Positions 1 to 36,339 of a stretch of DNA of 36,339 nt are shown in pieces. The notes under the pieces were generated by a model. The model had not been told where the DNA came from and searched no databases. It saw only the letters and a list, made by a program, of their open reading frames with translations. The stretch's first letter is position 1, and each line of letters begins with the position of its first letter. The stretch spans positions 1-36,339 of the forward strand of contig JAISBQ010000253.1 in assembly GCA_031266115.1 (NCBI GenBank), written 5' to 3'. This DNA is from Bifidobacteriaceae bacterium. Lineage in GTDB: Bacteria; Actinomycetota; Actinomycetes; Actinomycetales; WQXJ01. The position numbers and the translations under genes are program-made.

Positions 1-993
1 CCCCGCGATGGCCCCCTCGGCGAGCGCCCCATCCGCCCCGCCGATCCCGGTGATCTCACCGGCCGCCCACACCCCGCACACCGAGGTGCGCATGTCGCCG
101 TCGACGGCGACAAGCCGGCGTGGAGTCAGCGCACACCCAGCCGCGAGCGCCAGGTCGAGCCGGGGGACGAACCCATGGCCGAGACACGCCGCGTCGACCT
201 CCACCTGGCGGTGTGAGCCCGGAATCGGACGCCAATCGGGGTCGAGGCGGGCGAGGGTAACAGCCTCGACCCGGCCGTCACCATGTGCCGCGACTACCGC
301 CTCGCCGGCGCGCCACGGCACTCGACCCCTGCGCATCGCCCGGACGTAGGTTGCCAGCTCCCCCACCTTGCCCACCGCCGAGACCAGTTCCCACGGCCGT
401 GTGAGCCAGTGTCGCGCCAGGTGTCCACGACGGTTCGCCTCATGAACACCCACCACCGTGGCGCCCACGTCCACCAACGCAGCCGCCACGGGCAGCAGGA
501 ACGGCCCCGTGCCCGCGACAATCACGCGCCGCCCCACCGCGATCCCCTCCCCCCTGGCGAACGCTTGGGCGGCCCCAGCCGTGTACACCCCGGGCAACTC
601 CCAGCCTGGGAACGGGACCATCGCGTCATAGGCGCCGGTGGCCAGCACCAACGCGTCGAATTCCCGCACCTGCACGCACCTGTCCGCCGCGTCCGGTTCG
701 CCGGTCGCGGTGACGAGACGGACGCCATCGTCGGTGCGGGCGATAAGGCACACCTCGGTGGAGGTGGCGATCTCGGTGCCCTGGGCCACGGTGCGGTCAC
801 GCAGGCGGGCAAACAGATCGGGCCGATGGAGCGGCGGGAGGGCGGCTGGAGGATCGCACAGGGGCTGGCGCCAGTATTGGCCGCCAACGCCATCGGCGGC
901 ATCGATGAGAGTGACGTGGGCGCCGACGCGGCCCGCGGCCCACGCGGCCACCAAGCCGGCCGGACCTGCGCCGACCACCGCCACGTGGGTCAT
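1..993 (-). CDS. FAD/NAD(P)-dependent oxidoreductase, HcnB/opine-oxidase subunit A-like (3' end beyond left edge)
   Basis: Not in the ORF track because it has no stop in the window. Translated by hand from ATG 993: MTHVAVVGAGPAGLVAAWAA...LIDAADGVGGQYWRQ (Rossmann GxGxxG), LVLATGAYD..PFPGWELPGVYTAGAAQ, VAGTGPFLL, VWAAGEITGIGGA. An in-frame alternative ATG lies at 1020. Confidence 0.88.
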   Translation of the reverse strand, partial: MTHVAVVGAGPAGLVAAWAAGRVGAHVTLIDAADGVGGQYWRQPLCDPPAALPPLHRPDLFARLRDRTVAQGTEIATSTEVCLIARTDDGVRLVTATGEPDAADRCVQVREFDALVLATGAYDAMVPFPGWELPGVYTAGAAQAFARGEGIAVGRRVIVAGTGPFLLPVAAALVDVGATVVGVHEANRRGHLARHWLTRPWELVSAVGKVGELATYVRAMRRGRVPWRAGEAVVAAHGDGRVEAVTLARLDPDWRPIPGSHRQVEVDAACLGHGFVPRLDLALAAGCALTPRRLVAVDGDMRTSVCGVWAAGEITGIGGADGALAEGAIAG

Positions 994-1054
994 TGGCCGA
1001 CCACCGCACGTGGGTGCCATGAGGGGGGCAGCGCCGAGGTGACCGTCACCCTGG

Positions 1055-2656
1055 TCATGAGGTCACCGCCGCTGGGTTGCGGCTCACGGCGTCGCCGTCG
1101 TGGGCGCGGCGCTGGCATGCGCGGATGTCACGGTCGCCGTTGACGGTGACCAGGCAGTCGAAGCAGACGCCGATGCCGCACAGGACGCCACGTGGGGCAC
1201 CTGACCGGGCTGTGCGCCACGCGCGATACCCGCCACCAAGCAGGATCCCGGCGACGGTCTGGCCAGCCCTGCCCCGCACGGCCTCGCCCTCGAACCGAAT
1301 GACGATGTCGCCGCCGCGCCGCGGTGATGCGGGTGCCCGCGGTCCGGAGCCCGGACCGATGTGGGGAGGCCGCGCGCGGGCCGGTGATGGAGGGCGTGCG
1401 GCCGTCGTCGTGGCGGCCGCGGCCGCGCTGAGCGACGGACGCTCGGGCGAGAACGGGGTGGGATCGATCGACGATCCGGCCGCGCTCGGCCTATCCGGCA
1501 AGCCGGCGCCGACCATCAACTCGGCCACCAGATCACCGGTGGCCGGTGCGAGACCGATCCCAGCGCCCTCGTGTCCGGTCGCGCACCACAGACCGGGTAG
1601 GCGATCGAAGCTTCCGATCACCGGCAGATGGTCCGGTACGAACGGGCGAAAGCCCAGGTAGGCACGCATAAGACCGACCTCGGCGAGGAAGGGAAACAGG
1701 GAGATCGCCCGGCGGGCGATCTCGGCGAGCACCATTGGGCGTAGGCCAGCGTCGAAGCCGACCTGTTCGCGGCTCGATCCGATCAGCACCGTCCCGGCGC
1801 GCGTCGATTCCACCACGGCGCTCACCCGCAACCCCGCGGCGGCGGACTGGGTCGCGGCCACGTAGTCGCCGTCGTACACCTTGTGCCGCACCCGCCGTGG
1901 CATCGGCATGGTGACCAGCACCATCCCACGCCGAGGGGACACGGGAAGGTCCACGCCGAGGCGCCGACCCACCTCACCGGACCATGGCCCGGCAGCGAGC
2001 ACCACACCGGCCGCTGACACATCTCCGGCCGTGGTTCGCACACCGCCAAGCCGTCCCCCACGCCCGCCGAGGGGCCCAGTCACCTCGACACCGGGGTGGA
2101 TAGTGGCACCGGCGCGGCGCGCCGAGGCCAGCAGCGCCTGGGTGGCGATCACCGGGTGAAGCTGCGCATCTTGCGGGTAGTGGACCGCCGCGACGATCCC
2201 GTCGGCCAGGTCCGGTTCGAGTTCCCGCCATCGGTCCTCGCTGAGGTTGACAGCGTCCACGCCGGCGCCCCGCCCGGCTCGGGCAAACTCACCCAGCCGC
2301 GCCGCACCGTCCTGCGAAGCGACGGCGACAATCCCGCCCTTGCGCTCAAACTCCAGGCCGGGGAACCTCGGGCCGAGTTCCTCGGCGAGCTCGGCGGCAA
2401 GCTCGGCCCAGCGACGCAGCGACACCAGGGCCATGTCGAGTTCGGGCCCAGGACCCTTGTCTGAGACGAGGAGATTGCCCTCACCGTGGGCGCTTGTCTC
2501 TGCCCCCGGCTGGCCCTTGTCGAGGACCGCGACGCCGACCCCGGCCCGCGCCAGCGCCCGGGCGCAGGCTGCCCCGACGATCCCCGCGCCGATGATCACG
2601 ACATCCACCGCTCGTGGAAGGTCCCCGGTGCCCCGCGCCAGAGCCAACCCGTCCAC
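1055..2656 (-). CDS. FAD-dependent D-amino-acid oxidase-family oxidoreductase (HcnC-like) fused to a C-terminal 2Fe-2S (HcnA/Fer2_4-like) domain
   Basis: Part of ORF 1055..2932. Motifs DVVIIGAGIVGAACA, GPGAETSAHGEGNLLVSDK, VVLAAGPWS, GFRPFVPDHLPVIG, ATGHEGAGIGLAPATG, then RGVLCGIGVCFDCLVTVNG...RAC. The first ~90 aa of the track ORF look non-coding; GTG 2656 is a best-guess start. Confidence 0.85.
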   Translation of the reverse strand: MDGLALARGTGDLPRAVDVVIIGAGIVGAACARALARAGVGVAVLDKGQPGAETSAHGEGNLLVSDKGPGPELDMALVSLRRWAELAAELAEELGPRFPGLEFERKGGIVAVASQDGAARLGEFARAGRGAGVDAVNLSEDRWRELEPDLADGIVAAVHYPQDAQLHPVIATQALLASARRAGATIHPGVEVTGPLGGRGGRLGGVRTTAGDVSAAGVVLAAGPWSGEVGRRLGVDLPVSPRRGMVLVTMPMPRRVRHKVYDGDYVAATQSAAAGLRVSAVVESTRAGTVLIGSSREQVGFDAGLRPMVLAEIARRAISLFPFLAEVGLMRAYLGFRPFVPDHLPVIGSFDRLPGLWCATGHEGAGIGLAPATGDLVAELMVGAGLPDRPSAAGSSIDPTPFSPERPSLSAAAAATTTAARPPSPARARPPHIGPGSGPRAPASPRRGGDIVIRFEGEAVRGRAGQTVAGILLGGGYRAWRTARSGAPRGVLCGIGVCFDCLVTVNGDRDIRACQRRAHDGDAVSRNPAAVTS

Positions 2657-3059
2657 CGCAAGGGAAGGGCCCGCCCGCTCGCGGGCGACCCGCCGGCCCT
2701 GGACCCGGTCCGTCGCTCCCGTGCGGTCTACCGCGTGTGCAGCAGGACCGGACGGTGTCACGCTGGGGCTCCTCGGATCGGGCCGGCCCCACCTCGAAGT
2801 GGGACGCCAACGACGCCCCAACCCTACTGCCCGCCCTGGTGGACTGGCGCGGGAGGCCTGGACCTCGGGTAGTTGGTGCCGAGTTGAGCCGTCGGGTAGC
2901 AAATCCTCCCTCCCGGGAGCCCAAACACTCAACTCGGCGGTCTGCGGAGCCCCCGGAGACGGCGAGTCCGAGGGTTCGAGTCGTGGATCCGGCGTTGTGA
3001 GGACTCAATGGCTCAACTCGGCAACCACCGTGCGTGGCCGGCGTGAGAGGCTAGTGGCG

Positions 3060-4886
3060 ATGTCCGTCTTCCGGCGCCAGCCGCGCCTTGACCTTAGTGT
3101 CGATCTCGCGCTACCCCTGGGGCCACAGTTCGCGCCGCACGCCGGCAGCGACCGGCTCGACATCGCCGTGCCCGATGCCGCAACTCTCCGGGCGCTGGCG
3201 TGGGCGGACCCGGACGTGTGGCACGGACACACCGTCGCGGTGCACATCGCCCCCTACACCCCGCCGGCTCCGGGGTGGCGCCCCAGGCTTCCCGCGCTCG
3301 GCACCCTCGCTGACTTCACCGTCACCCGCGACGACGCCGGTGGCGGGCTCACCCTAAGACTCACGTTGGCCGAGGCCGCCCCTCTCGCCGCGTTCGCCCA
3401 CGCGCTGGCTGGCGTGGCCGAACCGCTGCCCGCCCGTCTGGCTCAGGCGCGGGCCGCCATCGGCGTCGAGACGCCCGAGCCATTGACGCAAGCACCTACG
3501 GTGCTCGCTGTCCCGGATCCGGAGGGCGGCGACGCCTCGGACCCGACCGTGCCCCCCTGGGATCTGGTCGCCGACTTGGGTCAGGTCCCCGAACCCGGCT
3601 CGGATTCCCTCACCCGCGTGCATGTGCGCACCCCGCGGCCACTCGTCGACCTCACCGTCCACAACCCCGTGGGCAGACCCCCGTTCCGCGCAACCCGCCA
3701 GGCCAGCGCCACCATGGAGTCAGGCACCATACGCCTGACCCCGACGCCACCGTCGAGGCAGCGCGCCGCCGTGGCTCTCCCGGTGGATCGACCGCTCACC
3801 CGGCGGCAAGTCGCGTGGCTTCACCGCTGCGCCTCGTCCCTGGATTGCCGCGCCTTGACCCCCTCCACCGACGATGACGTCCCTCACGTGGCCGCCCGCC
3901 TCGCCGAGATCGCCGCCACGGGGACCGTGCTGCACGGGGTTCCGCGGCCTGCCACCCGGGGGCTCGACGAGGACCTGGCGACGATGATTGCCAGCCCTTG
4001 GTTCCCCGACAAGGCACTGGCCGTGGAAGGTGAGTTGCGCTCGGTCCGGGGGCGCCGACGGGCCCTGCAGGCCCATTCGCTGGCCGCCCGCTGGTTCGCG
4101 CCGGCCGATCCGGGGGCGCCCCCGCCGCTGGTGGCCGCCCCGGAAGTGTCGGTGGTCCTGGCGACGAAACGGCCGGACAACCTCGCGGTGATCGTGCCCC
4201 AGATCGCCGCCGAGTCCTATCCGCGTATGGAGATTCTGGTCGCCATCCACGGCGACGCCGAGGCTCCGGGCCTGCCCCAGCTCCAGGCTTGGGCGGGTGG
4301 CCGCCCGCTCCGTGCCGCCCGCTTCGCGCCGAGCGCCACCCTGGGGGAGATTCTGGGTCGCCTGTCGTCGATGGCTGACGGCCAACTCATCGCCAAGATG
4401 GACGATGACGATCGGTACGGTACCCATCACCTCGCCGATCTGGTGCTCGCCCAGGCGTACTCGCGGGCCGACATCGTCGGCATGGCGTTGTGGCACCGGT
4501 ATTACGTGGCGCGGAATCTGTCCACGGCGGCGAAGCGGCGAACCTCGGAGGGCTACACGCACTTCGTGCCCGGCGGCACCCTGACCATCACGCGCCAGGC
4601 GCTGAGCGAAGTGGGGGGGTGGCGGCCGGTGCCGCGTTCGGTGGATCGAGCGCTGCTGCAACGGGTGCAACGTCTCGGGGGGCTGGTGTATCGGACGCAT
4701 GGGTTTGGTTATGTCTACTGCCGTTACCCAGACGGACACACCTGGAACCCAGATGACGAGGCCGTGATCGCCAAGGCCGGCGACCGCTGGGCCGGCCCTG
4801 CACCCGTTCACCTGGAGATGCCGAACGCGTTCGACCAGGCGACATGCGTGGTGGCTCCGTGGGCTCGCCCAGTGGAATCGGGCTGA
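3060..4886 (+). CDS. Glycosyltransferase with C-terminal GT2/GT-A domain and uncharacterised N-terminal region
   Basis: 3' part of ORF 2247..4886; the upstream part is antisense to the DAO gene. Motifs PEVSVVLATKRP, YPRMEILVAIHG, LIAKMDDDDRYG (DxD), LSEVGGW. Start placed at ATG 3060. Confidence 0.8.
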   Translation: MSVFRRQPRLDLSVDLALPLGPQFAPHAGSDRLDIAVPDAATLRALAWADPDVWHGHTVAVHIAPYTPPAPGWRPRLPALGTLADFTVTRDDAGGGLTLRLTLAEAAPLAAFAHALAGVAEPLPARLAQARAAIGVETPEPLTQAPTVLAVPDPEGGDASDPTVPPWDLVADLGQVPEPGSDSLTRVHVRTPRPLVDLTVHNPVGRPPFRATRQASATMESGTIRLTPTPPSRQRAAVALPVDRPLTRRQVAWLHRCASSLDCRALTPSTDDDVPHVAARLAEIAATGTVLHGVPRPATRGLDEDLATMIASPWFPDKALAVEGELRSVRGRRRALQAHSLAARWFAPADPGAPPPLVAAPEVSVVLATKRPDNLAVIVPQIAAESYPRMEILVAIHGDAEAPGLPQLQAWAGGRPLRAARFAPSATLGEILGRLSSMADGQLIAKMDDDDRYGTHHLADLVLAQAYSRADIVGMALWHRYYVARNLSTAAKRRTSEGYTHFVPGGTLTITRQALSEVGGWRPVPRSVDRALLQRVQRLGGLVYRTHGFGYVYCRYPDGHTWNPDDEAVIAKAGDRWAGPAPVHLEMPNAFDQATCVVAPWARPVESG

Positions 4887-5109
4887 GGCGCGCACCACGC
4901 CACAGACCTCATGTCCACCACGTGAGCTAACCCTTGTCCGCCAAGGGGGTCAACCTCAGTGTCCGTCGCGGCTGGATCCCTCACTGGTAGGCTGGCGCCT
5001 CGTTGCCGGCTTGGTGGCCCTCGACATCGGTGCTCCCACTCGGCGCCAGATCGTCCTTGCCACCTCGTATCTCGCCAGTTGGCATCGCACTTGCTAAGGG
5101 AGCCGCGCA

Positions 5110-8100
5110 ATGCCGCCCAGCCCACGCCCACCGGCAGGCAAGTCCGACGCCGGCGCGCCGACCCGGCGGAGCCCCGAGCAGCGCCGCGCCCTGATCGCCA
5201 AGCTCTTCAACCCCCGCTGGTACGCGCGGCGCCGCTTCACGCCGGATGATGCGCCGGGCACGCCGTCGACGCCCGCCACGGACCTCGACTCCGGTCAGCT
5301 GCTCACGGATTACATCGAATGCGGTGCCGCGCTCGACCTCCCGCCACACCCCCTGTTCGATCCGGTGTGGTACCGCGCCCAGCGGCCGGACCGGGCCAAG
5401 GGTGAACTGCTCGTGGAGCACTATTTGTCGCGCGGCGCGCACCTGTCGCCACATCCGTGCTTCGACCCCGCGTCTCCCGCGGCGAAGGCCGCGCCGCCCG
5501 GGCGCAATCCGCTCCTGTACTACCTGCGCCACTCCGAAACATGGGGGCTTGCTCCCAATCCCTTGTTCGATGGCGCGCGCTACCTGCGCGAATCCCCGGA
5601 CGTCGCACAGGCCGGGGCTCATCCCCTGCTTCACTATCTCCGTGCCGGCCGGCGCGAAGGGCGCGGGACCTTCCCCCGGGTGGATTTGGCCCTCTTCAGT
5701 GCGGTGGCCGGCGGCGTCTCCCGGCAAGGCGCCTTGGTGGATTTCCTCAGCGCGCACCGGCCTTCGGCGGCGGTAGCCAAAGCCGAGATTCCCTTGGCCG
5801 CGATCGAGGAGCCCGCACGGACCGCCACCGCCTTAGAATCAGCGCGCTGGGCCTACACCGAGAAGGCTATTGTGCGCCGGGCGCGTCTCTACGCAGCGGT
5901 TGCCCCACTCTTCGATCCGGAGTGGTATGCCGCACAACGTTTTGGGCCCGACCTCGCCGGTGACCTTGGCGCGCTCGATATTGGGGCCGGTACCCTGCTC
6001 GACGATTATCTTCTGGTCGGTGCGGCGATGGGCCTCGCCCCTCACCCGCTGTTCGATCCACGCTGGTATGCCGGTCGTGTGGGTCATATCCCAGAGAACA
6101 TGGTGGCGGTGGAACACTATCTGACCCATGGTGCGGCCATCTCACCGCACCCCGCCTTCGACCCCACATCGCCAGCAGCCAAGGCCGCTCCCGATGGCGC
6201 AAATCCCCTCGTCCACTATCTGACTCACCCGCAGACGTGGCGCCTGGCACCCAACGACCTTTTCGACGGTGACTATTACTTGGACACGTATTCCGACGTC
6301 ACCTTGGTCCAGATGAATCCGCTCGTCCACTATCTGCTGTATGGGGAGGCCGAAAAGCGTTCTCCTTCACCGCGGTTCAGTCCTGAAGTCTACCGGGGAA
6401 TGGTGGCGGTCCCGGCCGGAGAAAACACCGTCGTCTATTGCCTGCGGCAGCGCGGCGGAGACGATTCTCCCAATACCGAAGGAATCGCGTTCGCGGTGCA
6501 CGAGAGACCGCTCGTGTCGATTGTCATTCCGGTGTACGGCCATTGGGCGCATACCCGTGCCTGTCTCCTCGCGTTGGCCGCCTCGGATCCGGAGCCCAGC
6601 TTCGAAGTGATCGTTGTCGACGATGCCGGTCCGGACCACACCGCTGACCTCCTGGCCGGCGCATCGGGGGTGACGGTGATCCGTCACGAGACCAACACCG
6701 GCTATGTGGGCGCCTGCAACACGGGAATCGCCGCCGCCCGCGGCACCTATATTGCGCTCCTCAATAACGACACCCGTGTCGCCCCAGATTGGCTGGCCCC
6801 CCTGGTGGAAACACTGACGGACGATGGCGTAGGGCTAGTGGGCGCGAAACTCATCTATCCCGACGGTCAGCTTCAAGAGGCCGGCGGGATCATTTTCTCC
6901 GATGGTTCCGGATTCAACTATGGCCATGGCCATCCAGCGGCGAACTCGGAGTTCAATTACCGGAGAGTTGTCGACTACTGCTCGGGAGCCGCCATCGTTG
7001 TCCGCGCCTCGATTCTGCATGAGTTGGGTGGCTTGGACGAGACCTTCGCCCCCGCGTACTACGATGATACAGATCTGGCATTCGCCGTGCGCGCTGCCGG
7101 CTATTCGGTGGTCTACGATCCGCGCGCGGTGGTGATTCACGACGAGGGCGTATCCCATGGCACGGACGAGTCGACAGGAATCAAAGCCTATCAGGTGGTC
7201 AATCAACTCAAGTTCCGGGAAAAATGGGCCGGAGTCTTGACGTGGCAGCTACCCCCCGCACCTGAATTGGTTGAGCGCGCCGCCCGCGCGCATCAGGGGC
7301 GAGACCTCGTTGTGGTGATCGACCACCTCATCCCCGACCCGAATGAGGATTCTGGCTCTGTGAGAATGACCGGGCTGATCAAGGAGTTGATTCGCCAGGG
7401 GCATGGAGTCCTCTTCATTCCGCACCTACCACGAGTCGGCACACGTGAGGGTGCCGCGCTGCGCGCGATGGGCGTGGAAGTCGCCTACGGTCCCCACGAT
7501 TGGCCCGAGTTTCTCGCGGCGCTGGATGGATCAGTCTCGGCGGTGATCGTATCGCGAATTCCCACAGCCCTCGCGTTCGCCCCCGTGGTCCGAGCGGCCT
7601 TGCCGGGGGTTCCGTTGATCTTCGACACGGTGGACCTACACTTCCTGCGGCTCGAACGCGAGGCCGGCATCGCGCCCACACCTGGCGCTCTAGCCGCCGC
7701 CAGCCTGACCCGCGAGTTGGAATTGGCCATGATCCGGGCGAGCGAGACCACCTTGGTGGTCTCGCAGGTGGAGAGGGACTTGTTGGCTCCATTGGTCCCC
7801 GAGGCCAATATCCAGGTCCTGTCGAATGTGCACGAGCGCCTCGCCGATGAAGCGATCGCCGGCGTTGAAGGCCGCGACGGCATAGTCTTCGTGGGTAGCT
7901 TCGCCCACACTCCCAACCAGGACGCGGTGCGGTGGTTTGTCGCCGAAGTGCTGCCGCTCGTCCGCCGCACGCTCCCTGACATGCCGGTACGCATTGTCGG
8001 CAAGAACCCACCAGACATCCTGATCGACGAAGCGCCTCCCGGCGTCGAGTATCTCGGCTGGGTTGAGAGTCTCGCGGGAGTCTATGCTTCGGCCCGGATG

Positions 8101-8412
8101 GCGATCGCGCCGCTGCGGTATGGAGCCGGAGTCAAGGGCAAGATCGGCGAGGCCATGGCCTTCGGGATCCCGGTCATCACCACGTCGGTGGGCGCGGAGG
8201 GTATGGGGCTCGAGGACGGCAAGACCGCGATGGTGGCCGATTCTGCAGAAGGGTTCGCGGCCGCCATCGTCCAGATGGACTCGGACGATGCCCTGTGGCG
8301 GCGCGTGGCGCGCGACGCGCGCGAGCATGTGGACCGCACCCTCGGCACCGCCCGGTTCGCCGAGGTGTTGCGCGATGTGATCACTCCGCCAGGCCAGCTT
8401 GGGGGGCGTTGA
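5110..8412 (+). CDS. Multidomain glycosyltransferase: N-terminal FDxxWY/HYL repeats + GT2 + GT4-like domain (surface polysaccharide synthesis)
   Basis: 1100-aa ORF with GGGAG upstream of the ATG. GT2: PLVSIVIPVYG, EVIVVDDAGPD, NTGYVGACNTG, ALLNNDTRV, YCSGAA, APAYYDDTDL. GT4-like: FVGSFAHTPNQDAV, APLRYGAGVKGKIGEAMAFGIPVITTSVGAEG. Confidence 0.92.
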   Translation: MPPSPRPPAGKSDAGAPTRRSPEQRRALIAKLFNPRWYARRRFTPDDAPGTPSTPATDLDSGQLLTDYIECGAALDLPPHPLFDPVWYRAQRPDRAKGELLVEHYLSRGAHLSPHPCFDPASPAAKAAPPGRNPLLYYLRHSETWGLAPNPLFDGARYLRESPDVAQAGAHPLLHYLRAGRREGRGTFPRVDLALFSAVAGGVSRQGALVDFLSAHRPSAAVAKAEIPLAAIEEPARTATALESARWAYTEKAIVRRARLYAAVAPLFDPEWYAAQRFGPDLAGDLGALDIGAGTLLDDYLLVGAAMGLAPHPLFDPRWYAGRVGHIPENMVAVEHYLTHGAAISPHPAFDPTSPAAKAAPDGANPLVHYLTHPQTWRLAPNDLFDGDYYLDTYSDVTLVQMNPLVHYLLYGEAEKRSPSPRFSPEVYRGMVAVPAGENTVVYCLRQRGGDDSPNTEGIAFAVHERPLVSIVIPVYGHWAHTRACLLALAASDPEPSFEVIVVDDAGPDHTADLLAGASGVTVIRHETNTGYVGACNTGIAAARGTYIALLNNDTRVAPDWLAPLVETLTDDGVGLVGAKLIYPDGQLQEAGGIIFSDGSGFNYGHGHPAANSEFNYRRVVDYCSGAAIVVRASILHELGGLDETFAPAYYDDTDLAFAVRAAGYSVVYDPRAVVIHDEGVSHGTDESTGIKAYQVVNQLKFREKWAGVLTWQLPPAPELVERAARAHQGRDLVVVIDHLIPDPNEDSGSVRMTGLIKELIRQGHGVLFIPHLPRVGTREGAALRAMGVEVAYGPHDWPEFLAALDGSVSAVIVSRIPTALAFAPVVRAALPGVPLIFDTVDLHFLRLEREAGIAPTPGALAAASLTRELELAMIRASETTLVVSQVERDLLAPLVPEANIQVLSNVHERLADEAIAGVEGRDGIVFVGSFAHTPNQDAVRWFVAEVLPLVRRTLPDMPVRIVGKNPPDILIDEAPPGVEYLGWVESLAGVYASARMAIAPLRYGAGVKGKIGEAMAFGIPVITTSVGAEGMGLEDGKTAMVADSAEGFAAAIVQMDSDDALWRRVARDAREHVDRTLGTARFAEVLRDVITPPGQLGGR

Positions 8413-8455
8413 CCCGACCTCGGCTGATGTCACTCGCTCGTCCCCAGTGGGTCGT

Positions 8456-8500
8456 CTTGCCTCAAACGGGATGGTTGACTTGCCTCAAACGGGATGGTTG
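8456..8500 (+). repeat. Perfect 22-bp tandem direct repeat (CTTGCCTCAAACGGGATGGTTG x2), probable operator
   Basis: Copies at 8456-8477 and 8479-8500, separated by one A. The second copy ends on the GGAGG RBS of the ATPase gene. Confidence 0.9.
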
Positions 8501-8511
8501 GAGGCCAAGAC

Positions 8512-9783
8512 GTGACTGAGTACCTTCCACGAATTCTTGATGCCAGCCTCGCGGAAGTCCTTGCCTCACTGCCCGCCGTCGCCGTCGATGGCGCCAAAGC
8601 GGTGGGGAAGACCTCGACTGCCAGCCGCGTCGCACGTTCGCTGTTTGCCCTGGACAGCGAACCAACTGCGGCGAGCGTCCGTCTCGACCCCGCACTGCTC
8701 GCCCAGGCCGCCCACCCCGTGCTCATCGACGAATGGCAGCGTGTCCCATCCGTGTGGGACTGGGTGCGCCGTCAGGTCGATGCCAGTGCAGCCCCCGGGC
8801 AGTACATCCTGACCGGCAGCGCGGTTCCTCGTGGCGCCAGCGTTCACTCAGGCGCCGGAAGGATGGTTCGGCTGCAGATGCGACCGTTGTCGCTGGCGGA
8901 ACGCGGTATCGCCGAACCACGCCTTAGCGTCGCGGATCTCTTGATGCAGCCGGATGCCGCTATCCGCGCTCACACGGATGTCACACTGCGTGACTACGTC
9001 CGCGAGATCACGGCCTCAGGCTTTCCAGGAATCCGTGCCCACACGCCCACGAGCCGCCCACGGTTGCTGGACGGGTATATCGCGACGATCGTTGACCGTG
9101 AGGTTCCCGAGCAGGGCACGATGGTGCGTCGGCCTCAGGCACTGCGCAGCTGGTTGCGCGCTTATGCCAGAGCGACAGCAGGCACGGCGCGCTACGAGAA
9201 GATCCTCGATGCTGCCGTGCCCGAGCAGGGCGATAAGCCAGCCAAGAGCACGGCCGCCGCCTACCGTGACACGCTCGCCTCACTGTGGCTCCTGGATCCC
9301 GTGCCGGCGTGGACGCCCGAAGGGTCAGGGCTGAAGAGGCTCGGAAGGACGCCGAAGCATTTCCTCGTTGATCCGGCGATCGCCGCGCGCCTGCTGCGTC
9401 TGACTGAGGCGCGTCTGCTGACCGAGGCCGGACCGGTGCCGCTGGGGCCGCAAAAGGGGGCGATCCTCGGCCGCCTCTTCGAGGCACTCGTCGGTCTCAG
9501 CCTCCACACCTACGCGCTCAGCGCCGGCGCCGAACTATTCCACTTGCGAACCCATGATGGATCCCGCGAGATCGACTTCATCGTCGAGGGCGACGACGCC
9601 ATCATCGCCGTTGAGGTCAAGCTGTCTGCCACCCTCGACGATCACGACGTGCGCCACCTCAACTGGCTGGCCGGCGCGTATCGCGACCGCCCCGTCGCCA
9701 AGATCGTCGTCACCGCGGGGGAGTTCGCCTACCACCGCCCCGACGGCGTCCAGGTGGTCCCCGCCGCCCTCCTCGGACCGTAG
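8512..9783 (+). CDS. AAA+ ATPase (AAA_14) with DUF4143 and C-terminal PD-(D/E)xK-like region
   Basis: YLPRILD N-terminus, Walker A GAKAVGKTST, Walker B VLIDEWQ, YILTGS, HSGAGR, TPKHFLVDPA, GRLFEALV, REIDFIVE...AVEVKLS. GTG 8512 follows GGAGG. Confidence 0.9.
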   Translation: MTEYLPRILDASLAEVLASLPAVAVDGAKAVGKTSTASRVARSLFALDSEPTAASVRLDPALLAQAAHPVLIDEWQRVPSVWDWVRRQVDASAAPGQYILTGSAVPRGASVHSGAGRMVRLQMRPLSLAERGIAEPRLSVADLLMQPDAAIRAHTDVTLRDYVREITASGFPGIRAHTPTSRPRLLDGYIATIVDREVPEQGTMVRRPQALRSWLRAYARATAGTARYEKILDAAVPEQGDKPAKSTAAAYRDTLASLWLLDPVPAWTPEGSGLKRLGRTPKHFLVDPAIAARLLRLTEARLLTEAGPVPLGPQKGAILGRLFEALVGLSLHTYALSAGAELFHLRTHDGSREIDFIVEGDDAIIAVEVKLSATLDDHDVRHLNWLAGAYRDRPVAKIVVTAGEFAYHRPDGVQVVPAALLGP

Positions 9784-9861
9784 GGTGACCCGGCGCCCGG
9801 TTGTCGCCTGTGATCCGCTTTCCGATCAGGGCCAGCGCGCTTGGCGCAGGGGGCACACGAG

Positions 9862-9867
9862 TAGTCT
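9862..9867 (+). promoter_or_regulatory. Putative -10 element (TAGTCT) of a leaderless HEPN-ParA transcript
   Basis: TAnnnT hexamer 6 nt before GTG 9874, with no Shine-Dalgarno sequence in between. Confidence 0.5.
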
Positions 9868-9873
9868 GGCCCG

Positions 9874-10314
9874 GTGACCTCCACTCGCGTCCATGTCTCG
9901 TTCCGGGAGCTTCGCAGGGCGGTAAGGCACCATGAGGCCGCCGCAGCGCAGATCACGCCTCGCGGCAACCGCTCTGCGATGCTCCTTCTCTTCTACGCGA
10001 CCGAGTGCGCGCTCAAGGCAGTCGTGCTACGCCAAAGGAACGCCGCGTCGACCGAAGCGCTTGACGATTCACTTCGCAGTCACGATCTCGGTGCGCTGAC
10101 GAAGTCGTTGCGAGTCTCTGCCGAAGTTGGCCGCGATGTGGAGGCGACGTATGATCGTCGGGCCAATCAGGGGCGTCCCATGCCCAAGGTCTCGTTGGCT
10201 CGGACTCATGAGGTGTGGCGCTATGGCGCCAACCTGACCGACGACTCGAACGCTCGCGTGAAGGTCTTACTTGACCGGCTGAGGGATTGGGCCAGAAATG
10301 AGTTGTCGTTATGA
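9874..10314 (+). CDS. Small helical HEPN-like protein
   Basis: 146 aa. LLLFYATECALKA (HEPN ExxLKA), RSHDL, and HEVWRYG near the C-terminus match the HEPN motif order. The stop overlaps the next ATG (ATGA 10311-10314). Confidence 0.7.
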   Translation: MTSTRVHVSFRELRRAVRHHEAAAAQITPRGNRSAMLLLFYATECALKAVVLRQRNAASTEALDDSLRSHDLGALTKSLRVSAEVGRDVEATYDRRANQGRPMPKVSLARTHEVWRYGANLTDDSNARVKVLLDRLRDWARNELSL

Positions 10315-13001
10315 CGCCGTCGCCTGAGCCGATCACCTTTCCCGATCACATCTTTACCTGGATCGACTTGGATGATCACATGGCTGCGCTGGCCTCAGAT
10401 GGCCTGTGGCCAAAGTGGCTGCACGAGTGGAGCGCATACTGGGACTCCGCCGAGATGACCGTTGAAGCGGACACTGAGCCGAACGTCATTGCGACGTGGT
10501 TGGAGGGTTCGCTTGGGCCTCTGTCGGTCCGTGCGGCGGCGCAGGGCGTCTATCAGGTTCGGCTCGACAGCCCACCTGACAGTCCCGGGCGCTGGCTTGA
10601 TCTTCGGATCGCCGAGGGCTCGCGCCCGGTTCCCGCTAGGGTTCCCCGCTGGGGGGTTTCCCGCATTACCTCCTCGTTGGCTGACCCGCTTCCCGAGCCG
10701 GGCGAGGCGTTCCCCGGGGGCGTTCAGGTGGTTGCGACCCACTCCTTCAAGGGAGGGGTTGGCAGGACGCTCCATGCCGTCGCTCTGGCCAAGGCGCTTG
10801 CGGAACGCACTGGCGTGCTCTTGGTGGACGCCGACCTTGAAGCACCGGGCATTTCGTGGATGCGCCCCGGCTCCGCGAGCCAGTCCGACTTCAGCTTCGA
10901 GGACTATCTCGCCATCCTCCACGCCAGCCCCACTGGCTCCTTCGACGAGGCTGTGGCCATAGCGCTGCCCTACCTTGCTGGACAGTCAGTGGGAGGCATC
11001 ACCGTCCTGCCGACCCGCCGAGACCTCGCCCGTCTACGTCCCCCACTTCTGGAGCCACTCAATCTGGTTCAGGGAGCATCGAATCCCTACCGCCTGACCG
11101 AGTCGATCGCTGCCCTCGCCGACGCACTGGGGGCGAAAGTGGCGATTGTCGATCTGCGTGCGGGTATCAGCGAACTGTCCTCACCGATACTCCTCGATCG
11201 CCGTGTGCAAAAGCTGCTTGTCACCAGTGCCAGCGCACAATCGCTGGCCGGCACCCGAATGGTCGTGCGCCAACTCTCACGGCTAGCACCGCTCCGCTCG
11301 GACGATCCGCTGCCCAAACTCCTCGTGACACAGTATCGGGAACGAGAAACCGAAGCCCTTGAGTACGAGCTTGGTCCCGTTGTCGAAGAACTCGGCCATA
11401 TGCGCTTTACGGGGGACGACGATTTGTCCGATGCCGCGGCGATTGGTCTTGCACTCGAACCGCTCATGAGCCCTTTCAGAGAGGACCTCCTGCAACTCCC
11501 TGAGCGCTGGACTCATGTCCTGATCCGGATCCAAAAAGTCGGCTTGTCCAGCGTCATGGACCAGTTCGCCGAGGATCTAGCCAGCAGCCTAGATTCGTCG
11601 GATGAGACGCTATCCACGGTACAGATACTCGATCAGAAAGATCGTCGACAGGCACTAGCTGATCACGCCGACAAGCTCGTCCATGCAGAAGGTGAGACGG
11701 GCGATGGGTTCCTCGCCACCACGTCGCTGCGTCGCCTGGTCAATGCGCATCGGGAACAGCTTCCGCTATGTTTGGTCGTCGGGAAGAAGGGTGCTGGTAA
11801 GACCTTTGCCCAGCTCCAGATGATTTATGCGGGAGACTGGCGGGCCTATGCTCGCCTTGTCCTTCCAGGGTCATCCGCAAGAGATGCGACCGTTGTCCCT
11901 GTACTGACATCTGCAAACTTGGGAGATGCAACACGACATCGAATCGACGAGGCAAACCCGGACAGGAATGTGCTTGATCGCGTATCGCGTGCGCGCGAAA
12001 CGATCGGCGACTATCTTTCTACAGAAGCCTCCGAGGCCGATTGGCGTAGACGGTGGCTTACCCTCTTGGCCCGCTCAATCGATTGTGGCGATGTCGACGA
12101 GGCTGATGTCGAGTCAAGATTTCCCGACATCGTGAAAGGCCGACGTGTCGTCTTTGTTATCGATGGCATTGAAGATGCGTTCCAAGAAGTCGAGGATGAG
12201 CCTCAACAGCAGCAAGGACTTCGTGCCCTCATCACCGGAACACTCGACTGGCTGCGCCGCCTTCCCGGCGGACAAGTGGGGCTGATCGTCTTTGTGCGTG
12301 AAGATCAGGTCCGCGCCGCCTTCAAGCAGAACTCCGATCAGCTACTGGCTAGATATCAGGACTATGCGCTGTCGTGGGACCGTGAAGAAGCTGTGCGGTT
12401 GGCCTATTGGATCACGCAAGTCGCTGACCGCAATCCTAAGACTCTGACCTCAGAAGAGTCGGAGCTGATCCAACGCAAGACGTTGGAGGACCTCACAGGG
12501 GATATGCTTCCTATCTGGGGTGAGAAGATGGGAACGACCAAGTCGAGGAAGGCCAGGTCGCTGAAATGGGTATTGGCCGTCCTATCAGATTTCAATGGTG
12601 ACATTCAGGCTCGGGACGTGGTTCGCTTCTTGGCTGAGGCCGCGGACGCATCGGCGAAAGAAAGAGGATGGGCAGATCGCATCTTGACACCCGGCGGAAT
12701 GCGACGCGCAGTGAAACCCTGTGGTGATATGAAGATCCGCGAGATTAATGAAGAGATGCCAAAGGCGCGTAAGGCACTGGCGCAACTCGGGGCTATCCCT
12801 CAAAATGACCGGAAGATACCATTGGCAGTGAACCTTTATCTGGCCGCTGACCAGGTCGCGCTGTTGAAGGACGTGGGGCTAATCTGGACCAACGAGGAGG
12901 GCATGTGGATGACCGAGTTGGTCAGGGAGGGTCTGGGCTTTAGGTCATCGGGTCGCGGACTCCCGCGGGTGCTGGGGGTCGCGGAGCAGGCCGGCCGCTG
13001 A
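10311..13001 (+). CDS. ParA/MinD-like ATPase (KGGVGR variant) fused to a second P-loop NTPase domain
   Basis: 896 aa. HSFKGGVGRT (~10740-10770), LLVDADLEAPG, IVDLRAG; second Walker A VVGKKGAGKT (~11775-11804), Walker B VFVIDGIED (~12150-12176), LIVFVRED. Confidence 0.88.
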   Translation: MTPSPEPITFPDHIFTWIDLDDHMAALASDGLWPKWLHEWSAYWDSAEMTVEADTEPNVIATWLEGSLGPLSVRAAAQGVYQVRLDSPPDSPGRWLDLRIAEGSRPVPARVPRWGVSRITSSLADPLPEPGEAFPGGVQVVATHSFKGGVGRTLHAVALAKALAERTGVLLVDADLEAPGISWMRPGSASQSDFSFEDYLAILHASPTGSFDEAVAIALPYLAGQSVGGITVLPTRRDLARLRPPLLEPLNLVQGASNPYRLTESIAALADALGAKVAIVDLRAGISELSSPILLDRRVQKLLVTSASAQSLAGTRMVVRQLSRLAPLRSDDPLPKLLVTQYRERETEALEYELGPVVEELGHMRFTGDDDLSDAAAIGLALEPLMSPFREDLLQLPERWTHVLIRIQKVGLSSVMDQFAEDLASSLDSSDETLSTVQILDQKDRRQALADHADKLVHAEGETGDGFLATTSLRRLVNAHREQLPLCLVVGKKGAGKTFAQLQMIYAGDWRAYARLVLPGSSARDATVVPVLTSANLGDATRHRIDEANPDRNVLDRVSRARETIGDYLSTEASEADWRRRWLTLLARSIDCGDVDEADVESRFPDIVKGRRVVFVIDGIEDAFQEVEDEPQQQQGLRALITGTLDWLRRLPGGQVGLIVFVREDQVRAAFKQNSDQLLARYQDYALSWDREEAVRLAYWITQVADRNPKTLTSEESELIQRKTLEDLTGDMLPIWGEKMGTTKSRKARSLKWVLAVLSDFNGDIQARDVVRFLAEAADASAKERGWADRILTPGGMRRAVKPCGDMKIREINEEMPKARKALAQLGAIPQNDRKIPLAVNLYLAADQVALLKDVGLIWTNEEGMWMTELVREGLGFRSSGRGLPRVLGVAEQAGR

Positions 13002-13055
13002 TCATTGGGGCGGGCGACCGCCGACAAAGTCGCGTCTTGACCCGCGAGGACGCGC

Positions 13056-14054
13056 TCACACTCGCGGCGGGGCAACCTGCGAGGCGGATTCCTGATCCTG
13101 GGCCTCGCCAGCGGCCGGGGCGTACTGCATCTGCTTGATCCGCTCCAGCGCGTCCTCCAGCAGGGCACGGTTGGAGCGTTGCAGATCGGCAATCACGAGC
13201 AGTGCGAAGCACAGCAACGACCCGGTGAGCATCGCCGTACCGAAGACCAGGGATTGGATATGGCCGTCTGGGGATCCGGTCACCCAATAGTACAAGAACC
13301 GCGCAAAGGGCAAGAGCCCAGCAACTCCCAGCACGGCACCTATGGTGGCGAACACCATGTACGGCTTGTACATGACATAGGAACGGGCAATGGCTTGTCC
13401 GGACTTCACCATGTGTTGCCCAATGTTCTTGAACAACCGCGATTCGCGTGTCTTCGGATTCGTCGTGATGGGAATGCTCGCGATCCGCAAACGCTTGTTC
13501 CCCGCCTGGATGATGGTCTCCATGCAGTAGCTGAACCTGGTGATGATGTTGAGTCGCATCAGGGCGCCGCGAGAATAGGCGCGAAATCCGCTGGCGGCAT
13601 CGGGCAACGCGGTCCCGGCGGCCGCATTGACCACGTAACTCCCAATCCTCTGCATCGCCTTCTTCACGGGCGAAAAGTGGGAGATGGTCGCAGTTTGGCG
13701 ATCCCCAACCACACGCTCGGCCTGACCCCTCAGTATCGGCTGAATCAGATCGCCGATCCTCGCCTGCGGATATTGGTCGTCTCCGTCGGTGTTGACCACG
13801 ATGTCGGCCCCGTGGGCGAGAGCGTAATCCACGCCGTCGCGAAAGGCTCGCGCCAGACCCATGGTGCTGGTGTGGCGAACAACGTGGACCACGCCGAGAT
13901 TCCGGGCCACCTCGGCCGTCCGGTCAGTCGAGCCATCGTCGATCACCAGAATTTCCACCGTGTCCACGCCGTCGATGCGCCGGGGGATGGTGGCCAGCAC
14001 GTGCGGCAGAGTCGCCTCCTCGTTGAGGCATGGGATCTGAACAAAGAGCTTCAT
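13056..14054 (-). CDS. GT2 glycosyltransferase, polyprenol-phosphate glycosyltransferase/DPM1-like, with two C-terminal TM helices
   Basis: MKLFVQIPCLNEE, EILVIDDGSTDRT, IVVNTDGDDQY, PDAASGFRAYSR, and two hydrophobic segments. AGGA upstream favours ATG 14054; a TAGACT -10-like hexamer lies at 14085-14090. Confidence 0.92.
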   Translation of the reverse strand: MKLFVQIPCLNEEATLPHVLATIPRRIDGVDTVEILVIDDGSTDRTAEVARNLGVVHVVRHTSTMGLARAFRDGVDYALAHGADIVVNTDGDDQYPQARIGDLIQPILRGQAERVVGDRQTATISHFSPVKKAMQRIGSYVVNAAAGTALPDAASGFRAYSRGALMRLNIITRFSYCMETIIQAGNKRLRIASIPITTNPKTRESRLFKNIGQHMVKSGQAIARSYVMYKPYMVFATIGAVLGVAGLLPFARFLYYWVTGSPDGHIQSLVFGTAMLTGSLLCFALLVIADLQRSNRALLEDALERIKQMQYAPAAGEAQDQESASQVAPPRV

Positions 14055-14134
14055 CGGCATTCCTGGTGTGGGTTTGACCCGGCAAGTCTAGGGCGGCGCT
14101 GCGGGCCGCGCCATCGCCCGCCGCCCTCGGGCGG

Positions 14135-15352
14135 TCAGCGGGTCCGGGCGAGCTGGTCGAGGACGAGACCAGCAACCTGGTCTGCACACGGGCGATCACC
14201 CGGGCGAACGCCCTCGCCGGGCACAGTGATCCACTCCCGCGCGAAAGCACGAGCGTCCTCCTCGGTACTTGCCCCACCGACGATGGCGTCCATCAGCTCA
14301 CCCGGATCGCTCACCACCGGGAACGGAGTCTCGCGGGCGATGTCGGTGTACAGGCCGCGGTCCCGTCGGTACGCCTCCAGGTCCGGGGCGAAGAAGTAGC
14401 AGGGCACGCCGAGCAGTGCCGCCTCGAACACCGCCGAGGAATAGTCGGTGGCGAATGCCGAGGCCACCGAGGCCAGCTCGGCCGTCGTGAACCCGTCGGC
14501 GCTGCGGACTCCGCGGACGGCGGGCGCCAACGGGTGCCGCGAGTGGATCAGGGTCAACCCTCGGCTCGCCGCAGCGCGGGCCAAGGCGGCGACATCGGGC
14601 GGAGTGGATCGGCCCGGGCGGTGAGTGGGGGCATAGAGGACTATCGTGCGTCCCTCCAGGTCGGGGTAGGCCGCCAGGATGCGCCGGCGCACGGACTCAC
14701 GCGCGCGGGGGTCAAGGAGCAGATCCACCCGTGGTAGGGGGGCGATCGCGATCCGCTCACGCACAACACGGAACGCCGAGGCATATGGGTCGCGACACCG
14801 TTCGGAACTCACGAGCACCATGTCATAGCCCCGATGCATCCTCCCGGCCTCGGCGATGGCGCGAGATCGGCCGTCCGGCATCCCCACGGCATCCCATCCG
14901 AACCACTTCAACGCCCCCAACGCGTGCCACAGCTGGACCGTGCGCAGGCGCTGTCCCCAGCTCACGCCGGATACGACGGGCGAATACGTGTCCACCACCA
15001 CCACTCGTGCGGTCGCCGCGAGACGCAGTTGGGCCAGGGTGCCCGCCGAGAACCGCAGCCATCCCCGCAGACCTGGGGTTTGGAAACGGGCATCGACCAT
15101 CACGTCGAGCCTCGGATCCCGCCGCCACAAGGCCTCACGCAGGAGGCGAAAGTCTTCCGGCTCCCCGACCTGTTCGCGCGATAGCATCACCACCCGCCGC
15201 CGTGGCCGACACCCCACGCGAACCATCCAGCCCGCTGCCTGGAGACCGACCTGCATGAGCCGCGCAGGCACAACGCTCCCGGCTACGCGCATACGCTGCC
15301 GCAGCCCCCGCGCGGCTCTGGCTCTCCCGTGAGCCACGCCCCGACCCCTCAC
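14135..15352 (-). CDS. CDP-glycerol/ribitol:polyol-phosphate transferase family protein (TagB/TagF-like)
   Basis: VVVDTY, VQLWHALGALKWFG, LPRVDLL, IVLYAPTHR, HSRHP, ATDYSSAVFEAALLGVP. The GTG start overlaps the upstream TGA (GTGA); the true start may be somewhat downstream. Confidence 0.88.
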   Translation of the reverse strand: MRGRGVAHGRARAARGLRQRMRVAGSVVPARLMQVGLQAAGWMVRVGCRPRRRVVMLSREQVGEPEDFRLLREALWRRDPRLDVMVDARFQTPGLRGWLRFSAGTLAQLRLAATARVVVVDTYSPVVSGVSWGQRLRTVQLWHALGALKWFGWDAVGMPDGRSRAIAEAGRMHRGYDMVLVSSERCRDPYASAFRVVRERIAIAPLPRVDLLLDPRARESVRRRILAAYPDLEGRTIVLYAPTHRPGRSTPPDVAALARAAASRGLTLIHSRHPLAPAVRGVRSADGFTTAELASVASAFATDYSSAVFEAALLGVPCYFFAPDLEAYRRDRGLYTDIARETPFPVVSDPGELMDAIVGGASTEEDARAFAREWITVPGEGVRPGDRPCADQVAGLVLDQLARTR

Positions 15353-16614
15353 CGTTCACCCCCGATGGGCGCACCCGCCAGGATCAGGCGTTCGGTGATC
15401 CGCCGGGTCGAACGCCCATCGCAAGCGGAGGCGAACTCGGCGAGAAAAGGCGCCAGGACGTCATCGTCCATGGTGGCGGACCTGATCGCCGCCGCCAAGC
15501 CACGCGATTCAGCGACCACCGGCCCGATGAGATACCGCTCGAACGGCCGGTAGAAGTCGCGGCTCACCGTGTATTCATCCAGGTCAGGCGCAAAAAACAC
15601 GATGGGCCGCCGCAACAGAGCGGCCTCGAAGATCGACGAGGAGTAGTCGGTCACCAGGGCGTCGGCGGCGATGAGCAACTCCGTCATCTCGCGTTCATCG
15701 GTGACGTCAATCAAGCCCGGCACTCGCGCCTCGGGCGCGAGTGACCCGACAAAGGGATGCATCTTGACCACGAGCGTCCACTCGGGGGCAAGATCCCGGA
15801 CCAGGCCGGCCCAGTCCACCCAGGACGCGTCGTAGTGGGCGGTCCGCTCCCCGTGGCCCCGGAACGTCGGCGCGAACAGGACAATCTTCGAGCCGGCCGC
15901 CACGCCGAATCGTGCGCGGACGCGAGCGCGGGTGGCGGCGACGGCATCGGTGTCGAAGAAGGCGTCGGTGCGCGGCACGCCCAGCGCATGCACCCGCGTG
16001 CGGGGAATCCCGAAGGACTCGGCGACGTCGGCGCGGACGCCCTCGGCGCTGGCGGTCGCCCAGGTGTAGTTGCGGTGGATGCGCGAACCCGGCACCGGGC
16101 CGCCCGGCAGACCCGCCCGCGAATGACCAACCCGCTTGAAGGCGCCCACGGCATGCCACACCTGGCCGAGCTCGGTCTCGGGACGCAGGGTGACGTGGTA
16201 GATCATCGGGTAGAAATCGTCGAGGACTATCACGCGGCTGCGCGCCATCACCGCAGGCAAGCCCAACGCCTGACGTAGCGAGCGCAACCCTCGGCCCGAC
16301 GCCCGCAACACCGGGACCACCCGCGTCGACGGAGACTGCCTGGCGATCTCGTCGCGCAGATCGGCGAGGTTCCCGGTGAGCTCGCCGCGTGAATCGGACA
16401 GGAACGCCACCTGCCGCGGGTCCACCTGAATGAGGCGCCGGGCGAACGCGTAGGCGGCGATGTAGTACCAGTAGCGCCACCGTGCGGCGAACAGACTCCG
16501 GCGGACGATGGCGCGCACCACCTGCGCCGGACCCATCCGGATGGCGCGGGCGGCCAGGTGCCCTACGCTCTCGTGACGCTCATCGTCACCGGGGCGACGT
16601 CGCCGTGCTCCCAT
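15349..16614 (-). CDS. tarL: CDP-ribitol/glycerol phosphotransferase, TarL/TarK-like teichoic acid polymerase
   Basis: FLSDSR..LTGN, LDDFYPMIY, QVWHAVGAFKRVGHSRAG..GGP, GVPRTD, LFAPTFRGHG..TAHY, KMHPFV, TDYSS, RDFY, DGRST. These match the S. aureus TarL motifs as I recall them. Start at 16614 or 16626. Confidence 0.85.
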   Translation of the reverse strand: MGARRRRPGDDERHESVGHLAARAIRMGPAQVVRAIVRRSLFAARWRYWYYIAAYAFARRLIQVDPRQVAFLSDSRGELTGNLADLRDEIARQSPSTRVVPVLRASGRGLRSLRQALGLPAVMARSRVIVLDDFYPMIYHVTLRPETELGQVWHAVGAFKRVGHSRAGLPGGPVPGSRIHRNYTWATASAEGVRADVAESFGIPRTRVHALGVPRTDAFFDTDAVAATRARVRARFGVAAGSKIVLFAPTFRGHGERTAHYDASWVDWAGLVRDLAPEWTLVVKMHPFVGSLAPEARVPGLIDVTDEREMTELLIAADALVTDYSSSIFEAALLRRPIVFFAPDLDEYTVSRDFYRPFERYLIGPVVAESRGLAAAIRSATMDDDVLAPFLAEFASACDGRSTRRITERLILAGAPIGGER

Positions 16615-16774
16615 GCGCCGCAGCATCCCTTCTGTCGTGCCGTCGATACCCCACGCCGGCCCCACCCTACTTGGCTGGATGGTCGCTCCGTTCGCCCGCG
16701 GGCCCACGCGATGTCGGAAGTCGTTGACCCGTGGGCTGGTACGGACGGATGAGGCGTCCGAGGCGGATGTGACG

Positions 16775-16846
16775 CGAGTTTCACCTGTGCGGGCTGAAAC
16801 TGGCCGGTGGTGTCTGGGGTGGCCCTCAAACCTGAAACTGGGCGAC
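16775..16846. repeat. Family A REP/MITE-like element, degenerate copy 1
   Basis: CGAGTTTCACC...CCCTCAAACCTGAAACTGGGCGAC; homologous to the copies at 17188, 22538 and 22621. Confidence 0.8.
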
Positions 16847-16894
16847 GAGGACAGGCCAGAGATCGGGTCTCAGGGGGAGGGGTCGTGGGAGCGC

Positions 16895-17060
16895 ATCGAG
16901 ATTGCGGAATACCAGGCTCCACAGGGGTGTCACCGGATCGAGATTGTCGAATACCAGGGTCCGATGCCGAAAACCGGGCCCCAGGGGCGGCGGAAGCCTG
17001 GTATCCGACAATGTCGATCTCGCCCGAGGGTTCCGGAACCTGGTATTCGACACTCTCGAT
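16895..17060. repeat. Family B: four 22-bp units arranged > > < < (nested palindrome)
   Basis: ATCGAGATTGCGGAATACCAGG 16895-16916; ATCGAGATTGTCGAATACCAGG 16937-16958; inverted CCTGGTATCCGACAATGTCGAT 16997-17018; inverted CCTGGTATTCGACACTCTCGAT 17039-17060. Confidence 0.9.
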
Positions 17061-17187
17061 GCCCACACGATCGCCCAGCAGGGCCACGACCTCCACACAC
17101 CGGGCCATCCCCGCGTGCCCCTCGCGATACCCCCTCCCCGACCCGCCTGCTGCGACCCCTCAGCCCCCGTCTACCGGTCTCCGGATG

Positions 17188-17249
17188 GCCGAGTTTCGCC
17201 TTTCCGGGCCGAAACCGGCCGATCTGGCCCGCAAACCTGAAAAACTTGA
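17188..17249. repeat. Family A REP/MITE-like element, copy 2
   Basis: GCCGAGTTTCGCCTTTCCGGGCCGAAACCGGCCGATCTGGCCCGCAAACCTGAAAAACTTGA; closely matches the reverse complement of 22621-22683. Confidence 0.85.
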
Positions 17250-17316
17250 TGGTTTGGTGGAGTGCTGGGGGGATGCCCCTTGTTCGCCCGCGGCGCCGTG
17301 GTGTCCTCGGCGCTGG

Positions 17317-18591
17317 TCAGGGAAACGCGGTCGCCCCGCCGATCGAGGAAAACCAGGCGCCAATCCACCCCGATACCCAGGTTGCCGCCAGCAGCACCAT
17401 CGCGATGAACCATGGCCTTTGCGCGGCCAACGCGCGCGCCGGAGGAAACAGGAGAGGGAAGGCCGGCAGGATGAACCGTGGGAAGCAGACCCAGTAGGAG
17501 GCATTGGTCATCGCAAGCAGCACGATCCCGCAGGCGTAGGCGACGAGCGGCCATCGCATCCGCTGGGCGAAGCACGCGGCGAGGCAGATCAGCGCCCCGG
17601 CCACCGTGACCGCGACCACGGTCACGTTGAGGTAGTGGGGCTGCGCGAGCGCATCGGCGAGGCGGTGCACAAACTCGCTCAGCGGGTTCAGACGCGAGCC
17701 CCAACCGCTGCCCTGGACGTCGAGGTATCCCAGCGGCCGGCCCACCCGCCATCCGACCCACAGGACGAATCCGGTCCACCCCGCCGGCGCCATCACCATG
17801 CCGGCGGCGGCATGCAGGCGCTCGCGGCCCGGTGTCCGGCGCCGGACCAGGGCGATCGCGCAGGCGAGACCGACCACGATCCACAAGGCGATCCCCGTGG
17901 GCCGCGTCAGCCCGGCGACCAGGCTCGCGAGGCCGGCCCAGGCCCACTGTCGGCGCAACACACACCTCAGCGCGATGGCGGCGGGAAGAGTGAACAGCGA
18001 TTCGCTGAACCCGCCGGATTCCACGATCGCGATCGGCAACGCGCCCCATGCCATCGCCGCGACCACGGCCGCCCGCGCGGGCATGACCTCGCGGGCGACG
18101 GCGAAGATTGCCCATGCTGCCCCCATTCCGGCGAGCCACACGACCAGTACCGCCGCGGCAGGAACAGACATGGTCCCGGCCGGGATGATGGCCGCCACCA
18201 ACCGGATGGCCATGGGATAGACGGGGAAGAAGGCGAGGTTGACCTGGTGGTCCGCCGTCCACTCGTCGTAGCCGCGTTCGGCGATGGTGGCGTTCCAACT
18301 CGTGTCCCCGAACAACGCGAGCTGGTGCAGCGGATGGATGGTCGATTCGTCCGGCAGCCCCCACCAATAGACCGCGAGCGCCACCAGCCGCAGAGCCAGC
18401 CACCCGGCTACGGCCACACCGCCAGGACGATGCCGGGCCACGCTCCAGATTCGGCGCACCCACCCGGCGAAAGCACCCGCGGCGGCGTCTGCGGCGGCGT
18501 CCATACCCGTGCCCCCATCTCGGGGTATCCACAGGTGTCGCGCCCCACGCCGGCGCCGGGAGCGCTGAAGGACGTCATGCTCCGTCGGCAC
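17317..18591 (-). CDS. Multi-pass membrane GT-C glycosyltransferase (PIG-V/mannosyltransferase-like)
   Basis: GDTSW..IAERGY, NLAFFPVYP, FSESLFT, AGLTRPTG, VQGSGWG, PRFILPAFPLL, and many TM segments. Start is either GTG 18591 (7 nt after TACAAT) or ATG 18504. Confidence 0.82.
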   Translation of the reverse strand: MPTEHDVLQRSRRRRGARHLWIPRDGGTGMDAAADAAAGAFAGWVRRIWSVARHRPGGVAVAGWLALRLVALAVYWWGLPDESTIHPLHQLALFGDTSWNATIAERGYDEWTADHQVNLAFFPVYPMAIRLVAAIIPAGTMSVPAAAVLVVWLAGMGAAWAIFAVAREVMPARAAVVAAMAWGALPIAIVESGGFSESLFTLPAAIALRCVLRRQWAWAGLASLVAGLTRPTGIALWIVVGLACAIALVRRRTPGRERLHAAAGMVMAPAGWTGFVLWVGWRVGRPLGYLDVQGSGWGSRLNPLSEFVHRLADALAQPHYLNVTVVAVTVAGALICLAACFAQRMRWPLVAYACGIVLLAMTNASYWVCFPRFILPAFPLLFPPARALAAQRPWFIAMVLLAATWVSGWIGAWFSSIGGATAFP

Positions 18592-18676
18592 GGCGCCCAT
18601 TGTACGGTCCCACCCGCCGACGCCTGCGCTGTTCAGCGGTTCCGTCGGGCGAACGCCGGAGTACTAGATTGACCCG

Positions 18677-19633
18677 GTGACCCAACCGACCCCTGACCCA
18701 GCCGGCACCCCCGACCCCATGGCCGCCCCGTCCACGCCGTCCAGCCCCGACCGCCCCGGCCGTCAACCTGGTGGGAACCAACCGAACGCCCTCATGAAGT
18801 CCCTCATCAAGGCCGGGTTCATTGGCGGCGGCTACCTCACTCCTCGCCTCGCCGCGAAGACCGGTGCCGCCCTGTGGTGCCGCCTCCCACGCAACCAGGC
18901 CCGACGCAAGGACAACCGGCCTCATCCCGGCGAGATGGCGCGCATCGCCGTCGACGACACCCACCACCTCACTGTCGAATCGTGGGGGCCTGCCGACGCT
19001 CCCGTGGTCTACCTCGTCCACGGGTGGGGCGGGTGGCGGGGACAGGTCGCATCGTTCGTGCCGCCTCTCGTCGAAGCGGGGCTGCGCGCCGTGGCATTCG
19101 ATTGCCTGTCCCATGGCGATTCGGATCCCGGCGAGCACGGTGCGGGCTATTCCTCAGGCGGCGAGATGATCCGCTCACTGAAGGCGGTGGCCGCCATCGT
19201 CGGTCCGGCGCGTGGCGTGATTGCCCACTCGCTGGGATGCGGCGCGACGGCCAGGTCCATCCTCGAATCGGGTCTGAGCGCTGAGCGCCTCGCCTTCATC
19301 GCCCCCAACCCCGACATGGGCGCCATCGCCGCCGATTTCGGACGGTCACTCGGGTTCCCCCCGCGGACAATTCGCCTGATGATCCACGCGATGGAACGCT
19401 GGGCCCATCGCACCGTGGCCGATTTCGACATCGCCGCCATGGGAGCCACAGGCGCGTTGCCACCGGCGCTGGTGGTCCACGATCGCGCCGACAAGGAAGT
19501 CCCGTTCGCGACGGCGACGGACATCGAGGCGCGCTGGCCGGGCTCACGCCTCATGCCTACGCAAGGGTACGGTCACCATCGCATCCTCATCGCTCCGGAG
19601 GTGATCCGGGCCGCCACGGCGCATATGGGATGA
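18677..19633 (+). CDS. Alpha/beta-fold hydrolase
   Basis: VYLVHGWGG, AFDCLSHGDS, nucleophile IAHSLG, VVHDRADKEVP (Asp), GYGHHRIL (His). TAGATT lies 6 nt before the GTG. Confidence 0.9.
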   Translation: MTQPTPDPAGTPDPMAAPSTPSSPDRPGRQPGGNQPNALMKSLIKAGFIGGGYLTPRLAAKTGAALWCRLPRNQARRKDNRPHPGEMARIAVDDTHHLTVESWGPADAPVVYLVHGWGGWRGQVASFVPPLVEAGLRAVAFDCLSHGDSDPGEHGAGYSSGGEMIRSLKAVAAIVGPARGVIAHSLGCGATARSILESGLSAERLAFIAPNPDMGAIAADFGRSLGFPPRTIRLMIHAMERWAHRTVADFDIAAMGATGALPPALVVHDRADKEVPFATATDIEARWPGSRLMPTQGYGHHRILIAPEVIRAATAHMG

Positions 19634-19706
19634 GACGTGCACCGACGATGGCGATCCCGGCCATGGTCACGGCGACGTCGCCCGCGCGCGTCTAGGGTTG
19701 GAGGCC

Positions 19707-20711
19707 ATGGAACAGCGCACCTTAGGCAAGACCGGCGTCGACGTGTCCGTCATCGGACTCGGTACCTGGCAATTCGGACCGACATGGCGAGATCTCAGCG
19801 ACACGGAGGCGATGGCGATCCTGGCGACCGCCGCCGACGCCGGCGTCACCGTGTTCGATACGGCCGACGTGTACGGCGACGGCCGAAGCGAGGCGTTGAT
19901 CGGGCGTTTCCTTGCGGAGCACGGCACCGACTACCCCGCCGGGATCACGGTGTTGACCAAGATGGGGCGCCGTGCCAACCCCCACGTGGCCGCAGCCTAC
20001 AACGAGGCCAACTTCCGCGCCTGGCTGGACCGATCGCGCGCCAACCTGCAGGTGGACACGATCCCACTGGTCCAACTGCACTGCCCACCCACCTCCGTCT
20101 ACTCCCGCCCGGACGTCTTCGACGCTCTCGACGCCATCCAGGCAGACGGCATCATTGCCCACTACGGCGTATCGGTGGAGACAGCCGGCGAGGCGATGAC
20201 CGCCATCGGCCATCCCGGTGTGGCGAGTGTCCAGATCATCCTCAACGTCCTGCGCCGCAAACCCCTGGAACGGGTGCTGCCAGCGGCGGCCGCCGCGGGG
20301 GTGGGCATCATCGCGCGGGTGCCGCTCGCATCAGGCCTGCTGACCGGCAAGTTCACCAAGGACACGGTGTTCGCACCCACCGATCATCGGACGTTCAACC
20401 GGCACGGGGAGGCTTTCGATCAGGGAGAGACGTTCTCCGGCGTCCCCTACGAAGCTGGCCTCGAGGCGGCGGCTCAGGTCGAGGCGATCGCCCACACTCT
20501 GCCGGATGCGCCATCGGCCTCCCAACTCGCCCTGCGCTGGGTTCTCGATCAGCCGGGCGTGAGCACCGTCATCCCAGGCGCGTCATCGACCAGCCACGTC
20601 CGCTCCAACGTGGTCGCCGCAGGGTTGCCGCGGCTGTCGGGCGCCACGCTCGACGCTCTGCAGGCCGTCTACGATTCCACCGTGCGCGCCGCGGTCCACC
20701 ACCGCTGGTGA
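19707..20711 (+). CDS. Aldo/keto reductase
   Basis: MEQRTLGKTGVDVSVIGLGTWQFG, FDTADVYGDGRSE, LTKMG, LVQLHCPP, IARVPLASGLLTGK, VIPGAS. GGAGG precedes ATG 19707. Confidence 0.95.
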   Translation: MEQRTLGKTGVDVSVIGLGTWQFGPTWRDLSDTEAMAILATAADAGVTVFDTADVYGDGRSEALIGRFLAEHGTDYPAGITVLTKMGRRANPHVAAAYNEANFRAWLDRSRANLQVDTIPLVQLHCPPTSVYSRPDVFDALDAIQADGIIAHYGVSVETAGEAMTAIGHPGVASVQIILNVLRRKPLERVLPAAAAAGVGIIARVPLASGLLTGKFTKDTVFAPTDHRTFNRHGEAFDQGETFSGVPYEAGLEAAAQVEAIAHTLPDAPSASQLALRWVLDQPGVSTVIPGASSTSHVRSNVVAAGLPRLSGATLDALQAVYDSTVRAAVHHRW

Positions 20712-20736
20712 TGCCGGACCACTCGAAAGGAAACCC

Positions 20737-21723
20737 ATGTCCCTGACCATCCTGTTCATCGGCGGCACCGGCACCATTTCCCATGCCTGTGTCCGGCGGG
20801 CGTTGACCACCGGGCACCGCGTGACCGTCCTCAACCGTGGCCAATCGGCGCTGCGCCCTCTGCCCCCGGACGTGGAACTCGTGACCGCGGACATTCGCGG
20901 CGACGATGTCGCATCAACTCTCGCGGGCCGCACGTTCGACGTGGTGTGCGACTTCCTCAGCTACACACCGGATCATCTGGCCCGCGGTGTCAGCCAGTGG
21001 CGCGGACGCACCGGCCAATATGTGTTCATCTCCTCGGCCTCGGCCTACTCCAAGCCGGTCGCGCGCCTGCCCATCGTGGAGTCCACACCCTTGGTGAACC
21101 CGTTCTGGCAGTATTCGCGTGACAAGGCGGCATGCGAGGACCTGCTGATGGGGCTGATCCGCTCGGAGGGTTTCCCGGCCACCATCGTTCGCCCTTCCCA
21201 CACGTACGACGGCGGGATGACGTTGACCGCCGGAGGATGGACCGACATCGACCGCATGCGTCGCGGCGCGCCCGTCATCGTGCTCGGCGATGGGACGAGC
21301 CTGTGGACGCTCACGCATGCGAGCGACTTCGCGGCGTGGTTTGTGCCGCTGCTGGGGGATCGGCGTGCCGTAGGGGACGTCTTCCACATCACCGGCGATG
21401 AAGTGTTGCCGTGGGATGCCATCTACACCGAGTTGGCGCATGCCGCCGGGGTGCACTCGCCGCACCTGGTCCACGTGGCCTCGGCCACCATCGCTCGCGC
21501 ACTTCCTGAACTCGGCCCGGACCTGTTGGGCGACAAGGCGCATTCGGTGATCTTCGACAACACGAAGGTCCGTTCCATCGCCACCGGCCACGCCCAGAAG
21601 GTGCCGTTCTGGCAGGGGGCTCGCGAGATTGTCGCCTTCCACGACGCCCACCCGGGCCTCCAGGTGGTGGACCCGGTCGCCGACCGGGCATTCGACGCCC
21701 TCGCCGAAGCGGCACTGGGCTGA
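20737..21723 (+). CDS. NAD-dependent epimerase/dehydratase (extended SDR)
   Basis: ILFIGGTGTIS, VLNRG, YVFISSASAY, YSRDK (YxxxK), IVRPSHTY. AAAGGA RBS upstream. Confidence 0.93.
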   Translation: MSLTILFIGGTGTISHACVRRALTTGHRVTVLNRGQSALRPLPPDVELVTADIRGDDVASTLAGRTFDVVCDFLSYTPDHLARGVSQWRGRTGQYVFISSASAYSKPVARLPIVESTPLVNPFWQYSRDKAACEDLLMGLIRSEGFPATIVRPSHTYDGGMTLTAGGWTDIDRMRRGAPVIVLGDGTSLWTLTHASDFAAWFVPLLGDRRAVGDVFHITGDEVLPWDAIYTELAHAAGVHSPHLVHVASATIARALPELGPDLLGDKAHSVIFDNTKVRSIATGHAQKVPFWQGAREIVAFHDAHPGLQVVDPVADRAFDALAEAALG

Positions 21724-21747
21724 TCCCTTGCACCGTCGGGTGGCGCC

Positions 21748-22146
21748 CTAGGCCCCAGCTCCCAGCACGGGCAGCCCAAGGAGCAGGGCCGCCTCAGCCA
21801 TTCGTTCGTCGAAAGTCACCACAGCTTCGAGATCGTCACCGAGCGTCAGCGCGCTCGCCACATGAATCGCATCCAAGCTCCGCGGTATCGCCGGGTCCAG
21901 GTCTGCTGCCCTGTCGAGGACAGCGAGGTCCACGACAATCAGATCGAGAGATTCAAGAAGCTGTCGCGCGCGAACCTTGGTGGCGAGCGGCTGCGTCCGA
22001 ACCGCTCGCAACAGCTCAGTCCAGGCGATGGCGCTCGATGTGGGGCGCTCGCGCATGTGGGCCCAGATTGCCCGCGCACTGTCGCTTCCAGGTTCCATGA
22101 CGAGAACCTTCACCAACGCGGACGTGTCGACGTAGCACGTCATCAT
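21748..22146 (-). CDS. vapC: Type II TA toxin, VapC/PIN domain
   Basis: CYVDTSALVK, EPGS, TELLRA, RSLDAIHVASAL, VTFDERMAEAA. The start overlaps the antitoxin stop (TAATG). Confidence 0.92.
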   Translation of the reverse strand: MMTCYVDTSALVKVLVMEPGSDSARAIWAHMRERPTSSAIAWTELLRAVRTQPLATKVRARQLLESLDLIVVDLAVLDRAADLDPAIPRSLDAIHVASALTLGDDLEAVVTFDERMAEAALLLGLPVLGAGA

Positions 22147-22421
22147 TACCACCTCTCCGCATCACGCATCTCGGCAAGAACCTCACTGGGAGATGGCTGA
22201 CCCTCGCCAAGTTCCTCTGGCGGACCGAAATCGCGATGGTCGCGCGACGCGGGGCGCAGACGCCCAGCGGCGACCATCCGTTCGCGGCGCGTCGCGGGAA
22301 GGGGGATGATCTGGGCGACTTCAGCGCCCCTGTCTGTGATGATGACTTCTTCGCCCCTTCTCGCCGCTGCTATCGCACCGGCTGGATTCTGACGCAGTTC
22401 ACGGATCCCGACTGACCTCAT
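22146..22421 (-). CDS. vapB: Type II TA antitoxin, Phd/YefM family
   Basis: MRSVGIRELRQN...GEEVIITDRGAEVAQIIP; directly upstream of and coupled to the PIN toxin. Confidence 0.92.
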   Translation of the reverse strand: MRSVGIRELRQNPAGAIAAARRGEEVIITDRGAEVAQIIPLPATRRERMVAAGRLRPASRDHRDFGPPEELGEGQPSPSEVLAEMRDAERW

Positions 22422-22439
22422 GATCTACATTGTAGGTCA
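22421..22439 (-). promoter_or_regulatory. Leaderless promoter (-10 TACAAT) inside a palindromic autorepression operator
   Basis: Minus strand reads TGACC-TACAAT-GTAGATC-ATG. The 19-mer TGATCTACATTGTAGGTCA matches its reverse complement at 16 of 19 positions. Confidence 0.75.
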
Positions 22440-22537
22440 CTCACGCCGCCATGGCCACGCTCCCCCGGAGGGCCACGCCCTGCCGCGCCTCGGCGACCCA
22501 TGCCGTCCCCGAGACCCTGTGGCCTGCCCAGACAGAG

Positions 22538-22683
22538 CGCCGAGTTTCACCTTTCCGGGCTGAATCGGGTGTCTTTGCCCCTCAAACCTGAAACTCGGCG
22601 ACCCGAGCGCCCGGCCAGAACGTCGAGTTTCAGGTTTGGGGGCCAGATTGGCCCGTTTTGGCCCGCGAAGGTGAAACTCGGCG
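22538..22683. repeat. Family A REP/MITE-like elements, copies 3 and 4 as an inverted pair
   Basis: 22538-22600 has a perfect 12-bp terminal IR (CGCCGAGTTTCA/TGAAACTCGGCG); 22621-22683 is an inverted copy. Confidence 0.9.
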
Positions 22684-22765
22684 GACTGGTGGGTCCGTAC
22701 TCTGCCTGGATCTCTCCGGTCGGCGCGGCATCGTGCCGCGTCGCGGGGGCGATTGCGGTGTTAGG

Positions 22766-23611
22766 TCAACGGAAACCCGTGATGAGGATTGAGCGGACGA
22801 TGTGCTTTTGCGTGAGGACAAACAGGGTCACAATCGGTGCCATCGCGATGACGGCCGCGGCGGTGACGAGGGTCCAGTGGCTGTTGTATTGTCCTTGGAG
22901 TGCCGCCGTCGCGACGGTGAGGACCTGCCACTGTGTGCCAGACGTCACAATCCGTGGCCACATGAACGAGTTCCATTGCGAAACCACGGTGATGAGGGTG
23001 AGCGTGACGATGATCGGCCGGCTGAGGGGGATGACGATCTCGACCAACATGTCCAGAGTTGACACCCCATCCAGCCGAGCAGCATCGACCACTTCTTGAG
23101 GGATAGCCCGGAAACGCTCCCTCAACAAGAAGATCGCATAGGGCGAGCCGAAGCACAGGGGCAGCACCAGACCCCAGAACGTGTCGCGCAGGCCGAATTG
23201 GACCATCATGAGGTATAGCGGCACCACGGTGACCGCTTGAGGGATCATCAGTGTCGAGAGGTAGACCCAAAACAGGGGTTCACGTCCGGGGAATGTCAAC
23301 CGCGCAAAGGCAAAGGCAGCCAGGATAGAGAACGTCACCTGGGTCAGCACCACGAATGCGGTCACCGCCGCGGTCACCCAAATCGAGTGGGTGAGATTGT
23401 GGGAACCGCCGAGCAGTTCGGCGAAGTTGACCGTAGAAGGCGGCTGGGGAGGCGCCAGCGCCGAGTGGGAGGCAAAGTCGCTAGGCGTCTTGATGGCCGT
23501 GGAGACTGTCAGGAGCAGAGGGCCGATGGCGGCCAGTGCCCCTGCCACAAGCAGGGCGTAGACCCCGGCGGCGCGCGCCGGTGTGGCGACGCGCTCACGT
23601 AGAGAGGTCAT
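22766..23611 (-). CDS. uspB: Carbohydrate ABC transporter permease, UspB-like
   Basis: AAFAFARLTFPGRE.LFWVYLSTLMIP, FGSPYAIFLLRE.F, EAA loop DAARLDG, VVSQWNSFMWP. Closely resembles Mtb UspB as recalled. Start ATG 23611 (MTSLRER). Confidence 0.9.
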   Translation of the reverse strand: MTSLRERVATPARAAGVYALLVAGALAAIGPLLLTVSTAIKTPSDFASHSALAPPQPPSTVNFAELLGGSHNLTHSIWVTAAVTAFVVLTQVTFSILAAFAFARLTFPGREPLFWVYLSTLMIPQAVTVVPLYLMMVQFGLRDTFWGLVLPLCFGSPYAIFLLRERFRAIPQEVVDAARLDGVSTLDMLVEIVIPLSRPIIVTLTLITVVSQWNSFMWPRIVTSGTQWQVLTVATAALQGQYNSHWTLVTAAAVIAMAPIVTLFVLTQKHIVRSILITGFR

Positions 23612-24485
23612 AGGTGGTCCTCTTGTCGAAATACAGTTTCTGGAGTAGCGCCATCGCTGCGAGCAAGATAAACACCACCAGGGCCATCGCTGCGGCCGAG
23701 CCGAATTCGTGATTTTGGAACGCCTCGTAGTAGATGCGTGCACCCACCACATCTGTGGCATACAGCGGTCCGCCGCCAGTCAGGACATAGACCGTATCGA
23801 AGGTCTGCGCCGCCGTGATCGCCGTGGTCAGCAGGACAAAGAACAAGGTTGGCCGCAAGAGCGGCACCGTGATGGTCCAGAAGATGCGCAATCGCCCAGC
23901 GCCGTCGAGCTGGGCCGCCTCGGTGATGGTCTCGGGGATGGCACCGAGGCCTGATAGGAAAAACAGAGTCACATATCCCACCTGCGACCAGACAGAGACC
24001 AACGCCACGGAAGGCAACGCGAGCGCCTGATCGGAGAGCCATTCAATCCGGTGACCGATCAGCGTATTCAACGCTCCGTGCGAGGGGGCCAGCACCCACG
24101 TCCACATGACGCCGACAGCGATCGGGGCGCACACCCACGGCAGGACGTAGAGGGTGCGAAAGAAGCCAGAACCGGGGAGCCGACGGTGCAGGAGGTTCGC
24201 GAAAAACAGCCCCAGCGCGGTTTGAGTAGGGATGACAATGAGCACGAAGGCGCCGGTGACGAGCAGTGAATTCGCGAAGCGGCCGTTCGTCATGATGCCG
24301 ACCCAGTTCGCTAGACCGACAAAGCGCGGCGGGGAGATGAGGTTCCAGCGGTAGAACGAAAGCCAGACGACGATGGCGATCGGCACGAGCATGAACAGGA
24401 CCACGCCAATCAGGCTCGGGGTGAGCAACGCCCACGCCGTCAAAGCCTCGCCGGCCTTGCGTCGCGTACGCCCGAGTGATCGCAT
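23595..24485 (-). CDS. uspA: Carbohydrate ABC transporter permease, UspA-like
   Basis: RRLPGSGFFRTLYVLPWVCAP, GHRIEWLSD, EAAQLDGA, FDTVYVLTGGGP, RIYYEAF. Closely resembles Mtb UspA as recalled. Confidence 0.92.
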   Translation of the reverse strand: MRSLGRTRRKAGEALTAWALLTPSLIGVVLFMLVPIAIVVWLSFYRWNLISPPRFVGLANWVGIMTNGRFANSLLVTGAFVLIVIPTQTALGLFFANLLHRRLPGSGFFRTLYVLPWVCAPIAVGVMWTWVLAPSHGALNTLIGHRIEWLSDQALALPSVALVSVWSQVGYVTLFFLSGLGAIPETITEAAQLDGAGRLRIFWTITVPLLRPTLFFVLLTTAITAAQTFDTVYVLTGGGPLYATDVVGARIYYEAFQNHEFGSAAAMALVVFILLAAMALLQKLYFDKRTTYDLST

Positions 24486-24514
24486 AGCGGCTGGGGATGT
24501 CCCGGCGTCCTCGC

Positions 24515-25843
24515 CTAGTCGGCCAGCGCGGCGTTCGCTTTCTCCTGGGCGTCCCGCAATCCGGCGTCAACCTCGGTGTCACCCAAGAACATCGACTTGA
24601 AGATCGGCGTATATTCGGCCTCCGCCTCTTGCGCGTGAGTCGAGGTGAGAACGGGCAAGGTGAAGGTCTCACCGGCAAAGAACGGGGAGATGTCCACCCC
24701 TTGCGCATCCCAGAACGCGGTGTAGGCGCCGCGCGCGTCGAGAACGGCTGGAACCGCCGATCCGCTGGCGCCGATGGCGGTTGACCCGTCCTGCGAGCCG
24801 AGCCACCGCAAGACCTCGAGTGTCGCCTCCTTGTTGTTGGTGGCAGCGTTGCCGGCGGCGATGATGCCGTTGGTGACCGTCCGAGCGCCGGCTGGTCCGG
24901 CGGGAACCGGAGCCACACCCCACGTGAATTGGGCGCCATCGACAACCTCTTTGAGGTTGTACAGGCCGGTTTCGAACAAGGCGAGGTTCCCCTGAAGGAA
25001 CTGCTCTTTCGAGAAATTGCCGTTTTCGTTGGTGTCCGCCGCCGATGGCGCAACATGGTGCCGTGTGACAAGGTCAACCGCGTAGTGAATCGCCTCGGCC
25101 GAGGCGTCGGAAGCGAACTCGAAGCCGTCTTCCGTGCGCCACGTCCCGCCATTCGAGCCGACATAGTTGAAGATGATGGCGTCTTGATCGAAGGCGGCGT
25201 TGTAGCCATACTGCGCGAGTGCCGACCCGTCGAACTCGGGATCGTCACCGCGGCGGCCCGCGGTATCGACGGTCAGCGCCTTGGCCACATCCACAAAGGT
25301 GTCGGCGCTCTCGGTGGGGCTCCACGCAAGACCCTCAAGATCGCTGTCGTTGAGGCCGGCATCGGCGAGAAGGTCGGCGTTGTACAGGAGCGCCTTGCCG
25401 CCATCGGCCAGTTGCGGAACACCCCAGAGCTTGCCGTCGCGCGTGTACTGGGCGACCACGGCCGGATCCCAGCCGTCTGCGGCACCATCTCCCAACTCGG
25501 CGCCGACGTCAATGAGGTTGTCATTGTCCGCATAGGTGGTGAAGAAGGTGTTGAGCCAGAAGATGTCGGCGGCGGTGCCACCGGCCACATCGGTAACCAG
25601 GTTGTCCCAGTATGTCGCCCACGGATCGACCACGACTTCGACGGTGATGTCGGGATGGGCTTCGGTGAACTGGGCGAACGAGTCCTCATAGGCGGCGGCA
25701 ACCGCCTCATCCCACAGCTTCACGGTGACCACGGCGTCGTCGCTCGACCCACCACCGAGCTTCGGAGCGATGATCGCAGCCGCTCCACCAAGAACAATCG
25801 CCGCGGCGACAACCGTTGCGACAACCTGTGACCTCTTTGCCAT
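24515..25843 (-). CDS. Sugar ABC transporter substrate-binding protein (SBP_bac_1, UspC-like), N-terminally anchored
   Basis: N-terminal hydrophobic segment, VKLWD, F...HPDITVEV, GTAADIFWLN, DGKLWGVPQL, ALLYNADL. GAGGGAG RBS upstream. Confidence 0.93.
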   Translation of the reverse strand: MAKRSQVVATVVAAAIVLGGAAAIIAPKLGGGSSDDAVVTVKLWDEAVAAAYEDSFAQFTEAHPDITVEVVVDPWATYWDNLVTDVAGGTAADIFWLNTFFTTYADNDNLIDVGAELGDGAADGWDPAVVAQYTRDGKLWGVPQLADGGKALLYNADLLADAGLNDSDLEGLAWSPTESADTFVDVAKALTVDTAGRRGDDPEFDGSALAQYGYNAAFDQDAIIFNYVGSNGGTWRTEDGFEFASDASAEAIHYAVDLVTRHHVAPSAADTNENGNFSKEQFLQGNLALFETGLYNLKEVVDGAQFTWGVAPVPAGPAGARTVTNGIIAAGNAATNNKEATLEVLRWLGSQDGSTAIGASGSAVPAVLDARGAYTAFWDAQGVDISPFFAGETFTLPVLTSTHAQEAEAEYTPIFKSMFLGDTEVDAGLRDAQEKANAALAD

Positions 25844-25984
25844 TGTGCTCCCTCGCTTCTGTTGTGTGACGTGGTGCCCCGACCGGACATCCTTGGCGGT
25901 CTACCGGCAGTAGTGACAGCACCGGGAGGCTACAGCACCGAGCGCCGAACGGGCGCGGCGCCCCAGCCGCATGAGACTCTGTCA

Positions 25985-26060
25985 CGCTCGGGCCCTCAGC
26001 TATCGCGCCGCAGCCTCGGGCGTGGTGTCCAGACCCTGGTGTGAAGGCCCCTGACGAGCG
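25985..26060 (-). promoter_or_regulatory. Candidate structured 5' leader (riboswitch-like multi-stem) of the ABC operon
   Basis: On the minus strand, CGCTC/GAGCG and GGGCCTTCA/TGAGGGCCC close a junction containing CCAG-ggt-CTGG and CGCC...GGCG hairpins. It begins just after a TATCAT -10-like hexamer (26064-26069). Confidence 0.4.
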
Positions 26061-26141
26061 GCAATGATACGCCACCGGTGTCGTGGCCAGCGCCGCGACA
26101 AGCCGCGTGCGCTCAAGGTCAGGTGTGGTCCGCGTTCCCCT

Positions 26142-26165
26142 CCGCATTCCCCTCGGGGGATGCGG
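26142..26165 (-). terminator. GC-rich hairpin downstream of the second vapC
   Basis: CCGCATTCCCC-TC-GGGGGATGCGG, an imperfect inverted repeat ~30 nt past the vapC stop; no U-tract. Confidence 0.4.
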
Positions 26166-26195
26166 GTTCCCGTTCAGGCGGGATGGGTATTCGGC

Positions 26196-26585
26196 TCACC
26201 ACAGGCGCCGCAGCGTGGGCAGGGTGGCGAAGGCACGATCAGCACTCACTAGGGTCGCGTCCTCGATGATGGTCTGACTTGCGAGCATCCGATCAAACGG
26301 ATCGCGGTGCTCCCACGCCAACTGCCCGGCCCGGATGGCATGGCGCCCACGCACAGGCAACAGCACGGATCCGAGCGTTGCCAGGGCTGCGTCGAGATCA
26401 TCAAGCAGCGCAGCCGCCTCAGGCAATCGCCCCTGATGATGCTTGATGCTCATCTCCCACACGCTCGCCGCTGAGACCAGCAATTCGTTGGTCCGGTCAG
26501 CCAATGCCTCGTGGGCCCGCTCGGACAACCGGCCAGGATTCCACGCCATCCACACCAGCACATGTGTGTCCGCAAGCAGTCTCAC
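26196..26585 (-). CDS. vapC: Type II TA toxin, VapC/PIN domain
   Basis: MRLLADTHVLVW, VSAASVWEMSIK, HRDPFDRMLASQ, LVSADRAF. The GTG overlaps the antitoxin TGA (GTGA). Confidence 0.93.
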   Translation of the reverse strand: MRLLADTHVLVWMAWNPGRLSERAHEALADRTNELLVSAASVWEMSIKHHQGRLPEAAALLDDLDAALATLGSVLLPVRGRHAIRAGQLAWEHRDPFDRMLASQTIIEDATLVSADRAFATLPTLRRLW

Positions 26586-26815
26586 GTCCCCTCCCACTCC
26601 CGTGCCTCGTCTTCGGTCATCGGGGCGAAGACCTCCAGTGGGATGTCGGCATGACCCAAGAAGCCCAACGCGCGGCGCGCCGGCGCCTCAATCGGTGTCA
26701 AACGGGCCACCGGCTTCCCGGCGCGCGCGACGACAACCTCGGCCCCGTTCTCGACCTCGGCAAGCAACCGCGACAGCGTGGTTTTCGCCTCTTGGACATT
26801 CACCTGAATCGTCAT
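26582..26815 (-). CDS. vapB: Type II TA antitoxin, Phd/YefM family
   Basis: QVNVQEAKTTLSRLLAEVENGAEVVVARAGKPVARLTP. Confidence 0.93.
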   Translation of the reverse strand: MTIQVNVQEAKTTLSRLLAEVENGAEVVVARAGKPVARLTPIEAPARRALGFLGHADIPLEVFAPMTEDEAREWEGT

Positions 26816-26821
26816 CCGGTC

Positions 26822-26849
26822 AGTCTACTCGACCAGACCAACCAGACCA
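26822..26849 (-). promoter_or_regulatory. Leaderless promoter (-10 TAGACT) with an upstream 9-bp direct repeat
   Basis: Minus strand reads TGGTCTGGT-TGGTCTGGT-CGAG-TAGACT-GACCGG-ATG. Confidence 0.65.
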
Positions 26850-26887
26850 CTCCCCTCGACCCGCGGCCCACAGGCCGTGCGGCCCGG

Positions 26888-29800
26888 CTACCTGACCGTG
26901 ACCCGCGTGGTGGTGGCTCTTGTGCCCGCGGCCTTGACGGTGACGGTGGCCTTACCCTTCGTCAGGGCGACGATCCGGCCTGTCTTGTCGACCCGCAGGA
27001 CTGAGGGATTGCTGGACTTGAAGGTGGGGGTGACGCCAGTGGCGGTTGTCGGCGTCAACCGCACAGCGATGCGGGCGGTCTCGCCTACCGTGAGCTTGCT
27101 CTTGCCTGCCGGGACGGCCGCGTGCAGCGCGATCAGCTTCTTGGCTCGCGGGACCACGGTGACCTTGATCGCCGCGGTCTTGCCGTTGCCGGACCGGACG
27201 GTGATCACGGCCTTGGCGGGACGCGTCACCTTCGCGGCCTTGACAATGCCACTCGCGGACACGGTGGCAACCTTCGGCCTGGAGGACACGAACGTCAGCT
27301 TGGCGTCGGTCGGACTGGCCAAGGCACCTCGACCGACTGCCACCACGGCCGGACGCAGAGTCTTGCCGGATTGGATGTAGACCCTGCTCCCGCTGGTGCG
27401 CAGCGCGCCCACCGCGCGCACAGCCTGGATGGCGACGCGCGCCCGGACGCCGGACCCGTCGGTAGCGATCGCCCGGACCACGACCCGGCCTTCGGCTCCA
27501 GTAAACGTCACGAACCCAGAAGCATCGACGCTGGCCGGTCCGGCGAGGATCGTCCAACTGACGCCGGTCACCGTCGCATTCGCGGGACTGACCTGTGCCG
27601 TCAGGCTCAAGCCGGCGCCGCCGCCGCGGGGAACCTCCCAGACGGTGGGCGCCCCGAGGATGGAGATGGCTGCAACAAGCTGGGAGGGCTGATCCTCCGG
27701 CACCAGGGCGTCCCCGGCGCCTTGCCGGTCCTCGTCGATTCTCCCGGGCAGGTCCGGTTCTGGGCGATTCTGGCGTCCCGGATCCTCATCGCCCGGCCGG
27801 TCCGTATCCTCGTCGCCCGGCCGGTCTGGGTCGTCACCGCCATCGGGTATGGCGATCCACTTGGCGTACACCGTCAACGGTGCGCTCACTCGCGTCTGAG
27901 CGAAGTCGAACAGCGTGGTCAAAGCGCTGTCCGCGAACCAGCCGGCGAACACGAACCCAGCATGGGTGGGATCGGCCGGCCGAGTGACCAAGGCGTTGAG
28001 GCTCGTGGCGACCTGGGTACTGTCACCGTTAGCGCCCAGGTCAAACGTCACCTGGACCGGATCGGCGCCATGCCACAGGGCACACAGGTCTCCGTCTTCA
28101 GTGAACCTCGCGTCGGGGGCGAGTGCTGGCGCACCTTGACCACCCGGGCACAGCGCCCAGCCGTCAAAGATGACCCCGACTCCGACCAGGATCGGCAACT
28201 CCACACGCCCGTTGTAGGCCGCGGTCATCGCTGCGCCAGGTGGCATCCCCGTGACCACCTCGCGGCCACCCGCGTCCAGTCGGAGCTGGACCGGCCCTCG
28301 GTCTTCCCACTGGGCGTACAGCGTCAGGGTTGCCCCAGTCGTCTCGATTCGCGTTGATGCCAGGTCGACGATGGCGCCCCCCGCCACCGCCGGCGACCAG
28401 CCGGCGAACGCGTGGGCGGTCGCGACGGGCTCGGTCACCAGATCGGTGTCGAGATACCCCGATAGCGGCACGGTCTGGGCGGCTGGCAGGCCCTCGGCGT
28501 CGTCGACCTGTCCCGCCGCGAATGCCACCTCGACCACCGTGAGGGCCTCGTCCCACTGCGCGGCGAGGACAACCGGCTCGGTCAGCCGGGTGAGCCCCGG
28601 CACGACCGGCCCGTCCGGGCCGAGCCAACCGGCGAATCGGTGACCCACCACGGTCGGGTCGGGGATGTCGGCGGGAAGGACCGCGTTGTAGGGCAGGGCT
28701 TCGATCGCGTCCGGCCAGGGCGAGCCCGGCGCGAACTCAGCTGGCTCACCGCCCACCGTGCCCGCAGCGAAGGTCACGGTGACCGGGTCGGCCGCTTCCC
28801 AACCGGCGTAGACGGTGGTCGGACCGGTGATCGCTCTGGGCTCCATGTCGCCAGCGAAGGCGAAAGGGATCTCAGCCTCGGCCTCGCGGTACCACCCGGT
28901 GAAGCGCCAGCCTTGGGCCGCGGGAACGGCTTCAGGCATCGCGGCGGGCGTGTCATAGACCACGTGGATGTCGCCTGGCCCTGTCCCTGTCACGGCCGTG
29001 GCGCCATCGGGCACGTTGGTGTCGAACACCACGAGCTGGGCGGGCATGGCCGTCCACCGTCCATAGAGCGTCATGGTGTCCGGCCCATTCGCCCGCAGCG
29101 CGGCCCGATCCTCGATCGGACCGTCCGGTGTCAGGCTCCATCCGTCGAACCGGTATCCAGGTGCACGGGGTTCGGCCGCCGCAGCTGAGTCCAGCGTGTC
29201 GTTGAGCGGGACCGACGCCGGCTCGGGCAGACCACTCGCACCGTCGATCCCAGCGTCGAACTCGACCTGGACGACGGCTGGCGCCGGGTCCCACTGGGCG
29301 GTCGCCGTGGTGTCCTGCCGCAGCCGCGTCACGCCTGGCGTCACGGGCCGCGCGCCGTCGGTCCAGCCGGTGAACCGGTGTCCGATGGCGGCGGGAACCG
29401 CGGTCAGACTCGGCAGCACCGCGTCATAACGGAGCGATGCGACGGCAGCTGGCATTGTGCCCGGCACCACGCGTGCGGCCTCGGCGCCTACCTCACCTGG
29501 TGCGAAAGTGACCGCGATCGCTGGCCGGGTCTCCCACGCGGCAAAGGCCGAGACCGCCGTGGTGTGACGGATCGCCGCCGGCATGCCAAAGAAGGCAAAG
29601 GCGGCTCCACCAGCCGGGGCGGTGTACCAGCCGGTAAACGCATGACCCTCCCATCCGGGCTCTGTTCCCACCGGGGCCGGTACATAGCTGTTGTACGGGA
29701 TGTGGACGATGGCGGGCACGGTGCCGTCGATCGCCTCGCCACCATCGGGGATATTCGCGAGGAAGGAGACGGGGATGCCTGCCATCTTCCGCCATCCGGC

Positions 29801-32800
29801 CTGCAGCGTGATGGGCTCGATGACCGGCGTGGAGTCGAAACTATAGGTCGGGCCGTCCGAAGCCTGGGTGTACCAGCCGGTAAAACGCCATCCTTCGGCG
29901 GCCGGGTCGACCTCGGGCCGCTCGGCGGTGCGGCCCCGCGGCACGATCTGCGCGGCCGGGTCGGCGCCCTGGAACACCGCATCCGGCCCGGTCAGACCCT
30001 CCGGGTCGAGCCTCAGGTCGAACGCGACCTGGCTGGTGGGCGCGTCACCCCACGCGGCATGGAGCGTGATGTTCTCATCGGAGCGCACCGGAGCGAGGAA
30101 ATCGAAGGGGTCGGCGTCCGGTCCTGGCGCTGGCGAGGTGTACCACCCCAAGAACTCCTTGAAGCCCGAAGACTCCACCGGTGTTGTCTGTGGTGGTAGA
30201 ACAGTTGTACCATAGATCACATGCGAATAGTCATGCGGCATCGTGCCATGAATGGTCGTATATCCGTTGGCATCAAAGTTGATGGTCACGGCCGGCTTGA
30301 CCGTCCACTGGGCGTAGACGGTGGCGCTGGCCACGACCGGCGCCGCGAAATCGACGGGGATCGCCGCGTCGGGAGAAGAACTCCATCCGGCAAACAGAGC
30401 GCCGGTCGCCTCGGGCGGTGGTGGCGCGGTCGTGGTCTCGCCTTCCAAGATGGTCTCGGCCACGGGGAAGGTGTCGCCTTGAACGGCCACCCCGAGGGGC
30501 GCGTTCGGGAGATACGTGAAGGTGAAGCGCTGCAACTCCGCCCAGTTCGCATACAGGGTCAACTCGCCGGCGCCCACCCGTGCCACGTCGAACTGGAACG
30601 GCTCGGTCCCGGCCGTGTCGGTGGACCAATACGTGAACCGGTAGCCCGCCAGCGTCGGGAGCTGGGCCGGGAGGGGCACCAGATCATGGATTTTCGCGTC
30701 GACGATGTCGGCGGGCAGGTTCGCGGCCGGCGTCACCACTGGCTCGTTGCCGACGAACCTCACGCGAACAGGGTCCAGCGCCCGCCACCGTGCGTGCAGC
30801 GTCACGGTCCCGGCCCCGGTGACACGCCATGTCGCGAAGTCGACGGGCGGGACGTCATCGTCGGAGCGGGCGTACCAGCCCAGGAACTCGAACCCGGCCG
30901 CACCCGGCGAACCGGGATCCGCCAGCCGTGCCGCATAGGCGACACCGCTGATGGGTCTCAGTGCGTCCGTATAGGGGGACACCGCACCCACGTCGAACGC
31001 CACCGTGACCGGAGCCATGGCCGTCCACGCACCGAAGGCGAACGTGTCCGCCGTGACCCGGTCATTGTCGAAGTCGAACGGCGTGGTCAGCTCGCTGGTG
31101 GTGTACCAGCCGTCGAACCGATATCCGGGCACTACCGGATCGGCCGGACGCGGCACCAGGTCGTGGTAGCGGACCGTGGCCGGTTCGGGGACGGTGCCAG
31201 GTTCCAGCGTCGTTCCGGCCGGCTTCTTGGCGTTGAAGCCGACTTGGAGATCATCCATGGGCTCCCATTGGGCATACACCACCTGAGGATCGACCGTCAG
31301 GCGGCTCACCCCGGGGGTGACCAGCGCGCCGCCTTGCCGGGCCGTGAACCAGCCCAGCCACCGGTAGCCGGGAGCGACCGGCACAGCCAGACCGGTCGGC
31401 AGGAGCGACGCGTAAGGCGCGGTCAGGCCCGGTGGGATGGTCCCAGCCACGGCGTTGGTGTCGGTCGGGGTGTTGGCGTCGAACGCGACCGAGACCTCCG
31501 CCATCGGCGTCCAGGTCGCCACGAGGGTGACATCCTCGGTCAGCCGGGTGGCGGCGAAGTCGAAGGGTTCGCCGTCCACCTTCCACCCGGCGAAGGCGAA
31601 GCCCAAGGCGACCGGCACCTGGGTGGGTTCGGCGACGTGGGCGTTGAAGTCGATGGCCACTGAGGGCGGCGGCATTGTCCCGGTGACCGTTGGGGCGACG
31701 CCTGGCGCGAACGTGACCGTCACGGGCTCGTGAGCCTGCCAGGCTGCGTACAGGGTCTGGTCCGCGCTCACCCGGGTGACCCCGGGAAGGAAGCGCTCGC
31801 CCTCGCCGCCGGGGGCCGTGAACCAGCCAGCGAAGGCCTGACCGGGCACAATCGGTTGGCGCAGCGACACGGGCAGCACCTCGTTGTAGGCGAGAGCCGC
31901 GATCGCCTCGGGCATAGTGCCATCCACCGCTCCCCCGGCAATCCCTGCCGAGAACTGCACCGCGAGGGGGCCGCGGGCCTGCCACTGGGCGTACAGGGTG
32001 GTCGCCTCACGCAGTCGGGTGATGCCGGGCTCCACCGCGTCCCCACCCGCCGATGCCGTGAACCAGCCGGTGAAGACGTAACCGACCGCGAGGGGAACCG
32101 ACAGGTCGGTGGGCATGAGTTGGTCGTAGTCGACCGTCAGCGGGCCCGTGGGGCAGGTCCCGGGAACCACCTGTCTCGACCCCGTCGCCTGGCACTCGAA
32201 ACCGATCTCGAAGTTGGGCTTGGCGTCCCACCGTGCGTAGAGAGTGAGGACTGTCTCATCCGCATCGGTGGACACACGGGTGGTTCCCGGGATGTACTGC
32301 TCGCCGCCATCCGCGGCCGAGTACCAGCCGGTGAACTGGTATCCGACCAGCACCGGGACTGGTAGGTCCCCGGGCAGCAGCGCGTTCAGGGCGAGGGGCA
32401 TGTCGGTGGGCACGGTGCCGGCCACCGGCGTTCCCTCCGGAGTGTTGGCATCGAACCGGACACTGACCGGGGCCGCGCCAGTCCAGGTCGGGACCAGGGT
32501 GATGTCGGTCCACACCCTGGTGACGCCGGGGGTGAAGGCCACCTCGGCATCGGCCTGGCGCCACCCGGCGAACCGGTGGCCGATGGCGGCCGGAGAGGCG
32601 AAGTTCGCCGGCAACGGCGCGGAATAGGCGAGTGCCGGGATGGCGGGCGGCATGGACCCCGGAACCAGCGGGGATTCGTCATCGGGCGCCACGGGTGAGA
32701 ACGAGACCGCGACCGTCCGCGAGGCCGGCTCCCATTGGGCGTGGAGGGTCAGGTTCCCGGTCACGTGAGTGGTTCCTGGCGTGTACCGGTTGCCGCCGGT

Positions 32801-35800
32801 GGGCGCGTCAAACCAGCCGGAGAACCGGTATCCCCCCGAGCCGTCCGCGGCGATGGCGACGGGGTCGCTGACACCGATCGCCGGCAGGACGGCGTCGTAG
32901 GCCAGATCGACGATTCTGGCGGGCATCTCGAAGGCTTCGGCACCCGGCGGGACGTTGGCGTCGAACTCCACGGTGGAGGGAGCGACGGCCTCCCACCCGG
33001 CGTAGACGTGGATGTCCGCACCCGGGTCGGGGATCCTCACGGTTCCTAGGGCTATCTGGTCTTCGCATGCGGTCTGGGAGGAGCAGGTGGTGTACCAACC
33101 GGTGAAGGCGAAGCCCTCGCGGGCTATCTGGGTCTCCGCCGCCGCCGTCAGGTCGGAGACCCGAAGGTCCTGGTTGTTGGCCGGCACCGAGCGGAGGGTA
33201 GGGTCGTCGGCCGCGTTGGCGTGGTAGACCACCCGATAGCGTTCGGGATCGGCCTGCCATTGGGCGTGGAGGGTCGTGGCAGCGGTCAGGCGGAAGGCGT
33301 CTGGACCTGAGAAGGACACGAGCTCGCCGAGGCCCGCCGAGTCGAAGTACCAGCCGATGAACCCGTAGCCGGGCCGGACAATCTGGCTGTCCGGGGGAAC
33401 CAGGGCCGCTGCGTAGGCCAGGCCCTGGTTGTTGGCCGGGACGCCCGCGGCACGGGCCTCGTCATCGTCGTTTGGGTCCCAGGTGACCGAGTACGTGGCC
33501 ACGATCCGCTCCCACTGGGCGTACAGGGTCACGACCACTATGTCGGCGTCGGTAGATACGCGTGTGGTTCCCGGGATGTACTCAGTGCCGCCTTCGGGGG
33601 CGGAATACCATCCGGTGAACCGATAGCCCACGAGGATCGGGGACTGGATTCCTGCCGGCAGTAGAGCGTTCAGTACCTGGGTGGTGGGGGTGTCGGGCAT
33701 GGTGCCGGGAACCACCTGAGTTCCCAGTCCCGACGGCTCGTTCGCGTCGAACTGGACTTGGACAAGGGCCGCCTCGGTCCACACGGGCTTCAGGACGATG
33801 TCGGCGTTGATGCGGGTCACACCAGGGATCACAGCGGTGTCCGGGTCCGCGGCGTCACACCAGCCCGCGAACCGGTGACCCTCCGCGACCGGGCTCGCCA
33901 GGTCCGCGGGGAGGACCGCGGAATACGCCAACGCCGGGATCGGTTCCGGCATGGTGTCTGGCACCAGCGGAGAGCTTGGACCTGGGGTCGGGTCTTCGAC
34001 AAAGGTCACCGCGACCGTCAGGGATTCCGCGCTCCACCGGGCATGCAGGGTGGTGTTCTGGGTGACGCGGGTAGTCCCGGGCGCATATTCCACGCCGGCG
34101 GTCGGGTCGGTGTACCAGCCGCCGAACTCATATCCGCCGCTCGCATCGGTAGCCAACGCGACGGGGGTGAGGGTCTCGGGCATGGTCGCGTCGTAGGCGA
34201 GACCGGCGATGGTTTGCGGCATGCCGGTCACCTCGGAATTGGCCGGGGTGTTCGGGGCGAACTCGATCTGGACCGGGTTCTCGACCACCCATTTCGCATA
34301 CACGTCGATGTCCGCGCCTGGATCGGGAATCCTCACGGTTCCTAGAGCCACCGGATCCGCACATTCGGTCTGCGACGTACAGGTTGCGTACCAGCCGTCA
34401 AACCGATATCCCTCGCGTGCGATCAAGGAGTCTGGTGCAGCGGTCAGCTCCGACACTTTCACGTCCTGGTTGTTGATCGGGGTATCCCTGACAGTGGAAT
34501 CCTCCCCAGCGTTCGCGTGATAGACCACCTCGTAAGAGCGCGCGTTCTCGGTCCACTTCGCATGCAAGGTCACGTTCTGGCCGGGAGAGGGAACCCGGTC
34601 TGTCGGGTCGAATTCTCCGGCGCACACGGTCTGTGACTCACACTCATACCACCAGCCGCGAAATTCGTATCCCACTCGCCCAATCGTTGACGATGCCGCG
34701 CCAATAGTGTCGGAGACACGCAAATCCTTGGTGATGGGGACGCCGAACACGTTCTCATCGTCCCCCGCGTTCGGATCAAACGTGACCGTGTAATTCGACC
34801 CGTCGAGTATCCAGCGCGCATGCACGGTGACATCCTGGCCAGGATCGGGAACCCGGTCGGTCGCATGGAACTCGCCTGTGCACTGGGACTCCGATCCGCA
34901 TGAATACCACCAGCCATCAAACACGAAGCCGGGACGCACCGGGGTCGAGTCTGGCTCCCCTATCGGCTCGGAGACCGCCAACGTCTTGCTTTCCGGCACT
35001 CCCACCACGTCCGGATCGCCCCCAGCATTGGGGTCAAAGGTCACGGTGTAAGGCGTCGAATCCTGAGTCCATGCCGCATGGAGAGTCGTGTTCCCTGATA
35101 TCCGGGTCTGGTCGGAGCCCGCGAACACCACACGGGTCCCAGTCCCGCCCTCGCCGGTCCACCAGCCGGTGAACTGGTAGCCCTGGCGGAGGATCTGGGT
35201 GTCCGGGGATGCTAGCGGGGCCGCATAGTACAGGTCCTGGTTGTTGGTCGGGATATTCACGGCCCGGGATGCGCTGTCGTCGTTGGGGTTCCAGGTGATC
35301 GAATAGGTGGTCGTGTCCACGGTCCAGTGCGCATAGACCGGGGAGGCGATAATGCGGGTTCCGGAAGGTCCGAACGTGACCTGGTTTCCACCATCAGTGG
35401 CCGTGTACCAGCCGGTGAACCGGTAGCCGGTCCCGGTGTAGGCGTCCACGAGCGGGTCTGGGGTGGGTGGGGTGAGGACCTGGGCGTTGTAGGGCAGATC
35501 ATCGATCTGGTCCGGGACCGTACCGTTGACCACCGTCCCATCACCGGCGGGTGGGTTCGGATCGAAAACCAGATCGATGGCAGGCATGGGGGTCCAGGTG
35601 GCGACCAGAGCGATAGTCCTGGCGTCCGTGGTCGTGAACTTGTCCATGGTCAACCGGTCCACCAGCGGATCGAACCGTGCACCATTGATGGTCTGATCCT
35701 GGGAGTTGATAGTCCATCCGTCAAACCGGTAGCCCTCCACGATCGGGCTGGTCGGGGTGATCCGGGTGTTATAGATCTGGTTGGTCAACGTCCCGGGCAC

Positions 35801-36339
35801 GGTGCCGGCCACCGCGGTAGCGTCCGGCGGAACGTTCGGATCGAAGGTGACAGTGACCTGGCCCTGTAGCTGCCAGGTCGCATACCACTGTTGGATGGGT
35901 GGGCCAGCGTCCTCGGTGTCCCATGTCAGTCTGGTCACCCCCGGCACGGCCGTGTCGCCGGGGGAGTCCAGAGAAGCCACCCAGCCGGTGAAATGATAGG
36001 ACTCGATCACTGGGGAGGACAGGTCGGCACGGATCGTGCTGTTGTAGGGGATTCCGTGTTGGGTATCCGGCATCGTCCCGGCTACGACCGCCGTACTGGT
36101 TGGTGCGTTCTGATCGAAAGTGACGGTCAACGTGTCGGGGACGAGTATCCATGTGGCATACAGGGTGGTTTGGCCGGTCAATCGGGTGCCATCGACCCCC
36201 AGCGCAATCGGGTTCCCACCCGATTCGGCGTCATACCAGCCGGTGAACCGGTATCCCTCCACGACCGGCACACCGAGACTGTCCGGGACCGTGCCGTTGT
36301 AGGCGAACGCGTCCCACCCTTGGGGGCATGTCCCGGGGA
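26888..36339 (-). CDS. Giant surface protein: ~34 InlB B-repeat (Flg_new-like) domains, acidic Pro linker, C-terminal Big_2-like Ig domains (5' end beyond right edge)
   Basis: >3127 aa; the frame stays open to 36339 (PGTCPQGWDAFAYNG...). I counted 34 units of VxFDxN...P...G(Y/F)xFxGW(Y)...TLYAxW. The C-terminus has SSRPKVATVSASG and SSNPSVLRVDKTGRIVALTKGKATVTV. Confidence 0.93.
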   Translation of the reverse strand, partial: PGTCPQGWDAFAYNGTVPDSLGVPVVEGYRFTGWYDAESGGNPIALGVDGTRLTGQTTLYATWILVPDTLTVTFDQNAPTSTAVVAGTMPDTQHGIPYNSTIRADLSSPVIESYHFTGWVASLDSPGDTAVPGVTRLTWDTEDAGPPIQQWYATWQLQGQVTVTFDPNVPPDATAVAGTVPGTLTNQIYNTRITPTSPIVEGYRFDGWTINSQDQTINGARFDPLVDRLTMDKFTTTDARTIALVATWTPMPAIDLVFDPNPPAGDGTVVNGTVPDQIDDLPYNAQVLTPPTPDPLVDAYTGTGYRFTGWYTATDGGNQVTFGPSGTRIIASPVYAHWTVDTTTYSITWNPNDDSASRAVNIPTNNQDLYYAAPLASPDTQILRQGYQFTGWWTGEGGTGTRVVFAGSDQTRISGNTTLHAAWTQDSTPYTVTFDPNAGGDPDVVGVPESKTLAVSEPIGEPDSTPVRPGFVFDGWWYSCGSESQCTGEFHATDRVPDPGQDVTVHARWILDGSNYTVTFDPNAGDDENVFGVPITKDLRVSDTIGAASSTIGRVGYEFRGWWYECESQTVCAGEFDPTDRVPSPGQNVTLHAKWTENARSYEVVYHANAGEDSTVRDTPINNQDVKVSELTAAPDSLIAREGYRFDGWYATCTSQTECADPVALGTVRIPDPGADIDVYAKWVVENPVQIEFAPNTPANSEVTGMPQTIAGLAYDATMPETLTPVALATDASGGYEFGGWYTDPTAGVEYAPGTTRVTQNTTLHARWSAESLTVAVTFVEDPTPGPSSPLVPDTMPEPIPALAYSAVLPADLASPVAEGHRFAGWCDAADPDTAVIPGVTRINADIVLKPVWTEAALVQVQFDANEPSGLGTQVVPGTMPDTPTTQVLNALLPAGIQSPILVGYRFTGWYSAPEGGTEYIPGTTRVSTDADIVVVTLYAQWERIVATYSVTWDPNDDDEARAAGVPANNQGLAYAAALVPPDSQIVRPGYGFIGWYFDSAGLGELVSFSGPDAFRLTAATTLHAQWQADPERYRVVYHANAADDPTLRSVPANNQDLRVSDLTAAAETQIAREGFAFTGWYTTCSSQTACEDQIALGTVRIPDPGADIHVYAGWEAVAPSTVEFDANVPPGAEAFEMPARIVDLAYDAVLPAIGVSDPVAIAADGSGGYRFSGWFDAPTGGNRYTPGTTHVTGNLTLHAQWEPASRTVAVSFSPVAPDDESPLVPGSMPPAIPALAYSAPLPANFASPAAIGHRFAGWRQADAEVAFTPGVTRVWTDITLVPTWTGAAPVSVRFDANTPEGTPVAGTVPTDMPLALNALLPGDLPVPVLVGYQFTGWYSAADGGEQYIPGTTRVSTDADETVLTLYARWDAKPNFEIGFECQATGSRQVVPGTCPTGPLTVDYDQLMPTDLSVPLAVGYVFTGWFTASAGGDAVEPGITRLREATTLYAQWQARGPLAVQFSAGIAGGAVDGTMPEAIAALAYNEVLPVSLRQPIVPGQAFAGWFTAPGGEGERFLPGVTRVSADQTLYAAWQAHEPVTVTFAPGVAPTVTGTMPPPSVAIDFNAHVAEPTQVPVALGFAFAGWKVDGEPFDFAATRLTEDVTLVATWTPMAEVSVAFDANTPTDTNAVAGTIPPGLTAPYASLLPTGLAVPVAPGYRWLGWFTARQGGALVTPGVSRLTVDPQVVYAQWEPMDDLQVGFNAKKPAGTTLEPGTVPEPATVRYHDLVPRPADPVVPGYRFDGWYTTSELTTPFDFDNDRVTADTFAFGAWTAMAPVTVAFDVGAVSPYTDALRPISGVAYAARLADPGSPGAAGFEFLGWYARSDDDVPPVDFATWRVTGAGTVTLHARWRALDPVRVRFVGNEPVVTPAANLPADIVDAKIHDLVPLPAQLPTLAGYRFTYWSTDTAGTEPFQFDVARVGAGELTLYANWAELQRFTFTYLPNAPLGVAVQGDTFPVAETILEGETTTAPPPPEATGALFAGWSSSPDAAIPVDFAAPVVASATVYAQWTVKPAVTINFDANGYTTIHGTMPHDYSHVIYGTTVLPPQTTPVESSGFKEFLGWYTSPAPGPDADPFDFLAPVRSDENITLHAAWGDAPTSQVAFDLRLDPEGLTGPDAVFQGADPAAQIVPRGRTAERPEVDPAAEGWRFTGWYTQASDGPTYSFDSTPVIEPITLQAGWRKMAGIPVSFLANIPDGGEAIDGTVPAIVHIPYNSYVPAPVGTEPGWEGHAFTGWYTAPAGGAAFAFFGMPAAIRHTTAVSAFAAWETRPAIAVTFAPGEVGAEAARVVPGTMPAAVASLRYDAVLPSLTAVPAAIGHRFTGWTDGARPVTPGVTRLRQDTTATAQWDPAPAVVQVEFDAGIDGASGLPEPASVPLNDTLDSAAAAEPRAPGYRFDGWSLTPDGPIEDRAALRANGPDTMTLYGRWTAMPAQLVVFDTNVPDGATAVTGTGPGDIHVVYDTPAAMPEAVPAAQGWRFTGWYREAEAEIPFAFAGDMEPRAITGPTTVYAGWEAADPVTVTFAAGTVGGEPAEFAPGSPWPDAIEALPYNAVLPADIPDPTVVGHRFAGWLGPDGPVVPGLTRLTEPVVLAAQWDEALTVVEVAFAAGQVDDAEGLPAAQTVPLSGYLDTDLVTEPVATAHAFAGWSPAVAGGAIVDLASTRIETTGATLTLYAQWEDRGPVQLRLDAGGREVVTGMPPGAAMTAAYNGRVELPILVGVGVIFDGWALCPGGQGAPALAPDARFTEDGDLCALWHGADPVQVTFDLGANGDSTQVATSLNALVTRPADPTHAGFVFAGWFADSALTTLFDFAQTRVSAPLTVYAKWIAIPDGGDDPDRPGDEDTDRPGDEDPGRQNRPEPDLPGRIDEDRQGAGDALVPEDQPSQLVAAISILGAPTVWEVPRGGGAGLSLTAQVSPANATVTGVSWTILAGPASVDASGFVTFTGAEGRVVVRAIATDGSGVRARVAIQAVRAVGALRTSGSRVYIQSGKTLRPAVVAVGRGALASPTDAKLTFVSSRPKVATVSASGIVKAAKVTRPAKAVITVRSGNGKTAAIKVTVVPRAKKLIALHAAVPAGKSKLTVGETARIAVRLTPTTATGVTPTFKSSNPSVLRVDKTGRIVALTKGKATVTVKAAGTRATTTRVTVR
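27782..27836 (-). repeat. 24-bp coding tandem repeat (DRPGDEDx) in the surface-protein linker
   Basis: ATCCTC(A/G)TCGCCCGGCCGGTC occurs twice with period 24, encoding DDPDRPGDEDTDRPGDEDP. Confidence 0.85.

Follow-up and report, generated by a model that had tools for sequence, protein, structure and literature searches.

A HEPN gene coupled to a three-part ATPase gene in a Bifidobacteriaceae genome very probably has the architecture of the predicted anti-phage system HINPO

HINPO (HEPN, inactive NTase, ParA, ORC/CDC6) was described on 22 October 2026 by Li, Burroughs and Aravind (bioRxiv 10.64898/2026.10.19.760177), and the description is purely computational. According to the available parts of that preprint, the system is proposed to follow the logic of a sensor or switch NTPase acting with a HEPN effector in abortive infection; in several cases the ORC-CDC6/STAND-like NTPase is fused to the ParA protein, and the ConB2 clade of ParA proteins carries an arginine in lieu of the Walker A lysine together with a PG motif after sensor-1. 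The same parts also report that a ParA-HeH system whose HEPN effector is an anticodon nuclease has been shown to act against phage in Salmonella. The PADLOC candidate PDC-M28 (A, B and C) is among 145 predicted candidates obtained by 'guilt by embedding' (Payne et al., bioRxiv 10.1101/2024.01.29.577857), a set based, in the part of the paper available, on embedding in BREX, DISARM or type I RM. HEPN-T is the class of HEPN proteins that goes with nucleotidyltransferases; as far as the accessible text of Anantharaman et al. 2013 (PMC3710099) goes, members such as AF0298 (2hsb) are without the motif histidine and have a conserved upstream histidine as an alternative site.

The locus analysed here lies in a stretch of 36,339 nucleotides (the window) from a Bifidobacteriaceae bacterium, and its features are the following.

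9862 to 9867, forward strand: -10-like hexamer TAGTCT, a candidate promoter for a leaderless transcript (sequence reading)
9874 to 10314, forward strand: gene 1, GTG start, 146 aa (ORF list)
10311 to 13001, forward strand: gene 2, ATG start, 896 aa (ORF list)
10311 to 10724, forward strand: gene 2 residues 1-138, Trp-rich, the putative 'iNTase' of HINPO (AF2 model, VIA-align, Foldseek)
10722 to 11276, forward strand: gene 2 residues 138-322, ParA/MinD-like core (NF047398, CbiA and PDC-M28B matches)
11661 to 13001, forward strand: gene 2 residues 451-896, second P-loop NTPase and helical C-terminal region (sub-cut-off family matches)
11781 to 11804, forward strand: gene 2 residues 491-498, Walker A GKKGAGKT
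12150 to 12176, forward strand: gene 2 residues 614-622, Walker B VFVIDGIED (IDGIED is 617-622)

A preliminary description of this DNA could not match the pair to a named system. It is now found to match HINPO and, as far as the two NTPase modules go, PDC-M28; the architecture of the pair is very probably that of HINPO, a named, predicted anti-phage system. As in HINPO, a small HEPN gene of the PA-HEPN1 type stands upstream, the ParA domain has an arginine in its Walker A motif and a PG motif, and a second NTPase, which in HINPO is downstream of or fused to ParA, is here fused. The rapidly evolving N-terminal Pol-beta-fold domain that the available parts of the preprint place on the ParA protein also appears in the model of gene 2. 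The relatives of the pair are mainly filamentous actinomycetes and cyanobacteria, in line with the enrichment in multicellular bacteria given in those parts. The window copy differs in being divergent (best identity to homologues 44% for gene 2 and 39% for gene 1), and the module was not found in 40 sampled genomes related to its own. On balance, our analysis favours a defence system in which the HEPN protein would be the effector.

The two-gene unit with ATGA coupling that had been proposed holds: both open reading frames lie exactly where they had been placed, and they overlap at 10311-10314, so that the pair would be co-translated. The GTG start of gene 1 is supported by homologues of 136-140 aa, which align from about query residue 5. 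The gene-caller version of the protein starts only at Met36 and has 111 aa. TAGTCT ends 6 nt before the GTG, and among 70 distinct homologous upstream regions, of which 40 nt were examined, 44 have a TANNNT hexamer whose end is 6-8 nt upstream of the start codon, against only 5 such hexamers at all remaining offsets. A generic sigma-70 scan gave no site upstream of gene 1; its single site is inside gene 1 and is at chance level (1 found against 0.8 expected). The proposed leaderless-type promoter is thus upheld by the position of the hexamer and not by the generic scan, and the gene pair probably has a leaderless transcript, as judged from these motifs.

It is clear that the two genes belong together. 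With phmmer (E<=1e-3), 77 of 80 loci show a homologue of gene 1 as the next gene upstream of the gene 2 homologue and on its strand, and 76 of the 77 upstream homologues have usable start codons; in the three loci without a call, one candidate scored 0.056 (L072), one locus begins at a contig edge (L020) and one gave no match (L070). The pairing, whose conservation had been put forward as a check, is therefore kept in 76-77 of the 80 loci, and the HEPN gene with its three-part ATPase is a conserved, self-contained module, far beyond chance. Fusion of ParA to the second NTPase is seen in at least 72 of the 80. Gene 2 has 193 relatives at E<=1e-3 among 8000 candidates scored, mostly of 880-930 aa, and its family occupies 335 genomic stretches of species-representative genomes; for the gene 1 family, 705 representatives reach E<=1e-3. 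Most of the 80 best loci come from Streptomyces, Streptosporangiales, Micromonospora and Frankia, with filamentous cyanobacteria as well (L069). Apart from the source genome, which is 3.0 Mb, the gene 1 family was found in none of 40 related genomes, and in the phylum it was found in 2 of 301, a count that is possibly low with 13 candidates scored per genome. The GC content of the gene-pair stretch is 0.58-0.64, compared with about 0.70 over most of the window. In the source genome the pair is probably a horizontally acquired accessory module.

The model gives gene 1 a HEPN fold, of the PA-HEPN1 / HEPN-T-like type (the nucleotidyltransferase-associated HEPN-T). Its AF2 model has a pLDDT of 87.2, and in the structure comparison that had been called for, the five best VIA-align matches are classical HEPN proteins without exception, with Z of 8.9-10.8, where the tool's own note says that a Z of about 10 can be reached by chance for helical bundles. 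These are 1ufb (Z 10.8, 113 aligned, rmsd 3.1), AF0298 itself, 2hsb, as second-best match (Z 10.2, 116 aligned, rmsd 3.8), 3o10 (Z 9.7, 115 aligned, rmsd 3.1), 1wol (Z 9.6, 111 aligned, rmsd 3.2) and 4nqf (Z 8.9, 117 aligned, rmsd 3.2). Foldseek E-values for the same model are weak (0.045-0.5). Alignment of the gene 1 family to 28 PF05168 proteins with hhalign gives 81.9% probability, E 1.1e-5, over 87 columns, and in it E-x3-K, H and R-Y align with their PF05168 counterparts, E44 and K48 matching EKALKA. The window protein gave no match to the Pfam HEPN model (PF05168), which is matched by only 2 of 56 family members (best E 0.004), and a PDB-sequence profile search found no HEPN entry. The HEPN hallmarks ExxLKA, HDL and RY that had been read from the sequence are all present, as ECALKA (residues 44-49), HDL (70-72) and RY (116-117), and are invariant or nearly so in the 56 homologues.

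The canonical Rx4-6H motif is absent from gene 1; no conserved histidine follows R116 by 4-6 residues in alignments of 56 and of 81 sequences, and the residues after R116 are Y G A N L T D. The conserved histidines (H70 and H112) are instead upstream of R116, as in the AF0298-type HEPN-T proteins. The earlier suggestion of a sensor-switch ATPase controlling an RNase toxin stands in its logic, which is that published for HINPO in the available parts of the preprint, and is weakened in the toxin, which lacks the canonical motif and whose RNase activity would have to come from the alternative His/Arg site of HEPN-T. With the canonical RNase motif missing, gene 1 could also be a non-catalytic RNA or nucleotide binder. 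It is conceivable, if improbable, that the HEPN protein acts only as such a sensor and that the ParA/AAA+ protein is the effector, polymerising on invading DNA and blocking its replication or packaging without killing the cell. The available parts of the preprint give ORC-CDC6-guided ParA multimerisation as the primary action, with HEPN as a backup, and propose inactive HEPN domains as RNA binders in an archaeal ParA system (bioRxiv 10.64898/2026.10.19.760177), and Anantharaman et al., in the text accessible, allow for non-catalytic HEPNs (PMC3710099). The residue pattern argues the other way. Among 81 diverse members, whose mean column identity is 31%, E44, H70 and R116 never vary, and conservation is 90% or more at K48, H112 and Y117; this pattern is more typical of an active site, and the set matches the alternative His/Arg site of the AF0298 type as given in the accessible text of PMC3710099. 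A HEPN effector that acts on RNA remains the reading we favour.

A Pol-beta nucleotidyltransferase fold is predicted for gene 2 residues 1-138 (model pLDDT 88.0). The best VIA-align match is the CD-NTase CdnC (6p80, Z 6.6, 89 aligned, rmsd 3.1), followed by the small alarmone synthetases 6fgk (Z 5.8) and 5dec (Z 5.4), and NTases make up most of the 50 VIA-align rows. In Foldseek, each of the 50 best matches is a DNA polymerase beta or lambda, with E of 0.021-0.088 and a probability of at most 0.95. The scores are modest, and the fold is accepted because the two methods agree and their matches are unanimous. The preliminary description had called this domain unknown and Trp-rich, and had stated that the HEPN gene has no nucleotidyltransferase (MNT) partner. 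Trp-rich it is, the invariant residues being tryptophans and a proline (W17, W33, W36, W44 and P130), but given the fold in the model it is no longer unknown, and an NTase-like partner of the HEPN protein would be present after all. NTase catalytic motifs are defined by a G[GS] signature and an acidic trio. No strictly conserved catalytic signature was found in 65 sequences of the N-domain family: G[GS] occurs in 3 of the 65, and acidic residues at 39, 41 and 86 occur together in 38 of the 65, at positions assigned without residue-level structural superposition; the window protein has Ser41 at one of the three.

A small HEPN protein beside an NTase-fold domain is reminiscent of the HEPN-MNT pairs (HepT/MntA type VII, or HEPN-T with minimal nucleotidyltransferases), and HEPN toxin structures also match the gene 1 model (5yep, Z 7.1; 7ae2, Z 6.9; 8xdj, Z 7.0). 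The window pair differs from these in having the HEPN gene first, in a HEPN protein without Rx4HxY, and in an NTase-fold domain that is without a conserved catalytic signature and is fused to two NTPases. It is nonetheless worth considering that the pair is a toxin-antitoxin (addiction) module derived from a HEPN-MNT pair, in which the NTase antitoxin became catalytically inactive and was joined to the two NTPases, and whose main role would be to keep its mobile island from being lost or to induce dormancy under stress, not to sense phage. Translational coupling of a HEPN-T-like gene to a protein that starts with an NTase-fold domain is as expected from this, as are the patchy occurrence and foreign composition of the module. 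We consider it unlikely, since the best matches of the domain are CD-NTases and alarmone synthetases and not minimal NTases, two large NTPase modules would be hard to account for, and relatives of the pair lie within or beside BREX-2; the available parts of the HINPO preprint, too, call the NTase domain distinct from MNT (bioRxiv 10.64898/2026.10.19.760177).

Both NTPase modules of gene 2 had been recognised beforehand, as a ParA/MinD domain and a second NTPase with GKKGAGKT and IDGIED, and their motifs were found again, with core residues invariant in 22 full-length gene 2 homologues. The ParA core has a deviant Walker A, FKGGVGRT (residues 146-153), in which Arg152 replaces the P-loop lysine, and also has DLEAPG; K147-T153 (KGGVGRT) and P179 G180 are invariant in the 22 homologues. 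With KGGVGRT and the PG motif, the domain is by sequence a fit to the ConB2 clade. The NCBIfam 'KGGVGR-motif variant' model NF047398 gives 145.9 bits (cut-off 90) and Pfam CbiA 28.2 bits (cut-off 25.4), whereas the ParA_partition and MinD models reach 11-22 bits against cut-offs of 180-213. ParABS and MinD systems, with a canonical KGGxGK[ST] Walker A and a ParB or MinE-type partner, are different again, since gene 2 is without that lysine and, as had been noted of its context, no ParB is seen: none of the 19 window proteins scanned against Pfam matches a ParB family.

In the C-terminal half, the Walker A residues G491-T498 and the Walker B D618 are invariant among gene 2 homologues. The NCBIfam Sll1717 family (NF047389) scores 43.5 bits, under its cut-off of 75, and Pfam AAA_16 (E 0.011) and NACHT (E 0.015) are also under cut-off. 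Structural neighbours in the Atlas include Sll1717-family clusters, a cluster with nSTAND1 on 19% of its members (TM 0.90) and one with an ORC-CDC6-like domain on 13% (TM 0.76); a PDB-sequence profile search with the C-terminal half found no relevant solved structure. These sub-threshold Pfam matches and cluster labels on 13-19% of members make it a candidate NTPase of the Sll1717 / STAND / ORC-CDC6-like kind. The STAND NTPases (Avs / nSTAND) and ParA-HeH resemble the pair in joining a P-loop NTPase switch to an effector of the nuclease type. In the window the effector is a separate protein and two different NTPases stand in series; gene 2 has no C-terminal sensor repeats of the TPR or WD40 sort, and its ParA domain is of another clade than that of ParA-HeH.

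A PADLOC run, which had also been proposed, brings out PDC-M28. PDC-M28B (PDLC04559) matches gene 2 residues 138-325 with E 2.2e-15 (54.7 bits, against 359 bits for the canonical copy), and PDC-M28C (PDLC04561) matches it with E 2.2e-10 (38 bits, against 481) over profile positions 294-396 of 480 only. These matches speak against the novelty of the pair on the preliminary description's own terms, under which a match to an already described system tells against it. PDC-M28A (PDLC04558) matches gene 1 weakly (E 0.025) and matches 3 of 56 members of its family at E<=0.01; hhalign of the canonical PDC-M28A with the family gives 25% probability over 38 columns only, and the N-domain of the canonical PDC-M28B gave no alignment with that of gene 2. 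In plan the systems are alike: A is a protein of about 140 aa with an ECxxKA helix, as in gene 1, B is an N-domain followed by a KGGVGR ParA, C is a Sll1717-like P-loop NTPase, and gene 2 matches B and C in the right order. They differ in that A, B and C are three genes while B and C are one 896-aa ORF in the window, as in the fused relatives (72 loci), and in the low similarity of gene 2, which is 32% identical to the canonical PDC-M28B over 201 aa of the ParA core and 22% identical to part of the canonical PDC-M28C over 253 aa of the C-terminal half (E 3e-6). Compared in this way at the sequence level, the split three-gene form of HINPO is the PADLOC candidate PDC-M28, a name that is absent from the literature searched.

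The canonical PDC-M28 A-B-C genes of one genome (G054) lie between PglW (1462 bits) and PglX (1652 bits) of a BREX-2 system, and one fused pair (L019) is one gene from pglX-pglW, in a genome where PglZ was not found. The 132 proteins that flank the pair in a sample of 22 loci include, close by, a type IV restriction enzyme (241 bits, L076), mad3/AriA-like ATPases (L062 and L076) and helicases, BrxHI-like in L071 and NERD/UvrD in L050; as raw tallies, many of the PADLOC matches fall on kinases, helicases and HTH proteins of a generic kind, and 9 of the 22 loci had no PADLOC match. The window pair itself lies in no BREX, DISARM or type I RM system. The gene directly upstream of it matches PADLOC PDC-S01 (E 3.6e-76), and the rest of its neighbours in the window encode glycosyltransferases and enzymes of the teichoic-acid type and are not defence genes.

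ParA/MinD proteins are classical cargo positioners. That the pair has no role in conflict and serves as a housekeeping ATPase that localises a wall-polymer or secretion machine would suit its place between glycosyltransferase and CDP-glycerol glycerophosphotransferase genes and the database names 'BcsQ' and 'MinD-like' among gene 2 relatives, but is very improbable, given that the neighbours are not conserved across the 22 loci, that the gene 1 family was not found in the 40 related genomes and the composition is foreign, that a coupled HEPN, NTase-fold domain and STAND-like NTPase are foreign to known positioning systems, and that no ParB is matched in the window.

In the defence reading that we favour, the C-terminal STAND/ORC-CDC6-like NTPase and its helical tail would sense a cue from the invader, probably foreign DNA, and its nucleotide-dependent assembly would be relayed to the ParA domain as an ATP-dependent dimerising or multimerising switch. 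The NTase-fold N-domain may bind a nucleotide-like ligand or hold the HEPN protein, which, once freed or activated, would cut or bind RNA through the alternative His70/His112/Arg116 site, so that the infected cell stops growing or dies (abortive infection).

The function first guessed for this locus agrees with the published predictions, and its novelty as a nameless system falls away. The parts of the main text of the HINPO preprint that were searched contain neither PADLOC nor MNT and mention BREX only for another system, and for this reason what would be new here are the links of the HINPO architecture to PDC-M28, to embedding in BREX-2 and to the HEPN-T class.

The window is the whole of contig C339 (36,339 bases), one of the 408 contigs that make up a 3.0 Mb draft genome. 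The pair is organised as follows.

9874..10314, + strand: gene 1, GTG start, 146 aa, with motifs ECALKA (residues 44-49), HDL (70-72) and RY (116-117)
10311..13001, + strand: gene 2, ATG start, 896 aa, with motifs FKGGVGRT (residues 146-153), GKKGAGKT (491-498) and IDGIED (617-622)
Gene 2 residues 1-138: N-domain, predicted nucleotidyltransferase (NTase) fold
Gene 2 residues ~138-440: ParA/MinD-type domain
Gene 2 residues ~451-896: second P-loop NTPase and its long helical tail; Walker A at 491-498, Walker B near D618

All of the motifs listed for both genes in the preliminary description were confirmed at these residues. The genes overlap by ATGA at 10311-10314, and 90 bases separate gene 1 from the upstream ORF at 8494..9783. 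The two-gene unit with ATGA coupling that had been proposed is borne out by the open reading frames, the overlap and the conserved pairing of the genes elsewhere. Of 8000 candidates scored against gene 2, 193 proteins were related at E<=1e-3; identities to the window protein do not exceed 44%, and almost all of the 120 listed measure 880-930 aa. A gene 2-like sequence is carried by 335 stretches of a collection that represents each species by a single genome. The best 80 of these 335 were taken for analysis of pairing. A phmmer search of all their open frames gave a gene 1 homologue at E<=1e-3 in 77 loci, without exception on the strand of the gene 2 homologue and with its end at, or slightly within, the beginning of that gene; 76 have a usable start codon. 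The three loci lacking a call are L070, L072 (E 0.056) and L020, whose contig starts within gene 2. The loci span many actinomycete genera and also filamentous cyanobacteria, Symploca and Caldora among them, which makes the pairing an old and conserved one. A search for split forms of the C-terminal half of gene 2 among shorter proteins returned 4 proteins, mostly on short contigs, and gave no evidence of a close split form.

The gene 1 family was recovered through the gene 2 loci, a word-based homologue search with gene 1 having matched only the gene 1 protein itself. With a 56-protein profile, a library of 1.84 billion proteins yielded 705 cluster representatives at E<=1e-3; the 150 listed are 92-307 aa long, mostly 130-145 aa. 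The homologues in the loci are 136-140 aa and their alignment begins at about query residue 5, which favours the GTG at 9874 over Met36, the start of the 111 aa version proposed by the gene caller.

Going by actinobacterial promoters in general, a TANNNT hexamer so close to the start is what would be expected of the -10 element of a leaderless transcript. The hexamer TAGTCT at 9862-9867 ends 6 nt 5' of the gene 1 GTG. Among 70 distinct homologue upstream regions, 44 have a TANNNT hexamer whose distance to the start codon is 6 nt (27 cases), 7 nt (6) or 8 nt (11), and all other offsets of the 40 nt examined together account for 5; the other 26 regions may represent misassigned starts or ordinary leaders. 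The earlier claim of a leaderless-type promoter is therefore strengthened by comparison, whereas a generic scan for sigma-70 promoters and terminators was silent, giving nothing above chance and no site at TAGTCT. TAGTCT can be put forward as a candidate conserved leaderless-type promoter, and the candidate element is itself kept across distant hosts. Such a conserved promoter for HINPO-type pairs would go beyond what was found in print. A near-identical agTAGTCTGg lies about 15 nt 5' of the start in several Streptomyces-type loci, for example L065, L060, L037 and L062.

The AlphaFold2 model of gene 1, built from a 56-sequence alignment, is a helical bundle (pLDDT 87.2, pTM 0.84). In an exhaustive structural comparison its five best matches are all classical HEPN proteins (1ufb, Z 10.8; 2hsb, 10.2; 3o10, sacsin HEPN, 9.7; 1wol, 9.6; 4nqf, 8.9), each over 111-117 aligned residues, followed at lower ranks by AbiA, HepT-type toxins, Csm6, AbiV and others; Foldseek gave the same HEPN proteins at E 0.045-0.5 only. 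Helical bundles can attain such Z values by chance, a caveat of the comparison tool itself, and so evidence was sought in the sequences as well. A Pfam search with the window protein gave no match, two of 56 relatives matched PF05168 (best E 0.004), and the family profile met no HEPN entry among PDB sequences, only chance-level rows. For a profile-profile comparison (hhalign), 81 diverse members of the family were set against 28 PF05168 proteins encoded in the same phylum, with the exclusion of two loci whose genomes are unpublished; the probability was 81.9% and E 1.1e-5 over 87 columns, and here E44..K48 is matched to EKALKA, H70 to the histidine of H-x-L and R116-Y117 to RY. The model, the structural matches and the link to PF05168 together bear out the proposal that gene 1 encodes a HEPN protein.

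PF05168 is the nucleotidyltransferase-associated HEPN-T family, as described in Anantharaman et al. 2013 (PMC3710099). By predicted fold and profile, gene 1 is a HEPN protein of this HEPN-T type; assigning the HEPN partner to this class goes beyond what was found in print. The canonical Rx4-6H motif is absent from the gene 1 family: there is no histidine after R116, and H70 and H112 lie before it. As described in the same paper, the motif histidine is also missing from AF0298 (2hsb) and AbiV, where a conserved upstream histidine could pair with the basic residue of the motif as an alternative active site; an Ex3[KR] motif is also noted there for HEPN proteins (PMC3710099). Gene 1 agrees on every point with the AF0298-type HEPN-T as described in that source and, because of this fit to the alternative site, nuclease activity of its protein is plausible.

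The N-domain of gene 2, previously described as an unknown Trp-rich domain, has invariant residues W17, W33, W36, W44 and P130. Its model (pLDDT 88.0) runs helix, two strands, helix, three strands, and the closest structures are nucleotidyltransferases of the Pol-beta superfamily: the CD-NTase CdnC (Z 6.6) and small alarmone synthetases (5.8 and 5.4), with further matches to other CD-NTases, MenT toxins, aminoglycoside NTases, TUTases and OAS. DNA polymerases beta and lambda make up the entire Foldseek top 50 (E 0.02-0.09). The individual scores are modest and the two methods agree without exception, pointing to a Pol-beta nucleotidyltransferase fold. It had been stated that the HEPN gene lacks a nucleotidyltransferase partner; this is wrong, since residues 1-138 of gene 2 itself model as an NTase fold by both methods.

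No strictly conserved catalytic signature was found in the N-domain: 3 of 65 sequences have a G[GS] pair, and 38 of 65 are acidic at all three of positions 39, 41 and 86, the window copy having Ser41. The conserved positions are as follows.

10365-10570: conserved acidic and Gly positions (gene 2 residues 19-21, 39-48, 69-72 and 86)

D19 is conserved in 98% of sequences, position 21 is acidic in 97%, D45 and 86 are acidic in 100%, and an FGxGS stretch occupies residues 68-72 (G69 95%). The usual NTase arrangement is G[GS]...DxD, and the order of these positions does not match it.

The ParA/MinD-type domain is recognised by the NCBIfam model 'KGGVGR-motif variant AAA ATPase' (145.9 bits, cut-off 90) and by Pfam CbiA (28.2, cut-off 25.4). 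Arg152 stands in place of the P-loop lysine and is followed by a DLEAPG motif, both being invariant in 22 homologues. A classical ParA partition system is rejected because of this arginine in Walker A and because no ParB match was found among 19 window proteins. Matches to the C-terminal half lie below threshold (Sll1717 family, 43.5 bits, cut-off 75; AAA_16, E 0.011; NACHT, E 0.015), and its profile found no relevant solved structure among PDB sequences. The nearest ESM Atlas clusters, by features and structure, include Sll1717-family P-loop ATPases; one neighbouring cluster carries nSTAND1 on 19% of its members (TM 0.90) and another ORC-CDC6-like domains on 13% (TM 0.76). Literature searches found no paper on Sll1717 and nothing relevant on KGGVGR.

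The preliminary description could not match the pair to a named system, and in this it was mistaken: the pair matches both HINPO (HEPN, inactive NTase, ParA, ORC/CDC6), a system predicted by Li, Burroughs and Aravind, and the phage defence candidate PDC-M28 of PADLOC. As described in the preprint, HINPO has a ConB2-clade ParA whose N terminus carries a fast-evolving domain of Pol-beta fold, considered inactive; a gene encoding a new HEPN domain, PA-HEPN1, lies upstream and an ORC-CDC6/STAND AAA+ gene downstream, and 'in several cases' the ParA and AAA+ proteins are 'directly fused'. The preprint defines ConB2 by an arginine in place of the Walker A lysine and a PG motif (bioRxiv 10.64898/2026.10.19.760177). 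Both defining features are present in window gene 2. The upstream HEPN gene, the NTase fold, the ConB2 features and the fused NTPase thus match the preprint's description of a fused HINPO system, and the NTase-fold and HEPN results obtained here, from sequences alone, agree with its structural claims. PADLOC models place PDC-M28B on gene 2 at residues 138-325 (E 2.2e-15) and PDC-M28C at residues 717-827 (E 2.2e-10); PDC-M28A gives a marginal match to gene 1 (E 0.025). Payne et al. describe the PDC systems as 145 untested candidates, obtained from genes that lie within BREX, DISARM or type I RM systems (bioRxiv 10.1101/2024.01.29.577857). A literature search found no paper naming PDC-M28.

When the C model was run against 201 genomes of the phylum, one strong copy was found (482 bits), in G054, the genome with canonical PDC-M28. 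Here the three genes are arranged head to tail, A scoring 93 bits, B 359 bits and C 481 bits, and are flanked by PglW (1462 bits) on one side and PglX (1652 bits) on the other, both of a BREX-2 system.

L089 (G054:C1:5592000-5608000), ~6767-10091, - strand: canonical PDC-M28 A, B, C in BREX-2, between pglW and pglX (positions 2236-14058)

The B protein of this genome is 32% identical to window gene 2 over 201 residues and the C protein 22% over 253 residues. With canonical PDC-M28A the gene 1 family gave hhalign probabilities of 9% and 25%, and the N-domain family gave no alignment with canonical PDC-M28B; by sequence, the A proteins and N-domains appear too diverged for a convincing alignment. 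The window pair is best placed as a divergent further member of HINPO, of a kind already described computationally and not a new kind of system. That HINPO and PDC-M28 are equivalent, and that PDC-M28 occurs embedded in BREX-2, goes beyond what was found in print.

The surroundings of the pair in the window are as follows.

5110-8412, + strand: GT2+GT1 glycosyltransferase fusion, 1100 aa, upstream of the pair
8494-9783, + strand: AAA_14 + DUF4143 ATPase, 429 aa, PADLOC PDC-S01 (E 3.6e-76), directly upstream of the pair
13056-14060 and 14135-16707, - strand: GT2 and two CDP-glycerol glycerophosphotransferases, downstream of the pair

The pair is inserted in a wall-glycopolymer cluster, and with the PDC-S01 match two predicted defence candidates stand side by side. 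GC is 0.58-0.64 over 10-13 kb, 0.62-0.68 from ~6 to 14 kb and ~0.70 in most of the window. The gene 1 family was not found in a set of 40 related genomes, 67-100% complete, of which 2 share the genus, 16 the family and 22 the order of the source genome; across the phylum it was found in 2 of 301 genomes, source genome included, with only 13 candidates scored per genome. Low GC and rarity mark the pair as an acquired accessory module; as GC is lowered over the entire 6-14 kb, beyond the pair, the island may include surface-polymer genes. Further away on the - strand, a VapC-like PIN-domain ORF of 133 aa (26196-26597) lies beside a repeat protein of 3127 aa (26888-36271), probably a giant surface protein, with many Listeria-Bacteroides repeats (Flg_new, 591 bits) and a Big_2 domain.

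The flanks of 22 other loci were scanned with PADLOC at E<=1e-5, taking three crude gene calls on each side (132 proteins). At least one match was found in 13 loci and none in 9. The matches of clear defence type are PglX with PglW alongside (L019), a type IV restriction enzyme and a mad3-like ATPase (L076), a mad3/AriA-like ATPase (L062), a BrxHI-like helicase (L071), a NERD/UvrD helicase (L050) and the candidate families PDC-S48 and PDC-S03 (L004) and PDC-S07 (L042); Ser/Thr kinases, methyltransferases, HTH proteins and a hydrolase are generic and carry little weight. PglZ (PF08665) was not found in the genome of L019, so its pglW-pglX pair cannot be called a complete BREX-2. These defence-type neighbours, in 22 loci scanned with no background control, are suggestive rather than a demonstrated enrichment. 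No neighbour is conserved across the 22 loci, which argues that the two genes are the whole unit; the AAA_14/DUF4143 gene was rejected as a third component, being no neighbour of the pair in any of them.

The folds, motifs, fusion, coupling, conserved pairing, patchy distribution and the relative embedded in BREX-2 are results of the analysis itself. From the protein families and the model in the preprint, the STAND/ORC-like module would sense invader DNA and drive assembly, the ParA module would act as an ATP-dependent switch or multimeriser, the NTase-fold domain would sense a nucleotide-like ligand, and the HEPN protein would be the effector, perhaps a backup one, of death or dormancy. The functional interpretation offered in the preliminary description, a sensor-switch ATPase controlling an RNase toxin, is in line with these published predictions but is not new. 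Alternatively, HINPO could be a domesticated HEPN-MNT toxin-antitoxin pair, in which the NTase-fold domain is a degenerate antitoxin that clamps a HEPN-T-type toxin, not a nucleotide sensor, and the ParA and STAND/ORC-like NTPases provide a two-step, DNA-triggered release; we regard this as rather unlikely. It is suggested by the translational coupling of a HEPN protein of the NTase-associated HEPN-T class to a protein with an NTase fold at its N terminus. Predicted complexes of the NTase-fold domain with the HEPN protein scored 0.15, 0.35 and 0.01 against a mark of 0.32, and speak neither for nor against binding. The main text of the HINPO preprint does not mention MNT and is without a toxin-antitoxin-derived reading (bioRxiv 10.64898/2026.10.19.760177). 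If true, domestication would account for the HEPN gene standing first, for its ATGA overlap with gene 2 and for leaderless expression of the two together, and HINPO would be a toxin-antitoxin module turned into a sensor-gated abortive-infection device.

HINPO/PDC-M28 is widespread, with the 335 stretches from species-representative genomes and the 705 clusters of HEPN partners, and as predicted it joins two different NTPase switches to a HEPN protein with no textbook RNase motif. Its function therefore bears on whether ParA-type ATPases really act in immunity, on the gating of an effector by two NTPases in series and on whether AF0298-type HEPN proteins are nucleases.
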